Shown: positions 1 through 64,000 of the stretch, piece by piece
Position numbering within the stretch: the stretch's first letter is position 1
Layout: each line of letters opens with the position of its first letter
DNA from: Mayamaea pseudoterrestris
Lineage: Eukaryota
Length of the DNA: 64,000 bases
Assembly: GCA_027923505.1 (NCBI GenBank)
Contig: BROI01000015.1
Span: 62,001-126,000, forward strand
Direction of reading: 5' to 3'
The notes under the pieces: model-generated
What the model was told of the DNA's origin: nothing
What the model saw: only the letters and a program-made list of their open reading frames with translations
Database searches by the model: none
Position numbers and translations under genes: made by a program

Positions 1-3000
1 CAACAGATGCCGTGACATTCAAACGCACCTACAGCAAGCCCTGTAGGTTCCCACATAACACCAGAATAATGCCAACATCATTATTCAGGCTGCGCGACAA
101 GATGGTGGGCTTAGCTGTTGTCTCAGGGAATGGCAATGTATTTGGTAAAAACTTGTCACCAGTCTCAGCCAACAGATGCCGTGACATTCAAACGCACCTA
201 CAGCAAGCCCTGTAGGTGCCCAAATAACACCAAAAATGGTGGCAACATCATTATTTAGGCTGCGCTACAAGATGTTAGGCTAAGTTGCTGTCTCAGGGGA
301 TGGCAATGTATTTGGTGACAACTTGTCACCAGTCTCAGCCAACAGATGCCATGACATTCAAATGCACCTACAGCAAGCCCTTTAGGTGCCCAAATTACAA
401 CAGAAATGGTAACAGCATCATTATTCAGGCTGCACTACAAGATGGTAGGCTTGGCTGGTGTTTCAGGGAATGCCAATGTAATTGGTGACAACTTGTCACC
501 AGTCTCAGCCAACAGATGCCATGACATTTAAATGCACCTACAGCAAGCCTTGAAGGTGCCCACATTACACCAAAATGGTGCCAACATCATTATTCTGGCT
601 GCGCTACAAGATGGTAGGCTTGGTGGGTGTCTCAGGGAATAACAATGTATTTGGTGACATCTTGTCACCAGTCTCAGCCTGCAGATGCCGTGACATTCAA
701 ACGCACCTACAGTAGGCCAAGTATATACCCAAATCACACCAGAAATGGTGCCAGCATCATTATTCAGGCTGCGCTACAAGATGGTAGGCTTGGTGGGTGT
801 CTCAGGGGATGGCAATGTAATTGGTTACAACTTGTCACCAGTCTCAGCCAACAGATGCCGTGACATTCAATCACACCTACAGCAAGCCCTGCAGGTGCCC
901 ACATTACACCAGAATGGTGCCAACATCATTATTTTTAAGGCTGCGCTACAAGATGGTGGGCTTAGCTGTTGTCTCAGGAAATGGCAATGTATTTGGTGAC
1001 AACTTGTCACTAATCTCAGCCTGCGGATGCTGTGACATTCAAACGCACCTACAGTAGGCCAAGTTTATACCTAAATTACACCAGAAATGGTGGCAACATC
1101 ATTATTTAGGCTGCGCTACAAGATGGTAGGCTTAGCTGTTGTCTCAGTGAATGGCAATGTATATGGTGACAACTTGTCACCAATCTCAGCCTGCGGATGC
1201 CGTGACATTCAAACACACCTACAGAAGGCCATGTATATACCCACATTGCACCAGAATGGTGCCAACATCATTATTCAGGCTGCGCTACAAGATGGTAGGC
1301 TTAGCTGTTGTCTCAGAGAATGGCAATGTATTTGGTGACAACTTGTCACCAGTCTCAGCCCCCAGATGCTGTGACATTCAAACGCCCCTACAGCAAGCCC
1401 TGTAAGTGCCCAAATTACACCAGAATGGTGCCAACATCATTATTCAGGCTGCGCTACAAGATGGTAGGCTTGGCTGGTGTCTCAGGGGATGGCAATGTAT
1501 TTGGTGACAACTTGTCACCAGTCTCAGCCTGCAAATGCCATGACATTCAAACGCACCTACAGCAAGCCCTGTAGGTGCCCAAATAACACCAGAATGGTGC
1601 CAACATCATTATTCAGGCTGCGCTACAAGATGGTAGGCTTGGCTGGTGTCTCAGGGGATGGCAATGTATTTGGTGACAACTTGTCACCAATCTCAGCCAG
1701 CAGATGCTGTGACATTCAAACGCCCCTACAGCAAGCCCTGTAGGTGCCCAAATTACACCAGAATGGTGCCAACATCATTATTCAGGCTGCGCTACAAGAT
1801 GGTAGGCTTGGCTGGTGTCTCAGGGGTTGGCAATGTATTTGGTGACAACTTGTCACCAGTCTCAGCCCGCAGATGCCGTGACATTCAAACGCCCCTACAG
1901 CAGGCCCTGTAGGTGCCCAAATTACACCAGAATGGTGCCAACATCATTATTCAGGCTGCGCTACAAGATGGTATGCCTGGCTGGTGTCTCAGGGGTTGGC
2001 AATGTATTTGGTGACAACTTGTCACCAGTCTCAGCCAACAGATGCCGTGACATTCAAACGCACCTACAGCAAGCCCTGTAGGTGCCCACATAACACCAGA
2101 ATGGTGCCAACATCATTATTCAGGCTGCGCTACAAGATGGTAGGCTTGGCTGGTGTCTCAGGGGATGGCAATGTATTTGGTGACAACTTGTCACCAATCT
2201 CAGCCTGCAAATGCCGTGACATTCAAACGCACCTACAGCAAGCCCTGTAGTTGCCCTAATTACACCAGAATGGTGCCAACATCATTATTCAGGCTGCGCT
2301 ACAAGATGGTAGGCTTGGCGGGTGTCTCAGGGAATGGCAATGTATTTGGTGACAACTTGTCACCAATCTCAGCCAACAGATGCCGTGACATTCAAACGCC
2401 CCTACAGCAAGCCCTGTAGGTGCCCAAATTACACCAGAATGGTGCCAACATCATTATTCAGGCTGCGCTACAAGATGGTAGGCTTGGCTGGTGTCTCAGG
2501 GGATGGCAATGTATTTGGTGACAACTTGTCACCAGTCTCAGCCAACAGATGCCGTGACATTCAAACGCACCTACAGCAAGCCCTGTAGGTGCCCACATAA
2601 CACCAGAATGGTGCCAACATCATTATTCAGGCTGCGCGACAAGATGGTGGGCTTAGCTGTTGTCTCAGGGAATGGCAATGTATTTGGTGACAACTTGTCA
2701 CCAATCTCAGCCTGCGGATGCCGTGACATTCAAACGCACCTACAGTAGGCCATGTATATACCCAAATCACACCAGAAATGGTGGCAACATCATTATTAAG
2801 GCTGCGCTACAAGATGGTAGGCTTAGCTGTTGTCTCAGGGAATGGCAATGTATTTGGTGACAACTTGTCACCAATCTCAGCCCGCAGATGCCGTGACATT
2901 CAAACGCACCTACAGCAAGCCCTGTAGGTGCCCAAATTACACCAGAAATGGTGGCAGCATCATTATTCAGGCTGCACAACAAGATGGTAGGCTTGGCAGG

Positions 3001-6000
3001 TGTCTCAGGGGATGGCAATGTAATTGGTGAAAACTTGTCACCAGTCTCAGCCAACAGATGCCATGACATTCAAATGCACCTACAGCAAGCCCTGTAGGTG
3101 CCCAAATTACAACAGAAATGGTAACAGCATCATTATTCAGGCTACGCTACAAGATGGTATGCCTGGCTGGTGTCTCAGGGGTTGGCAATGTATTTAGTAA
3201 AAACTTGTCACCAGTCTCAGCCAACAGATGACGTGACATTCAAACGCCCATACAGCAAGCCCTGTAGTTGCCCAAAATTACACCAGAATGGTGCCAACAT
3301 CATTATTCAGGCTGCGCTACAAGATGGTAGGCTTGGCTGGTGTCTCAGGGGATGGCAATGTATTTGGTGACAACTTGTCACCAGTCTCAGCCCGCAGATG
3401 CCATGACATTCAAACGCACCTACAGCAGCCCTGTAGGTGCCCAAAATACACCAGAATGGTGCCAACATCATTATTCAGGCTGCGCTACAAGATGGTAGGC
3501 TTGGCAGGTGTCTCAGGTAATGGCAATGTATTTGGTGACAATTTGTCACCAGTCTCAGCCAACAGATGCCGTGACATTCAAACGCACCTACAGCAAGCCC
3601 TGTAGGTGCCCAAATAACACCAAAAATGGTGGCAACATCATTATTTAGGCTGCGCTACAAGATGTTAGGCTAAGTTGCTGTCTCAGGGGATGGCAATGTA
3701 TTTGGTAAAAGACCAGTCTCAGCCCACGGATGCCATGACATTCAAACGCCCCTACAGCAAGCCCTGTAGGTGCCCAAAATACACCAGAATGGTGCCAAAA
3801 TCATTATTCAGTCTGCGCTACAAGATGGTAGGCTTGGCTGGTGTCTCAGGGGATGGCAATGTATTTGGTGACAACTTGTCACCAGTCTCAGCTCGCAAAT
3901 GCCGTGACATTCAAACACTCCTACAGCAAGCCCTGTAGGTGCCCAAATTACACCAGAATGGTGCCAACATCATTATTCAGGCTGCGCTACAAGATGGTAG
4001 GCTTGGCTGGTGTCTCAGGGAATGGCAAGGTATTTGGTGACAACTTGTCACCAGTCTCAGCCAACAGATGCCGTGACATTCAAACGCCTACAGCAGGCCC
4101 GGTAGGTGCCCAAATTACACCAGAATGGTGCCAACATCATTATTCAGGCTGCGCTGCAAGATGGTAGGCTTGGCTGGTGTCTCAGGGGATGGCAATGTAT
4201 TTGGTGACAACTTGTCACCAGTCTCAGCCCACAGATGCCGTGACATTCAAATGCACCTACAGCAAGCCCTGTAGGTGCCCAAATTACACCAGAATGGTGC
4301 CAACATCATTATTCAGGACGCGCTACAAGATGGTTAGCTTAACTGTTGTCTCAGGAAATGGCAATGTATTTGGTGACAACTTGTCACCAGTCTCAGTCCG
4401 CAGATGCCATGACGTTCAAACGCCCCTACAGCGAGCCCTGTAGGTGCCCAAAAAACACAATAGAAATGTGGCAAATTCATTATTTAGGCTGCGCTACAAG
4501 ATGTTAGGCTTGGCTGGTGTCTCAGTGGATGGCAATGTATTTGGTGACAACTTGTCACCAGTCTCAGCCCGCAGATGCCTTGACATTCAAACGCCCCTAC
4601 AGCAAGCCCTGTAGGTGCCCAAATTACACCAGAATGGTGCCAACATCATTATTCAGGCTGCGCTACAAGATGGTAGGCTTGGCTGGTGTCTCAGGGGATG
4701 GCAATGTATTTGGTGACAATTTGTCACCAGTCTCAGCCCACAGATGCCGTGACATTCAAACACCCCTACAGCAAGCCCTGTAGGTGCCCAAATTACACCA
4801 GAATGGTGCCAACATCATTATTCAGGCTGCGCTACAAGATGGTAGGCTTGGCTGGTGTCACAGGGGATGGCAATGTATTTGGTGACAACTTGTCACCAAA
4901 TCTCAGCCTCGGATGCCGTGACATTCAAACGCCCCTACAGCAGGCCCTGTAGGTGCCCTAATTACACCAGAAATGGTGGCAACATCATTATTTAGGCTGC
5001 GCTACAAGATGGTAGACTTAGCTGTTGTCTCAGTGAATGGCAATGTATTTGGTGACAACTTGTCACCAATCTCAGCCTGCGGATGCCGTGACATTCAAAC
5101 GCCCCTACAGCAAGCCCTGTAGGTGCCCAAATCACACCAGAAATGGTGCCAATATCATTATTCAATCTGTGCCACAAGATGGTAGGCTTAGCTGTTGTCT
5201 CAGGGAATGGCAATGTATATGGTGACAACTTGTCACCAATCTCAGCCTGCGGATGCCGTGACATTCAAACACACCTACAGAAGGCCATGTATATACCCAC
5301 ATTGCACCAGAATGGTGCCAACATCATTATTCAGGCTGCGCTACAAGATGGTAGGCTTAGCTGGTGTCTCAGGGGATGGCAATGTATTTGGTGACAACTT
5401 GTCACCAGTCTCAGCCCCCAGATGACGTGACATTCAAACGCCCATACAGCAAGCCCTGTAGGTGCCCAAAATACGCCAGAATGGTGCCAACATCATTATT
5501 TAGGCTGCGCTACAAGATGGTAGGCTTGGCTGGTGTCTCAGGGGATGGCAATGTATTTGGTGACAACTTGTCACCAGTCTCAGCCCGCGGATGCCGTGAC
5601 ATTCAAACGCCCCTACAGCAAGCCCTGTAGGTGCCCAAAATACACCAGAATGGTGCCATAAAGTGCCGAATTGGCGCTACAAGATGGTTAGCTTGGCTGG
5701 TGTCTCAGGGGATGGCAATGTATTTGGTGACAACTTGTCACCAGTCTCAGCCCGCAGATGCCGTGACATTCAAACGCCCCTACAGCAAGCCCTGTAGGTG
5801 CCCAAATTACACCAGAATGGTGCCAACATCATTATTCAGGCTGCGCTACAAGATGGTAGGCTTGGCTGGTGTCTCAGGGGATGGCAATGTATTTGGTGAC
5901 AACTTGTCACCAGTCTCAGCCCGCCGTTCCCCCCCCCAATTGCCACATCATTCTGACGGGCCTGGTTCGGTGCATTCAAACGCCCCTACAGCAAGCCCTG

Positions 6001-9000
6001 TAGGTGCCCAAAATACACCAGAATGGTGCCAACATCATTATTCAGGCTGCGCTACAAGATGGTAGGCTTGGCTGGTGTCTCAGGGGATGGCAATGTATTT
6101 GGTGACAACTTGTCACCAGTCTCAGCCCACAGATGCCGTGACATTCAAACGCCCCTACAGCAAGCCCTGTAGGTGCCCAAAATACACCAGAATGGTGCCA
6201 ACATCATTATTCAGGCTGCGCTACAAGATGGTAGGCTTGGCTGGTGTCTCAGGGGATGGCAATGTATTTGGTGACAACTTGTCACCAGTCTCAGCCCGCA
6301 GATGCCGTGACATTCAAACGCCCCTACAGCAAGCCCTGTAGGTGCCCAAAATACACCAGAATGGTGCCAACATCATTATTCAGGCTGCGCTACAAGATGG
6401 TAGGCTTGGCTGGTGTCTCAGGGGATGGCAATGTATTTGGTGACAACTTGTCACCAGTCTCAGCCCCGCAGATGCCGTGACATTCAAACGCCCCTACAGC
6501 AAGCCCTGTAGGTGCCCAAAATACACCAGAATGGTGCCAACATCATTATTCAGGCTGCGCTACAAGATGGTAGGCTTGGCTGGTGTCTCAGGGGATGGCA
6601 ATGTATTTGGTGACAACTTGTCACCAGTCTCAGCCAGCAGATGCCGTGACATTCAAACGCCCCTACAGCAAGCCCTGTAGGTGCCCAAAATACACCAGAA
6701 TGGTGCCAACATCATTATTCAGGCTGCACTACAAGATGGTAGGCTTGGCTGGTGTATCAAGATATGCAATGTTTTGGTGACAACTTGTCACCAGTCTCAG
6801 CCCTGCGGGACATTCAAACCCCTACAGCAAGCCCTGTAGGTGCCCAAAATACACCAGAATGGTGCCAACATCATTATTCAGGCTGCGCTTTAAGATGGTA
6901 AGCTTGGCTGTTGTCTCAGGGGATGGCAATGTATTTGGTGACAACTTGTCACCAGTCTCAGCCCCCCGGATGCGGTGTGACATTCAAACGCCCTACCAAC
7001 CCGCAGGCCGTGTAGCCCAAATACACCAGAATGGTGCCAACATCATTATGCAAGCTGCGCTACAAGATGGTAGGCTTGGCTGGTGTCTCAGGGTTGGCAA
7101 TGTATTTGGTGACAACTTGTCACCAGTCTCAGCCCGCAGATGCTGTGACATTCAAACGCCCCTACAGCAAGCCCTGTGGTCCCAAAATACACCAGAATGG
7201 TGCCAACATCATTATTCAGGATGCGCTACAAGATGATTGGCTTGGCTGTTGTCTCAGGAGGGCAATGTATTTGGTGACAACTTGTCACCAGTCTCAGCCT
7301 GCAGATGCGTGACATTCAAATGCCCCCTAGAGCAAAGCCCTGTAGGTGCCCAAAATACACCAGAATGGTGCCAACATCATTATTCAGGCTGCGCTACAAG
7401 ATGGTAGGCTTGGCTGGTGTCTCAGGGGATGGCAATGTATTTGGTGACAACTTGTCACCAGTCTCAGCCCGCAGATGCTGTGACATTCAAACGCCCTACA
7501 GCAAGCCCTGTAGGTGCCCAAAATACACCAGAATGGTGCCATCCGTCTCCCCCGCCCGCATCATTTTCGCTGCGCTTCAAGTGGTTGCCTGGCTGGTGTC
7601 TCGGGGATGGCAATGTGTTTGGTGACAACTTGTCCCAGTCTCAGCCCGCAGTGCCCTGACATTCAAACGCCCCTACAGCGCAGGCCCTGTAGGTGCCCAA
7701 AATACACCAGAATGGTGCCAACATCATTATTCAGGCTGCGCTACAAGATGGTAGGCTTGGCGTGGTGTCTCAGGGGGTGGCAATGTATTTGGTGACAACT
7801 TGTCACCAGTCTCGCCCCAGATGCCGTGACATTCAAACCCCCTACAGCAAGCCCTGTGGGTGCCCAAAATACACCAGAATGGTGTTACCAGCATCATTTT
7901 TCAGGCTGCGCTCAGGGCTGGCTGGTGTCTCGGGGTGGCTGTTGGTGCATTTCCTGTCCCTCCCCCTCCTGCATCCCGAGTGGTGCCCGTCTCCGCCCCC
8001 TCCCCGCCAGCCCTGTGGTCCCCAAATTCACCAGAATGGTGCCAACATCATTATTCAGGCTGCGCTACAAGATGGTGTGCTTGGCTGGTGTCTCAGGGTG
8101 GCAATGTTTTGGTGACAACTTGTCCGTCTCAGCTCGCAGATGCCGTGAGATTCAAACGCCCCTACAGCAAGCCCTGTAGGTGCCCAAAATACACCAGAAT
8201 GGTGCCAGCATCATTATTCAGGCTGCGCTACAAGATGGTAGGCTTGGCTGGTGTCTCAGGGGATGGCAATGTATTTGGTGACAACTTGTCACCTGTCTCG
8301 GCTCGCAGATGCCGTGAGATTCAAACGCCCCTACAGCAAGCCCTGTAGGTGCCCAAAATATACCAGAATGGTGCCAACATCATCATTATTCAGGCTGGGC
8401 TACAAGATGGTAGGCTTGGCTGGTGTCTCAGGGGATGGCAATGTATTTGCTGACAGCTTGTCACCAGTCTCAGCCCGCAAATGCCGTGACATTCAAACGC
8501 CCCTACAGCAAGCCCTGTAGGTGCCCAAAAATACACCAGAATGGTGCCAACATCATTATTCAGGCTGCGCTACAAGATGGTAGGCTTGGCTGGTGTCTCA
8601 GGGGATGGCAATGTATTTGGTGACAACTTGTCACCAGTCTCGGACCCCAGATGCCGTGACATTCAAACGCCCCTACAGCAAGCCCTGTAGGTGCCCAAAA
8701 TACACCGGAATGTCACCAACATCATTGTTCCGGCTGAGCTACAAGAAGGTTGGCTTGGTTGGTGTCTCAGGGGATGGCAATGTATTTGGTGACAACTTGT
8801 CACCAGTCTCAGCCCGCAGATGCCATGACATTCAAACCCCTACAGCACCCTGTGGTGCCCAAAATACACCAGAATGGTGCCAACATCATTATTCAGGCTG
8901 CGCTACAAGATGGTAGGCTTGGCTGGTGTCTCGGGATGGCTATTTGGTGACAACTTGTCACCGTCTCGCCCGCAGATGCCGTGACATTCAAGCGCCCCTA

Positions 9001-12000
9001 CAGCAGGCCCTGTAGGTGCCCAAAATACACCAGAATGGTGCCAACATCATTATTCAGGCTCGCTACAAGATGGTAGGCGTGGCTGGTGTCTCGGGGGATG
9101 GCAATGTATTTGGTGACAACTCGTCACCAGTCTCAGCCCCAGATGCCGTGACTTCCCCCTACAGCAAGCCCTGTAGGTGCCCAAAATACACCAGAATGGT
9201 GCCAACATCATTATTCAGGCTGCGCTACAAGATGGTAGGCTTGGCTGGTGTCTCAGGGGATGGCAATGTATTTGGTGACAACTTGTCACCAGTCTCAGCC
9301 CGCAGAGGCCGGTACATCCAAACGCCCCTACAGCAAGCCCTGTAGGTGCCCAAAATACACCAGAATGGTGCCAACATCATTATTCAGGCTGCGCTACAAG
9401 ATGGTAGGCTTGGCTGGTGTCTCAGGGGATGGCAATGTATTTGGTGACAACTTGTCACCAGTCTCAGCCCGCAGATGCCGTGACATTCAAACGCCCCTAC
9501 AGCAAGCCCTGTAGGTGCCCAAAATACACCAGAATGGTGCCAACATCATTATTCAGGCTGCGCTACAAGATGGTAGGCTTGGCTGGTGTCTCAGGGGATG
9601 GCAATGTATTTGGTGACAACTTGTCACCACTCTCAGCCCGCAGATGCCGTGACATTCAAATACCCCTACAGCAAGCCCTGTAGTTGCCCAAGATACTCCA
9701 GAATGGTTCCAACATCATTATTCAGGCTGCGCTACAAGATGGTAGGCTTGGCTGGTGTGTCAGCGGATGGCAATGTATTTGGTGACAACTTGTCACCAGT
9801 CTCAGCCCACAGATGATGTGACATTCAAACACCCCTACAGCAGGCCCTGTAGGTGCCCAAAATACACCAGAATGGTGCCAACATCATTATTCAGGCTGCG
9901 CTACAAGATGGCAGGTTTGCCTGGTGTCTCGGGGGCGGCAATGTATTTGGTGACAACTTGTCACCAGTCTCCCCCCCAGTGCCGTGACTTCAAACCCCCC
10001 CAGCAAGCCTCTGAGCCCAAAATTCCCAGAATGGGGTGCCAACATCATTATTCAGGCTGCGCTTCAAGATGGTGTGCTTGGCTGGTGTCTCAGGGGTTGG
10101 CAATGTATTTGGTGACAACTTGTCACCAGTCTCCCGCAGATGCCGTGCATTCAAACGCCCTACAGCGAGCCCTGTAGGAGCCCAAAATACACCAGAATGG
10201 TGCCAACATCATTATTCGGCTGCGCTACAAGATGGTAGGCTTGGCTGGTGTCTCAGGGGGTGGCATGTATTTGGTGACAGCTTGTCACCAGTCTCAGCCC
10301 CGCAGATGCCGTGACATTCAAACGCCCCCCCAGCAAGCCCTGTAGGTGCCCAAAATACACCAGAATGGTGCCAACATCATTATTCAGGCTGCGCTACAAG
10401 ATGGTGGGCTGGCTGGTGTCTCGGGGGTGGCAATGTTTTGGTGCAACTTGTCCCAGTTCACCCATGTACGCCTAGCCCGTTGCCCCAAACCACCCAGATG
10501 GTGCCAACATCATTATTCGCTGCGCTACAAGAGGGTGGCCTGGCTGGTGTCTCAGGGGGAGCAATGTATCTGGTGACAACTTGTCACCAGTCTCAGCCTG
10601 CAGATGCCGTGACATTCAAACGCCCCCCCACAGCAAGCCCTGTAGGTGCCCAAAATACACCAGAATGGTGCCAACATCATTATTCAGGCTGCGCTACAAG
10701 ATGGTAGGCTTGGCTGGTGTCTCGGGGGATGGCAATGTATTTGGTGACAACTTGTCACCAGTCTCAGCCGAGATGCCGTGACATTCAAACGCCCCTACAG
10801 CAAGCCCTGTAGGTGCCCAAATTACACCAGAATGGTGCCAACATCATTATTCAGGCTGCGCTACAAGATGGTAGGCTTGGCTGGTGTCTCAGGGGATGGC
10901 AATGTATTTGGTGACAACTTGTCACCAGTCTCAGCCCGCAGATGCCGGGACTTTCAACACCCCTTAAAGAAACCCCTGTGGGGCCCCAAATACACCAGAA
11001 TGGTGCCAACATCATTATTCAGGCTGCGCTACAAGTGGTAGGCTTGGCTGGTGTTCTCGTGCAGTTTGCTCCTGCCGAATTCAACCCCCTACAGCAAGCC
11101 CTGTAGGTGCCCAAATACACCAGAATGGTGCCAACATCATTATTCAGGCTGCGCTACAAGATGGTAGGCTTGGCTGGTGTCTCAGGGGATGGCAATGTAT
11201 TTGGTGACAACTTGTCACCAGTCTCAGCCCGCAGATGCCGTGACATTCAAACGCCCCTACAGCAAGCCCTGTGGGTGCCCAAAATACACCAGAATGGTGC
11301 CAACATCATTATTCAGGCTGCGCTACAAGATGGTAGGCATGTCTTGTGTCTCAGGGGATGGCAATGTATTTGGTGACAACTTGTCACCAGTCTCAGCCCG
11401 CAGATGCCGTGACATTCAAACGCCCCTACAGCAAGCCCTGTAGGTGCCCAAAATACACCAGAATGGTGCCAACATCATTATTCAGGCTGCGCTACAAGAT
11501 GGTAGGCTTGGCTGGTGTCTCAGGGGATGGCAATGCATTTGGTGACAACTTGTCACCAGTCTCAGCCCGCAGATGCCGTGACATTCAAACGCCCCTACAG
11601 CAAGCCCTGTAGGTACCCAAAATACACCAGAATGGTGCCAACATCATTATTCAGGCTGCGCTACAAGATGGTAGGCTTGGCTGGTGTCTCAGGGGATGGC
11701 AATGTATTTGGTGACAACTTGTCACCAGTCTCAGCCCGCAGATGCCGTGACATTCAAACGCCCCTACAGCAAGCCCTGTAGGTGCCCAAAAAACACCAGA
11801 ATGGTGCCAACATCATTATTCAGGCTGCGCTACAAGATGGTAGGCTTGGCTGGTGTCTCAGGGGATGGCAATGTATTTGGTGACAACTTGTCACCAGTCT
11901 CAGCCCGCAGATGCCGTGACATTCAAACGCCCCTACAGCAAGCCCTGTAGGTGCCCAAAATACACCAGAATGGTGCCAACATCATTATTCAGGCTGCGCT

Positions 12001-15000
12001 ACAAGATGGTAGGCTTGGCTGGTGTCTCAGGGGATGGCAATGTATTTGGTGACAACTTGTCACCAGTCTCAGCCCGCAGATGCCGTGACATTCAAACGCC
12101 CCTACAGCAAGCCCTGTAGGTGCCCAAAATACACCAGAATGGTGCCAACATCATTATTCAGGCTGCGCTACAAGATGGTAGGCTTGGCTGGTGTCTCAGG
12201 GGATGGCAATGTATTTGGTGACAACTTGTCACCAGTCTCAGCCCGCAGATGCCGTGACATTCAAACGCCCCTACAGCAAGCCCTGTAGGTGCCCAAAATA
12301 CACCAGAATGGTGCCAACATCATTATTCAGGCTGCGCTACAAGATGGTAGGCTTGGCTGGTGTCTCAGGGGATGGCAATGTATTTGGTGACAACTTGTCA
12401 CCAGTCTCAGCCCACAGATGCCGTGACATTCAAACGCCCCTACAGCAAGCCCTGTAGGTGCCCAAAATACACCAGAATGGTGCCAACATCATTTTTAAGG
12501 CTGCGCTACAAGATGGTATGCCCGGCTGGTGTCTCAGGGGATGACAATGTATTTGGTGACAACTTGTCACCAGTCTCAGCCTGCAGATGCCGTGACATTC
12601 AAACGCCCCTACAGCAAGCCCTGTAGGTGCCCAAAATACACCAGAATGGTGCCAACATCATTATTCAGGCTGCGCTACAAGATGGTAGGCTTGGCTGGTG
12701 TCTCAGGGGATGGCAATGTATTTGGTGACAACTTGTCACCAGTCTCAGCCCGCAGATGCCGTGACATTCAAACGCCCCTACAGCAAGCCCTGTAGGTGCC
12801 CAAAATACACCAGAATGGTGCCAACATCATTATTCAGGCTGCGCTACAAGATGGTAGGCTTGGCTGGTGTCTCAGGGGATGGCAATGTATTTGGTGACAA
12901 CTTGTCACCAGTCTCAGCCGAAGATGCCGAGACATTCAAACGCTCCTATAGCAAGCCCTGTAGGTGCCCAAAATACACCAAAATTATGCCAACATCATTA
13001 TTCAGGCTGCGCTACAAGATGGTAGCCTGGCGGTGTCTCAGGGGATGGCAATGTATTTGGTGACAACTTGTCACCAGTCTCAGCCCGCAGATGCGTGACA
13101 TTCAAACGCCCCTACAGCAAGCCCTGCAGGTGCTCAAAATACACCAGAATGGTGCCAACATCATTATTCAGGCTGCGCTACAAGATGGTAGGCTTGGCTG
13201 GTGTCTCAGGGGATGGCAATGTATTTGGTGACAACTTGTCACCAGTCTCAGCTCCGCAGATGCTGTGACATTCAAACGCCCCTACAGCAAGCCCTGTAGG
13301 TGCCCAAAATACACCAGAATGGTGCCAACATCATTATTCAGGCTGCGCTACAAGATGGTAGGCTTGGCTGGTGTCTCAGGGGATGGCAATGTATTTGGTG
13401 ACAACTTGTCACCAGTCTCAGCCCGCAGATGCCGTGACATTCAAACGCCCCTACAGCAAGCCCTGTAGGTGCCCAAAATACACCAGAATGGTGCCAACAT
13501 CATTATTCAGGCTGCGCTACAAGATGGTGTGCTTGGCTGGTGTCTCAGGGGATGGCAATGTATTTGGTGACAACTTGTCACCAGTCTCAGCCCACAGATG
13601 CCGTGACATTCAAACGCCCCTAAAGCAAGCCCTGTAGGTGCCCAAAATTCACCAAAATGGTGCCAACATCATTATTCAGGCTGCGCTACAAGATGGTAGG
13701 CTTGGCTGGTGTCTCGGGGATGGCAAGTATTTGGTGACAACTTGTCCCAGTCTCAGCTCCGCAGATGCTGGGACATTCTAAAGCCCCTACAGCAAGCCCT
13801 GTAGGTGCCCAAAATACACCAGAATGGTGCCAACATCAAAATTCCGGCTGCGCTACAAGATGGTAGGCTTGGCTGGTGTCTCAGGGGATGGCTATTTTTT
13901 TGGTGACAACTTGTCACCAGTCTCAGCCCGCAGATGCGGGGACATTCAAACGCCCCTACAGCAAGCCCTGTAGGTGCCCAAAATACACCAGAATGGTGCC
14001 AACATCATTATTCAGGCTGTGCTCACAAGTGGTGGCTTGGCTGGTGTCTCGGGGGTGGCAATGTGTTTGGTGACAACTTGTCACCAGTCTCAGCCCGCAG
14101 ATGCCGCGACATTCAAACGCCCCTACAGCAAGCCCTGTAGGTGCCCAAATTACACCAGAATGGTGCCAACATCATTATGCAGGCTGCGCTACAAGTTGGT
14201 AGGCTTGGCTGGTGTCTCAGGGGATGGCAGTTTTGGTGACAACTTGTCACCAGTCTCAGCCCCAGATGCCATCGTTCCCCTCGCAAGCCCTGTGGTGCCC
14301 AAAATCCCGTGGTGCCTACATCATTATTCAGGCTGCGCTACAGGGGCTGCTGGTCCGTGTGGCCAAGTCCCCCGCGTCGCTTCACCCCACCTGTGGTGCC
14401 CAAAATACCTAGATGGTGCCAACATCTTATTCAGGCTGCGCTACAAGGGTGGGCTTGGCTGGTGTCTCGGGGGATGGCAATGTTTGGTGCAACTTGTCAC
14501 CATCCCATCCTTCAACGCCCCTCCAGCCGTGGTGCCAAAATACCCAGGTGCCACCATCTATTCGGCTGCGCTCTGGTCTGGCTGGTGTTCGGGTGGCGTT
14601 TGGTTTCCGCGCCCCGCCACGCTCTGATTGTGGGTCCAGTCTCCCCAGATGCGTGACATTCAAGGCCCCTATAGCAAGCCCTGTAGGGGCCCAAAATACA
14701 CCAGAATGGTGCCAACACCATTATTCAGTCTGCGCTACAAGCTGCGTGTCTCGGGGGGCAGTGTATTTGGTGGCCTTGCCCACCATGCGCACAGGGTAGG
14801 CTTGGCTGGTGTCTCGGGGATGGCAATGTATTTGGTGACAACTTGTCACCAGTCTCAGCCCAGCCGTGACATTCAAACGCCCTGCAAGCCCTGTAGGTGC
14901 CCAAAATACACCAGCATGGTGCCAACATCATTATTCAGGCCGCGCTACAAGATGGGCTTGGTCGGTGTCTCAGGGGATGGCAATGTTTTTGGTGACAACT

Positions 15001-18000
15001 TGTCACCAGTCTCAGCCCCGCGATGCCGTGACATTCAAACGCCCCTACAGCAAGCCCTGTAGGTGTCCAAAATACACCAGAATGGTGCCCATCATTATTC
15101 AGGCTGTGCTACAAGATGGTAGGCTTGGCTGGTGTCTCAGGGGATGGCAATGTATTTGGTGACAACTTGTCACCAGTCTCAGCCCGCGGCCCGTGACATT
15201 CAAACGCCTACAGCAAGCCCTGTAGGTGCCCAAACTACACCAGAATGGTGCCAACATCAATATTCCTGCTGCGCTACAAGATGGTAGGCTTGGCTGGTGT
15301 CTCAGGGGATGGCAATGTGTTTGGTGACAACTTGTCACCAGTCTCAGCCCCGCAGATGCCGTGACATTCAAACGCCCCTACAGCAAGCCCTGTAGGTGCC
15401 CAAAATCCCAGAATGGTGCCAACATCATTATTCAGGCTGCGCTACAAGATGGTAGGCTTGGCTGGTGTCTCAGGGGATGGCAATGTGTTTGGTGACAACT
15501 TGTCACCAGTCTCAGCCCGCAGATGCCGTGACATTCAAACGCCCTACAGCAAGCCCTGTAGGTGCCCATAATACACCAGAATGGTGCCAACATCATTATT
15601 CAGGCTGCGCTACAAGATGGTAGGCTTGGCTGGTGTCTCAGGGATTGGCAATGTATTTGGTGACAACTTGTCACCAGTCTCAGCCCACAGATGCTGTGAC
15701 ATTCAAACGCCCTCAGCAAGCCCTGTAGGTGCCCAAAATACACCAGAATGGTGCCAACTTCATTATTCAGGCTGCGCTACAAGATGGTAGGCTTGGCTGG
15801 TGTCTCAGGGGATGGCAATGTATTTGGTGACAACTTGTCACCAGTCTCACCGCAGATGCCGTGACATTCAAACGCCCCTACAGCAAGCCCTGTTGGTGCC
15901 CAAAATACACCAGAATGGTGCCAACATCATTATTCCGGCTGCGCTACAAGATGGTGGCTTGGCTGGTGTCTCAGGGATGGCAATGTATTTGGTGACAACT
16001 TGTCACCAGTCTCAGCCCCGCGATGCCGCGACATTCAAACGCCCCTACAGCAAGCCCTGTAGGTGCCCAAAATACACCAGAATGGTGCCAACATCAGTAT
16101 TCAGGCTGCGCTACAAGATGGTAGGCTTGGCTGGTGTCTCAGGGGATGGCAATGTATTTGGTGACAACTTGTCACCAGTCTCAGCCCGCAGATGCCGTGA
16201 CATTCAAACGCCCCTACAGCCAAGCCCTGTGGTGCCCAAAATACCCAGAATGGTGCCAACATCATTATTCAGGCTGCGCTACAAGATGGTGGCTTGGCTG
16301 GTGTCTCGGGTGGCAATGTATTTGGTGACAGCTTGTCACCAGTTCCGATGCCGTGCATTCAAACGCCCCTACAGCAAGCCCTGTAGGTGCCCAAATTACA
16401 CCAGAATGGTGCCACATCGTTCTTCAGGCTGCGCTACAAGATGGTAGGCTTGGCTGGTGTCTCGGGGGTGGCAATGTTTTGGTGCAACTTGTCACCAGTC
16501 TCGCCCGCGGATGCCGTGACATTCAAACGCCCCTACAGCAAGCCCTGTAGGTGCCCAAAATACACCAGAATGGTGCCAACATCATTATTCAGGCTGTGCT
16601 ACAGGATGGTAAGCTTAGCCGGTGTCTCAGGCGATGCAAATTTATTTGGTGACAACTTGTCCCCATGCTCACCCGCAGATGCCGTGACATTCAAATGCCC
16701 CTACAGCAAGCCCTGTAGGTGCCCAAATTACACCAGAATGGTGCCAACATCATTATTCAGGCTGCGCTACAAGATGGTAGGCTTGGCTGGTGTCTCAGGG
16801 GATGGCAATGTATTTGGTGACAACTCGTCACCAGTCTCAGCCACCAGATGCCGTGACATTCAAACGCCCCTACAGCAGCCCTGTGGTGCCCAAATACACC
16901 AGAATGTTGCCAACATCATCATTCAGGCTGCGCTACAAGATGGTAGGCTTGGCTGGTGTCTCAGGGGATGGCAATGTATTTGGGCAACTTGTCACCAGTC
17001 TCGCCCGCAGATGCCGTGACATTCAAACGCCCCTACAGCAAGCCCTGTAGGTGCCCAAATTACACCAGGATGGTGCCAACATCATTATTTAGGCTGCGCT
17101 ACAAGATGGTAGGCTTGGCTGGTGTCTCAGGGATGGCAATGTTTTGGTGACAACTTGTCACCAGTCTCAGCCCCAGATGCGCGCGACATTCAAACGCCCC
17201 TACAGCAAGCCCTGTAGGTGCCCTCCAAAACACCAGAGTGGTGCCAACATCTTATTAGGCTGCGCTACACGTGGTAGGCTTGGCTGGTGTCTCAGGGGAT
17301 GGCAATGTATTTGGTGACAACTTGTCACCAGTCTCAGCTGCACAGATGCCGTGACATTCAAACGCCCCTACAGCAAGCCCTGTTGGTGCCCAAAATACAC
17401 CAGAATGGTGCCAACATCATTAATCAAGCTGTGCTACAAGATGGTCAGCTTGGCTGGTTTCTCAGGGGATAGCAATGTATTTGGTGACAACTTGTCACCA
17501 GTCTCAGCTGCACAGATGCCATGACATTCAAACGCCCCTACAGCGAGCCCTGTAGGAGCCCAAAATACACCAGAATGGTGCCAACATCATTATTCAGGCT
17601 GCGCTACAAGATGGTCCGGGTGGCATTTGGTGCCGTCACAGTCTCAGCCCGCTGCCGCGACATTCAAACACCCCCCCTGTGGTGCCCAAAATACACCAGG
17701 AATGGTGCCAACATCATTATTCAGGCTGCGCTACAAGATGGTAGGCTTGGCTGGTGTCTCGGGGATGGCAATGTATTTGGTGACAACTTGTCGCCAGTCT
17801 CAGCCCCGCAATGCCGTGACATTCAAAGCCCTACAGCAAGCCCTGTAGGTGCCCAAAATACACCAGGATGGTGCCAACATCATTAATCAGGCAGCGCTAC
17901 AAGATGGTAGGCTTGGCTGGTGTCTCAGGGATGGCAATGTATTTGGTGACAACTTGTCCAGTCTCACCGCAGATGCCGTGACATTCAAGCGCCCCTACAG

Positions 18001-19890
18001 CAAGCCCTGTAGGTGCCCCCCAAAACACCAGTGGTGCCAACATATTATTCAGGCTCGCTACACGATGGTAGGCTTGGCTGGTGTCTCGGGGGATGGCAAT
18101 GTATTTGGTGACAACTTGTCACCAGTCTCCCACCAGATGCCGTGACATTCAAACGCCCTACAGCAAGCCCTGTAGGTGCCCAAATTACACCAGAATGGTG
18201 CCAGCATCATTATTCGGCTGCGCTACAAGAGGTGGCTTGGCTGGTGTCTCGGGGATGGCAATGTATTTGGTGACAACTTGTCACCAGTCTCCCCCAGATG
18301 CCGTGACATTCAAACGCCCCTACAGCAAGCCCTGTAGGTGCCCCAAATTACACCAGAATGGTGCCAACATCATTATTCAGGCTGCGCTACAAGATGGTGG
18401 CTTGGCTGGTGTCTCAGGGATGGCAATGTATTTGGTGACAACTTGTCACCAGTCTCAGCCGCAGATGCCGTGACATTCAAACGCCCCTACAGCAGCCCTG
18501 TAGGTGCCCAAAATACACCAGAATGGTGCCAACATCATTATTCGGGCTGCGCTACAAGATGGTGGCTTGGCTGGTGTCTCAGGGCATGGCAATGTATTTG
18601 GTGACAACTTGTCACCGTCTGCGCCCGCAGACGCCGTGACATTCGCCCCTCCGCAAGCCCTGTGGGTGCCCAGACACCAGGATGGTGCCAGCATCATTAT
18701 TCCGGCTGCGCTACAGATGGTGGCTTGTCTGGTGTCTCGGGGTGGGAATGTATTTGGTGACTTGTCTGTCTCCTGATGCCGCGACATTCAAACGCCCTGC
18801 TCGCCCTGTCGGTGCCCAAATTCCCGGTGTCTCTTTCAGGCTGCGCTACAAGATGGTGCTTGGAAACTGGTGTCTCAAGGGTTGGCAATGTATTTGGTGA
18901 CATTTTGTCACCAGTCTCCCACGTGCCGCGACATTCGCCCGGCCAACCCAGACAGAATGTTGCAATTATTCCTCGCTCAGTGGGGCGCATTTTTGGTGAC
19001 AACTTGTCTCCGTCTCCATTGTGTCGCGACATTCAACGCCCCTCCGCCCATTCGCAGCATGGTGCCAACATCATTATTCAGGCTGCGCTACAAGTTGGTG
19101 AGGCTTGAGCTGGTGTCTCGGGGATGGCAATGTATTTGGTGACGGCTTGTCACCAGTCTCCCCGCAGATTCCGCGACATTCAAACGCCCTACAGCAAGCC
19201 CTGTAGGTGCCCAAATTTCACCAGAATGGTGCCAACATCATTATCAGGCTGCGCTACAGATGGTAGGCTTGACTGGTGTCTCAGGGGATGGCAATGTATT
19301 TGGTGACAACTGTTCACTCCACCCCTCACCCTGTCATACCTGCCAATCGTATTCGGCTGCGCTACAGTGGTATGTGATTTGGTGACAACTTGTCGCCAGT
19401 CTCAGCCTGCGGATGCCGCGACATTCTGCGCCGCCCTACCAAGCCCTGTAGGTGCCCAAATACCGTGCCAATCATTATTCGGCTGCGCTACAGATGGTAG
19501 GCTTGGCTGGTGTCTCGGGGATGGCAATGTCTTTGTGACACTTCTGCGCAGATGCCGGACATTCAACTGCCCCTACAGCAAGCCCTGTGGTGCCCAAATT
19601 CTCCAGATGGTGCCAACACATCTTTTCTAGGCTGCGCTACAAGTGGTTGGCTTGGCTGGTGTCTCAGGGGATGGCAATGTATTTGGTGCGACTTGTCCCA
19701 GTCTCAGCCCAGATGCCTTGACATTCAAACGCCCCTACGCAACCCTGTATGCCCAAATTCACGGTGCCCATCCTATTCCAGCTGCGCTACAAAGCCGTGT
19801 CCAATTTCCTGGCAGTCTTTGGTCTGTCCCCCCCGTGCTGTGACATTCAAACACTTTTTGGCAGGCCATGACCCAAATGACACCAGAATG
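1..19890 (+). repeat. 169-bp satellite tandem array, forward polarity (continues past window start); candidate centromeric/pericentromeric satellite
   Basis: Monomer ...ccgtgacattcaaacgcccctacagcaagccctgtaggtgcccaaaatacaccagaatggtgccaacatcattattcaggctgcgctacaagatggtaggcttggctggtgtctcaggggatggcaatgtatttggtgacaacttgtcaccagtctcagcccgcagatg recurs with a 169-nt period (ORF-track starts 1308, 1477, 1646...). Centromeric role is inference only. Confidence 0.97.
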
Positions 19891-19894
19891 TGCC

Positions 19895-20213
19895 AACTAG
19901 ACCATCCCACATGTCAAAGCACCCTGGACATGTTTTTCCTGACTCATTGGGTTGTTGGGGAAGTAGGGCACATGGCATAGGTGGTATGATTCCATAATTT
20001 GGTTTACGCAACCTGCAGGCGATTCGTGTTGTAGTCCTCCAGGCAGTCCGTTTTTGCACCATTCAGACCATCCCCCATGTATTGGCACCGCCATGTCTGC
20101 TGACTCATTGGGTTGTTGGTGTAGGAGCTGGGCATTGTAGTGAGTATGATTCCATTATTTGAGGTGTTGGCCACACCCAGCCTGCAGACCATTCCATGGT
20201 GTAGGCCTCAGGC
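19895..20213 (+). repeat. Degenerate copies (~2 units) of the 172/180-bp repeat family also seen at 31787-32502
   Basis: Contains caccctggacatgttttt-ctgactcattgggttgttggg, tatgattccataattt and gtaggcctc-aggc motifs in the same orientation as the 31787-32502 array; noisy. Confidence 0.8.
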
Positions 20214-20505
20214 CGACAGCAATGGCTGCACTAGCAAATGCTTCTCACTCAATAGGATTTAATGGAGACTGTTATTAAGAGCAACAACAAGAGCAAAGGA
20301 CTCGAGTAATTGCAACTGCTACAACAACGAAGGCGTTGGTGATTAACTGAGAGGATTTAATTAACTGCTATTGATTTACCTCGCTCGCCCATCGTGGGCA
20401 TCACGATTGCTCGTCCACGATGCCGTTGGGGCGTCAACTTACACATATAGTAAGAGAGGTGCTTGCACCTCGGTAGGAAGGTAGGATACACCTTCAACTT
20501 CGACT
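20214..20505 (-). repeat. 3' LTR (truncated at its distal end)
   Basis: 292-bp match to 28221-28512; lacks the terminal CTGGAAATCTTCACT present in the 5' LTR. Confidence 0.9.
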
Positions 20506-20520
20506 CTCCCTCGCTATCTC
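20506..20520 (-). other. Polypurine tract
   Basis: GAGATAGCGAGGGAG on the minus strand, between the pol stop codon and the 3' LTR. Confidence 0.75.
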
Positions 20521-20528
20521 GTGCTGGG

Positions 20529-23500
20529 TTAATTGCGCTGGACAGCTAAGCGATTCTTGATGAAGGAATCACGTGGGAGGCCCTTTGTCAGATAGTCTGC
20601 TAACTGGTTGGTCGTGTCGACCTTAAGGACTTCAAATTCACCGCGCTTGTAATGGCTCCAGAACCAATGGAACTTGACCAGAAAGTACTTAGTGCGGTTG
20701 GTCAACTTGTGGTTGATGGCTAAATAGTAGGCGCCTTGATTGTCTTCAAAGACGCGAGCCTTGATGGAAGTCTTGAGAGGGGATGGCACATCTAGAACGG
20801 CAATCACCTCGGATAGAATTCGCTTTAAAGGAAGCAAAGTCTTGAGGGCAAAGGAGAGGGCGCTGTACTCGGCTTCAAGAGTCGAGAGCGAAATCTCCGT
20901 CTGCAACTGGGATTTCCACACTAACGGACAACCAGACAGCAAGATGATGTACCCAGTGCGGGATCGAACTGAGACTGGCAATTCATCTGGTTCCCGTCGA
21001 TGGAGACCGGCAAAATCAGCATCAACGTAGAGATCTAAGGCGAGAGTTCCCGTTGGCTTGATAACTGTGCCATGATTACGCGTGCCTTTGAGGTAGCGCA
21101 CAATCATTTTAACTGCAGCGGCATGAGACTGCTTTGGAGCAGCATTGAACCGAGCAGCTTGACTGACAGCGTATGCGATGTCGGGTCGAGTATTGATTGA
21201 CAAGTAAAGTAGCATTCCAACAATGGACGAGTAGCCCCAAGTTTCCTTCATGCCGGGACCATGGGGATCCGAGCCGAGAGCCAAGAGACTTGTTGGTGTC
21301 AAAGTTGGATTGCAATTAGTCATATTGGCAGACGCAACAATCTTGTCAATCAATCCTGGCTGGGTCAAGGTAATGGTACCTGCCTTGTCGTCGCGCTCCA
21401 TTTTAATTCCAAGGTATTCACACAGGGAGTCTTCCTTGGTAAGCTCAAAACCGAGAGCGCGAAGCTTTTCAATGAAGGCATCGACAAGCTTGGATGTCTT
21501 AGCGACAAAGATGGAATCGTCCACAAAGCAACACATCACCAAGTTCTTTCCATAGAACAAACAAGGATCAAAGTAGCTTTGTTTCAGACCGAGCTTGATA
21601 AGGGCTGCCTTCAAATGCTCAAACCATAGCCGAGGGGCTACAGTCAATCCGTAAAGACTCTTTAGGAGGCGCAAACACATGCCGGAGCCTTTACTCGTGT
21701 GAAAACCTCGAGGGAGATGGATCCACACTGGATCATGGAGCTCGGCTTGGACAAATGCACTGGCAAAATCCGTGGAGCAAGCATACCAGTTAAGGTTAAG
21801 GGCTAGAATCAACATCAATCGGATGGTCGACCATGCCACAACTGGTGCGTACGTTTCAAAGTCGCCTTCTTGCAGATCACCTCGAACGCAATAGCGAGCT
21901 TTGTATTTCTTAATCGTCCCATCTGGGGAGCGCTTACGGCGAAACACCCAAGTACCTGGAAGAATTTTGGTCTTGGCTTCCGACTTGGGGACTTCAGTCC
22001 ATGTTCCTTTGGACTCCAACGATTGAATCTCCTTCTCGGCGGCAGCTTGCCAATGCTTCACATGAGCATGATCAGCCATGGCTTGATCCCAAGTTAAAGT
22101 ATCTGGATCCGATGCGGCAGCCTTGTAGAGGGCTGGAGCAGCAATATTAAACGCAGCAAAGTAGGAGACGAAACTGGCGTCACAAACTGACTCGATTTGG
22201 GCTCCGGAGGCGTCGTAAGAGAGGCGGGATGGCTTCTTAGAGGCGCGACTGGAACGGCGAGTACTTGGCGTAGCTGTTGGAGCTGGTGGATTCTCCCTCG
22301 GAGACTCATTGTTGGAGACCGAAGATGGCGATGGATCAGCTGGCAGCTCCCTTGGAGGCGAAGATTCATCTTGCACTTCAATTGGAAGCTCCCTCGGAGA
22401 CTCGGGCTCCCTCGCTTGGGCGGGCTCTTGGCTTGGTGCTGACGAAGGCGGCGCTGGCAACTCAGCAGGAGGAGGGACTTGCAAATCTCGAGGAGGAGCA
22501 TGGCGCTCAAAAGCATCCCGAACGGCATCCGCTCGAGTGGAGACGGCAGGCTCAGGCTCGAATTCAGCAGAAGCAATGGCTTCATCTTCATCATCCAATG
22601 GGATATACTGAAGAGACGTGTTTCCAAAGAGATTATACCACTCAGTGGAGGCAAAATCCGGCATTTGCGACTCAGTTACAGCCACAGTGGCAAACCAATC
22701 ATCAAAGACGACGTGAAACTGCGGCGTAATGGCGCCCGAGTGCGGATTTAAAACCAAAGGAACGGAGCTAGCATGGGCTTCACTCATTCCAACAAAGATG
22801 CAGCGATGGGACCGCGGCTGCCAACGGGGCAACTTGTGGCCGTCCGATATCGTTTTATCAAGGACATATACTGGAGACCCCCAAACGTGCAAGTCATGGA
22901 ACTTGGAATGGGGCCATCGAGTGCGAGTAAAGATATCTTGGGGAGAAAGGCCGCTCTGTAGATTAGGGACCTTGTTCCAAAGATACACGGCATGCTTGGT
23001 GACCATGGGCCAAAGTGAAACATCGGCGACATCGGGCCAATGGATCTTAGCATGCATCAACATGGCGCGCGAAATAGACATAATGGTCTGTATGCAACGC
23101 TCGGCAATCCCATTATGATGGTGAGCGCCGACTCCAGCAAGCGCACTGACTTGATGGAAAGTTGTAAGATGCTTGGAGAAGCCTTGTGACGTAAAGGCAC
23201 CACCATTGTCGGAGAGATACTCGAGGGGAATGACTCCAACATCACGGCAGAACAACTCGAAAGCTTCTTTAGATCTTAATGTATCATCCGTATTTAAATG
23301 CTGTTGCAGCTCAAGATGAACGTAGCCGGATGCATGATCAACAAACACACATCCTCCAGTGTTCATGGCAGTTTCCTTTGTCTTGCCACGCGAGGAGAAA
23401 AGGCGTCCTTTTGTAGAGCAAACAAAGTGATCAACGGAGATGCGCTGGCCTGGGAGAAGGTTGTCTCGGCGCAAAGCATCAACTCGGTCTTTAACAACTT

Positions 23501-26500
23501 TGGTTGTTTGACCAGGAGAGGAACGCACTCGCTGCTTGGCATACATGCAGGCGGTGCACTTGGGGCATGGCTGCAAAGTTGCGCAAGCTCTATGGAGACG
23601 GCGTGCCGACTCAGAATTAGCAAGCGTTCCACCACGCATTAGAAACTGAATGGTTTTAAAGTTCAAATGGCCAAGACGGAAATGCCAACGGAGCAATTCC
23701 TTTTCAGCCTCAGACAAGTTGGTATTCGAGCTGGCGACGGTGGAGCTTTGGCTTGGCGGTGGTCTTGGCTCACGGCGAGGGCGTCTGGTGGGCGCACTTG
23801 CTCCTCCATCACTTGGAGGACCATCGGCTGGCGGTGGACCGCGCGGCGGCTGCTGAGCAGGAGCTGGACCAGGACCAGGACCAGGCGGAGGCAAAGGCGC
23901 CTCGCCAGCGCTGTAAGAACTTGGCATGCCACTGAGATCGTATGCGATAGCAGTCGGCAAGTTGGTAAGAGGATCAATTGGAGCCTCAACACCATCATTC
24001 GTTATAGAGCCATCCTTGTGGACTCGCTCCACAGAACCGCTCAAGTAGATAGCTCGGCGATCGGCATATATAACTTCATTTGGATACTGTTGCAGCAATC
24101 CTGGCATACTCAACAGACGCACTTTGGCCTCAGGAATCCAGTATGCTGGAACCTTTACTGTGCGAAGCATGCCTCCATTGTCAAGAAAGCTCCAGGCGAC
24201 AAACCCTTTGCCTTTAACTCGACCATCTTTGAAGAGACCATTCAAACGAACAGTTGGCGCTGGCTGAATGGGGCCAACAAAGTCGTCGCGGCTTGGCGAA
24301 ATGGAGATGCTTGCTCCTGAATCCCAGATTACTGGCAGCATCTTGTCCTTCTCCTTGCACGGTGGTGCTGGCGGGGACTTGCGATATTTATTGTTAAAGA
24401 GAGATTGGCTCAATGTTGGTATATTCGGCTGGGCAGATTCCAAGTGGGACACTTGGTAGGCTTCTCCAAAATCGTCGAAATCTGAAAAATCCCCAAACAC
24501 AACAGACGCAAACACCTCTTGTGGCATTGGATCAATTGATTGAATTGAAGCTTGCGGCACTGGTGGAGGCAAAGGCGTTGGCGCCTTGTCAGTTTTAAAG
24601 CGGAACGGTTGACGCCGACTGGCTTGCCGCTCCCGATCTGCATGAGCTCTACTGAAGTAGGTGACTCCATCAGGCGTTGTAATCAATGGATCATTACGCC
24701 AGTGATCATTACGCCAATCACGATTGCGAATCCGATGGCGCTCTTCATATTGATAAAGAAGCGTATCATTTAGCCATGCGTTCCAATCTTCCTCTTGGGC
24801 GCGAAGGCGGTCACTGATTATATTCTCGTAAGCCTCATTAACTTGATTGGCAGCTTGAGCTTGTCGAAAGGTTGAACGGAGAGCCTCAGCGCGAGCATTA
24901 ATTACCAAGGGCGGAGCAACGGCAACTGCGTGGGCAGTCCGAGGGCGCCATGGTTGGTCGCTAGCTGGGCGACGGCGCGGCACTTGGCTTTGGTCTGGGC
25001 CTTGGCGAGGACGCTGGCGATGGCGCTGCGCTTGGTTTGGACTTGGGCGTGGGCGCTGTCCATGGTTTCGACCATTGCGATGATGCTGCTGAGCACGGTT
25101 TCTTGGTTGGACTCGAGCTGGGCCTCGTCTTCGAGCATGCAAATGCCATGGCTCTCCCTCGTTGGAAGGCAACCTGCATAAAATGGTGCGCAAGAAGGCA
25201 AGGCACTTGGCTTGGAGACGCAAAAACCAAGGGATTACCCGCTTCCGAAACCGACGGAGACGGTGAAACCGATGGAATAAGAAGCGGAACCGTTGGTACC
25301 TTGAAACAGAGCGACGATTGCGGCGATCTTGATGGAGATAGAAGCGACGATGGCGTCGATCCGAATGCCGAGGAGGCGTTGCAGGTGGCTTCCAAAATAT
25401 CAAGGCAATGGCGACACTAGTGAGCGTCAACCAAAGAAGCCCAGGCACCATCAAACGCCAATGATGGTAAATCAAACGGCCGATGACATGGACAAGAGAA
25501 AGGCTCTCGCAACCAACTGTCATGATGGAATGGCCAAGTTGATCAGCCAAATGGAGACTCTCGCCAAGGGCAGCTGTTGTATTGGCAAACTGCTGGGCCA
25601 CAGCAGTATGCAAAGCCTGAGTCTCAGTTGCGTTATTTGAACGAACAAGAGATGAAACAGTTCGAGTCACAGTGAAGAATGCCTCACTTAAAGTCGAATG
25701 GCTCACAGGCAGGTCCGAAGCTGGGCGCTTAACCAATCGAGCTGCTGAGCACGAATTCACCAAGCAAATCAATCCAATCATAAGCACAAATGAAAGTGCA
25801 CTTGGAGAGAGACTGCGAGAGCGACGGTAAAGCACCTTGTTTGGCTTGGTAGGGCGCTTGGCAGATGGCTCGGAGCTGGGGCTCGAAGGAGGCGTCCAAG
25901 CTGGAGCAGCAGGATTCAACTTAGCAATCTTTGCAGGGGGAGCGTTAACACCACTTGCAAGCTCCCTCGCTTGAATAGCTGCATTCCGAGCAAACTGCAC
26001 ATCAGACTCATAGCGATCATCACTAGGAGAGCGCTCAATATTGCAGAGCTTGGCGACAATGGCCGCTGGCGTATGCTCATCAATGATCATTGGATCATCG
26101 GCAACAATGGAAGCAATGGCATCCTCGCCGTCCACCATGGCAGACGCAATCTCGTCAATGACATCTTCTTCACCTTCTTCAAGAGAACAATCGTCATTGG
26201 CTAAAGCAAGGGCTTTGGCGTCAGCGGCGGCTTGGGCGCAAGCTGATGGATCCTCGATAGCTAGATAGGCAGCTGGCGTGTCAAACCAAGCAAGATGACC
26301 ACCATTGGGAGCAGCAGCCGGAGCAGATTTACTTTCAGTGTGCTCGTCAGTGCCATGGTTAAGTTGCCACTTGTTGCAATGCGCGCACCAATGGTAGGTC
26401 TTTCCTCCCTTTTCAATGGTAGATGGCTGCGATGCTGAAGGAGCAATTCGCCGCCATGGCGCATGGTAGTGATGGACATCGTCAATGGCCTTTGACAAAG

Positions 26501-28094
26501 CACCCTTTCCACTCTTTGGAGCAGTCTTGGCCTTCCCTTTTCCATTTCCTTTGGGAGCGCCGCGCTTGTTGCTGGTTTTCACGGTCGTTGCCTGTGGGCA
26601 ATCGCGCTGATAATGGCCGGGCTTATGGCAAATGTGACAAGTCTTCTCCTCCTTTGCTCCCCTTCCGTTTGCCTTGGCTTTGTCAAGTTGAACAACGCCT
26701 CCAAAGGCAGGCGGAATGGCAGTCTTGTCGCGCGGATTCTTGGCGGGAACCCAGTCATTGGCCGCATGAATCTGGCGGTAAGCAGTATTAGCTACCTGCG
26801 CCAAATCCTTTAATGTTAGATGCTCACGCGTCATGTAAGCATCCTGATCCGTTGGAGTCATATTCGAGCAAGCTTTCAAGCCAATGACATGCTTAGCTTT
26901 CCAAGCTTTCATTTCGTCAATGAACTCCTCGCCGCCAGTGTTTTCAAGGCAGCGCTCGCCTCCTGCTTGGAGAAGGTTTTTCAACACTTTGGTGGTCAGG
27001 GAATGCGGATACTGACCCGCATTAATTAATGGCTTTGCTTTGATAATAAGCGCATCCATGTAGGTGGTAATGTTTTGGCCTGGCTCCGCTTGCGGCTTGT
27101 AGGCGGCGACTTCTTGTTCCACTTTCAAGTACCAGTCGCGGGATTGGTGAAGAATCATCTCCATTACTTGGAAATAGACGACACAGAAGCTATCCTGGGC
27201 GCTAGCGCTGGTATAATGATCCAGGCGCGTGCGAAGCTCCTCGTTGCACGAATTCTTGAAGAATCTAATGAGATCCTTGTCGTTGCCGCGATCATATTCG
27301 TCGTAGCTGGCGACGAAAGGAGCAATGGCTTCCTTGACCGACTCAATGCTCTCGAACAGCGAATAATATTGAAGGAAATTAACCAACTTGGTCTTGGTTG
27401 GATCGCGCGGGTCGATGACGTAACAATATGTGTCGTTGCCACAGAGCTCCGCCTGTTCCTTAAAGAGCATTTGTTGATGCTGCAAGTTGCATGTCAACGT
27501 AAACTTCGTTGGAAGTCCTTTCTGCCGCTCTTGTTGCTTTGAATCGTTCAAGGGACGAAGCATCAACGAGTTGCTTGGCTTGGCTCCGTCGGCGACTGGC
27601 TTTTCCAATCCCGACCAATCCACATTTGGTGGACCGCCGCCCATGCATGCCGCTCGCTCCTTGGTGGAGATTTGGACGACAGTGCCCATGATGGGTTTGT
27701 TTGGCGTGTACACTTGGACAGGTGCGCGATGCTGACGCAGCATCTCTTTGGCGATTTCGGAATCCATGTGTTTGGCGATGGCTTCGTCGACGACACGCTG
27801 TCGGTCACGCGCGGCTTCTTCCATTGCCTGACGAACGGCGTCATCGATGGCAGCCTGCTGCTCTTGCTTGGCTTTGAGCTGAGCAGCAATCTTCATCTGC
27901 TGCTGTTGTTCGTTATACAGCTGGCGAATTTCATCCTCGGCGTCTCGCTCAGCTTGGGTGAGCTTGGCGCGTCGTTCACGTTCCACCCGATTGATCATTT
28001 CGGTTCGCTGGACTTCGGCAGCTTGTAGGAGCGTGCGCTGGTCATCCGTCAACTGGACGGGAGGCCGTGGTGGTGTTGGCGTTCCTGGCGCCAT
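20529..28094 (-). CDS. Copia Gag-Pol polyprotein (2521 aa)
   Basis: Zinc knuckle CHICHKPGHYQRDC; protease IWDSGAS; pre-integrase WHFRLGH...CPKC; integrase ISVDHF/SDNGG/NGIAER; RT KKYKARYCVRGD, KSLYGL, FVDD; RNase H YVDADFAG, STLEAEY, EDNQGA, QLADYLTK. Confidence 0.96.
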   Translation of the reverse strand: MAPGTPTPPRPPVQLTDDQRTLLQAAEVQRTEMINRVERERRAKLTQAERDAEDEIRQLYNEQQQQMKIAAQLKAKQEQQAAIDDAVRQAMEEAARDRQRVVDEAIAKHMDSEIAKEMLRQHRAPVQVYTPNKPIMGTVVQISTKERAACMGGGPPNVDWSGLEKPVADGAKPSNSLMLRPLNDSKQQERQKGLPTKFTLTCNLQHQQMLFKEQAELCGNDTYCYVIDPRDPTKTKLVNFLQYYSLFESIESVKEAIAPFVASYDEYDRGNDKDLIRFFKNSCNEELRTRLDHYTSASAQDSFCVVYFQVMEMILHQSRDWYLKVEQEVAAYKPQAEPGQNITTYMDALIIKAKPLINAGQYPHSLTTKVLKNLLQAGGERCLENTGGEEFIDEMKAWKAKHVIGLKACSNMTPTDQDAYMTREHLTLKDLAQVANTAYRQIHAANDWVPAKNPRDKTAIPPAFGGVVQLDKAKANGRGAKEEKTCHICHKPGHYQRDCPQATTVKTSNKRGAPKGNGKGKAKTAPKSGKGALSKAIDDVHHYHAPWRRIAPSASQPSTIEKGGKTYHWCAHCNKWQLNHGTDEHTESKSAPAAAPNGGHLAWFDTPAAYLAIEDPSACAQAAADAKALALANDDCSLEEGEEDVIDEIASAMVDGEDAIASIVADDPMIIDEHTPAAIVAKLCNIERSPSDDRYESDVQFARNAAIQARELASGVNAPPAKIAKLNPAAPAWTPPSSPSSEPSAKRPTKPNKVLYRRSRSLSPSALSFVLMIGLICLVNSCSAARLVKRPASDLPVSHSTLSEAFFTVTRTVSSLVRSNNATETQALHTAVAQQFANTTAALGESLHLADQLGHSIMTVGCESLSLVHVIGRLIYHHWRLMVPGLLWLTLTSVAIALIFWKPPATPPRHSDRRHRRFYLHQDRRNRRSVSRYQRFRFLFHRFHRLRRFRKRVIPWFLRLQAKCLAFLRTILCRLPSNEGEPWHLHARRRGPARVQPRNRAQQHHRNGRNHGQRPRPSPNQAQRHRQRPRQGPDQSQVPRRRPASDQPWRPRTAHAVAVAPPLVINARAEALRSTFRQAQAANQVNEAYENIISDRLRAQEEDWNAWLNDTLLYQYEERHRIRNRDWRNDHWRNDPLITTPDGVTYFSRAHADRERQASRRQPFRFKTDKAPTPLPPPVPQASIQSIDPMPQEVFASVVFGDFSDFDDFGEAYQVSHLESAQPNIPTLSQSLFNNKYRKSPPAPPCKEKDKMLPVIWDSGASISISPSRDDFVGPIQPAPTVRLNGLFKDGRVKGKGFVAWSFLDNGGMLRTVKVPAYWIPEAKVRLLSMPGLLQQYPNEVIYADRRAIYLSGSVERVHKDGSITNDGVEAPIDPLTNLPTAIAYDLSGMPSSYSAGEAPLPPPGPGPGPAPAQQPPRGPPPADGPPSDGGASAPTRRPRREPRPPPSQSSTVASSNTNLSEAEKELLRWHFRLGHLNFKTIQFLMRGGTLANSESARRLHRACATLQPCPKCTACMYAKQRVRSSPGQTTKVVKDRVDALRRDNLLPGQRISVDHFVCSTKGRLFSSRGKTKETAMNTGGCVFVDHASGYVHLELQQHLNTDDTLRSKEAFELFCRDVGVIPLEYLSDNGGAFTSQGFSKHLTTFHQVSALAGVGAHHHNGIAERCIQTIMSISRAMLMHAKIHWPDVADVSLWPMVTKHAVYLWNKVPNLQSGLSPQDIFTRTRWPHSKFHDLHVWGSPVYVLDKTISDGHKLPRWQPRSHRCIFVGMSEAHASSVPLVLNPHSGAITPQFHVVFDDWFATVAVTESQMPDFASTEWYNLFGNTSLQYIPLDDEDEAIASAEFEPEPAVSTRADAVRDAFERHAPPRDLQVPPPAELPAPPSSAPSQEPAQAREPESPRELPIEVQDESSPPRELPADPSPSSVSNNESPRENPPAPTATPSTRRSSRASKKPSRLSYDASGAQIESVCDASFVSYFAAFNIAAPALYKAAASDPDTLTWDQAMADHAHVKHWQAAAEKEIQSLESKGTWTEVPKSEAKTKILPGTWVFRRKRSPDGTIKKYKARYCVRGDLQEGDFETYAPVVAWSTIRLMLILALNLNWYACSTDFASAFVQAELHDPVWIHLPRGFHTSKGSGMCLRLLKSLYGLTVAPRLWFEHLKAALIKLGLKQSYFDPCLFYGKNLVMCCFVDDSIFVAKTSKLVDAFIEKLRALGFELTKEDSLCEYLGIKMERDDKAGTITLTQPGLIDKIVASANMTNCNPTLTPTSLLALGSDPHGPGMKETWGYSSIVGMLLYLSINTRPDIAYAVSQAARFNAAPKQSHAAAVKMIVRYLKGTRNHGTVIKPTGTLALDLYVDADFAGLHRREPDELPVSVRSRTGYIILLSGCPLVWKSQLQTEISLSTLEAEYSALSFALKTLLPLKRILSEVIAVLDVPSPLKTSIKARVFEDNQGAYYLAINHKLTNRTKYFLVKFHWFWSHYKRGEFEVLKVDTTNQLADYLTKGLPRDSFIKNRLAVQRN

Positions 28095-28192
28095 GGTTTT
28101 GACTCGAGTGTGATTAAAGCTTTGGCTTCTGTCTTAGTTGCTTGCTTGGGCGTGCACTCCCTTGGCAAGACGACGAACTGCAGAAGAACCGT

Positions 28193-28205
28193 GGGGCTCG
28201 TAACC
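28193..28205 (-). promoter_or_regulatory. Primer-binding site, half-tRNA-iMet (copia/Ty5) type
   Basis: GGTTACGAGCCCC directly after the 5' LTR; resembles the GGTTATGAGCCC/GGTTATGGGCCC PBS complementary to the tRNA-iMet anticodon arm, with one mismatch. Confidence 0.7.
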
Positions 28206-28512
28206 AGTGAAGATTTCCAGCGACAGCAATGGCTGCACTAGCAAATGCTTCTCACTCAATAGGATTGAATGGAGACTGTTATTAAGAGCAACAACAAGAG
28301 CAAAGGACTCGAGTAATTGCAACTGCTACAACAACGAAGGCGTTGGTGATTAACTGAGAGGATTTAATTAACTGCTATTGATTTACCTCGCTCGCCCATC
28401 GTGGGCATCACGATTGCTCGTCCACGATGCCGTTGGGGCGTCAACTTACACATATAGTAAGAGAGGTGCTTGCACCTCGGTAGGAAGGTAGGATACACCT
28501 TCAACTTCGACT
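28206..28512 (-). repeat. 5' LTR (307 bp)
   Basis: Begins AGTCGAAG at the satellite junction and ends CTTCACT just before the PBS; contains a TATA-like CTTACTATATGTG. Confidence 0.88.
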
Positions 28513-31500
28513 ACTGGTGACAAGTTGTCACCAATGTCATTGCTGTCCCCTGAGACACTAGCCAGGCATACCATCTTGTAGCGCAGCCTGAATAATGATG
28601 ATGGCACCAATCTGGTGTCATTTGGGTATATTCATGGCCTGCTGTAGGGGCGTTTGAATGTCACAGCATCCGCAGGCTGAGACTGGTGACAAGTTGTCAC
28701 CAATATCATTGCTGTCCCCTGAGACAATAGCTAGGCATACCATCTTGTAGCGCAGCCTGAATAATGATGTTGGCACCATTCCAGTGTCAATTGGGTGTAT
28801 ACATAGCCTGCTGTAGGGGCGTTTGAATGTCACGGCATCTGCAGGCTGAGACTGGTGACAAGTTGTCACCAATATCATTGCCGTCCCCTGAGACACTAGC
28901 CAGGCATACCATCTTGTTGCGCAGCCTGAATAATGATGTTGGCACCATTCTGGTGTCATTTGGGTGTATACAGGGCCTGCTGTAGGGGCGTTTGAATGTC
29001 ACGGCATCTGCAGGCTGAGACTGGTGACAAGTTGTCACCAATATCATTGCCGTCCCCTGAGACACTAGCCAGGCATACCATCTTGTAGCGCAGCCTGAAT
29101 AATGATGTTGGCACCATTCTGGTGTCATTTGGGTGTATACATGGCCTGCTGTAGGGGCGTTTGAATGTCACGGCATCTGCAGGCTGAGACTGGTGACAAG
29201 TTGTCACCAATATCATTGCCGTCCCCTGAGACACTAGCCAGGCATACCATCTTGTTGCGCAGCCTGAATAATGATGTTGGCACCATTCTGGTGTCATTTG
29301 GGTGTATACATGGCCTGCTGTAGGGGCGTTTGAATGTCACGGCATCTGCAGGCTGAGACTGGTGACAAGTTGTCACCAATATCATTGCCGTCCCCTGAGA
29401 CACTAGCCAGGCATACCATCTTGTTGCGCAGCCTGAGTAATGATGTTGGCACCATTCTGGTGTCATTTGGGTGTATACATGGCCTGCTGTAGGGGCGTTT
29501 GAATGTCACGGCATCTGCAGGCTGAGACTGGTGACAAGTTGTCACCAATATCATTGCCGTCCCCTGAGACACTAGCCAGGCATACCATCTTGTAGCGCAG
29601 CCTGAATAATGATGTTGGCACCATTCTGGTGTCATTTGGGTGTATACATGGCCTGCTGTAGGGGCGTTTGAATGTCACGGCATCTGCAGGCTGAGACTGG
29701 TGACAAGTTGTCACCAATATCATTGCCGTCCCCTGAGACACTAGCCAGGCATACCATCTTGTAGCGCAGCCTGAATAATGATGTTGGCACCATTCTGGTG
29801 TCATTTGGGTTGCCGTCCCCTGAGACACTAGCCAGGCATACCATCTTGTAGCGCAGCCTGAATAATGATGTTGGCACCATTCTGGTGTCATTTGGGTGTA
29901 TACATGGCCTGCTGTAGGGGCGTTTGAATGTCACGGCATCTGCAGGCTGAGACTGGTGACAAGTTGTCACCAATATCATTGCCGTCCCCTGAGACACTAG
30001 CCAGGCATACCATCTTGTAGCGCAGCCTGAATAATGATGTTGGCACCATTCTGGTGTCATTTGGGTATATACATGGCCTGCTGTAGGGGCGTTTGAATGT
30101 CACGGCATCTGCAGGCTGAGACTGGTGACAAGTTGTCACCAATATCATTGCTGTCCCCTGAGACACTAGCCAGGCATACCATCTTGTAGCGCAGCCTGAG
30201 TAATGATGTTGGCACCATTCTGGTGTCATTTGGGTGTATACATGGCCTGCTGTAGGGGCGTTTGAATGTCACGGCATCTGAAGGCTGAGACTGGTGACAA
30301 GTTGTCACCAATATCATTGCCGTCCCCTGAGACACTAGCCAGGCATACCATCTTGTAGCGCAGCCTGAATAATGATGTTGGCAATATTCTGGTGTATTTT
30401 GGGGACCTACAGGGCCTGCTGTAGGGGCGTTTGAATGTCACGGCATCTGCAGGCTGAGACTGGTGACAAGTTGTCACCAATATCATTGCCGTCCCCTGAG
30501 ACACTAGCCAGGCATACCATCTTGTTGCGCAGCCTGAATAATGATGTTGGCACCATTCTGGTGTCATTTGGGTGTATAAATGGCCTGCTGTAGGGGCGTT
30601 TGAATGTCACGGCATCTGCAGGCTGAGACTGGTGACAAGTTGTCACCAATATCATTGCCGTCCCCTGAGACACTAGCCAGGCATACCATCTTGTAGCGCA
30701 GCCTGGATAATGATGTTGGCACAATTCTGGTATCATTTGGTTGTATACATGGCCTGCTGTAGGGGCGTTTGAATGTCACGGCATCTGCAGGCTGAGACTG
30801 GTGACAAGTTGTCACCAATATCATTGCCATTGCCTGAGACACTAGCCAGGCATACCATCTTGTAGCGCAGCCTGAATAATGATGTTGGCACCATTCTGGT
30901 GTCATTTGGGTGTATACATGGCCTGCTGTAGGGGCGTTTGAATGTCACGGCATCTGAAGGCTGAGACTGGTGACAAGTTGTCACCAATATCATTGCTGTC
31001 CCCGGAGACACTAGCCAGGCACACCATCTTGTAGCGCAGCCTGAATAATGATGTTGGCACCATTCTGGTGTATTTTGGGCACCTACAGGGCTTGCTGTAG
31101 AGGCGTTTGAATGTCACGGCATCTGCGGGCTGAGACTGGTGACAAGTTGTCACCAATATCATTGCTGTCCCCTGAGCCACTAGCCAGGCATACCATCTTG
31201 TAGCGAAGCCTGAATGATGATGTTGGCACCATTCTGATGTCATTTGGGTGTATTAAATGCCTGCTGTAGGGGCGTTTGAATGTCACGGCATCTGCAGGCT
31301 GAGACTGGTGACAAGTTGTCACCAATATCATTGCCGTCTCCTGAGACACCAGCCAAGCCTACCATCTTGTAGCGCAGCTTGAATAATAATGTTGGCACCA
31401 GTCTGGTGTAATTTGGGCACCTACAGGGCTTGCTGTAGGTGCGTTTAATGTCACGACATCTGCGGGCTGAGACTGGTGACAAGTTGTCACCAAATACATT

Positions 31501-31768
31501 GCCATGCCCTGAGACACCAGTCAAGCAAACCAACTTGTAGCGCAGCCACAATAATAATGGTGGCACCATTCGGGTGTATTTTGGGCACCTACAGGGCTTC
31601 CTGTAGGGGCGTTTGAATGTCACGTCATCTGCGGGCTGAGACTGGTGACAAGTTGTCACCAAATACATTGCCATGCCCTGAGACACCAGCCTAGCCTACC
31701 ATCTTGTAGCGCAGCCTGAATAATGATGTTAGCACCATTCTGGTGTCATTTGGGTATATACATGGCCT
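28513..31768 (-). repeat. 169-bp satellite, reverse polarity, homogeneous variant subfamily
   Basis: Reverse complement of the left-hand monomer with diagnostic changes (ccaatatcattgccgtcc, acactagccaggcatacc, gtcatttgggtgtatacatggcc); 169-nt period. Confidence 0.97.
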
Positions 31769-31769
31769 A

Positions 31770-31786
31770 GTTAGGGTTAGGGTTAG
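31770..31786 (+). repeat. Interstitial telomere-like tract G(TTAGGG)2TTAG
   Basis: gttagggttagggttag lies between a broken 169-bp monomer and the 172/180-bp repeat. Confidence 0.75.
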
Positions 31787-32502
31787 TGGGTTGTTGGGTG
31801 ATCAGGGGACGGGACATTGTAGTGGTATGATTCCATAATTTGGGGTGTTGGCCACACCCATTTTGCAGATGGTGTAGGCCTCCAGGCAGTCCGTTTTGCA
31901 CCATTTCAGCCCATCCTCATGTCAATGGCACACCCTGGACATGTTTTGCCTGACTCATTGGGTTGTTGGGTGGCCAGGGCATGGGGCATTGTAGTGGTAT
32001 GATTCCATAATTTGGGGTGTTGGCCACACCCATCTTGTAGACCATTCCATGCTGTAGGCCTCCAGGCAGTCCGTTTTGTACCATGTCAGACCATCCTCAT
32101 GTCAATGGCACACCCTGGACATGTTTTGCATGACTCATTGGGTTGTTGGGTGATCAGGGGACGGGGCATTGTAGTGGTATGATTCCATAATTTGGGGTGT
32201 TGGCCACACCCATTTTGCAGATGGTGTAGGCCTCCAGGCAGTCCGTTTTGCACCATTTCAGCCCATCCTCATGTCAATGGCACACCCTGGACATGTTTTG
32301 CCTGACTCATTGGGTTGTTGGGTGGCCAGGGCATGGGGCATTGTAGTGGTATGATTCCATAATTTGGGGTGTTGGCCACACCCATCTTGTAGACCATTCC
32401 ATGCTGTAGGCCTCCAGGCAGTCCGTTTTGTACCATGTCAGACCATCCTCATGTCAATGGCACACCCTGGACATGTTTTGCATGACTCATTGGGTTGTTG
32501 GG
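31787..32502 (+). repeat. Second tandem repeat: alternating 172- and 180-bp units (352-bp dimer x2)
   Basis: Units start with tgggttgttggg at 31787, 31959, 32139, 32311 and 32491; units 1 and 3, and 2 and 4, are near-identical. Confidence 0.93.
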
Positions 32503-33175
32503 CAATCAGCACGGGTGCTGATTGCCCTCCGTCGCCCAGCTGTTTCTTTCCGCGGTGCATGGCTGTATCCAGTGCAGCTGCCCCTCAGGAGGCAGCGATG
32601 TCCATGTGGTTGCGTATGCGAAATCACCCGGAAACTCCGGGTGCCTGAGCAAGAAACCACGTCATCGATGATGACTGGCAGCGAGTCCTGTCTTGACAGG
32701 AGTCGCCTCAACCCGGGTGGGTGGGTGGGACAAACAAACAAACAAGCTGGCTAGACAACAGGGTTGGCAAGCAAGCAAGCAAGAGGAATGAGAGGCATCG
32801 GCTGGGGATCGGCAACTTGGTCTGTGGTTGTCCGTCCTCCATTGATGTCGCATCTGACGTGTCCCGAACCATCGATGATGTGTGTATCACTCAGAGTGTA
32901 CTCATAAGGTATCTTATGAGTGTCCCCAAGGCAGTCTCCTCTAAACATCCGCCCTGAGCCGAACAATCAGCACGGGTGCTGATTGCCCTCCGTCGCCCAG
33001 CTGTTTCTTTCCGCGGTGCATGGCTGTATCCAGTGCAGCTGCCCCTCAGGAGGCAGCGATGTCCATGTGGTTGCGTATGCGAAATCACCCGGAAACTCCG
33101 GGTGCCTGAGCAAGAAACCACGTCATCGATGATGACTGGCAGCGAGTCCTGTCTTGACAGGAGTCGCCTCAACCC
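32503..33175 (-). repeat. 3' terminal split direct repeats B1-A2-spacer-B2 of YR element copy 1
   Basis: B1 and B2 are 212-bp direct repeats; A2 (234 bp) matches A1; a 15-bp spacer lies at 32715-32729. Confidence 0.93.
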
Positions 33176-33432
33176 ACACGACACCAGCTAGCTGGAGGAA
33201 GTCACGCCACACAACAACAAAGGCCGTGTGGCGAGAACCGCGAAAGAAACAAAGAAGAAAGAAAGAAGAACGAGAAGAGAAGGAAACCCAGTGGCTGAGA
33301 TCCTACCCGCTCCCCACGTGATGGGGGAGTAGCTAAAGGCGAGGAGCGCACAAACCCGTCGCGCACACGTGCGCGCGAAAGATCCGGATGCAAATCTTTA
33401 GCTATGACCCGTAATTCTATAACTGAAATGTC

Positions 33433-34734
33433 TTATAATAAAATGGCGCCTTCAATGGCCTTTAAGGTCAGGCGTCCAACTTCGTGGGTACTTTCCCGCA
33501 GGTAGTGTTGTACCGACGGTGGAGACCAGCGTAGTCGAAAGGCAATCTCCTCAATGGAGAGGCCTGCGTTTTGCAAAGCCACTGCAGCTGTGACTCGATT
33601 CGAATGAGCCACAATGCTGGTGATATTCTGGCGCAGAAAGTGGTTTGGGTCGGGGTATGCTCCAACCACCACCTGCCGCATGACTTTAATGATATCGCGC
33701 GACTGCAAGTACTCGTAAGCGCCAGTGGCATCTTTACGAAAGACTCCAAGCGGCTCACGAAATGCTTTCTTGTGTAGTTGTTGGGCGCGGGAAAGGATGG
33801 AAAGACTCGCCGCTATAGGGCAAATGAAAGGATGGCCCGACCGACGATACCGACGAATGGTGAAGTTGTGTTGGCTCTTATCGTATCGAAAACGTAGGCG
33901 CAATTCGTATGCCTGGCTGCCATCTTGCAGGAGTGCGCTATGGCTAATGAGCACGTTGTGTTTGGAGTAGAAAGTAAAATCCAAGTCGACAAAGGCAAGT
34001 GGTTGGTGCGCCCATTCGCCCGCGTCTTGGGTTGGCGGTACCTTGCTGAAGCAACCGCGTTTCGCTGTAGTCTGTGCGTACTCGTTTGCCCTGGAACCGG
34101 TAAAGGCCCCGAGGCAAGTCCAGTCGAAGACTGCTGCCTCCAAATCAAGCGCATGGCGAACGTCTGTGTGGATGAGGCGCTTGAGTTTGGAGTAGAGGAA
34201 CGCAAACATACTGTGGGTGTATGGCTCGCGCTTTTCCCGCGCATGTTGCCACTTGCGGCGACTGGACAAGATATCATCTAAAACTGGATGAAGGCCACTG
34301 CCGCGAGGGTCATTGATGGAGAAGCGCCGATTGAGTGCAGTTTCAAGTAGTGCATGCGCCGCTCTGAGGTATCCACTGAGCGTCTTCACCTTGAGCGGCT
34401 GTGGTTCATCAGTGCTCTGTCGGCGCAGCGCCCGTTTGTCCACTGCCAAGGATGTCTCGCCAGAGGAGACAGCATATAGATAGCTGGCTAGGACCGGGAT
34501 TTCTTGCCCCGGTGCGATTGACGCGAAAGACTGGTCGTTGAATCCTGCTTTAAGACTCCATTTTCCAAAATGCGAGGCGCGCTGGTCAAACGTGCGATCG
34601 TTGTGGGACCGAATGTCTCCTCGTTGGCGGTGTTGTTGATCACTGACGAGATAACTGTAAGCAGCTTGGACTCGACCAGGAAGACCTTGCAATTGGCTAA
34701 CACCTGCGTTTCCGGCGAGATAACGGATGCCCAA
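33433..34734 (-). CDS. Tyrosine recombinase (true start uncertain; overlaps the 3' end of the RT/RH ORF)
   Basis: Catalytic motifs GSRANEY (R), RYDKSQ (K), AHSNR (HxxR), LRWS...VQHYLR (W, Y); CPI motif typical of DIRS-type YRs. Confidence 0.93.
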   Translation of the reverse strand: MGIRYLAGNAGVSQLQGLPGRVQAAYSYLVSDQQHRQRGDIRSHNDRTFDQRASHFGKWSLKAGFNDQSFASIAPGQEIPVLASYLYAVSSGETSLAVDKRALRRQSTDEPQPLKVKTLSGYLRAAHALLETALNRRFSINDPRGSGLHPVLDDILSSRRKWQHAREKREPYTHSMFAFLYSKLKRLIHTDVRHALDLEAAVFDWTCLGAFTGSRANEYAQTTAKRGCFSKVPPTQDAGEWAHQPLAFVDLDFTFYSKHNVLISHSALLQDGSQAYELRLRFRYDKSQHNFTIRRYRRSGHPFICPIAASLSILSRAQQLHKKAFREPLGVFRKDATGAYEYLQSRDIIKVMRQVVVGAYPDPNHFLRQNITSIVAHSNRVTAAVALQNAGLSIEEIAFRLRWSPPSVQHYLRESTHEVGRLTLKAIEGAILL

Positions 34735-37292
34735 GAGAGAGTCGACGGCGTGAAGCGAGACAGTCTGTCGGCCTCCACATTGTCCTTGCCTGGAATGTGG
34801 TTTGCCTGGATGCGGAGAGATAATGTACTGTAAGTGGCAATGGCATGAAAGAATCGTGCCAGGCGGCGGACGTGTGGTTTGGTACAGCGAGCCGCGTGGC
34901 GCATCCAGGAGAGGGCGGAGGTGTTGTCTCCCAATACATTGAGTATGTGTAGCTCATGGCGTCGGATTGGGCAGCTTTTGTAGACTCCAATTGTGAGGAT
35001 GACATTGATAATGATGGCCACAAACTCAAGAACGTTTATATGATAATCATCGTCGGTTATGGGACCACGCGTTGGCCGCGCCTGGACGTTGCGCGTTTTA
35101 AAGCCGCAGCTCGACAGGTCTTTGTCGCTCAGACGCCACATGAATAGAAGGCCTTCGTTAAAACCTCCAAGGCCTTTTGTGCTGGCATCCCCTTTCACTG
35201 TGTTTGTAGGCTCGCGTTCAACCATGAGGCCAATTGGTTTGCGCCAAATATGCGCCCACTCGGGGTTGTCGAGGGTGCCACGCAGAATCTGTAAGTCGGC
35301 GAAAGCGCCCTCGGAGAGGGCAAGCCGTGAAGTTTTCCACCACTTTCGAAGCGCGGCATACTGCTCCGGCTTTGTGGCATGGCGTAGGGAATGTTTGAGC
35401 TTGGCATCGGCTTTGCGCGCCTGGTCGGTCAATGATTGTTGGAGACGAATGGACAGGTAATCGGCCAGGTCTGCGATGGATCCACCATGGCGGATGAGTC
35501 CCAGGATAGTTGTTTTATCTTGTGCTGAAACAATCACCGACCGAGGCTTGGAGCGTGCTGTCCAGTCGTCATGGATTTGGTCCAGCATGTGAGCGAGCTT
35601 CTGCTGTTTGAGTATTGGTAGGCTGACCTCCATTGTGCGGGAATCCCAATCAAGGCCAAGGTAATGTAGCTGATAGGAGATATCGCGCTTCCACTTGGCT
35701 GCATTAATGCATGGCGCGCGGCGACGGTCATCGACCGGACTGAACACTTCTCGTGCTGCCAAGACGCTGCGGTGTATTGCTTCGCGAATAGTACTGCGAG
35801 TTGCGGCGACCACTTGGTCGTCAACAAAACTGGAGAAGCCAAACTTGTAATCCGTTCCCAACAAGCGGCCGCAACCCTGGTTGTAACGGTCCGCGGTGGC
35901 TTGCGCTAGAGTGGAAGCCTCCGTCTCAGTGATGGCTGGCGAGAGCTCCACATTGTTGGATAAATCGGTCGTAGCAGTGCCAATATCCTTTGCCGCGGCG
36001 ATCAAGCTTCGTAATTCGCCGAGTTGCATGTACCATCCAGGGCAAGGGACGCCGCCAAATATCTGACCAACCGGGATCACCAGCCATGTATGTAGGACAG
36101 TGCCAAAGGCCACGGCAATATCCGGATGGTAGTGAAGCCACCGGAATGCGGCCGAGATGTCATCAGCCGCGATGTATATCTCTTCTTTGGGATGGTCGAG
36201 GCGCAAGTTCCACAACAGTTGCACGAGCCGATTGAGCACGCTGCCGTAGTGTACTTTTGGGTTCTGTCGTGGATCATGCTCTGGCATGAACCATTTTGGA
36301 ATCTGCTTGTTGACATTGCCTTTGTCGTCGGGATGAAGTGGGGTGGAAGGATCGTTTATGAGACGGCCTTCGTCGCCGAGTCGACCAGGCTTTGGAGGGA
36401 TGTATGATATAAGCGCCAGAAACAAGCCTGGAACGTATGCCCAGAGAAAGCGAGGAAACATGATGTGGTACGACAGCTTTTCCTCCTTTCTGTACTTTTC
36501 CATAATGTTGTCCCAATCCTCCTCCAGGCCCCGATTGTTCTCGTGCTCGCGCCTTGCAACGTCGGCGAAAGGACACTCGAAAACGCTTTTCATTGGCACG
36601 CCTTCCGAGAGGATGTGTAAGGCTGTATCAAAGTTGACTGGAGGGTATCGTGGTGGAATAGTAACTGTTCGCAGGCTGTCAATGGTTGCCTTCAACTCCG
36701 AGCGATCTTGGTATTGGTGGGTGTATTCGCCGCCGAGCCATCGCAGCAAATCGCCATATAGGAAGTTACAACGCAAGAGAGCTGCGCCCATGTCCTCGAC
36801 TCTTGTTGGGCAAATTGGAGTGCTATCTTGTTTTGGATAGAACCTTGGCGACTGCAGATGGTAAAATTGTTGTGTGATGGCGCGTTGGCGAAGCGTGGCG
36901 TATTGGTGAGTGGTGTCTCCGAGCGCTGTCGCAACGTCAAGTCGTTCCCGTGCGGATAAGTGGCCCCATGCGAGGTGCAGGATGAGGTGCGGCGAGGCAC
37001 GTACATGTGTAGTGCTGATATCAATGGTTGCTTTCCCCCAGCCCGAATGCCGACGTTTGTAGACTTGTGAGTCGAGTGGCGGAAGAAAAGTCGAGCCATA
37101 TAGAGGGTGATTATGGAATGGATGTACTTTCCGAAGTTGGATGACTTCATACGGGTTCAGATATTGCCACACGCCGGCTAACAAAGTTGGCCAGTATTTG
37201 TAGCGTTCGGAGTCATGGAGGCAGTCGCGCAGACTTGTAAATGTTGTTTTATGTTTGGTATTTATTGCTGTCGGAACTTGCGGCGCAGTCAA
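34488..37292 (-). CDS. Reverse transcriptase / RNase H (DIRS/Ngaro type; start uncertain)
   Basis: RT: DDISAAFR, QIFGG, SFVDD, YLGLDWD. RH: GDASTKGLGG, HINVLEF, GDNTSA, HIPGKDNVEADRLSR. Confidence 0.94.
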   Translation of the reverse strand: MTAPQVPTAINTKHKTTFTSLRDCLHDSERYKYWPTLLAGVWQYLNPYEVIQLRKVHPFHNHPLYGSTFLPPLDSQVYKRRHSGWGKATIDISTTHVRASPHLILHLAWGHLSARERLDVATALGDTTHQYATLRQRAITQQFYHLQSPRFYPKQDSTPICPTRVEDMGAALLRCNFLYGDLLRWLGGEYTHQYQDRSELKATIDSLRTVTIPPRYPPVNFDTALHILSEGVPMKSVFECPFADVARREHENNRGLEEDWDNIMEKYRKEEKLSYHIMFPRFLWAYVPGLFLALISYIPPKPGRLGDEGRLINDPSTPLHPDDKGNVNKQIPKWFMPEHDPRQNPKVHYGSVLNRLVQLLWNLRLDHPKEEIYIAADDISAAFRWLHYHPDIAVAFGTVLHTWLVIPVGQIFGGVPCPGWYMQLGELRSLIAAAKDIGTATTDLSNNVELSPAITETEASTLAQATADRYNQGCGRLLGTDYKFGFSSFVDDQVVAATRSTIREAIHRSVLAAREVFSPVDDRRRAPCINAAKWKRDISYQLHYLGLDWDSRTMEVSLPILKQQKLAHMLDQIHDDWTARSKPRSVIVSAQDKTTILGLIRHGGSIADLADYLSIRLQQSLTDQARKADAKLKHSLRHATKPEQYAALRKWWKTSRLALSEGAFADLQILRGTLDNPEWAHIWRKPIGLMVEREPTNTVKGDASTKGLGGFNEGLLFMWRLSDKDLSSCGFKTRNVQARPTRGPITDDDYHINVLEFVAIIINVILTIGVYKSCPIRRHELHILNVLGDNTSALSWMRHAARCTKPHVRRLARFFHAIATYSTLSLRIQANHIPGKDNVEADRLSRFTPSTLSWASVISPETQVLANCKVFLVESKLLTVISSVINNTANEETFGPTTIARLTSAPRILENGVLKQDSTTSLSRQSHRGKKSRS

Positions 37293-37355
37293 CTCGTCTC
37301 GCCGATCGGCGAGCGGCGCCGCCGCCGCCTGGCGTGCTACTGGCGATGGTGGTTG

Positions 37356-40300
37356 TCAAGCGTTCATGAAACGAGTGAATGCTTCTGTCGGTTCAAACTT
37401 GCGCTTTACTGGTTCTCTGTTGAGGAATGTCATGAATGGAACAAGCATAGCGCGCGTCCATGGATTGACAGTGGCGCGGAGATTGATTTCGCATCGTCGA
37501 CAATTGTTTGCGGAGCAGCCTCGCATTCCCTGTACAATGAACGGAAAGCACACTTGCGCGTTGTTGACCACTGGTACTCTGATGTCTGAGCTAGTTAATC
37601 CATTGAGGATGGCTCGGATTGCTGCGACTGATGGCTCCTCCTCTCCAATGCATTTTATGAGCGATACTGGCGATTTGCGATACGTACCGGTGTCGTTTGC
37701 TGGCGCGTTGGGAGGCAACGGTGTTTGTCCCTGTGGCTGGCCCAAGTGTCGCGGGTGATTATTGTTGAGCTGGCGAGCGGGTTGCGCTGGCGGGTGAGGA
37801 GTATGTGCCTGAGTTTTGGCCGGCATGATATCCACTGGTAATGGCCGACTGTATAGCGGCGACACAGGCGTTGTAGTTGATGTGAAAACGGTGACATTGA
37901 ATGCTCCTGCACATTCGTCGCGCCAAAGTGCTAATTCTTGTTTCATGGTCGCCCAGTTGCGCATGCGGATGGAGGTGTCGAAGGCCGAGAGGTCGGAACG
38001 GTCCCTGCTGTGCCACAATAAAATGCTAACGCAGTGCTCGTCAGGACAGTAATTCAATGCCCATCCAAGAAAGATTTTTATCAAACGTTGCAGGCCAATA
38101 AAGACCGCGCCCGTGGTCATGAGGCGATTGCTTGCTGCCAGTCGTGACCATGCTTGCTGTGTCGGATGGTTGCTGAGCAATTCGGCCAGCCAAAACAAGT
38201 TGCCAGCGAGTGGCGAAACAAGTAAGAAAGGTGATAGTTCCGAATTGATACTGCGAAGGTTCTTGTAGCGCGACGGGAAATGGAACATGATGTGGAGCCA
38301 CCAGCCCAAGTTTTTAATCAATTGAATCATTTGAGTGCTGGAGAGGCCGTCTTGTGGGAGTCGGTAGCTGCTGGTGCTCAAGACGGTTGGGATGAAATGA
38401 AATGGCGTAATGGCTGCCGAGAGATTTACATATTGGTATGTTTCACCGGCTGATACTGCGCCTGTTTGCAAGGCTTTGACTTGTGAAGCTCCTCGATAGA
38501 ATATATCGCTCTCAAACAATGGGCGGAAGTAGGTCGAAAAACTCGAGTGCGTCGCTGCCTCCAACTCATTTGCGAAGTAGCTGCTCACTTGTCGGGCCTC
38601 ACCTTGTCCAGTGCGACCCGCTAGTACATTAATGCAATAAGCCTTGCTGATGATGCCTGGGAGAAACATTGTGTAGTCGTCGTAGACCGTATTTGCGTCT
38701 TCCTCATTGGTCGGTCCGAAACGGACGGATGGAGGGACTGGATATGATCCCAAGTGAGCCAGATCCACCATTGCTGCCACTAAAGTGCCACCAACGTAAC
38801 GTTCCCGAGTGAACATGAATGGATCGTCAATGGTATCGACAGTGGGAATGAGGCACCAGCCGAAGGGCGTTTGTGTGCGTTCCTCCTCATTTTGCAAATA
38901 CCGGTGCATGCCCGTCCGGTCTTGCTCAAACGGGAGGAATAAACCAGACAAATTTTGCGTTCTGGCTGCTTGTTTTTGTTGCTGTTTGGGACGGTACCGT
39001 TCGGGCGTGGCCGGTCGGTCCGCTTGCTGTGGCGGTGGCCGTGAGCCAGCATAGATGCACGCGTCGTCATCTTGGTCTCCTTGATCGCGGCGCTCCCACA
39101 ATGTTTGAGCGTTATAGCGTAATTTTTTGACACTGAAGGTTTCCGAAGTGCTATCGTGAGGGGTCCGACTGTCTGTCTTGGCTTGGAACGGGCTGGCGGA
39201 TGTCGAGTGGAAACGGTCTTTGAAGATGCCTGAGAGTAACTCCTCTGGAGGCGGGCGCTTGCGTCCCTTTGCGGCCGAAGAGGGAGTCATGTTTCCCGCT
39301 AAATGCTCCTTTGTTTCTATCTTCATTGTGGCTAGGCTCTCGGCTGATAGCGACGCTTGAATGTCGAGGCGCGCGTAATCCTCGAGCCAGCTCGGCAAGT
39401 TTTTCTTTTGGAATTGTATTTCGAAATTCTTTACCCATGTCTGAGTTTTTATGTTTAGCAAACCCACCATGTACCACATGTCCTCCATGCGATACGTGTG
39501 GAAGGAAGCAATGTCTGGCGACTGGTCAAAGATCGTCATGGCGTGTGTGCCCAGCTGCCGCAATTTTGTCGTCCAGTTTTGGCCAATTGTGGCTTCCAAA
39601 TGATCCCAGAGCAGGCGGCTGCGCATGACTAACTCCGGGAGATGGAAGGTATCGAATGATGCTTTACTATCAATGCTTTTCCAATCGGTCCATGTGTCGG
39701 CGACCTGCGACATGAAGCACGTCTCCACTTCCATTTCGTTTGGGCTGTGGAGGCATGTCTGCAACCACAAATCCAACAATGGATTGCTGTCCATCCAAGC
39801 GTAAACCTCGGCTGGATGCCCCGTGAACTCCATGCAGTGCGTCATGAATGCTTTCCCCGTGTTGCAAGTCGCTGGATCGAATGCAACTGCGAGTGGGATG
39901 CCATGGTTTTTGGGAAGAAAGAAGCAGCGTCCCATTGGCGCGAGCGCTGTCGTCTCGCGCTCGAGCTCCTTGTTGGTGGCATATGCTAAAACTGCCTTCT
40001 CGTCGTGCATGTACTTCATTGGTTCATCCATGTTGGCGTGCAAGGTTCCTTGTCCTCCAATAATGGTCGACTCGGGAGTGTCGTCTGGCGCCGCGTCGTC
40101 TTTATGAAACAAGAGGACCATTGGCTGCAGCAGCTTGTCTCCGCGGGGAAAGATGAGCATATCCTCCATGATGTTGGTGTACCAGTCGTCGATGGTGTCG
40201 GTGCGATCCTCTCGCGAGTTTCTTGCCACCGTCGCGAGGACTGGATTGATAGCTGGGGTGATGGGGAATCCACTCGGCTGATAACGCGGCGCAACACTCA

Positions 40301-40808
40301 ATGGTGCGTCTCCGTCGTCCTGTGGCGTCTCCAACTGTTCTTCCTCGGACTGGACACTGTACTTGAGTCCGTCCTTTGTGCCCACCGGTCGCGCCGAGCA
40401 AACGATGACCGTCTGCCCAGCGGCCGCCGTCGGGTCTTCATGATCGGGCTGCTGATTCCCATGGTACTGGCGCTGGAAAGTGGAAAGGCTGAGTATCCCT
40501 CCAATGTCTTCTTGCATCAACTTTCTGAGCCGGGCTGGCGTCCCGAGCCAAAGTTGCTGGCCACCTCCGGCTGGTTCGTCCGAGAGCGACATCCTCTTGT
40601 GGAGCTCCAACACTTGCTCTCTCGTCACTACCTCGTTTCCTGTAGCCCAACCATCAATCTGGAACTCCATGGCTGCGGCTCTCTCGTCTTTCGGCGGCAC
40701 ATTGGCACCCAGCCAAGTCGTCTTGGTCTTGGTTTCAATGGGGAGGCGAAAGCTGGCTGGGGATCCCTGGAACTCTTCGAGAGCTTCTGGCAAACGGACA
40801 AGCGTCAT
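37356..40808 (-). CDS. ORF1, gag-like protein of the YR retrotransposon (~1150 aa)
   Basis: Long open ORF in the gag position, conserved in copy 2, with a C-terminal Cys cluster CFPFIVQGMRGCSANNCRRC. The ATG at 40808 is chosen because the upstream ATG (40991) is out of frame in copy 2. No recognisable domain. Confidence 0.75.
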   Translation of the reverse strand: MTLVRLPEALEEFQGSPASFRLPIETKTKTTWLGANVPPKDERAAAMEFQIDGWATGNEVVTREQVLELHKRMSLSDEPAGGGQQLWLGTPARLRKLMQEDIGGILSLSTFQRQYHGNQQPDHEDPTAAAGQTVIVCSARPVGTKDGLKYSVQSEEEQLETPQDDGDAPLSVAPRYQPSGFPITPAINPVLATVARNSREDRTDTIDDWYTNIMEDMLIFPRGDKLLQPMVLLFHKDDAAPDDTPESTIIGGQGTLHANMDEPMKYMHDEKAVLAYATNKELERETTALAPMGRCFFLPKNHGIPLAVAFDPATCNTGKAFMTHCMEFTGHPAEVYAWMDSNPLLDLWLQTCLHSPNEMEVETCFMSQVADTWTDWKSIDSKASFDTFHLPELVMRSRLLWDHLEATIGQNWTTKLRQLGTHAMTIFDQSPDIASFHTYRMEDMWYMVGLLNIKTQTWVKNFEIQFQKKNLPSWLEDYARLDIQASLSAESLATMKIETKEHLAGNMTPSSAAKGRKRPPPEELLSGIFKDRFHSTSASPFQAKTDSRTPHDSTSETFSVKKLRYNAQTLWERRDQGDQDDDACIYAGSRPPPQQADRPATPERYRPKQQQKQAARTQNLSGLFLPFEQDRTGMHRYLQNEEERTQTPFGWCLIPTVDTIDDPFMFTRERYVGGTLVAAMVDLAHLGSYPVPPSVRFGPTNEEDANTVYDDYTMFLPGIISKAYCINVLAGRTGQGEARQVSSYFANELEAATHSSFSTYFRPLFESDIFYRGASQVKALQTGAVSAGETYQYVNLSAAITPFHFIPTVLSTSSYRLPQDGLSSTQMIQLIKNLGWWLHIMFHFPSRYKNLRSINSELSPFLLVSPLAGNLFWLAELLSNHPTQQAWSRLAASNRLMTTGAVFIGLQRLIKIFLGWALNYCPDEHCVSILLWHSRDRSDLSAFDTSIRMRNWATMKQELALWRDECAGAFNVTVFTSTTTPVSPLYSRPLPVDIMPAKTQAHTPHPPAQPARQLNNNHPRHLGQPQGQTPLPPNAPANDTGTYRKSPVSLIKCIGEEEPSVAAIRAILNGLTSSDIRVPVVNNAQVCFPFIVQGMRGCSANNCRRCEINLRATVNPWTRAMLVPFMTFLNREPVKRKFEPTEAFTRFMNA

Positions 40809-40867
40809 GATCGAGAGAAATGAGGGAAGGAAAGCTGAGAAACGCGGTTCGAGCAACAAAGGCAAGA

Positions 40868-41101
40868 ACAAACAAACAAACAAGCTGGCTAGACAACAGG
40901 GTTGGCAAGCAAGCAAGCAAGAGGAATGAGAGGCATCGGATGGGGATCGGCAACTTGGTCTGTGGTTGTCCGTCCTCCATTGATGTCGCATCTGACGTGT
41001 CCCGAACCATCGATGATGTGTGTATCACTCAGAGTGTACTCATAAGGTATCTTATGAGTGTCCCCAAGGCAGTCTCCTCTAAACATCCGCCCTGAGCCGA
41101 A
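40868..41101 (-). repeat. 5' terminal repeat A1 of YR element copy 1
   Basis: Matches A2 (32730-32963) and A1/A2 of copy 2; begins TTCGGCTCAGGGCGG. Confidence 0.92.
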
Positions 41102-42145
41102 GCATACCATCTTGTAGCGCAGCCTGAAAAATGATGTTGGCACCATTCTGGTGTCATTTGGGTGTATACATGGCCTGCTGTAGGGGCGTTTGAATGTCAC
41201 GGCATCTGCAGGCTGAGACTGGTGACAAGTTGTCACCAATATCATTGCCATCCCCTGAGACACTAGCCAGGTATACCATCTTGTAGCGCAGCCTGAATAA
41301 TGATGTTGGCACCATTCTGGTGTATTTTGGGCACCTACAGGGCTTGCTGTAGGGGCGTTTGAATGTCACGGCATCTGCGGGCTGAGACTGGTGACAAGTT
41401 GTCACCAATATCATTGCTGTCCCCTGAGACACTAGCCAGGCATACCATCTTGTAGCGCAGCTTGAATAATGATGTTGGCACTTTTCTGGTGTCATTTGGG
41501 TATATACATGGCCTGCTGTAGGGGCGTTTGAATGTCACGGCATCTGCGGGCTGAGACTGGTGACAAGTTGTCACCAATATCATTGCCATCCCCTGAGACA
41601 CTAGCCAGGCATACCATCTTGTAGCGCAGCCTGGATAATGATGTTGGCACCATTCTGGTGTCATTTGGGCGCCTACATGGCCTGCTGTAGGGGCGTTTGA
41701 ATGGCATGTCAGCTGCAGGCTGAGACTGGTGACAAGTTGTCACCAATATCATTGCCGTCCCCTTAGACACTAGCCACGCATACCAGCTTGTAGCGCAGCC
41801 TGAATAATGATGTTGGCACCATTCTGGTGTCATTTGGGTATATTCATGGCCTGCTGTAAAGGCGTTTGAATGTCACGGCATCTGAAGGCTGAGACTGGTG
41901 ACAAGTTGTCACCAATGTCATTGCTGTCCCCTGAGACACTAGCCAGGCATACCATCTTGTAGCGCAGCTTGAATAATGATGTTGGCAATTTTCTGGTGAC
42001 ATTTGGGTATACACATGGCCTGCTGTAGGGGCGTTTGAATGCCACGGCATCTGCAGGCTGAGACTGGTGACAAGTTGTCACCAAATACATTGCCAACCCC
42101 TGAGACACCAGCCAAGCTTACCATCTTGTAGCGCAGCCTGAATAA
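41102..42145 (-). repeat. ~6 monomers of the 169-bp satellite between the two YR elements
   Basis: Same monomer, reverse polarity, mostly the 28.5-31 kb variant. Confidence 0.96.
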
Positions 42146-42442
42146 TTCGGCTCAGGGCGGATGTTTAGAGGAGACTGCCTTGGGGACACTCATAAGATAC
42201 CTTATGAGTACACTCTGAGTGATACACACATCATCGATGGTTCGGGACACGTCAGATGCGACATCAATGGAGGACGGACAACCACAGACCAAGTTGCCGA
42301 TCCCCAGCCGATGCCTCTCATTCCTCTTGCTTGCTTGCTTGCCAACCCTGTTGTCTAGCCAGCTTGTTTGTTTGTTTGTTTGTTCTTGCCTTTGTTGCTC
42401 GAACCGCGTTTCTCAGCTTTCCTTCCCTCATTTCTCTCGATC

Positions 42443-45400
42443 ATGACGCTTGTCCGTTTGCCAGAAGCTCTCGAAGAGTTCCAGGGATCCCCAGCCAGCT
42501 TTCGCCTCCCCATTGAAACCAAGATCAAGACGACTTGGCTGGGTGCCAATGTGCCGCCGAAAGACGAGAGAGCCGCAGCCATGGAGTTCCAGATTGATGG
42601 TTGGGCTACAGGAAACGAGGTAGTGACGAGAGAGCAAGTGTTGGAGCTCCACAAGAGGATGTCGCTCTCGGACGAACCAGCCGGAGGTGGCCAGCAACTT
42701 TGGCTCGGGACGCCAGCCCGGCTCAGAAAGTTGATGCAAGAAGACATTGGAGGGATACTCAGCCTTTCCACTTTCCAGCGCCAGTACCATGGGAATCAGC
42801 AGCCCGATCATGAAGACCCGACGGCGGCCGCTGGGCAGACGGTCATCGTTTGCTCGGCGCGACCGGTGGGCACAAAGGACGGACTCAAGTACAGTGTCCA
42901 GTCCGAGGAAGAACAGTTGGAGACGCCACAGGAAGACGGAGACGCACCATTGAGTGTTGCGCCGCGTTATCAGCCGAGTGGATTTCCCATCACCCCAGCT
43001 ATCAATCCAGTCCTCGCGACGGTGGCAAGAAACTCGCGAGAGGATCGCACCGACACCATCGACGACTGGTACACCAACATCATGGAGGATATGCTCATCT
43101 TTCCCCGCGGAGACAAGCTGCTGCAGCCAATGGTCCTCTTGTTTCATAAAGACGACGCGGCGCCAGACGACACTCCCGAGTCGACCATTATTGGAGGACA
43201 AGGAACCTTGCACGCCAACATGGAAGAACCAATGAAGTACATGCACGACGAGAAGGCAGTTTTAGCATATGCCACCAACAAGGAGCTCGAGCGCGACACG
43301 ACAGCGCTCGCTCCAATGGGACGCTGCTTCTTTCTTCCCAAAAATCATGGCATCCCACTCGCAGTTGGATTCGATCCAGCCACCTGCAACACTGGCAAGG
43401 CATTCATGGAGCATTGCATGGACTTTACGGGGCATCCGGCCGAAGTCTACGCTTGGATGGACAGCAATCCATTGTTGGATCTGTGGTTGCAGACATGCCT
43501 CCACAGCCCAAACGAAATGGAAGTGGAGACATGCTTCATGTCGCAAGTCGCCGACACATGGACCGATTGGAAAAGCATTGATAGTAAAGCATCATTCGAT
43601 ACCTTCCATCTCCCGGAGTTAGTCATGCGCAGCCGCCTGCTCTGGGATCATTTGGAAGCCACAATTGGCCAGAACTGGACGACAAAGTTGCGGCAGCTGG
43701 GCACACACGCCATGACGATTTTTGACCAGTCGCCAGACATTGCTTCCTTCCACACGTATCACATGGAGGACATGTGGTACATGGTGGGTTTGCTAAACAT
43801 AAAAACTCAGACATGGGTGAAGAATTTCGAAATACAGTTCCAAAAGAAAAACTTGCCGAGCTGGCTCGAGGATTACGCGCGCCTCGACATTCAAGCGTCG
43901 CTATCTGCCGAGAGCCTCGCCACAATGAAGATAGAAACAAAGGAGCATTTAGCGGGCAATATGACTCCGTCTTCCGCCGCAAAGGGACGCAAGCGCCCGC
44001 CTCCAGAGGATTTACTCTCAGGCATCTTCAAAGACCGTTTCCACTCGACATCAGCCAGTCCGTTCCAAGCCAAGACAGACAGTCGGACCCCTCACGAGAG
44101 CACTTCGGAAACCTTCAGTGTCAAAAAATTACGCTATAACGCTCAAACATTGTGGGAGCGCCGTGATCAAGGAGACCAAGACGACGACGCGTGCATCTAT
44201 GCTGGCTCAAGGCCACCGCCACAGCAGGCCGACCGACCGGCCACGCCCGAACGGTACCGTCCCAAACAGCAACAAAAACAAGCGGCCAGAACGCAAAATT
44301 TGTCTGGTTTATTCCTCCCGTTTGAGCAAGACCGAACGGGCATGCACCGGTATTTGCAAAATGAGGAGGACTGCACACAAACGCCTTTTGGCTGGTGCCT
44401 CATTCCCACTGTTGATACCATTGACGATCCATTCATGTTCACTCGGGATCGTTATGTTGGTGGCACTTTAGTGGCAGCAATGGTGGATCTGGCTCACTTG
44501 GGATCATATCCAGTCCCTCCATCCGTCCGTTTCGGACCGACCAATGAAGAAGACGCAAATACGGTCTACGACGACTACACAATGTTTCTCCCAGGCATCA
44601 TCAGCAAGGCTTATTGCATTAATGTACTCGCGGGTCGCACTGGACAAGGTGAGGCCCGACAAGTCAGCAGCTACTTCGCAAATGAGTTGGAGGCAGCGAC
44701 GCACTCGAGTTTTTCGACCTACTTTCGCCCATTGTTTGAGAGCGATATATTCTATCGAGGAGCTTCACAAGTCAAAGCATTGCAAACGGGCGCAGTATCA
44801 GCCGGCGAAACATACCAATACGTAAATCTCTCGGCAGCCATTACGCCATTTCACTTCATCCCAACCGTCTTGAGCACCAGCAGCTACCGACTACCACAAG
44901 ACGGCCTCTCCAGCACTCAAATGATTCAATTGATTAAAAATTTGGGCTGGTGGCTCCACATCATGTTCCACTTCCCGTCGCGCTACAAGAACCTTCGCAG
45001 TATCAATTCGGAACTATCACCTTTCTTACTTGTTTCGCCACTCGCTGGCAACTTGTTTTGGCTGGCCGAATTGCTCAGCAACCATCCGACACAGCAAGCA
45101 TGGTCACGACTGGCAGCAAGCAATCGCCTCATGACCACGGGCGCGGTCTTTATTGGCCTGCAACGTTTGATAAAAATCTTTCTTGGATGGGCATTGAATT
45201 ACTGTCCTGACGAGCACTGCGTTAGCATTTTATTGTGGCACAGCAGGGACCGTTCCGACCTCTCGGCCTTCGACACCTCCATCCGCATGCGCAACTGGGC
45301 GACCATGAAACAAGAATTGGCGCTCTGGCGTGATGAATGTGCAGGAGCATTCAACGTCAACATCTTCACGTCTACTACAACGCCAGTGTCGGCGCTTTAC

Positions 45401-45880
45401 AGTCGGCCATTACCAGCCGATATTCTGCCGGCCAAAACACAAACACACCCTCCACATCCACCGGCGCAACCAGCTCACCAGCACAACAATAATAACCCGC
45501 GTGGAAACTTGGGACAGCCACAGGGGACATCTGCGCAACGCCAGCAACGACACGGCATCGCAAATCGCCAGTATCGCTCATAAAATGCATCGGCGAGGAC
45601 GAGCCTTCGGTTGCAGCCATCCGGGCCATCCTCAATGGCTTAACTAGTTCAGACATCAAGTGTACCAGTGGCCAACAGCGCGCGTTGCTTTCCGTTCATT
45701 GTACAAATGCGAGGTGCGAGGTGCAAAAACAATTGTCGACAATGCGAAATCAATCTCCGGGCAACTGTCAATCCATGGACGCGCACTATGCTTGTTCCGT
45801 TCATGACTTTCCTTAACAGAGAGCCCGTCAAGCGCAAGTTCGAGCCAACAGAGGCATTCACTCGTTTCATGGCAGCTTGA
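42443..45880 (+). pseudogene. ORF1 gag-like, frameshifted near 45530-45670
   Basis: Matches copy 1 ORF1 until ~LGQPQG, then continues in other frames (CFPFIVQ...EAFTRFM at 45668-45880). Could be consensus error. Confidence 0.7.
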
Positions 45881-48266
45881 CAAACTCGCCAGTGCAGCCG
45901 GCTGCTTCATCGCGGCGAGACGAGTTGACGCCCATGTGTCCGACAGCAATAAATACCAAACATAAAACAACATTTACAAGTCTGCGCGACTGCCTCCATG
46001 ACTCCGAACGCTACAAATACTGGCCGACTTTGTTAGCCGGCGTGTGGCAATATCTAAACCCGCATGAAGTCATCCAACTTCGGAAAGTACATCCATTCCA
46101 TAATCACCCTCTATATGGCTCGACTTTTCTTCCGCCACTCGACTCACAAGTCTACAAATGATGTGGTGGGAAAGCAATATTATCAGCACTACACATGTAC
46201 GTGCCTCGCCGCACCTCATCCTGCACCTCGCATGGGGCCACTTATCCGCACGGGAACGACTTGACGTTGCGACAGCGCTCGGAGACACCACTCACCAATA
46301 CGCCACGCTTCGCCAACGCGCCATCACACAACAATTTTACCATCTGCAGTCGCCAAGGTTCTATCCAAAACAAGATAGCACTCCAATTTGCCCAACACGA
46401 GTCGAGGACATGGGCGCAGCTCTCTTGCGTTGTAACTTCCTATATGGCGATTTGCTGCGGTGGCTCGGCGGCGAATACACCCACCAATACCAAGATCGCT
46501 CGGAGCTGAAGGCAACCATTGACAGCCTGCGAACAGTTACTATTCCACCACGATACCCTCCAGTCGACTTTGATACAGCCTTACACATCCTCTCGGAAGG
46601 CGTGCCAATGAAAAGCGTTTTCGAGTGTCCTTTCGCCGACGTAGCAAGGCGCGAGCACGAGAACAATCGGGGCCTGGAGGAGGATTGGGACAACATTATG
46701 GAAAAGTACAGAAAGGAGGAAAAGCTGTCGTACCACATCATGTTTCCACGCTTTCTCTGGGCATACGTTCCAGGCTTGTTTCTGGCGCTTATATCATACA
46801 TCCCTCCAAAGCCTGGTCGACTCGGCGACGAAGGCCGTCTCATAAACGATCCTTCCACCCCACTTCATCCCGACGACAAAGGCAATGTCAACAAGCAGAT
46901 TCCAAAATGGTTCATGCCAGAGCATGATCCACGACAGAACCCAAAAGTACACTACGGCAGCGTGCTCAATCGGCTCGTGCAACTGTTGTGGAACTTGCGC
47001 CTCGACCATCCCAAAGAAGAGATATACATCGCGGCTGATGACATCTCGGCAGTTCGGTGGTACACTACCATCCGGATATTGCCTTGGCATTACCTTGGCC
47101 TTGATTGGGATTCACGCACAATGGAGGTCAGTCTACCAATACTCAAACAGCAGAAGCTCGCTCACATGCTGGACCAAATCCATGACGACTGGACAGCACG
47201 ATCCAAGCCTCGGTCAGTGATTGTTTCAGCACAAGATAAAACAACTATCCTGGGACTCATCCGCCATGGTGGATCCATCGCAGACCTGGCCGATTACCTG
47301 TCCATTCGTCTCCAACAATCATTGACCGACCAGGCGCGCAAAGCCGATGCCAAGCTCAAACATTCCCTACGCCATGCCACAAAGCCGGAGCAGTATGCCG
47401 CGCTTCGAAAGTGGTGGAAAACTTCACGGCTTGCCCTCTCCGAGGGCGCTTTCGCCGACTTACAGATTCTGCGTGGCACCCTCGACAACCCCGAGTGGGC
47501 GCATATTTGGCGCAAACCAATTGGCCTCATGGTTGAACGCGAGCCTACAAACACAGTGAAAGGGGATGCCAGCACCAAAGGCCTTGGAGGTTTTAACGAA
47601 GGCCTTCTGTTCATGTGGCGTCTGAGCGACAAAGACCTGTCGAGCTGCGGCTTTAAAACGCGCAACGTCCAGGCGCGGCCAACGCGTGGTCCCATAACCG
47701 ACGATGATTATCATATAAACGTTCTTGAGTTTGTGGCCATCATTATCAATGTCATCCTCACAATTGGAGTCTACAAAAGCTGCCCAATCCGATGCCATGA
47801 GCTACACATACTCAATGTATTGGGAGACAACACCTCCGCCCTCTCCTGGATGCGCCACGCGGCTCGCTGTACCAAACCACACGTCCGCCGCCTGGCACGA
47901 TTCTTTCATGCCATTGCCACTTACAGTACATTATCTCTCCGCATCCAGGCAAACCACATTCCAGGCAAGGACAATGTGGAGGCCGACAGACTGTCTCGCT
48001 TCACGCCGTCGACTCTCTCTTGGGCATCCGTTATCTCGCCGGAAACGCAGGTGTTAGCCAATTGCAAGGTCTTCCTGGTCGAGTCCAAGCTGCTTACAGT
48101 TATCTCGTCAGTGATCAACAACACCGCCAACGAGGAGACATTCGGTCCCACAACGATCGCACGTTTGACCAGCGCGCCTCGCATTTTGGAAAATGGAGTC
48201 TTAAAGCAGGATTCAACGACCAGTCTTTCGCGTCAATCGCACCGGGGCAAGAAATCCCGGTCCTAG
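45877..48266 (+). pseudogene. RT/RNase H, disrupted (stop/frameshift at ~46160; ~440-bp deletion at ~47088 removing the FG and FVDD motifs)
   Basis: Direct comparison with 34488-37292: the segment equivalent to ~35666-36108 is absent. Confidence 0.82.
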
Positions 48267-49290
48267 CCAGCTATCTATATGCTGTCTCCTCTGGCGAGAC
48301 ATCCTTGGCAGTGGACAAACGGGCGCTGCGCCGACAGAGCACTGATGAACCACAGCCCCTCAAGGTGAAGACGCTCAGTGGATACCTCAGAGCGGCGCAT
48401 GCACTACTTGAAACTGCACTCAATCGGCGCTTCTCCATCAATGACCCTCGTGGCAGTGGCCTTCATCCCGTTTTAGATGATATCTTGTCCAGTCGCCGCA
48501 AATGGCAACAGGCGCGGGAAAAGCGCGAGCCATACACCCACAGTATGTTTGGTCCTTCACTCTCCAAACTCAAGCGCCTCATCCACACAGGCGTCATGCG
48601 CGCTTGATGTGGGCAGCAGTCTTTGACTGACTTGCCTCGGGGCCTTAACGGTTCCAGGGCAACACGAGTACGCACAGACTACAGCGAAACGTTTGCTTCA
48701 GCAAGGTACCGCCAACCCAAGATGCGGGCGAATGGGCCACCGACCACTTGCTTTCTTGTTACTTTCTACTCTAAACCACCTCATTAGCCATAGCGCACTC
48801 CTGAAAGATGGCAGCCAGGCATACAGTTGCGCCTACCGTAGCGAGCCGAAAACGAATTCACTATTCGTCGGTATGTCGCGGGCCGCCCCATCCTTTCATT
48901 TGCCCTATTGCCGCGAGTCTTTCCATCCTCTCCCGCGCCCAACAACTACACAAGAAAGCAATACGTGAGCCGCTTGGGGTCTTTCGCAAAGATGCCACTG
49001 GCGCTTACGAGTACTTGCAGTCGCGCGATATCATTAAAGTCATGCGGCAAGTGGTTGTTGGAGCATACCCTGACCCGAAACACTTCCTGCGCCAGAATAT
49101 CAACAGCATTGTAGCTCATTCAAATCGAGTCACAGCTGCAGTTGCCTTGCAAAATGCGGGCCTCTCCATTGAGGAGATTGCCTTTCGATTACGCTGGTCT
49201 CCGCCGTCGGTACAACACTACCTACGGGAAAGTACCCACGAGGTTGGACGCCTGACCTTAAAGGCCATTGAAGGCGCCATTTTATTATAA
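48020..49290 (+). pseudogene. Tyrosine recombinase, frameshifted at ~48550-48890
   Basis: N- and C-terminal parts match the copy 1 YR; the middle carries many small indels (possibly sequencing noise). Confidence 0.75.
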
Positions 49291-49548
49291 GACATTTCAG
49301 TTATAGAATTACGGGTCATAGCTAAAGATTTGCATCCGGATCTTTCGCGCGCACGTGTGCGCGACGGGTTTGTGCGCTCCTCGCCTTTAGCTACTCCCCC
49401 ATCACGTGGGGAGCGGGTAGGATCTCAGCCACTGGGTTTCCTTCTCTTCTCGTTCTTCTTTCTTTCTTCTTTGTTTCTTTCGCGGTTCTCGCCACACGGC
49501 CTTTGTTGTTGTGTGGCGGGACGTCCATCCAGCTAGCTGGTGTCGTGT

Positions 49549-50214
49549 GGGTTGAGGCGACTCCTGTCAAGACAGGACTCGCTGCCAGTCATCATCGATG
49601 ACGTGGTTTCTTGCTCAGGCACCCGGAGTTTCCGGGTGATTTCGCATACGCAACCACATGGACATCGCTGCCTCCTGAGGGGCAGCTGCACTGGATACAG
49701 CCATGCACCGCGGAAAGAAACAGCCGGGGAGGATCAGCACCCGTGCTGATTGTTCGGCTCAGGGCGGATGTTTAGAGGAGACTGCCTTGGGGACACTCAT
49801 AAGATACCTTATGAGTACACTCTGAGTGATACACACATCATCGATGGTTCGGGACACGTCAGATGCGACATCAATGGAGGACGGACAACCACAGACCAAG
49901 TTGCCGATCCCCAGCCGATGCCTCTCATTCCTCTTGCTTGCTTGCTTGCCAACCCTGTTGTCTAGCCAGCTTGTTTGTTTGTTTGTCCCACCCACCCACC
50001 CGGGTTGAGGCGACTCCTGTCAAGACAGGACTCGCTGCCAGTCATCATCGATGACGTGGTTTCTTGCTCAGGCACCCGGAGTTTCCGGGTGATTTCGCAT
50101 ACGCAACCACATGGACATCGCTGCCTCCTGAGGGGCAGCTGCACTGGATACAGCCATGCACCGCGGAAAGAAACAGCTGGGCGACGGAGGGCAATCAGCA
50201 CCCGTGCTGATTGC
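49549..50214 (+). repeat. 3' split direct repeats B1-A2-spacer-B2 of YR element copy 2
   Basis: Reverse complement of 32503-33175. Confidence 0.92.
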
Positions 50215-53200
50215 GATGTTGGCACCATTCTGGTGTATTTTGGGCACCTACAGGGCTTGCTGTAGGGGGGTTAGAATGCCACGGCATCTGCGGGCTGAGA
50301 CTGGTGACAAGTTGTCACCAAATGCATTGCCATCACCTGAGACACCAGCCGGGCTTACCATCTTGTAGCGCAGCCTTAAAAATGATGTTGGCACCATTCT
50401 GGTCTATTTTGGGCACCTACAGCGCTTGCTGTAGGGGCATTTGAATGTCACGGCATCTGCGGGCTGAGACTGGTGACAAGTTGTCACCAAATACATTGCC
50501 AACCCCTGAGACACCAGCCAGGCATACGATCTTGTAGCGCAGCCTGAATAATGATGTTGGCACCATTCTGGTGTAATGTGGGCACCTACAGGGCTTGCTG
50601 TAGGGGCATTTGAATGGCACGACATCTGCGGGCTGAGACTGGTGACAAGTTGTCACCAAATACATTGCCATCCCCTGAGACACCAGCCAGGGATACCATC
50701 TTGTAGCGCAGCCATTTAAAAAGATGTTGGCACCATTCTAGTGTAATTTGGGCACCTACAGGGCCTGCTGTTGGGGGATTTGAAGGTTACGCCATTTGCG
50801 GGCTGAGACTGGTGACAAGTTGTCACCAAATACATTGCCAACCCCTGAGACAACAGCCAAGCCTACCATCTTGTAGCGCAGCCTGAATGATGATGTTGGC
50901 ACCATTCTGGTGTATTTTGGGCACCTACAGGGCTTGCTGTAGGGGCGTTTGAATGTCATGACTTCTGCGGGCTGAGACTGGTGACAAATTGTCACCAAAT
51001 ACATTGCCAACCCCTGAGACACCAGCCAGGCATACCATCTTGTAGCTCACACTTAAAAAAAGATGTTGGCACCATTCTGGTGTAATTTAAGCACCTACAG
51101 GGCTTGCTGTTGGGGGCTCAGAATGTCACAACATCTGCGGGCTGAGACTGGTGACAAGTTGTCATCAAATACATTGCCAACCCCTGAGACACCAGCCAGG
51201 CATACCATCTTGTTGCGCAGCCTAAAACATGATATTGGCACCATTCTGGTGTAATTTGGGCACCTACAGGGCTTGCTGTTGGGGGATTTGAATGTCACAA
51301 CATCTGTGGGCTGAGACTGGTGACAAGTTGTCACCAAATACATTGCCAGCCCCTGAGACACCAGCCAGGCATACCATCTTTTAGCGCAGCCTGAATAAAG
51401 ATGTAGGCACCATTCTGGTGTAATTTGGGCACCTACAGGGCTTGCTGTAGGGGAGTTTGGGTGTCACGGCATCTGCAGGTTGAGACTGGTGACAAGTTGT
51501 CACCAAATACATTGTCAGTCCCTGAGACACCAACCAAGCCTACCATCTTGTAGCGCAGCCGGAATAATGATGTTGGAACCATTCTGGTGTATTTTGGGCA
51601 CCTACAGGGCTTGCTGTAGGGGCGTTTGCATGTCACGACATCGCGGGCTGAGACTAGTGACAAGTTGTCACCAAATACATTGCCATCACTTGAGACACCA
51701 GCCAGGCATACCATCTTGTAGCGCAGCCTAAGTAATGATGTTGCCACCATTTCTGGTGTGATTTGGGTATATACATGGCCTACTGTAGATGCGTTTGAAC
51801 GTCACGGCATCCGCAGGCTGAGATTGGTGACAAGTTGTCACCAAATACATTGCCATCCCCTGAGACACCAGCCAGGCTTACCATCTTGTAGCACAGCCGG
51901 AATAATGATGTTGGAACCATTCTGGTGTAATTTGGGCACCTACAGGGCTTGCTGTAGGGGCGTTTGCATGTCACGACATCTGCAGGCTGAGACTGGTGAC
52001 AAGTTGTCACCAAATACAATTTATTACCTGAGACACCAGCCAGGCATACCATCGTGTAACGCAGCCTAAATAATGATGTTGCCACCATTTCTGGTGTGAT
52101 TTGGGTATATACATGGCCTACTGTAGGTGTGTTTGAACGTCACAACATCTGCGGGCTGAGACTGGTGACAAGTTGTCACCAAATACAATTTATTACCTGA
52201 GACACCAGCCAGGCATACCATCGTGTAACGCAGCCTAAATAATGATGTTGCCACCATTTCTGGTGTGATTTGGGTATATACATGGCCTACTGTAGGTGTG
52301 TTTGAACGTCACAACATCTGCGGGCTGAGACTGGTGACAAGTTGTCACCAAATACATTGCCAACCCCTGAGACACCAGCCAGGCATACCATACCATCTTG
52401 TAGCGCAGCCTGAACAATGATGTTGGCACCATTCTGGTGTAATTTGGGCACCGACAGGGCTTGCTATAGGGGGGTTTGAATGTCACAGCATCTGCGGGCT
52501 GAGACTGGTGACAAGTTGTCACCAAATACATTGTCATCCCCTGAGACACCAGCCAAGCCTACCATCTTGTAGCGCAGCCTGAATAATGATGTTGGCGCCA
52601 TTCTGGTGTATTTTGGGCACCTACAGGGCTTGCTGTAGGGGCATTTGAATGTCACAACATCTGCGGGCTGAGACTGGTGACAAGTTGTCACCAAATACAT
52701 TGCCAATTCCTGAGACACCAGCCAGGCATACCATACCATCTTGTAGCGCAGCCTGAACAATGATGTTGGCACCATTCTGGTGTAATTTGGGCACTGACAG
52801 GGCTTGCTGTAGGGGGGTTTGGATGTCACGGCATCTGCAGGCTGAGACTGGTGACAAGTTGTCACCAAATACATTGTCATCCCCTGAGACACCAGCCAAG
52901 CCTACTATCTTGTAGCGCAGCCTGAATAATGATGTTGGCGCCATTCTGGTGTATTTTGGGCACCTACAGGGCTTGCTGTAGGGGCATTTGAATGTCACAA
53001 CATCTGCAGGCTGAGACTGGTGACAAGTTGTCACCAAATACATTGCCAGCCCCTGAGACACCAGCAAAGCCTACCATCTTGTAGCGCAGCCTGAACAATG
53101 ATGTTGGCACCATTCTGGTGTATTTTGGGCACCTACAGGGCTTGCTGTAGGGGTGTTTGAATGTCACGTCAATTTTGGGATGAGACTGGTGACAAGTTGT

Positions 53201-56200
53201 CACCAAATACATTGCCATCCCCTGAGACACCAGCCAGGCATACCATCTTGTAGCGCAGCCTGAACAATGATGTTGGCACCATTCTGGTGTAATTTGGGCA
53301 CTGACAGGGCTTGCTGTAGGGGGGTTTGAATGTCACGGCATCTGCGGGCTGAGACTGGTGACAAGTTGTCACCAAATACATTGCCATCCCCTGAGACACC
53401 AGCCAAGCCTACCATCTTGTAGCGCAGCCTGAACAATGATGTTGGCACCATTCTGGTGTAATTTGGGCACCGACAGGGCTTGCTATAGGGGGGTTTGAAT
53501 GTCACAGCATCTGCGGGCTGAGACTGGTGACAAGTTGTCACCAAATACATTGCCATCCCCTGAGACACCAGCCAAGCCTACCATCTTGTAGCGCAGCCTG
53601 AATAATGATGTTGGCGCCATTCTGGTGTATTTTGGGCACCTACAGGGCTTGCTGTAGGGGCGTTTGAATGTCACGGCATCTGCAGGCTGAGACTGGTGAC
53701 AAGTTGTCACCAAATACATTGCCAATTCCTGAGACACCAGCCAGGCATACCATACCATCTTGTAGCGCAGCCTGAATAATGATGTTGGCACCATTCTGGT
53801 GTAATTTGGGCACCTACAGGGCTTGCTGTAGGGGCGTTTGAATGTCACGGCATCTGCGGGCTGAGACTGGTGACAAGTTGTCACCAAATACATTGCCATC
53901 CCCTGAGACACCAGCCAAGCCTACTATCTTGTAGCGCAGCCTGAATAATGATGTTGGCGCCATTCTGGTGTATTTTGGGCACCTACAGGGCTTGCTGTAG
54001 GGGCATTTGAATGTCACAACATCTGCAGGCTGAGACTGGTGACAAGTTGTCACCAAATACATTGCCAGCCCCTGAGACACCAGCAAAGCCTACCATCTTG
54101 TAGCGCAGCCTGAACAATGATGTTGGCACCATTCTGGTGTATTTTGGGCACCTACAGGGCTTGCTGTAGGGGTGTTTGAATGTCACGTCAATTGTGGGCT
54201 GAGACTGGTGACAAGTTGTCACCAAATACATTGCCATCCCCTGAGACACCAGCCAGGCATACCATCTTGTAGCGCAGCCTGAACAATGATGTTGGCACCA
54301 TTCTGGTGTAATTTGGGCACCTACAGGGCTTGCTGTAGGGGGGTTTGAATGTCACGGCATCTGCAGGCTGAGACTGGTGACAAGTTGTCACCAAATACAT
54401 TGCCATCCCCTGAGACACCAGCCAAGCCTACCATCTTGTAGCGCAGCCTGAACAATGATGTTGGCACCATTCTGGTGTAATTTGGGCACCTACAGGGCTT
54501 GCTGTAGGGGGGTTTGAATGTCACGGCATCTGCGGGCTGAGACTGGTGACAAGTTGTCACCAAATACATTGTCATCCCCTGAGACACCAGCCAAGCCTAC
54601 CATCTTGTAGCGCAGCCTGAATAATGATGTTGGCACCATTCTGGTGTATTTTGGGCACCTACAGGGCTTGCTGTAGGGGCGTTTGAATGTCACGACATCT
54701 GCGGGCTGAGACTGGTGACAAGTTGTCACCAAATTCATTGCCAACCCCTGAGACACCAGCCAGGCATACCATCGTGTACCGCAGCCTGAATAATGATGTT
54801 GGCACCATTCTGGTGTATTTTGGGCACCTACAGGGCTTGCTGTAGGGGGGTTTGGATGTCACGGCATCTGCAGGCTGAGACTGGTGACAAGTTGTCACCA
54901 AATACATTGTCATCCCCTGAGACACCAGCCAAGCCTACTATCTTGAAGCGCAGCCTGAATAATGATGTTGGCGCCATTCTGGTGTATTTTGGGCACCTAC
55001 AGGGCTTGCTGTAGGGGCATTTGAATGTCACAACATCTGCGGGCTGAGACTGGTGACAAGTTGTCACCAAATACATTGCCAATTCCTGAGACACCAGCCA
55101 GGCATACCATACCATCTTGTAGCGCAGCCTGAACAATGATGTTGGCACCATTCTGGTGTATTTTGGGCACCTACAGGGCTTGCTGTAGGGGTGTTTGAAT
55201 GTCACGTCAATTGTGGGCTGAGACTGGTGACAAGTTGTCACCAAATACGTTGCCATCCCCTGAGACACCAGCCAGGCATACCATCTTGTAGCGCAGCCTG
55301 AAACAATGATGTTGGCACCATTCTGGTGTAATTTGGGCACTGACAGGGCTTGCTGTAGGGGGGTTTGAATGTCACGGCATCTGCAGGCTGAGACTGGTGA
55401 CAAGTTGTCACCAAATGCATTGCCATCCCCTGAGACACCAGCCAAGCCTACCATCTTGTAGCGCAGCCTGAATAATGATGTTGGCACCATTCTGGTGTAT
55501 TTTGGTCACTTACAGGGCTTGCTGTAGGGGGGTTAGAATGCCACGGCATCTGCGGGCTGAGACTGGTGACAAGTTGTCACCAAATGCATTGCCATCCCCT
55601 GAGACACCAGCCAGGCATACCATCTTGTAGCGCAGCCTGAACAATGATGTTGGCACCATTCTGGTGTATTTTGGGCACCTACAGGGCTTGCTGTAGGGGT
55701 GTTTGAATGTCACGTCAACTGCGGGCTGAGACTGGTGACAAGTTGTCATCAAATGCATTGCCAACCCCTGAGACACCAGCCAGGCATACCATCTTGTTGC
55801 GCAGCCTAAAACATGATGTTGGCACCATTTTGGTGTATTTTGGGCACCTACAGGGCTTGCTGTAGGGGCGTTTAAATGTCACGACATTTGCGGGCTAACA
55901 CTGGTGACAAGTTGTCACCAAATACATTGCCAACCCCTGAGACACCAGCCAGGCATACCATCATGTAGCGCAGCCTGAATAATGATGTTAACACCTTTCT
56001 GGTGTATTTTGGACACCTACAGGGCTTGCTGTAGGGGCGTTTGAATGTCACGTCAACTGCGGGCTGAGACTGGTGACAAGTTGTCACCAAATACATTGCC
56101 ATCCCCTGAGACACCAGCCAGGCATACTATCTTGTAGCGCAGCCTGAATAATGATGTTGGCGCCATTCTGGTGTATTTTGGGCACCTACAGGGCTTGCTG

Positions 56201-58830
56201 TAGGGGCGTTTGAATGTCACGTCAACTGCGGGCTGAGACTGGTGACAAGTTGTCACCAAATACATTGCCAACCCCTGAGTCACCAGCCAAGCCTACCATC
56301 TTGTAGCGCAGCCCGAATAATGATGTTGGCACCATTCTGGTGTATTTTGGGCACCTACAGGGCTTGCTGTAGGGGCGTTTGAATGTCACGACATCTGCGG
56401 GCTGAGACTGGTGACAAGTTGTCACCAAATACATTGCCAACCCCTGACACACCAGCCAGGCATACCATCGTGTACCGCAGCCTGAATAATGATGTTGGCA
56501 CCATTCTGGTGTATTTTGGGCACCTACAGGGCTAGCTGTAGGGGTGTTTGAATGTCAGGACATCTGCGGGCTGAGACTGGTGACAAGTTGTCACCAAATG
56601 CATTGCCATCCCCTGAGACACCAGCCAGGCATACCATCTTCTAGCGCAGCCTGAATAATGATGTTGGCACCATTCTGGTGTAATTTGGGCACCTACAGGG
56701 CCTGCTGTAGGGGCGTTTGAATGTCATGACATCTGCGGGCTGAGACTGGTGACAAGTTGTCACCAAATACATTGCCAATCCCTGACACACCAGCCAGGCA
56801 TACCATCGTGTACCGCAGCCTCAAAAATGATGTTGGCACCATTCTGGCGTATTTTGGGCACCTACAGGGCTTGCTGTAGGGGCATTTGAATGGCACGACA
56901 TCTGCAGAATGACTGGTGACAAGTTGTCACCAAATACATTTCCAACCCCTGACACACCAGCCAGGCATACCATCGTGTACCGCAGCCTCAAAAATGATGT
57001 TGGCACCATTCTGGCGTATTTTGGGCACCTACAGGGCTTGCTGTAGGGGTGTTTGAATGTCAGGACATCTGCGGGCTGAGACTGGTGACAAGTTGTCACC
57101 AAATGCATTGCCATCCCCTGAGACACCAGCCAGGCATACCATCTTCTAGCGCAGCCTGAATAATGATGTTGGCACCATTCTGGTGTAATTTGGGCACCTA
57201 CAGGGCCTGCTGTAGGGGCGTTTGAATGTCATGACATCTGCGGGCTGAGACTGGTGACAAGTTGTCACCAAATACATTGCCAACCCCTGAGACACCAGCC
57301 AAGCTTACCATCTTGTAGCGCAGCCTGAATAATGATGTTGGCACCATTCTGGTGTATTTTGGGCACCTACAGGGCTTGCTGTAGGGGTGTTTGAATGTCA
57401 TGACATCTGCGGGCTGAGACTGGTGACAAGTTGTCACCAAATACATTGCCATCCCCTGAGACACCAGCCAGGCATACTATCTTGTAGCGCAGCCTGAATA
57501 ATGATGTTGGCGCCATTCTGGTGTATTTTGGGCACCTACAGGGCTTGCTGTAGGGGCGTTTGAATGTCACGTCAACTGCGGGCTGAGACTGGTGACAAGT
57601 TGTCACCAAATACATTGCCAACCCCTGAGTCACCAGCCAAGCCTACCATCTTGTAGCGCAGCCCGAATAATGATGTTGGCACCATTCTGGTGTATTTTGG
57701 GCACCTACAGGGCTTGCTGTAGGGGCGTTTGAATGTCACGACATCTGCGGGCTGAGACTGGTGACAAGTTGTCACCAAATACATTGCCAACCCCTGACAC
57801 ACCAGCCAGGCATACCATCGTGTACCGCAGCCTGAATAATGATGTTGGCACCATTCTGGTGTATTTTGGGCACCTACAGCGCTTGCTGTAGGGGCCTTTG
57901 AATGTCACGACATCTGCGGGCTGAGACTGGTGACAAGTTGTCACCAAATACATTGCCATCCCCTGAGACACCAGCCAGGCATATCATCTTGTAGCGCAGC
58001 CTGAACAATGATGTTGGCACCATTCTGGTGTATTTTGGGCACCTACAGGGCTTGCTGTAGGGGTGTTTGAATGTCACGTCAACTGCGGGCTGAGACTGGT
58101 GACAAGTTGTCACCAAATACATTGCCAACCCCTGAGACACCAGCCAGGTAACTATCTTCTAGCGCAGCCTGAATAATGATGTTGGCACCATTCTGGCGTA
58201 TTTTGGGCACCTTCAGGGCTTGCTGTAGGGGCGTTTGAATGTCACGACATCTGCGGGCTGAGACTGGTGACAAGTTGTCACCAAATACATTGCCAACCCC
58301 TGACACACCAGCCAGGCATACCATCGTGTACCGCAGCCTCAAAAATGATGTTGGCACCATTCTGGTGTATTTTGGGCACATACAGGGCTTGCTGTAGGGG
58401 CGTTTGTATGTCACGATATCTGCGGGCTGAGGCTGGTGACAAGTAGTCACCAAATACATTGTCATCCCATGAGACACCAGCCAAGCCTACCATCTTGTAG
58501 CGCAGCCTGATTAATGATGTTGGCACCTTTCTGGTGTATTTTCGGCACCTACAGGGTTTGCTGTAGGGGCGTTTGAATGTCATGACATTTGCGGGCTGAG
58601 ACTGGTGACAAGTTGTCACCAAATACATTGCCTTTGCCTGAGACACCAGCCAAGCCTACCTCTTGTAGTGCCGCCTGAATAATGATGTTGGCACCATTTT
58701 GGTGCCCTGTAGGTGTGTCTGCAAGTCACGGCATCTGCGGGCTGAGACTGGTGACAAGTTGTCACCAATCACATTGCAGTCTACCGAGGGACCAGCCAGG
58801 CAACCCATCTTGTAGCGCACCTGAAAACAA
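50215..58830 (-). repeat. 169-bp satellite, reverse polarity, heterogeneous with local higher-order repeats; decays at ~58.7-58.83 kb
   Basis: 169-nt periodicity; recurrent variant combinations at offsets of 1019 and ~1350 bp. Confidence 0.96.
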
Positions 58831-59179
58831 GGTCGGCTGCCGCCGTTGGCACTGACCCAGTCTTTGGAGTTGGATATTAAGTAGCTATCCAACTATTGCC
58901 TGCCTACCGTAGCTTTACAGTAACAGCTTGTGCGGGACCTGTTCGCACGAGACTCTTCGTACCGTACTGTTCGCAAGAGACAGCGGTTGAGTAGCTATCC
59001 GTCAATTGCCACACGGGCGTCTCGCGCACTGTTTGCAAGATACAGCGGTTGGGTAGCTATGTGACAAACTATGTCGCAATGGGTTACGCACGCACAGACT
59101 CACTCACTCACTCACTCACGCACGCACACGTAAAACTTTTAACTCACTGAGCCCGTTCCGGGTCAGTGAAAGGATGTTA

Positions 59180-59270
59180 GCAATACACATGGCTCAAGGT
59201 ATGGGTATTTGAAAATGATGGCACCTGCTGGCTGAGACTGGGGACAAGTTTTCACCAACCACATTGTTGT
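59180..59270 (-). repeat. Isolated, highly diverged relic of the satellite monomer
   Basis: ggctgagactggggacaagttttcaccaaccacattg matches the satellite ggctgagactggtgacaagttgtcaccaaatacattg. Confidence 0.65.
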
Positions 59271-59584
59271 GCTGATAGGATGGTATAGTGACAACAAAAA
59301 GTTGTCCACAAGGGTGTGTGAAATATTGTTATACAGACTCATTTGTGACCCCAAGCACAGATCATCCCAGGAAAAATGCATGGGAGATGGAACTTACTCG
59401 GAGCCTGAGCGCATTAGATCAGCGCAGATTGTTACATATAAAGAGTTCATGTTGAGTTTCGGTGTGACTCGGTAACTTGAGCGGCACCCATTATTTACTT
59501 GTAGCGGTTCACTCCATGGTCCGTTTCCGCTACTGCAAATCTCAAATCACGTTCTTCCGCCAAAAATGTATTCAGTCTTCGATC

Positions 59585-61078
59585 ATGTCTATAACCCCAC
59601 CTAAAGTTCCATTAGTAAAAACATTGCTGAGACAATCTGGGACTGCAAAAAGTACAGGAAACAAAGCTATCCCATACGGCATCTGTTGGTCCAACGATGT
59701 GCTCATTCAACGGAACGACAGCAAGAGGTCCGTTTATCGATACCTGGCATCCGTGGCAGGTCGATACGTGACCATTCTTCGAACAAAAGTGCATTTCGAC
59801 ATGTGTTCTCCGAAAGATGGCACCCATAGCGAGTCTTTTAAAGTGTCACAATCGTATTTGGATCCTAATCACGACGAAGACCTTTATTGCTGCGTGTTCG
59901 CAGGAGAATGTCAAGCTCAACCATCTTTTTTGATAGACGAATCTATGACAGAAATCATGCCAATAGACAATGGCGGAGAAGACGACTGTGTATTTGCATA
60001 CGAAGCGTATCGCTCGTTGCCTCCTGCAAAACGAAAAAAACCATCCGACTATCAACCCTCGACTAGGACGAGCAATGGAAATGCCAATAGTTCCTGTCAG
60101 CTGCTCTGCGTAGCTGGCAAGTGCGGCTTTGTTAAAATCATTGACACCAGGAAACGCATTTTGCTTCATTCGCTGCGCTGTTTGGACGAGATATGGGATC
60201 TTCAGAAGTCACCAGCGAATGAATGGCTTATAGTTGGAGCATCGAAGGATACCACTGCTCGCATCTGGAACCTAGAAGATGGTGGTAGTCTTGTATACAT
60301 CTTGGGTGGACATGGTGGCCATCGCGACGCAGTTATTGCAGGTACGCCATAGGATCTTTCACCTTTATGTGCAAGCTAGCTGCTCTGCCACGCAATGCCA
60401 CGTTATTCCACTCACACAGCCCACCGTGTTGCAGCTTCATGGCATTCTTCCGGCGAATGGGTTGCGACTACCGGTATAGATACAAAGGTTAACGTCTGGA
60501 ACGTTGGGCGTTGTACACAGAAAGTATTTGATAACAAGAGTTCGAGCTTAACGTTTGCGTTGGGAAGGAGTCGGGACTTTGCGTGCGAGCGGCAGCATGA
60601 ACCAGCTTTTTCAACCGAGCTGATACACAATTGTGCCGTGGATGCTTTATGTTTTGTTGGCAATTGCATCATCAGCAAGAGTTGCGATGAAAGCATTGAG
60701 CTGTGGCTCCCTCGTGGTTTGTTTGGCGACGAAGCCATTGCTAGCGAAACGATAAAGACCGAATACAAGCACGTGCGTCATTTTCGTATACCTTTTGAGC
60801 ATCGTCTTTGGTACGTAAAGTTTGCGGTAGATCCTCTTTGTCGCTTGCTCGCTGCTGGAAACGACAAGGGCGAGGTGCATGTTTGGGAGATTTTCAATGG
60901 AACGACGGAGGGTCCACGCCAAGTCTTAACGACCTGCCCGACGAGGCAACCATCTTGCATCCGCGATGTCAAATTTTCTTGTGATGGCACAACATTGGCT
61001 GCGACCAATGATTCTGGGACTGTGACTAAATGGGACCTTATTGACCTTCAACATTTGTGGAAGCCAGAGCGATTATAA
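59585..61078 (+). CDS. EED: Polycomb PRC2 WD40 subunit EED/ESC/FIE-like; exons 59585-60341 and 60435-61078
   Basis: Motifs SYLDPNHDEDLYCC, GHGGHRDAVI, IHNCAVD...IISKSCD, LWYVKF...LAAGNDKG, IRDVKFS...DSGTVTKWD parallel EED/ESC. A 93-nt GT-AG intron (60342-60434) joins the two ORFs in frame. Start codon uncertain. Confidence 0.85.
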
Positions 61079-61352
61079 GAGAAATTGTTAGACAATACGG
61101 CCAGCCAAAGTATCTCTACCGCGAGGTTTGGCTATGATAATCAACGGGATGAAGCGACGGCTACTTGCTCTCTCTAAATGTAACTGTCTTCAGATTTGAA
61201 TTCCAACGCTGTCTTAGCGAATCTGAAACTTTTCCATTCTTTTAAGTTAAAAGTTGAAATATTGTAAAGCCGCATATACGATTTTATCTCCAGCCCACCT
61301 ACATCTTTCAAATCGGTAAGAGGCAATATACCCCGTCGATAAAGCAACGCCT

Positions 61353-62142
61353 TTACCGATTCGACGCTCGTCGTGGAGTATCCCTCGAGGGTGGCTTAAG
61401 AAAACCTCCACCTCCATTATTACTGTCACCGACACTTCCGCGTCGATTATCTTTGACTGGACCTGAAGAAGTACGACGACCAGCAACTTTAGAGACGGAA
61501 ATGTGAATCTTTTCACCGTCCTTGAGCGTGTAGTCCTTGGCAGGTTCGTCCTTTTCTCGTTTCTTCGCATGCTTTGCATCCTCTTCCGCTTGCTTTTCTC
61601 GCCGAGCATCCTCCAACGATGTGTTAAAGTCAAAAGCGTCATTTCTTTCGCTATGAAACGAAGCAAGTATAATGATCAGTTAATTTTGTGTGACGGGGAA
61701 CCAGTCGCAACTGATCACAACAATATGTCATGCTACACACAACACATCCTTGTCATAATACTTACTTGAAAGCCACGCCAATAAACATGTGTCTTCCCGT
61801 CGCACTTTCCACCCGCAGCACAAAGTATCGACTACTATCAACACATCGATCAACAGCGCCCTCCTTGACTGGGCAGACAGCGAAAATAGCGTTGGTATTT
61901 TTGTCAACTAGGAGAACAACCGTCAAGTTCCCTCGCTCCACAACCTTGAGAGTGCCTTGCCAAACTTCCTGATCCCAATCAGCGCCTCGCCATCCACCCG
62001 CTGTTTGTGCGGGTGGTAGCTTGAATACATGTGCGTCGGAAATGTTGCATCTGACCCGCTCGATCACTTCGGAATCTTCCAGTGAATGTAAATAGGCGGC
62101 TGCCTCGTTGGGGACGCCGGCTTGTTCCGCTGTCAGCGTCAT
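61353..62142 (-). CDS. NECAP: Adaptin ear-binding coat-associated protein (NECAP, PHear domain); exons 62142-61766 and 61650-61353
   Basis: VFKLPP...GWRGADW...WQG...DSSRYFVLR...FIGVAF; a GT-AG intron (61765-61651) restores FNERNDAFDFN. Confidence 0.92.
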
Positions 62143-62452
62143 GCTGTATGCAAATGCAAAATTGATTGTTACAGCAGAGACTACTAGTGACTGCTCTCGC
62201 CGAAAGTCAAACGCAAGTGATAAGATGGGACGAACGTAGAGAGGGAGAGGACGGCAGCAGACGATTGTGAGTTGCAAAATAAATGTGGCGCGCCACGAGG
62301 AGACGAGGGTCATTCACGAGGAAGGAGGCACGCGAAAGGAATGACCGAGTGTTTATCAAAACGTCATTAAGTCTTTCCAAATCTGCGAAATTTGTTGCTG
62401 CCATTCCACTCGCACCACACAAAGACAACATTATCATTCAATACTTTCCACC

Positions 62453-63466
62453 ATGGCCATGCGTCAAAGCACCGCCCGCGGCCAAATGACCCGCGGGGCC
62501 AACAGCGGCCCCGCAATCATGTTGATCCCGCCAGCAATTCGCGCAACGTTCATGCCAAATCCGCCTCTACAACATATCTTGCCAACACAGCTCCGTCGCA
62601 AGCATCCAATCACTGGCGTTTCTCACATTCTAAGTCACTTTGAAAAGGTTCCACCACCCGAGCGTATCGCAAAACTTACACCAGCAATGATCAAAAAGGA
62701 GAAACGAATTGCACAGGAAGAAAAACATCGCGCCGAGCTGTTACCCCTCATTGAAGCCTATCGCCTGGAGCAAAAGGAATCTGGCGGCACCTACAAGGGC
62801 ATGAATTGTTATAATACGCTCTTCGTCGGACGACTGGCTTACGAAGTGACGGAACGCAAATTGTTGCGCGAAATGGAAAGTTTTGGACCTGTCAAAGATA
62901 TTCGCATCGTCAAGGATCAGGACGGCAAGTCGCGTGGTTATGCCGTGGTTGAGTTTGAATTGGAGAATGACATGAAGCGAGCTTTTCGGGCGGCGGACGG
63001 CATGCGCATTGAAGGGCGGGAGATTGTAGTCGATGTTGAGCGCGGGCATACAGTGCCGGCGTGGTTGCCGAGGAGGCTGGGTGGTGGTCTCGGAGGAACT
63101 AGACTGGGAGGCAAGGCGGACAATGTCTGTCGGCCGGGACGTTTCGATCCATCACGGCCAGATGCTCCGCCTCCGGCAGCGGCAATCTTGCCTGGTAACA
63201 TTGGACGCGGTGGGCCTCCACCGTCAATGACGCAGCAGCAAGATTACCATCATCAAGGAATGGGCCGAGGAGGAGGCTTTAGAGACGGACCGCCTTCTCA
63301 TCATGGCGGCGGATGGGATCGAAATGGTGGAGGCGGAGGATATGGAGGGCCACCGCCGCCGCAAGATTGGGACCGCGGCGGTGGTGGTGGAGGATATGAT
63401 GATCGCAAGAGACGACGCTCTCGAACGCCGCCGCATGACAATCGAGATAGCAGACGTCGCTACTAG
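62453..63466 (+). CDS. SNRNP70: U1 snRNP 70 kDa protein
   Basis: RRM TLFVGRLAY...SRGYAVVEF followed by the signature VDVERGHTVPAWLPRRLGGGLGG; Gly/Arg/Asp-rich tail. Confidence 0.94.
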   Translation: MAMRQSTARGQMTRGANSGPAIMLIPPAIRATFMPNPPLQHILPTQLRRKHPITGVSHILSHFEKVPPPERIAKLTPAMIKKEKRIAQEEKHRAELLPLIEAYRLEQKESGGTYKGMNCYNTLFVGRLAYEVTERKLLREMESFGPVKDIRIVKDQDGKSRGYAVVEFELENDMKRAFRAADGMRIEGREIVVDVERGHTVPAWLPRRLGGGLGGTRLGGKADNVCRPGRFDPSRPDAPPPAAAILPGNIGRGGPPPSMTQQQDYHHQGMGRGGGFRDGPPSHHGGGWDRNGGGGGYGGPPPPQDWDRGGGGGGYDDRKRRRSRTPPHDNRDSRRRY

Positions 63467-63522
63467 TAGTCTATGCTTTAATGTATGCATGTTCTTGTAT
63501 TATTAGATGATATTGTGCGTTT

Positions 63523-64000
63523 TTAAATTGCGTCATGATTATCTTGCTTGGCCATAGTTATAATCGCTTGTTCTAGGAGCATCCATACTCGATCGGCGTC
63601 TTCGTCATTGACGATTCGATGAAAGACTCGCCCCGCAAACTCTGCTTGGTGCATTCCTTCCAGCGCGACTGGTCCTATATAATCATCATGTTCAATCGCA
63701 ACGCATGGTGCCTGTTGGCAGGCCCCCAAACAGGGGCATTCTTCAATCGTTACCATTGGAGCAGCGGCTTGGATTCGTTCATACAACGCCGAGTAGGTTG
63801 CAAATTCATCCAATTGCAAAACTTTGCGTTTCTGAGAGCATGCTTTTGAAGAACATGCCACAACCTTGAATTGACTGGCAATATTTGTATCAAGAGTTAG
63901 TTTGTAGACGTATTGGGCGTTACTCGCTCTTTCGGTATGCGAATGCCTGGTGTCTTTAGCGTCATGCGCATGGACGAGACGGCGGCTACAAGTTTGCGGC
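63523..64000 (-). CDS. Thioredoxin-like [2Fe-2S] ferredoxin-family protein, 5'-partial
   Basis: CSSKAC...CLGACQQAPCV cysteine pattern; the reading frame stays open to the window end. Confidence 0.6.
   Translation of the reverse strand, partial: PQTCSRRLVHAHDAKDTRHSHTERASNAQYVYKLTLDTNIASQFKVVACSSKACSQKRKVLQLDEFATYSALYERIQAAAPMVTIEECPCLGACQQAPCVAIEHDDYIGPVALEGMHQAEFAGRVFHRIVNDEDADRVWMLLEQAIITMAKQDNHDAI

Follow-up and report, generated by a model that had tools for sequence, protein, structure and literature searches.

In the standard scheme for copia-type elements, the products of Gag and Pol are soluble (ICTV profile, PMC8515867), and membrane proteins are otherwise encoded in such elements only by rare extra ORFs. 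The Env-like ORF of plant Sireviruses, likewise specifying a membrane-spanning product of a Ty1/copia element, lies downstream of pol as a separate ORF (PMC8515867), as does retroviral Env and as the original prediction for the present locus had noted. LTR elements do recruit small membrane proteins: short modules of this kind are described for insect Ty3/gypsy elements (sORF2/FAST-like; 10.1101/2025.03.14.642691) and for the bdelloid element Vesta4, whose ORF3 has two TM spans (PMC5408684). Their sequences have diverged too far for homology searches and are therefore recognized by features. Yeast Ty1 also belongs to the Ty1/copia group; the ribosomes that translate it are bound by SRP, and its targeting to the ER nucleates assembly foci (PMC3945221). 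The CoDi lineages of diatoms have LTRs, a PR-IN-RT order and a single Gag-Pol frame, range from 5182 to 8062 bp and typically include young copies with identical LTRs (PMC2806351). In the main text of that paper the words transmembrane, hydrophobic and membrane do not occur, and neither a membrane hairpin nor a CCHH finger is described there. We found no description of an in-frame transmembrane module in a copia polyprotein in the literature searched, namely open-access papers and bioRxiv; such a module does not figure in the ICTV genome scheme (PMC8515867) and is not known from other copia lineages.

The 64-kb window, by which we mean the whole stretch of Mayamaea pseudoterrestris DNA that was analyzed, contains an intact Ty1/copia element of 8299 bp (8.3 kb) on the minus strand, on which all features given below lie. 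It shares the LTRs, gene order and single frame of the CoDi lineages and is longer than any in their published range. The 5′ LTR (28221–28512) and 3′ LTR (20214–20505) are each 292 bp long and 100% identical, with the match stopping at both edges. Where a PBS would be sought, 14 nt past the 5′ LTR, there is a stretch of 18 nt with a complement ending in CCA, and in the place of a PPT a purine-rich run immediately precedes the 3′ LTR on the element strand. Between them, a single Gag-Pol frame of 2534 codons from stop to stop (20529–28133; first Met at 28092–28094) encodes a CCHC zinc knuckle (aa 499–512, 26598–26639), a protease active-site motif (aa 1268–1275, 24309–24332, with DSGAS at aa 1271), an integrase region (aa 1463–1812, 22698–23747; Pfam gag_pre-integrs 1.4e-8, SH3_retrovirus 4.6e-7) and a reverse transcriptase (aa 2044–2281, 21291–22004; Pfam RVT_2, 1.1e-39). 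The knuckle residues C499, C502, H507 and C512 and the protease motif are invariant across 10 aligned polyproteins. Direct LTRs together with the PR-IN-RT order and a copia-type RT assign the element to the Ty1/copia (Pseudoviridae) LTR retrotransposons. No target-site duplication or TG..CA ends were recognized at the element ends, where both flanks are satellite arrays, and a tblastn search with the polyprotein revealed no further copies in the rest of the 64-kb window. The large ORFs at 33.4–48.6 kb of the window are unrelated to the copia polyprotein.

The feature that sets this polyprotein apart from the soluble scheme lies between knuckle and protease. Across the whole 2534-codon polyprotein, Kyte–Doolittle (KD) hydropathy averaged over 19 residues exceeds 2.0 in only two segments, aa 774–797 (peak 2.12) and aa 893–914 (peak 2.14); the sole other stretch at or above 1.6 reaches 1.67 and falls within the RT. 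We designate the corresponding hydrophobic helices TM1 (aa 779–797, 25743–25799) and TM2 (aa 894–914, 25392–25454); both lie within 1–2 nt of where the original prediction had placed them. They are separated by a loop of 96 aa (aa 798–893, 25455–25742) that carries the sequons NAT (25626–25634) and NTT (25575–25583). AlphaFold2 predicts helices at aa 777–801 for TM1 (block pLDDT ~70) and at aa 892–913 for TM2 (block pLDDT ~92–94), and the loop is itself predicted to be helical (block pLDDT 72–94). The net charge is +7 over the 20 aa preceding TM1, +1 over the loop and +8 over the 30 aa following TM2. This distribution bears out the basic stretch proposed ahead of the first helix and agrees with the positive-inside rule, by which Gag and Pol would lie on the same, cytosolic side. 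The order that had been read from the translation, from zinc knuckle through helix 1, loop, helix 2 and an Arg-rich tail to the DSGA protease, was found in full. From hydropathy, helix prediction and charge, we infer that TM1 and TM2 insert into a membrane. An intron or other non-coding insert is rejected as an explanation for this region, since the Gag-Pol frame is free of stops over the 149 codons of aa 766–914, for which the two alternative frames on this strand have 11 and 6. The indels listed for related contigs across the element are also in frame (15 bp and 3 bp, the former a deletion at 24689 in the pre-protease spacer of one contig), with the exception of one 1-bp gap in a low-depth contig. 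A form in which 23 nt ahead of TM1 are missing was noticed as well.

To place these helices in context, we compared 91 polyproteins, including that of the window, in which both landmarks (CCHC knuckle and protease) are present. The relatives were picked on Pol similarity alone, and the named ones come from diatoms (Mayamaea, Fragilaria and Cylindrotheca), the best of them showing 48–63% identity over Pol; across the compared lineages, Pol identity to the window's element is 45–63%. At least one segment with KD ≥1.6 lies between knuckle and protease in 86 of the 91, beginning at a median of 123 aa past the CCHC (IQR 117–141), and such segments are found at a density of 3.43 per 1000 aa inside the interval versus 0.48 outside it. 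When the intervals were shuffled with their composition preserved, any segment at all arose in only 590 of 9100 shuffles (6.5%). The number of segments varies: at KD ≥1.6, 42 of the 91 polyproteins have a single segment, which in 11 of those 42 is at least 40 aa long, and at KD ≥1.2 all 91 have at least one, with exactly two TM-equivalents in 57, one in 8 and three or more in 26. The two-span topology is thus the mode and not universal. In the relatives, the C-terminal flank has a median charge of +4 and the N-terminal flank one of −2, the former being the more positive in 77 of 86; unlike in the window's element, with its +7, the flank preceding TM1 is not basic.

The two helices of the window align with those of the clade. 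In three alignments, the Trp of TM2 (W901 in the window's element), which belongs to an (A/V)-P-x-L-W motif, and the Pro that follows the helix are near-invariant, and TM2 with its flanks shows weak yet significant similarity to two of the relatives, P0185 (E 4e-6) and P0005 (E 1.4e-4). The shared grammar runs from the CCHC knuckle to a CCHH finger, TM1, a short loop, TM2 with AP-x-L-W, the Pro and a basic cluster. A typical member is predicted to fold into two helices, the first of 23 aa and the second of 33 aa, joined by a 4-aa turn, and in a full relative on a metagenome contig one frame of 2244 codons runs through the hairpin. With a profile of the module, 1157 cluster representatives match at E≤1e-3, 431 at ≤1e-10 and 71 at ≤1e-30; some of the matches cover the hairpin and basic part only, at E of ~1e-20 to 1e-30. 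Two span-length helices, a short loop and a positive-inside bias are the features of integral-membrane helical hairpins, a class whose members work alike and which is not a homology family. Judged by these sequence comparisons, the hairpin module belongs to the polyprotein throughout the clade, and the window's copy is an expanded version of it. The segment is therefore neither peculiar to this element, as the word insert in the original prediction implied, nor absent or unconstrained in sister elements.

This persistence of position is accompanied by rapid change in sequence. In 14 close pairs, no part of the polyprotein evolves faster than the hairpin, whose median identity is 57.6% (Pol, 86.1%; N-terminal Gag, 87.4%), so that constraint on individual residues is weak. 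Such drift, the fastest in the polyprotein, and interval lengths that range from 269 to 1025 aa would be expected if the hairpin were neutral baggage, a functionless and tolerated part of a long linker. We regard this as extremely unlikely, since one would then expect neither that 86 of 91 lineages, with Pol 45–63% identical to that of the window's element, keep a hydrophobic hairpin at a constant distance, set against the 6.5% of shuffles, nor that the Trp and Pro are near-invariant. Hydropathy sign is kept in 344 of 496 hairpin substitutions, and the region of the TM module is without listed indels in related contigs from three of four runs. Among the 40 listed substitutions (of 126; these reach to 25152, outside the hairpin), 31 are synonymous; for aa 915–1260, those listed in the window's own family comprise 3 synonymous and 4 non-synonymous changes. 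The sole usable DNA pair of relatives (96% identical, from a 3-locus subfamily alignment) differs within the hairpin by 2 synonymous changes and by no non-synonymous one, too few for inference. None of the 8 runs listed is an RNA dataset.

The hydrophobic segments might alternatively act outside the membrane, either as a buried oligomerization or assembly spacer between NC and PR or as a degron or aggregation signal that lowers Pol relative to Gag. Spacer peptides occur in retroviral Gag, and copia elements with a single ORF need a means of making more Gag than Pol. The exact position at the Gag/Pol boundary would suit a regulatory spacer of this kind, and P0255, a copy with 95% identity in Gag, stops right where TM1 begins. 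Nevertheless, segments of 19–30 residues with KD values of 2.0–2.7, bounded by Trp and Pro and flanked on one side by a basic cluster, are characteristic of membrane spans and atypical of soluble helical bundles. The tolerance of substitutions that keep hydrophobicity likewise suits lipid contact over protein packing, and we hold a non-membrane role to be improbable.

The loop between the helices led the original prediction to propose a glycoprotein-like module or mini-envelope, in which the loop would form a glycosylated ectodomain exposed to the ER lumen or at the surface of enveloped particles. At 96 aa, predicted helical and with two sequons, the window's loop lends itself to this idea, as does the signal-anchor-like layout of TM1, with its basic n-region, hydrophobic core and small residues before the loop. 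Comparison with the relatives argues otherwise. Among the 44 polyproteins with two separate segments, the window's loop, 91 aa in this comparison, is the longest, the median being 16 aa, and a sequon is present in only 4 of the 44; the comparison already suggests that equally active sister families have lost the long loop. Both predicted sequons are indeed present, but at least two arise in 1070 of 10000 shuffles of the loop, so their number does not exceed chance. A Foldseek search of the PDB with a 455-aa model gave 64 matches at E≤10 and none at E≤0.001; no envelope or other solved protein was matched, and the best-scoring entries are zinc fingers that weakly resemble the CCHH part. The conserved ectodomain by which Env-type proteins are recognized (SU/TM, fusion peptide, glycosylation) is not seen in the diatom module, most relatives having a short loop or none, and known Env-like genes of copia elements occupy separate ORFs after pol (PMC8515867), whereas the spans of the window's element are encoded within the Gag-Pol frame itself, after NC and ahead of PR. 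A mini-envelope is thus very unlikely. The same hairpin at the same place in nearly all relatives looks instead like a membrane anchor.

The rest of the interval between Gag and protease is a mixture of conserved and private parts. A second finger domain (aa 555–633, 26235–26471) has a W-C-x2-C-x2-W-x4-H-x4-H (CCHH) core at 26340–26390 and is predicted by AlphaFold2 with block pLDDT values of 83–97. With phmmer, this domain alone in the interval is significantly similar to relatives (E 1e-9 to 1e-14), and its motif is found in 82 of the 91 polyproteins, with the W, both C and both H residues invariant in the alignment. Between finger and hairpin lies an acidic, Ala-rich linker (aa 634–765, 25839–26234) with 24 D+E and 27 Ala in 132 aa, which is lacking in the aligned relatives; the window's sequence alone fills these alignment columns, and the linker recurs, with 97% identity, in P0255, a near-identical copy. 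This linker and the enlarged, presumably lumenal loop appear to be lineage-specific additions. After TM2, a Pro-rich exit and Arg-rich tail (aa 915–1070, 24924–25391; 40 Arg in 156 aa) corresponds to the basic cluster found at this place in relatives, and it is followed by a spacer of no recognizable family ahead of the protease (aa 1071–1262, 24348–24923). The distance from CCHC to DSGAS is 772 aa, longer than the ~600 aa first estimated, versus a median of 407 aa in the relatives, so that only about half of it is extra. Other searches with this region returned little. A word-indexed search of long proteins gave no homologues of aa 620–1260, and one with the module alignment gave a single, already known protein, the relatives being crowded out by chance words. 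For aa 634–1262, the best match in a sequence search of the PDB had an E of 0.15 and Pfam at E≤10 returned two sub-threshold rows only; the ESM Atlas yielded no usable match, and a scan of viral contigs found no relative.

Taken together, these observations point to a helix-loop-helix membrane hairpin that is built into Gag-Pol after the CCHC and CCHH nucleocapsid fingers and before the protease, and that probably, though by no means certainly, serves as an endomembrane tether in a large clade of diatom Ty1/copia elements. Under this reading, TM1 would emerge once Gag had been translated and would target the nascent chain to the membrane of the ER or nuclear envelope, where TM1 and TM2 would enter the bilayer as a hairpin and the strongly basic residues behind TM2 would face the cytosol. 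Both Gag, N-terminal to the hairpin, and PR-IN-RT, C-terminal to it, would remain in the cytosol, tethered to the membrane. The tether could thereby concentrate Gag-Pol and the RNA under translation on a two-dimensional surface, which would favor particle assembly and dimerization of the protease. Because only hydrophobicity, the Pro/Trp motif of TM2 and the basic exit would be needed, the sequence could drift fast while the feature persists.

It is also conceivable, although we think it unlikely, that cleavage by the protease at either end of the module releases a two-span membrane protein which, similar to a viroporin or small fusogen, would permeabilize, bend or fuse membranes for particle traffic, nuclear entry or passage from cell to cell at mating. 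A short-loop hairpin with a polybasic patch after the second helix resembles small viral membrane proteins, and the small TM ORFs of insect Ty3/gypsy elements and Vesta4 offer partial precedents. The polybasic patch directly after the span, a feature by which sORF2/FAST-like proteins are recognized in the insect study, is present here at +8 in the window's element and a median of +4 in its relatives. According to that study, however, the insect proteins are small, separate ORFs with one N-out/C-in span and an N-myristoylation motif, which does not fit the diatom module; the latter is in frame, has two spans, lacks an N terminus of its own and belongs to another superfamily. Rapid drift also speaks against a specific pore or fusion surface.

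The tether is better compared with systems that bring translation to a membrane. In polyproteins of positive-strand RNA viruses, hydrophobic helices hold the flanking soluble domains on the cytosolic face of the ER; the likeness is one of function only, as the viruses are unrelated and no similarity of sequence or fold was found. Yeast Ty1 shares the proposed logic of bringing translating genomic RNA to a membrane. Its Gag is reported to be translocated into the ER lumen, and the abstract of PMC3945221 describes no spanning hairpin between Gag and Pol, whereas the diatom signal would be a hard-wired hairpin. Extended further, the tether would mean that the diatom clade replicates in a membrane-anchored manner, with the hairpin as an SRP signal-anchor by which the translating genomic RNA, Gag being still attached in cis, would reach the membrane of the ER or nucleus, where the hairpin would nucleate assembly; yeast Ty1 would attain the same end with no signal that can be recognized. 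The loop of the window's element, grown into a small helical ectodomain, could then be a first step toward an envelope-like function arising inside gag-pol and not through capture of an env gene. We consider this extended proposal quite unlikely as it stands.

CoDi elements are described as abundant and transcribed in marine plankton (PMC5029228). If the favored reading is true, a conserved hairpin within the polyprotein of a large family of elements in diatoms, which are ecologically dominant algae, implies that the elements assemble on membranes. The hairpin offers a simple entry point for tests of the site and manner of retrotransposon assembly in diatoms and a case for comparison with the SRP/ER link of yeast Ty1. 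The combination of CCHC and CCHH fingers, hairpin and basic exit also provides a new annotation signature for elements whose middle third now matches no family.

The element is an LTR retrotransposon of 8299 bp on the minus strand (20214–28512), with 292-bp LTRs (20214–20505 and 28221–28512) that are 100% identical in a match ending exactly at the LTR ends. The LTRs enclose one uninterrupted reading frame of 2534 codons (28133 to 20529), whose first Met is at 28092–28094. Along this frame we find a CCHC knuckle (aa 497–514, sub-threshold in Pfam), a DSGAS protease motif at aa 1271 and Pfam matches to gag_pre-integrs (aa 1463–1534), SH3_retrovirus (aa 1745–1812) and RVT_2 (aa 2044–2281, E = 1.1e-39); the domain order of Gag, PR, IN and RT therefore marks it as a Ty1/copia element. 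Its closest relatives by Pol are 45–63% identical to it, and the four organism-named rows among the relatives are all from diatoms (Mayamaea pseudoterrestris, Fragilaria crotonensis twice and Cylindrotheca closterium). The element is slightly longer than the 5182–8062 bp given for diatom CoDi elements in PMC2806351.

Only two Kyte–Doolittle (KD) peaks exceed 2.0 in a 19-residue window across the 2534 residues, at aa 774–797 (2.12) and aa 893–914 (2.14); the sole other value of at least 1.6 in the polyprotein is 1.67, inside RT. These are the two hydrophobic peptides of the original prediction, confirmed here and mapped to 25743–25799 and 25392–25454, which we refer to as TM1 (aa 779–797) and TM2 (aa 894–914). 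That prediction correctly described two hydrophobic helices, basic flanks, an Arg-rich tail and the sequons NAT and NTT in the loop, but its insert length of about 600 aa fell short of the actual knuckle-to-protease distance of 772 aa. Net charge is +7 in the 20 aa before TM1, +1 in the 96-aa loop and +8 in the 30 aa after TM2, with arginine accounting for 40 of the 156 residues downstream of TM2. The coding frame contains no stop over aa 766–914, compared with 11 and 6 in the other two frames of the same strand. From a 31-row alignment of the module, AlphaFold2 predicts helices at aa 777–801 (block pLDDT ~70) and aa 892–913 (~92–94), a helical loop (72–94) and, beyond TM2, a helix rich in Arg. 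These results confirm the observation; the feature is real.

This hairpin module is common to the clade, which is our main result. Our relatives are the 120 top-ranking proteins of a search that used Pol alone (aa 1260–2534), so that their choice was independent of the hairpin region. With the window's protein included, 91 of 121 have both the CCHC knuckle and the D[ST]GA[ST] protease motif that bound the interval; most of the other 30, left out, are truncated at the N-terminus or carry variant motifs. The original prediction had proposed a check for absence from sister elements, and the segment is not absent: 86 of the 91 Pol-chosen polyproteins carry at least one at KD ≥ 1.6 in the interval (one in 42, two in 40, three in 4, none in 5). 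The first begins a median of 123 aa past the knuckle (IQR 117–141). Segment density is 3.43 per 1000 aa within the interval versus 0.48 outside, and shuffled intervals contained a segment in 590 of 9100 trials (100 shuffles per interval). The five polyproteins without a segment have equivalent hydrophobic stretches slightly under the threshold, and at KD ≥ 1.2 all 91 have at least one; when stretches of at least 40 aa are counted as two, exactly two spans are present in 57, one in 8 and three or more in 26.

The interval has the same layout clade-wide in the alignment: the CCHC knuckle, a CCHH finger, D-P-S-x-W, TM1, loop, TM2, a proline and an R/K cluster, followed in many families by H-G-L-H-R-x-Y-P-x-R-L-R. 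TM1 and TM2 of the window share columns with those of the relatives, and TM2 with its flanks matches two related proteins, P0185 (E 4e-6) and P0005 (E 1.4e-4), directly. The TM2 motif in the clade is (A/V)-P-x-L-W; the TM2 Trp (W901 in the window) is near-invariant in the alignment, in ten full-length polyproteins and in a further 21 short proteins that were aligned by id alone. The second finger of the clade's nucleocapsid (26340–26390, aa 582–598; block pLDDT 83–97) follows the pattern W-C-x2-C-x2-W-x4-H-x4-H, found behind the CCHC knuckle in 82 of 91 by pattern search. All 31 rows share its W, C, C, H and H, and it is the sole part of the interval with a significant match between the window and relatives (E 1e-9 to 1e-14). 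It matched no Pfam family at threshold, and in the fold search it was matched best, though weakly, by SBP-type zinc fingers. The C-side flank of the hairpin is more positive than the N-side in 77 of 86, with relatives' medians of +4 in the 30 aa after it and −2 in the 20 aa before. Among 1.84 billion cluster representatives, the alignment profile matched 1157 at E ≤ 1e-3, 431 at ≤ 1e-10 and 71 at ≤ 1e-30, with several matches limited to the hairpin and basic part (positions ~93–286, E 1e-20 to 1e-30). The CCHH finger, with at least 110 aa beyond it, is present in 89 of 144 new representatives; a hydrophobic segment lies a median of 60 aa past the finger in 80 of these, a count that is not independent since the profile contained the hairpin.

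The evidence for constraint on the hairpin region is mixed. Its position and physico-chemical character are kept across lineages with Pol 45–63% identical to the window's, and a complete relative on a metagenome contig has a 2244-codon frame intact through the hairpin. Related contigs from four sequencing runs (two studies, four organism labels) carry copies ~95–99% identical, with 31 of the 40 substitutions listed for them synonymous. No indels are listed in the TM-module region in spanning contigs from three of the four runs. The indels listed across the element preserve the frame (15 bp at 24689 and 3 bp at 28099), except for a 1-bp gap in a depth-2.9 contig; the former is a deletion in the spacer before the protease in one related 6-kb contig (run X1). 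That spacer appears only loosely constrained, because the changes listed over aa 915–1260 in the window's family comprise 4 non-synonymous versus 3 synonymous. In comparisons of 14 close pairs, no part is less conserved than the hairpin (median identity 57.6%; fingers 79.5%, next 60 aa 73.3%, rest before PR 71.0%, Pol 86.1%, N-terminal Gag 87.4%), and hydropathy sign is kept in 344 of 496 hairpin substitutions. As rival readings, a non-membrane spacer or Gag:Pol regulator is unlikely and neutral baggage very improbable. The sequence changes fast while its hydrophobicity, its position, the basic exit, one Trp and one Pro persist, as would be expected of a lipid-facing anchor and not of a binding domain or enzyme.

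We favour, with moderate confidence, a membrane hairpin with both ends cytosolic that would tether Gag-Pol to a membrane. Two span-length hydrophobic helices, a loop that is short in most relatives, a basic cytosol-type flank and a fixed site at the Gag/Pol boundary are observed; each functional step is one that we infer. Targeting would be co-translational as soon as TM1 emerges, with insertion into the ER or nuclear envelope, and Gag-Pol, plus the RNA under translation, would then be tethered to the membrane, which may benefit assembly and protease activation. Yeast Ty1, of the same superfamily, offers a precedent for such targeting: according to PMC3945221, its RNA is translated with SRP, and a block to ER translocation stops the RNA coalescing into retrosomes, the presumptive assembly sites. 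The original prediction's membrane anchor stands, but its envelope does not. Although both sequons do lie in the window's loop, they are unremarkable (1070 of 10000 loop shuffles yield at least two), and in the 44 proteins whose two segments are separate, the loop has a median of 16 aa and only 4 loops carry a sequon; a mini-envelope is improbable. P0122, a typical short-loop member, has a predicted fold of a 23-aa helix, a 4-aa turn and a 33-aa helix (block pLDDT 62–87).

The window's copy is unusual in its length: its interval of 772 aa is the second longest of 91, for which the median is 407 aa (IQR 381–445). The extra length comprises a 132-aa acidic Ala-rich linker before TM1, the 96-aa loop, which is the longest of those in the 44 proteins, and a long Arg/Gln/Pro-rich stretch after TM2; these parts matched nothing in Pfam families, PDB sequences or solved folds. 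A related 780-aa protein, P0255, is 95% identical (743/781) to the window's Gag over aa 14–794 and diverges from about aa 767, its last ~24 residues being the TM1 DNA read in the other frame, as though 23 nt with a GT start and AG end (25813–25835, minus strand) were missing directly before TM1. P0255 is thereby a Gag-only product that stops where the membrane module begins. Among the DNA contigs of the four runs, neither a gap nor a joint of this kind is listed. P0255 may come from a copy with a deletion or, as a speculation, from splicing that sets the Gag:Pol ratio.

An 18-nt stretch in 28180–28220 (minus strand), whose complement ends in CCA like a tRNA 3′ end, resembles a primer binding site and lies 14 nt downstream of the 5′ LTR, not adjacent to it. 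Satellite arrays lie on both sides of the element (28371–31798 and 17008–19700): about 19 tandem copies of a 169-bp unit, with identities of up to 99%, begin right at the LTR on the 5′ LTR side, and a looser family with ~166 bp spacing occupies the other. At the element's ends, flanked by these arrays, we recognised no target-site duplication or TG..CA LTR ends. An inverted pair of near-identical large repeats (33433–41024, minus; 42359–48607, plus) contains consecutive ORFs, of 1222, 955 and 506 aa in the left copy and interrupted in the right. These ORFs bear no relation to the copia polyprotein, and Pfam gave no match for them at E ≤ 0.001. The 955-aa ORF shows an RT-like A-D-D motif by eye, and the repeats may be an unclassified retroelement. 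A host gene at 59468–60352 (plus) has a weak WD-repeat (WDR36/Utp21) match; another at 62345–63466 (plus) is U1-70K-like, with U1snRNP70_N and RRM_1 domains, and the window is therefore nuclear eukaryotic DNA.

In the Pseudoviridae scheme, as set out in PMC8515867, Gag contains CP and NC, Pol contains PR, INT and RT-RH, and the sirevirus Env-like gene is a third ORF behind gag-pol. The small membrane proteins so far described in LTR elements are likewise separate ORFs, among them the sORF2/FAST-like proteins of insect Ty3/gypsy elements (bioRxiv 10.1101/2025.03.14.642691) and the two-TM ORF3 of bdelloid Vesta4 (PMC5408684). Next to these separate ORFs and the in-frame site of the hairpin, a released viroporin- or fusogen-like peptide is an unlikely reading of the module. 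The words "transmembrane" and "hydrophobic" are absent from the main text of three diatom and plankton TE papers (PMC2806351, PMC7017206 and PMC5029228), and among open-access papers and bioRxiv we found no description of a copia element with in-frame TM helices between its NC and PR. The element is an apparently undescribed copia variant that combines a conserved membrane hairpin, in frame, with a second finger of CCHH type. Such a hairpin, for which we infer all the functional steps, would be surprising to retrotransposon specialists and is directly testable.

Follow-up and report, generated by a model that had tools for sequence, protein, structure and literature searches.

In plants, CRM chromoviruses and similar elements are young LTR retroelements that reside amid nucleosome-sized satellite arrays, and CRM-type elements possess a DDE integrase to which a targeting tail is attached. 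Retrotransposons with a tyrosine recombinase (YR) can gather in centromeric or pericentromeric heterochromatin as well. DIRS-1, the founding YR retrotransposon, is described as enriched in the centromeres of Dictyostelium in excerpts of two articles (PMC7192593, PMC3950715), and the DIRS1-type element YNoto piles up at the centromeres of Antarctic fish according to an excerpt of another (PMC6387122). These precedents weaken the suggestion, made in a first-pass annotation of the locus described here, that centrophily would be an unusual trait for a YR element. With regard to element architecture, the excerpted text of PMC9210276 gives lengths of 236 bp for the A repeats and 152 bp for the B repeats of the Xenopus element DIRS-53_XT, groups PAT-like elements with the DIRS-like ones, which bear a methyltransferase-like domain, and restricts VIPER-like elements to kinetoplastids. 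For diatoms, the literature that was searched yielded centromeres from Phaeodactylum only, and an excerpt of the source describes these as low in GC and without repeats (10.1101/096016). Searches of PMC and bioRxiv full text returned no description of satellite centromeres in diatoms, nor of a diatom YR family with split direct repeats.

We analyzed a 64,000-nt stretch of DNA (the window) in which two copies of one YR retrotransposon family, with repeats in the order A1...B1-A2-B2, had been noticed, and repeat alignments bore this observation out. Copy 1 occupies 32503..41101 on the minus strand (8599 bp), contains three long ORFs and is apparently autonomous. Copy 2 occupies 42146..50213 on the plus strand (8068 bp) and is defective. 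The interval originally assigned to the pair, 32503..50214, was correct at its start but included one C too many at its end, since copy 2 stops at 50213. A pre-existing AATAACGATG monomer variant was considered as the source of the C at 50214 and rejected, with 0 occurrences against 135 of AATAATGATG.

In copy 1, repeat A1 (40868..41101, minus strand) forms the 5' end and begins with TTCGGCTCAGGGCGG, a word that occurs four times in the window against 0.07 expected. Repeats B1 (32964..33175) and A2 (32730..32963), both also on the minus strand, meet at the boundary GTGCTGATTG|TTCGGCTC, which holds the join of the element's two ends. The 3' end is formed by B2 (32503..32714, minus strand), whose final 22 nt (CAATCAGCACCCGTGCTGATTG) are a palindrome with 10-bp arms, and a 15-nt spacer, CCCACCCACCCACCC (32715-32729), separates B2 from A2. 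The repeats of copy 2 lie on the plus strand at 42146-42379 (A1), ~49549-49752 (B1), 49753-49986 (A2) and 50002-50213 (B2). The split repeats are identical at 233/234 (A1/A2) and 212/212 (B1/B2) positions in copy 1 and at 234/234 (A1/A2) in copy 2. No inverted repeats of at least 60 nt were found inside either copy, all 15 inverted pairs being matches of copy 1 to copy 2.

The two copies are independent, recent insertions into satellite DNA. The RT of copy 2 carries a 443-nt internal deletion, 23 of the 33 indels in this copy are frameshifting, and its identity to copy 1 is a mosaic, ranging from 84 to 100% per 250 nt. Because the copies differ in their flanks, in the 443-nt deletion and in this mosaic divergence, an inverted duplication as the source of both was rejected. 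When the flanks of copy 2 (120 + 120 nt) are joined, they align without gaps, over 240/240 nt, to monomers that are uninterrupted, with identity reaching 96.7%, and copy 2 is thus a clean insertion into a 169-bp monomer, without target duplication. For copy 1 a target duplication cannot be judged, since its flanks differ. As copy 2 is defective yet has near-perfect terminal repeats, it was probably mobilised in trans; the DIRS-1 reverse transcriptase has been reported to act in trans (excerpt of PMC7192593).

Pfam matched none of the three ORFs (0/3), and the reverse transcriptase/RNase H (RT/RH) and YR ORFs are therefore identified by fold searches and by the conservation of their catalytic residues; it was the fold searches, not Pfam, that upheld these two assignments of the first-pass annotation. 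ORF2 (34488..37355, minus strand) spans 955 aa from stop to stop, with no Met upstream of its conserved part and none before residue 188. Its RT domain (~35556-36488, minus strand) contains the motifs AADD (D398-D399) and FVDD (D512-D513), whose residues are invariant in the query and 17 relatives, and in the same set the acidic residues of its RNase H domain (~34746-35213, minus strand), D723, E777 and D863, show at least 90% conservation. A fold search with the ORF2 model (pLDDT 66) returned the RT of CaMV (2.8e-4), followed by foamy virus RT, MMLV RT and RNase H domains, whereas Pfam recognised RVT_1 in 0/18 RT/RH family members and a PDB sequence profile search with RT/RH gave 0 matches. 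ORF2 accordingly encodes an RT together with an RNase H, both of LTR-retroelement type. It ends ~90 residues past the last RNase H motif, and Pfam detected no domain in it; a methyltransferase is absent, as none was detected and there is no space for one.

ORF3 (33433..34953, minus strand; 506 aa) lies in the -1 frame and overlaps ORF2 by 465 nt. The catalytic residues of its YR domain (~33484-34116, minus strand) are R288, H450, R453, W476 and Y484; across the query and 23 relatives there is no variation at R288, H450 or Y484 and at least 90% conservation at R453 and W476, and copy 1 retains all five. When the ORF3 model (pLDDT 77) was used for a fold search, the top matches were all Cre (E 1e-5). 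There were 30 matches with E <= 0.001, and those listed at that level were all Cre/Tre; just above it followed Tn1549 integrase, XerH and XerA (1.4e-3 to 7.5e-3). In the YR profile, the HxxR..W..Y stretch aligns with Cre, at residues that we take to be H289, R292, W315 and Y324, although the PDB sequence profile match to Cre reached only E 0.42, and Pfam detected Phage_integrase in 1/18 family members (E 0.23). No integrase or protease was found by Pfam in any ORF of the YR element. By fold and catalytic residues, ORF3 is thus a tyrosine recombinase, which takes the place of a DDE integrase. ORF1 (37356..40811, minus strand) encodes 1151 aa, counted from the first Met that agrees with the N-termini of its relatives. 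Its C-terminal half is conserved and bears a Cys/His motif; Pfam found no known domain in the query and 23 ORF1 relatives, a PDB sequence profile gave 0 matches, and the Atlas no match. What stands of its earlier description as gag-like is therefore its position and the C-terminal Cys/His motif, but not domain support.

The stop of ORF1 is a TGA (37356-37358) in frame with ORF2. The YR ORF lacks an AUG, the start of its relatives (MGIRY) being a TTG in both copies. A candidate 80-nt GT..AG intron (34806..34885, minus strand), whose removal would link the frame of RT/RH with that of YR (..HAARC|KPHSRQGQCGG..), reproduces the junction of gene model P0007, and the overlap of ORF2 and ORF3 contains no slippery heptamer for -1 frameshifting. 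A joint that jumps 100 nt (34727-34828) is present in both runs X1 and X2 and matches no GT..AG candidate. In the model that we propose, the transcript would run from A1 into B2, readthrough of the TGA would yield an ORF1-RT/RH product, and the YR would be produced via splicing of the 80-nt intron or from a non-AUG start. During reverse transcription the ends of the element would be restored from the internal B1|A2 junction, and conservative YR recombination would then insert the element into its target without target duplication.

By architecture, the element is a divergent Ngaro-type member of the order DIRS, which agrees with the first-pass classification. The features of the order (RT/RH, YR and, as seen for copy 2, no target duplication) are present, and so are those of Ngaro-like elements, namely split direct repeats in both copies, the ORF order ORF1, RT/RH, YR, and the lack of a methyltransferase-like domain. 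The inverted terminal repeats and internal complementary region of the DIRS-1 type were not observed. In VIPER-like elements the YR is placed ahead of the RT, whereas here the YR lies downstream of RT/RH and the host is a diatom. Searches with RT/RH and YR returned relatives that are unnamed or Mayamaea hypothetical proteins, the nearest named proteins being those of Mayamaea pseudoterrestris. Among the candidates scored, 178 YR relatives had E <= 0.001, many of them environmental and unnamed, and none of the 120 listed of these 178 contained a Pfam domain. Such elements are therefore likely to be found among the "unclassified" repeats in diatom genome annotations; for M. pseudoterrestris, the nearest named species, the published repeat table puts 7.4% in the unclassified category and lists 0 satellites (PMC9724779, Table S3, in excerpt). 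Fifteen pattern matches in viral contigs encoded no relative, and metagenome matches to the 20-nt 5' end at 7 loci were dismissed as chance, with 0/7 extending past 21 nt. Within PMC and bioRxiv full text, the YR element is a previously undescribed diatom lineage.

The satellite block that contains both copies starts with 169-bp satellite in opposite orientation (1..19895), which is degenerate past ~18.7 kb, and a degenerate stretch of 176/352-bp repeat (19899-20213). These are followed by a Ty1/copia element (20214..28512, minus strand), 169-bp satellite with alpha-type monomers (28513..31768), and the 176/352-bp tandem repeat, the second satellite (31787..32502), which flanks the 3' end of copy 1. 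Between the two 5' ends lie 6.2 monomers of the 169-bp satellite (41102..42145), and the right flank of copy 2 consists of ~50 copies of beta-type monomers (50214..58825). The block ends ~0.7 kb short of ordinary genes. Transposable elements account for 24,966 bp of its ~58.8 kb, and satellite for 33.8 kb of the window. The two satellites are unrelated (longest common word 11 nt), the 169-bp satellite has a GC content of ~50-53%, and Rfam and tRNA scans of the window gave no matches. The satellite is very abundant: summed word depth in X1, which does not represent copy numbers, was ~1e6 in satellite bins against ~120-150 in the element. The copia element is almost intact and young, with a 2534-aa open polyprotein and LTRs of 292 bp that are identical at 291/292 positions. 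It is flanked by the 176-bp repeat on the left and the 169-bp satellite on the right, without target duplication. Ectopic recombination between element copies may have joined the two satellites.

Both 5' junctions quoted by the first-pass annotation (41101/41102 and 42145/42146) were verified letter for letter, and they lie in the 169-bp satellite, oppositely oriented and at monomer positions that differ by 30 nt. Their closeness had been remarked on there, but two points on a 169-nt circle fall within 30 nt of each other by chance with a probability of ~0.36 (own arithmetic), and the spacing is therefore not beyond chance. Insertion into the 169-bp satellite holds for the two 5' ends and for the 3' end of copy 2, but not for the 3' end of copy 1, which adjoins the 176/352-bp repeat. 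We consider it probable that the element represents a divergent diatom YR lineage with a Ngaro-type layout, and that its presence in the block reflects accumulation and retention in a large gene-poor region of two satellites (169 bp and 176 bp) within a small, gene-dense genome. The block has retained a young copia element alongside the YR copies, and colonisation is therefore not specific to the YR family.

Active targeting, in which the YR family would recognise satellite sequence or the perhaps centromeric chromatin on it as its preferred site of integration, seems unlikely to us. All four YR junctions within the window fall in satellite DNA, and the copies are arranged head to head with a gap of 1,044 bp, for which two random insertions in the 33.8 kb of satellite would have a chance of ~0.06 (own arithmetic). 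DIRS-1 and YNoto provide precedents, and among the joints listed for X2 at least two more contig joints attach the element 5' end to the 169-bp satellite at points 55-60 nt further on in the monomer, which is weak evidence as the shorter side measures only 25-26 nt. However, the monomer positions of the insertion points are then 0, 30 and possibly ~55-60, in both orientations, and one end of copy 1 sits in the unrelated 176-bp satellite, which argues that there is no sequence specificity. The B|A junction of the element has no homology to either satellite (longest match 8 nt). Pfam detected no chromodomain or other targeting domain in ORF1-3 or their relatives; no function is assigned to ~1150 residues of ORF1 or to the N-terminal 330 residues of ORF2. 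The copia element in the block and the low-GC, repeat-free centromeres of Phaeodactylum also speak against targeting.

Also unlikely is a joint reading in which the 169-bp and 176-bp arrays would be the regional centromeres of this raphid pennate diatom, with the YR lineage and copia as residents and YR copies homing to the arrays, recombining, and thereby joining and reshuffling the satellites. By analogy with Phaeodactylum, though a different diatom, centromeric histone would not be expected on the satellite. We regard it as quite improbable that new copies simply go next to or into existing ones, via YR recombination or homology, so that clusters grow where a first copy survived. The head-to-head arrangement at such short distance would fit this, the mosaic identity suggests exchange between copies, the heterologous flanks of copy 1 are as recombination between copies would give, and the excerpted text of PMC6387122 speaks of "homing properties" for DIRS1 elements; yet copy 2 interrupts plain satellite rather than another copy, the window contains no nested copy or solo repeat, and the judgement concerns n = 2 copies. 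Very improbable, finally, is a partial assembly artefact, with an unreliable local map and with the heterologous flanks of copy 1 and copia created where a long-read assembly was mis-joined across 8-kb repeats: the two elements whose flanks do not match do share the pattern of 176-bp repeat left and 169-bp satellite right, copia has no target duplication and none of the contigs listed spans the stretch, but ectopic recombination between copies, common in repeat blocks, yields the same picture, copy 2 is internally consistent, as are both 5' junctions, and the identity of the element is unaffected either way.

The element described here, for which accumulation and retention in the gene-poor block remains our preferred reading, extends the order of tyrosine-recombinase retrotransposons, which is small and poorly known, by a lineage from diatoms, and the window shows that long arrays of nucleosome-sized satellite, under colonisation by young retroelements, can exist in a diatom genome of ~30 Mb. 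With the Ngaro-like elements of fish, amphibians and fungi, which also belong to the order DIRS, it has in common near-identical A1...B1-A2-B2 repeats (234 and 212 bp for A and B, against the excerpted values of 236 and 152 bp for DIRS-53_XT), the succession of ORF1, RT/RH and YR, overlapping frames and the lack of a methyltransferase. It differs from them in an RT and YR so divergent that Pfam is nearly blind to them, in an ORF1 of 1151 aa that a single in-frame TGA parts from RT/RH, in a YR without AUG, in having no SGNH hydrolase ORF, and in its diatom host. PAT-like and VIPER-like elements display the same split-direct-repeat pattern, according to an excerpt of PMC6681497. DIRS-1 and YNoto, the YR retrotransposons of centromeric and pericentromeric heterochromatin, have inverted terminal repeats together with an internal complementary region, whereas the diatom element has split direct repeats; moreover, in Dictyostelium the DIRS-1 clusters themselves form the centromere, without a satellite. 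Regional satellite centromeres, if that is what the arrays were, would differ from the short, repeat-free, low-GC centromeres of Phaeodactylum. What sets the diatom element apart from CRM elements is its YR and the lack of a detectable targeting domain, and it is the copia element that represents the integrase-type resident of the window.

The family formed by copy 1 and copy 2 is a real, well-preserved YR (tyrosine recombinase) retrotransposon that is apparently active. Copy 1 occupies 32503-41101 on the minus strand (8599 bp) and copy 2 occupies 42146-50213 on the plus strand (8068 bp). Their assignment to one split-repeat YR family in the first-pass annotation was borne out by the direct repeats arranged as A1...B1-A2-B2 in both copies, by the identity of these repeats (A 233/234 and B 212/212 in copy 1, A 234/234 in copy 2) and by the folds predicted for the ORFs. 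The element starts with TTCGGCTCAGGGCGG at its 5' end and stops with GTGCTGATTG at its 3' end. The 5' terminal word matched the window four times where 0.07 matches were expected, the terminal words were confined to element ends and repeats, and no further fragments of the element were found window-wide. Both 5' junctions read exactly as originally quoted, and two details of the proposed layout were amended. The right end of the span lies at 50213, with the next base, 50214, outside the element; this base is C, in contrast to the T of uninterrupted monomers (AATAATGATG is present 135 times in the window and AATAACGATG not at all). The 5' junctions do lie in the 169-bp satellite, but the 3' end of copy 1 adjoins a 176/352-bp repeat.

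Searches against Pfam gave no match in any of the three ORFs, and RVT_1 was found in 0 of 18 family members. The identities of ORF2 and ORF3 were settled by structure prediction and by alignments of relatives, for which 17 of 31 RT/RH matches and 23 of 178 YR matches were used. As modelled, ORF3 folds as a tyrosine recombinase: Cre accounted for all of its top PDB matches (1e-5), with Tn1549 integrase, XerH and XerA next, and 30 PDB matches had E <= 0.001. Residues R288, H450 and Y484 were invariant and R453 and W476 at least 90% conserved among the query and 23 relatives, and the HxxR..W..Y stretch of the YR profile aligned with the catalytic stretch of Cre. ORF2 is predicted to form an RT of retroviral or caulimoviral type with RNase H downstream; its model (pLDDT 66) matched CaMV RT (2.8e-4), foamy virus RT, MMLV RT and RNase H domains, with only one match at E <= 0.001, while its AADD and FVDD motifs were invariant in the query and 17 relatives. 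ORF1 (1151 aa) showed no known domain by Pfam, PDB sequence profile or Atlas, so that its description as "gag-like" is a guess from position, to which a Cys/His motif at the C-terminal end can be added. An exhaustive search returned 64 relatives of ORF1 (12 below 1e-30), and in the 23 of these that were aligned the C-terminal half, ending in this motif, was conserved. The nearest named proteins were hypothetical proteins of the pennate diatom Mayamaea pseudoterrestris, one of them 98% identical to ORF1.

ORF1 and ORF2 share a reading frame that is split by a single TGA at 37356-37358 (minus strand), followed by CAA CCA, and in ORF2 no Met precedes the conserved part. This lone in-frame TGA, its context and the missing early Met suggest that readthrough is programmed and the gene not broken. 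In plant viruses, the stop-CAR-YYA motif is known to be leaky. ORF3 is encoded in the -1 frame and shares 465 nt with ORF2, and this overlap contains no slippery heptamer for a -1 frameshift. The YR ORF of environmental relatives begins with MGIRY, and both copies have TTG at the corresponding codon. A candidate 80-nt GT..AG intron at 34806-34885 (minus strand) falls within the stretch coding for RNase H; splicing it out would fuse the RT/RH frame to YR (..HAARC|KPHSRQGQCGG..), and a homologous junction is present in P0007, the annotated gene model of a Mayamaea relative. Either a genuine intron or an error of gene prediction may account for this junction.

Copy 1 and copy 2 are independent events. 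They differ by 33 indels, 23 of which shift the frame, copy 2 has a 443-nt deletion in RT, and identity between the copies is a mosaic, with 250-nt stretches ranging between 84% and 100%. The perfect repeats of the defective copy 2 fit recent mobilisation in trans. When the flanks of copy 2 were rejoined they restored an uninterrupted monomer (240/240 nt gapless, up to 96.7% identity to neighbouring monomers); copy 2 inserted conservatively, duplicating no target sequence, which is the behaviour expected of a YR element. For copy 1 a clean insertion cannot be reconstructed because its two flanks are different satellites. A Ty1/copia element at 20214-28512 is mismatched in the same way, with the 176-bp repeat on its left and the 169-bp satellite on its right, and no 5-bp target duplication was found at its ends. 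It carries RVT_2 and gag_pre-integrs domains and 292-bp LTRs identical at 291/292 positions. This young copia encodes a single uninterrupted polyprotein of 2534 aa, whose N-terminal part (~1400 aa) is unusually long. We infer that the mismatched junctions of copy 1 and copia were made by ectopic recombination between copies in different arrays; an assembly mis-join is the alternative explanation for these flanks.

The YR element sits in a TE-colonised block of two satellites. Tandem satellite makes up most of the window (1 to ~58825), and the sequence is eukaryotic. The 169-bp satellite has one orientation at 4-18761, with degenerate sequence on to ~19895, and the other at 28513-31768, 41102 to ~42145 and ~50214 to 58825, the switch falling between ~19.9 and 28.5 kb. 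The second satellite, at 31787-32502 and in degenerate form at 19899-20213, is unrelated to the first and consists of 176-bp units under a 352-bp higher-order period (99% between dimers). By number and summed depth of contigs in four runs, its abundance was similar to that of the 169-bp satellite. Comparison of 28513-31768 and 41102-42145 with 50214-58825 and 4-19895 distinguished two subfamilies of 169-bp monomers, alpha (..CATTTGGGTATATACATGGCC..) and beta (..ATTTTGGGCACCTACAGGGCT..). Each 169-bp monomer contains a dyad with 9-bp arms (TGGTGACAA-G-TTGTCACCA), and beta monomers have a second one (CCTACAG-GGCTTG-CTGTAGG). At 31765-31785, precisely where the 169-bp array meets the 176/352-bp array, lies the telomere-like run GTTAGGGTTAGGGTTAG, the sole TTAGGG repeat of the window, which may be an interstitial telomere remnant of a healed or fused break; TGGGTTGTTGGG occurs at both the start and the end of the 176-bp block. 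Ordinary genes set in ~0.7 kb to the right of the block, and among their products are a WD40 protein, a DUF1681/NECAP-like protein and a U1-70K RRM protein. The intervening 58826-59470 contains an isolated, degenerate piece of a monomer (~59215-59270) as well as a (CACT)n-like run (~59100-59120).

Targeting of the family to satellite DNA seems less likely than accumulation there. All four YR junctions in the window lie in satellite, the copies are only 1,044 bp apart (a spacing with a chance probability of ~0.06 in the satellite of the window), and sequencing run X2 contains at least two contig joints that place the element's 5' end against a 169-bp monomer 55-60 nt further along, with sides of only 25-26 nt. 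Against this, the insertion points are scattered over monomer positions 0, 30 and ~55-60, both orientations and two unrelated satellites, the B|A junction of the element has no homology to the targets, Pfam revealed no targeting domain in the ORFs or their relatives, and an equally young copia occupies the same block. The ~30-nt closeness of the 5' junctions within the monomer, pointed out in the first-pass annotation, is uninformative because its chance is ~0.36 on a 169-nt circle. The monomer size is suggestive of a centromeric satellite. In the literature searched, the diatom centromeres on record are those of Phaeodactylum, low in GC and without repeats (10.1101/096016), whereas the present block has ~50-53% GC.

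Near-identical 31-mers of the YR element were observed in six sequencing runs (X1-X6) from two studies, labelled as five organisms (A-E), and X4 (organism C) carries both satellites too. These organisms may be very close relatives, or one organism in several samples.

Within the known order DIRS the element is a new member that has diverged very strongly. The literature searched contained no account of this diatom YR lineage; the repeats tabulated for the nearest named species are Gypsy/DIRS1 0.32%, unclassified 7.36% and satellites 0 (Table S3, PMC9724779). Its split direct repeats, the position of RT/RH ahead of YR and the lack of a methyltransferase give the element the Ngaro-like layout (PMC9210276, PMC6681497), and by architecture only it is Ngaro-type. 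It is not VIPER-like, and it is unlike DIRS-1 because it lacks inverted terminal repeats. The circular-intermediate model of integration, on which the first-pass annotation drew, has itself been called into doubt in the case of DIRS-1, most of whose cDNA is linear and single-stranded (PMC7192593). A centrophilic YR element would also be less unusual than proposed, since precedents are known: DIRS-1 is associated with centromeres in Dictyostelium (PMC7192593, PMC3950715) and YNoto with those of notothenioid fishes (PMC6387122).
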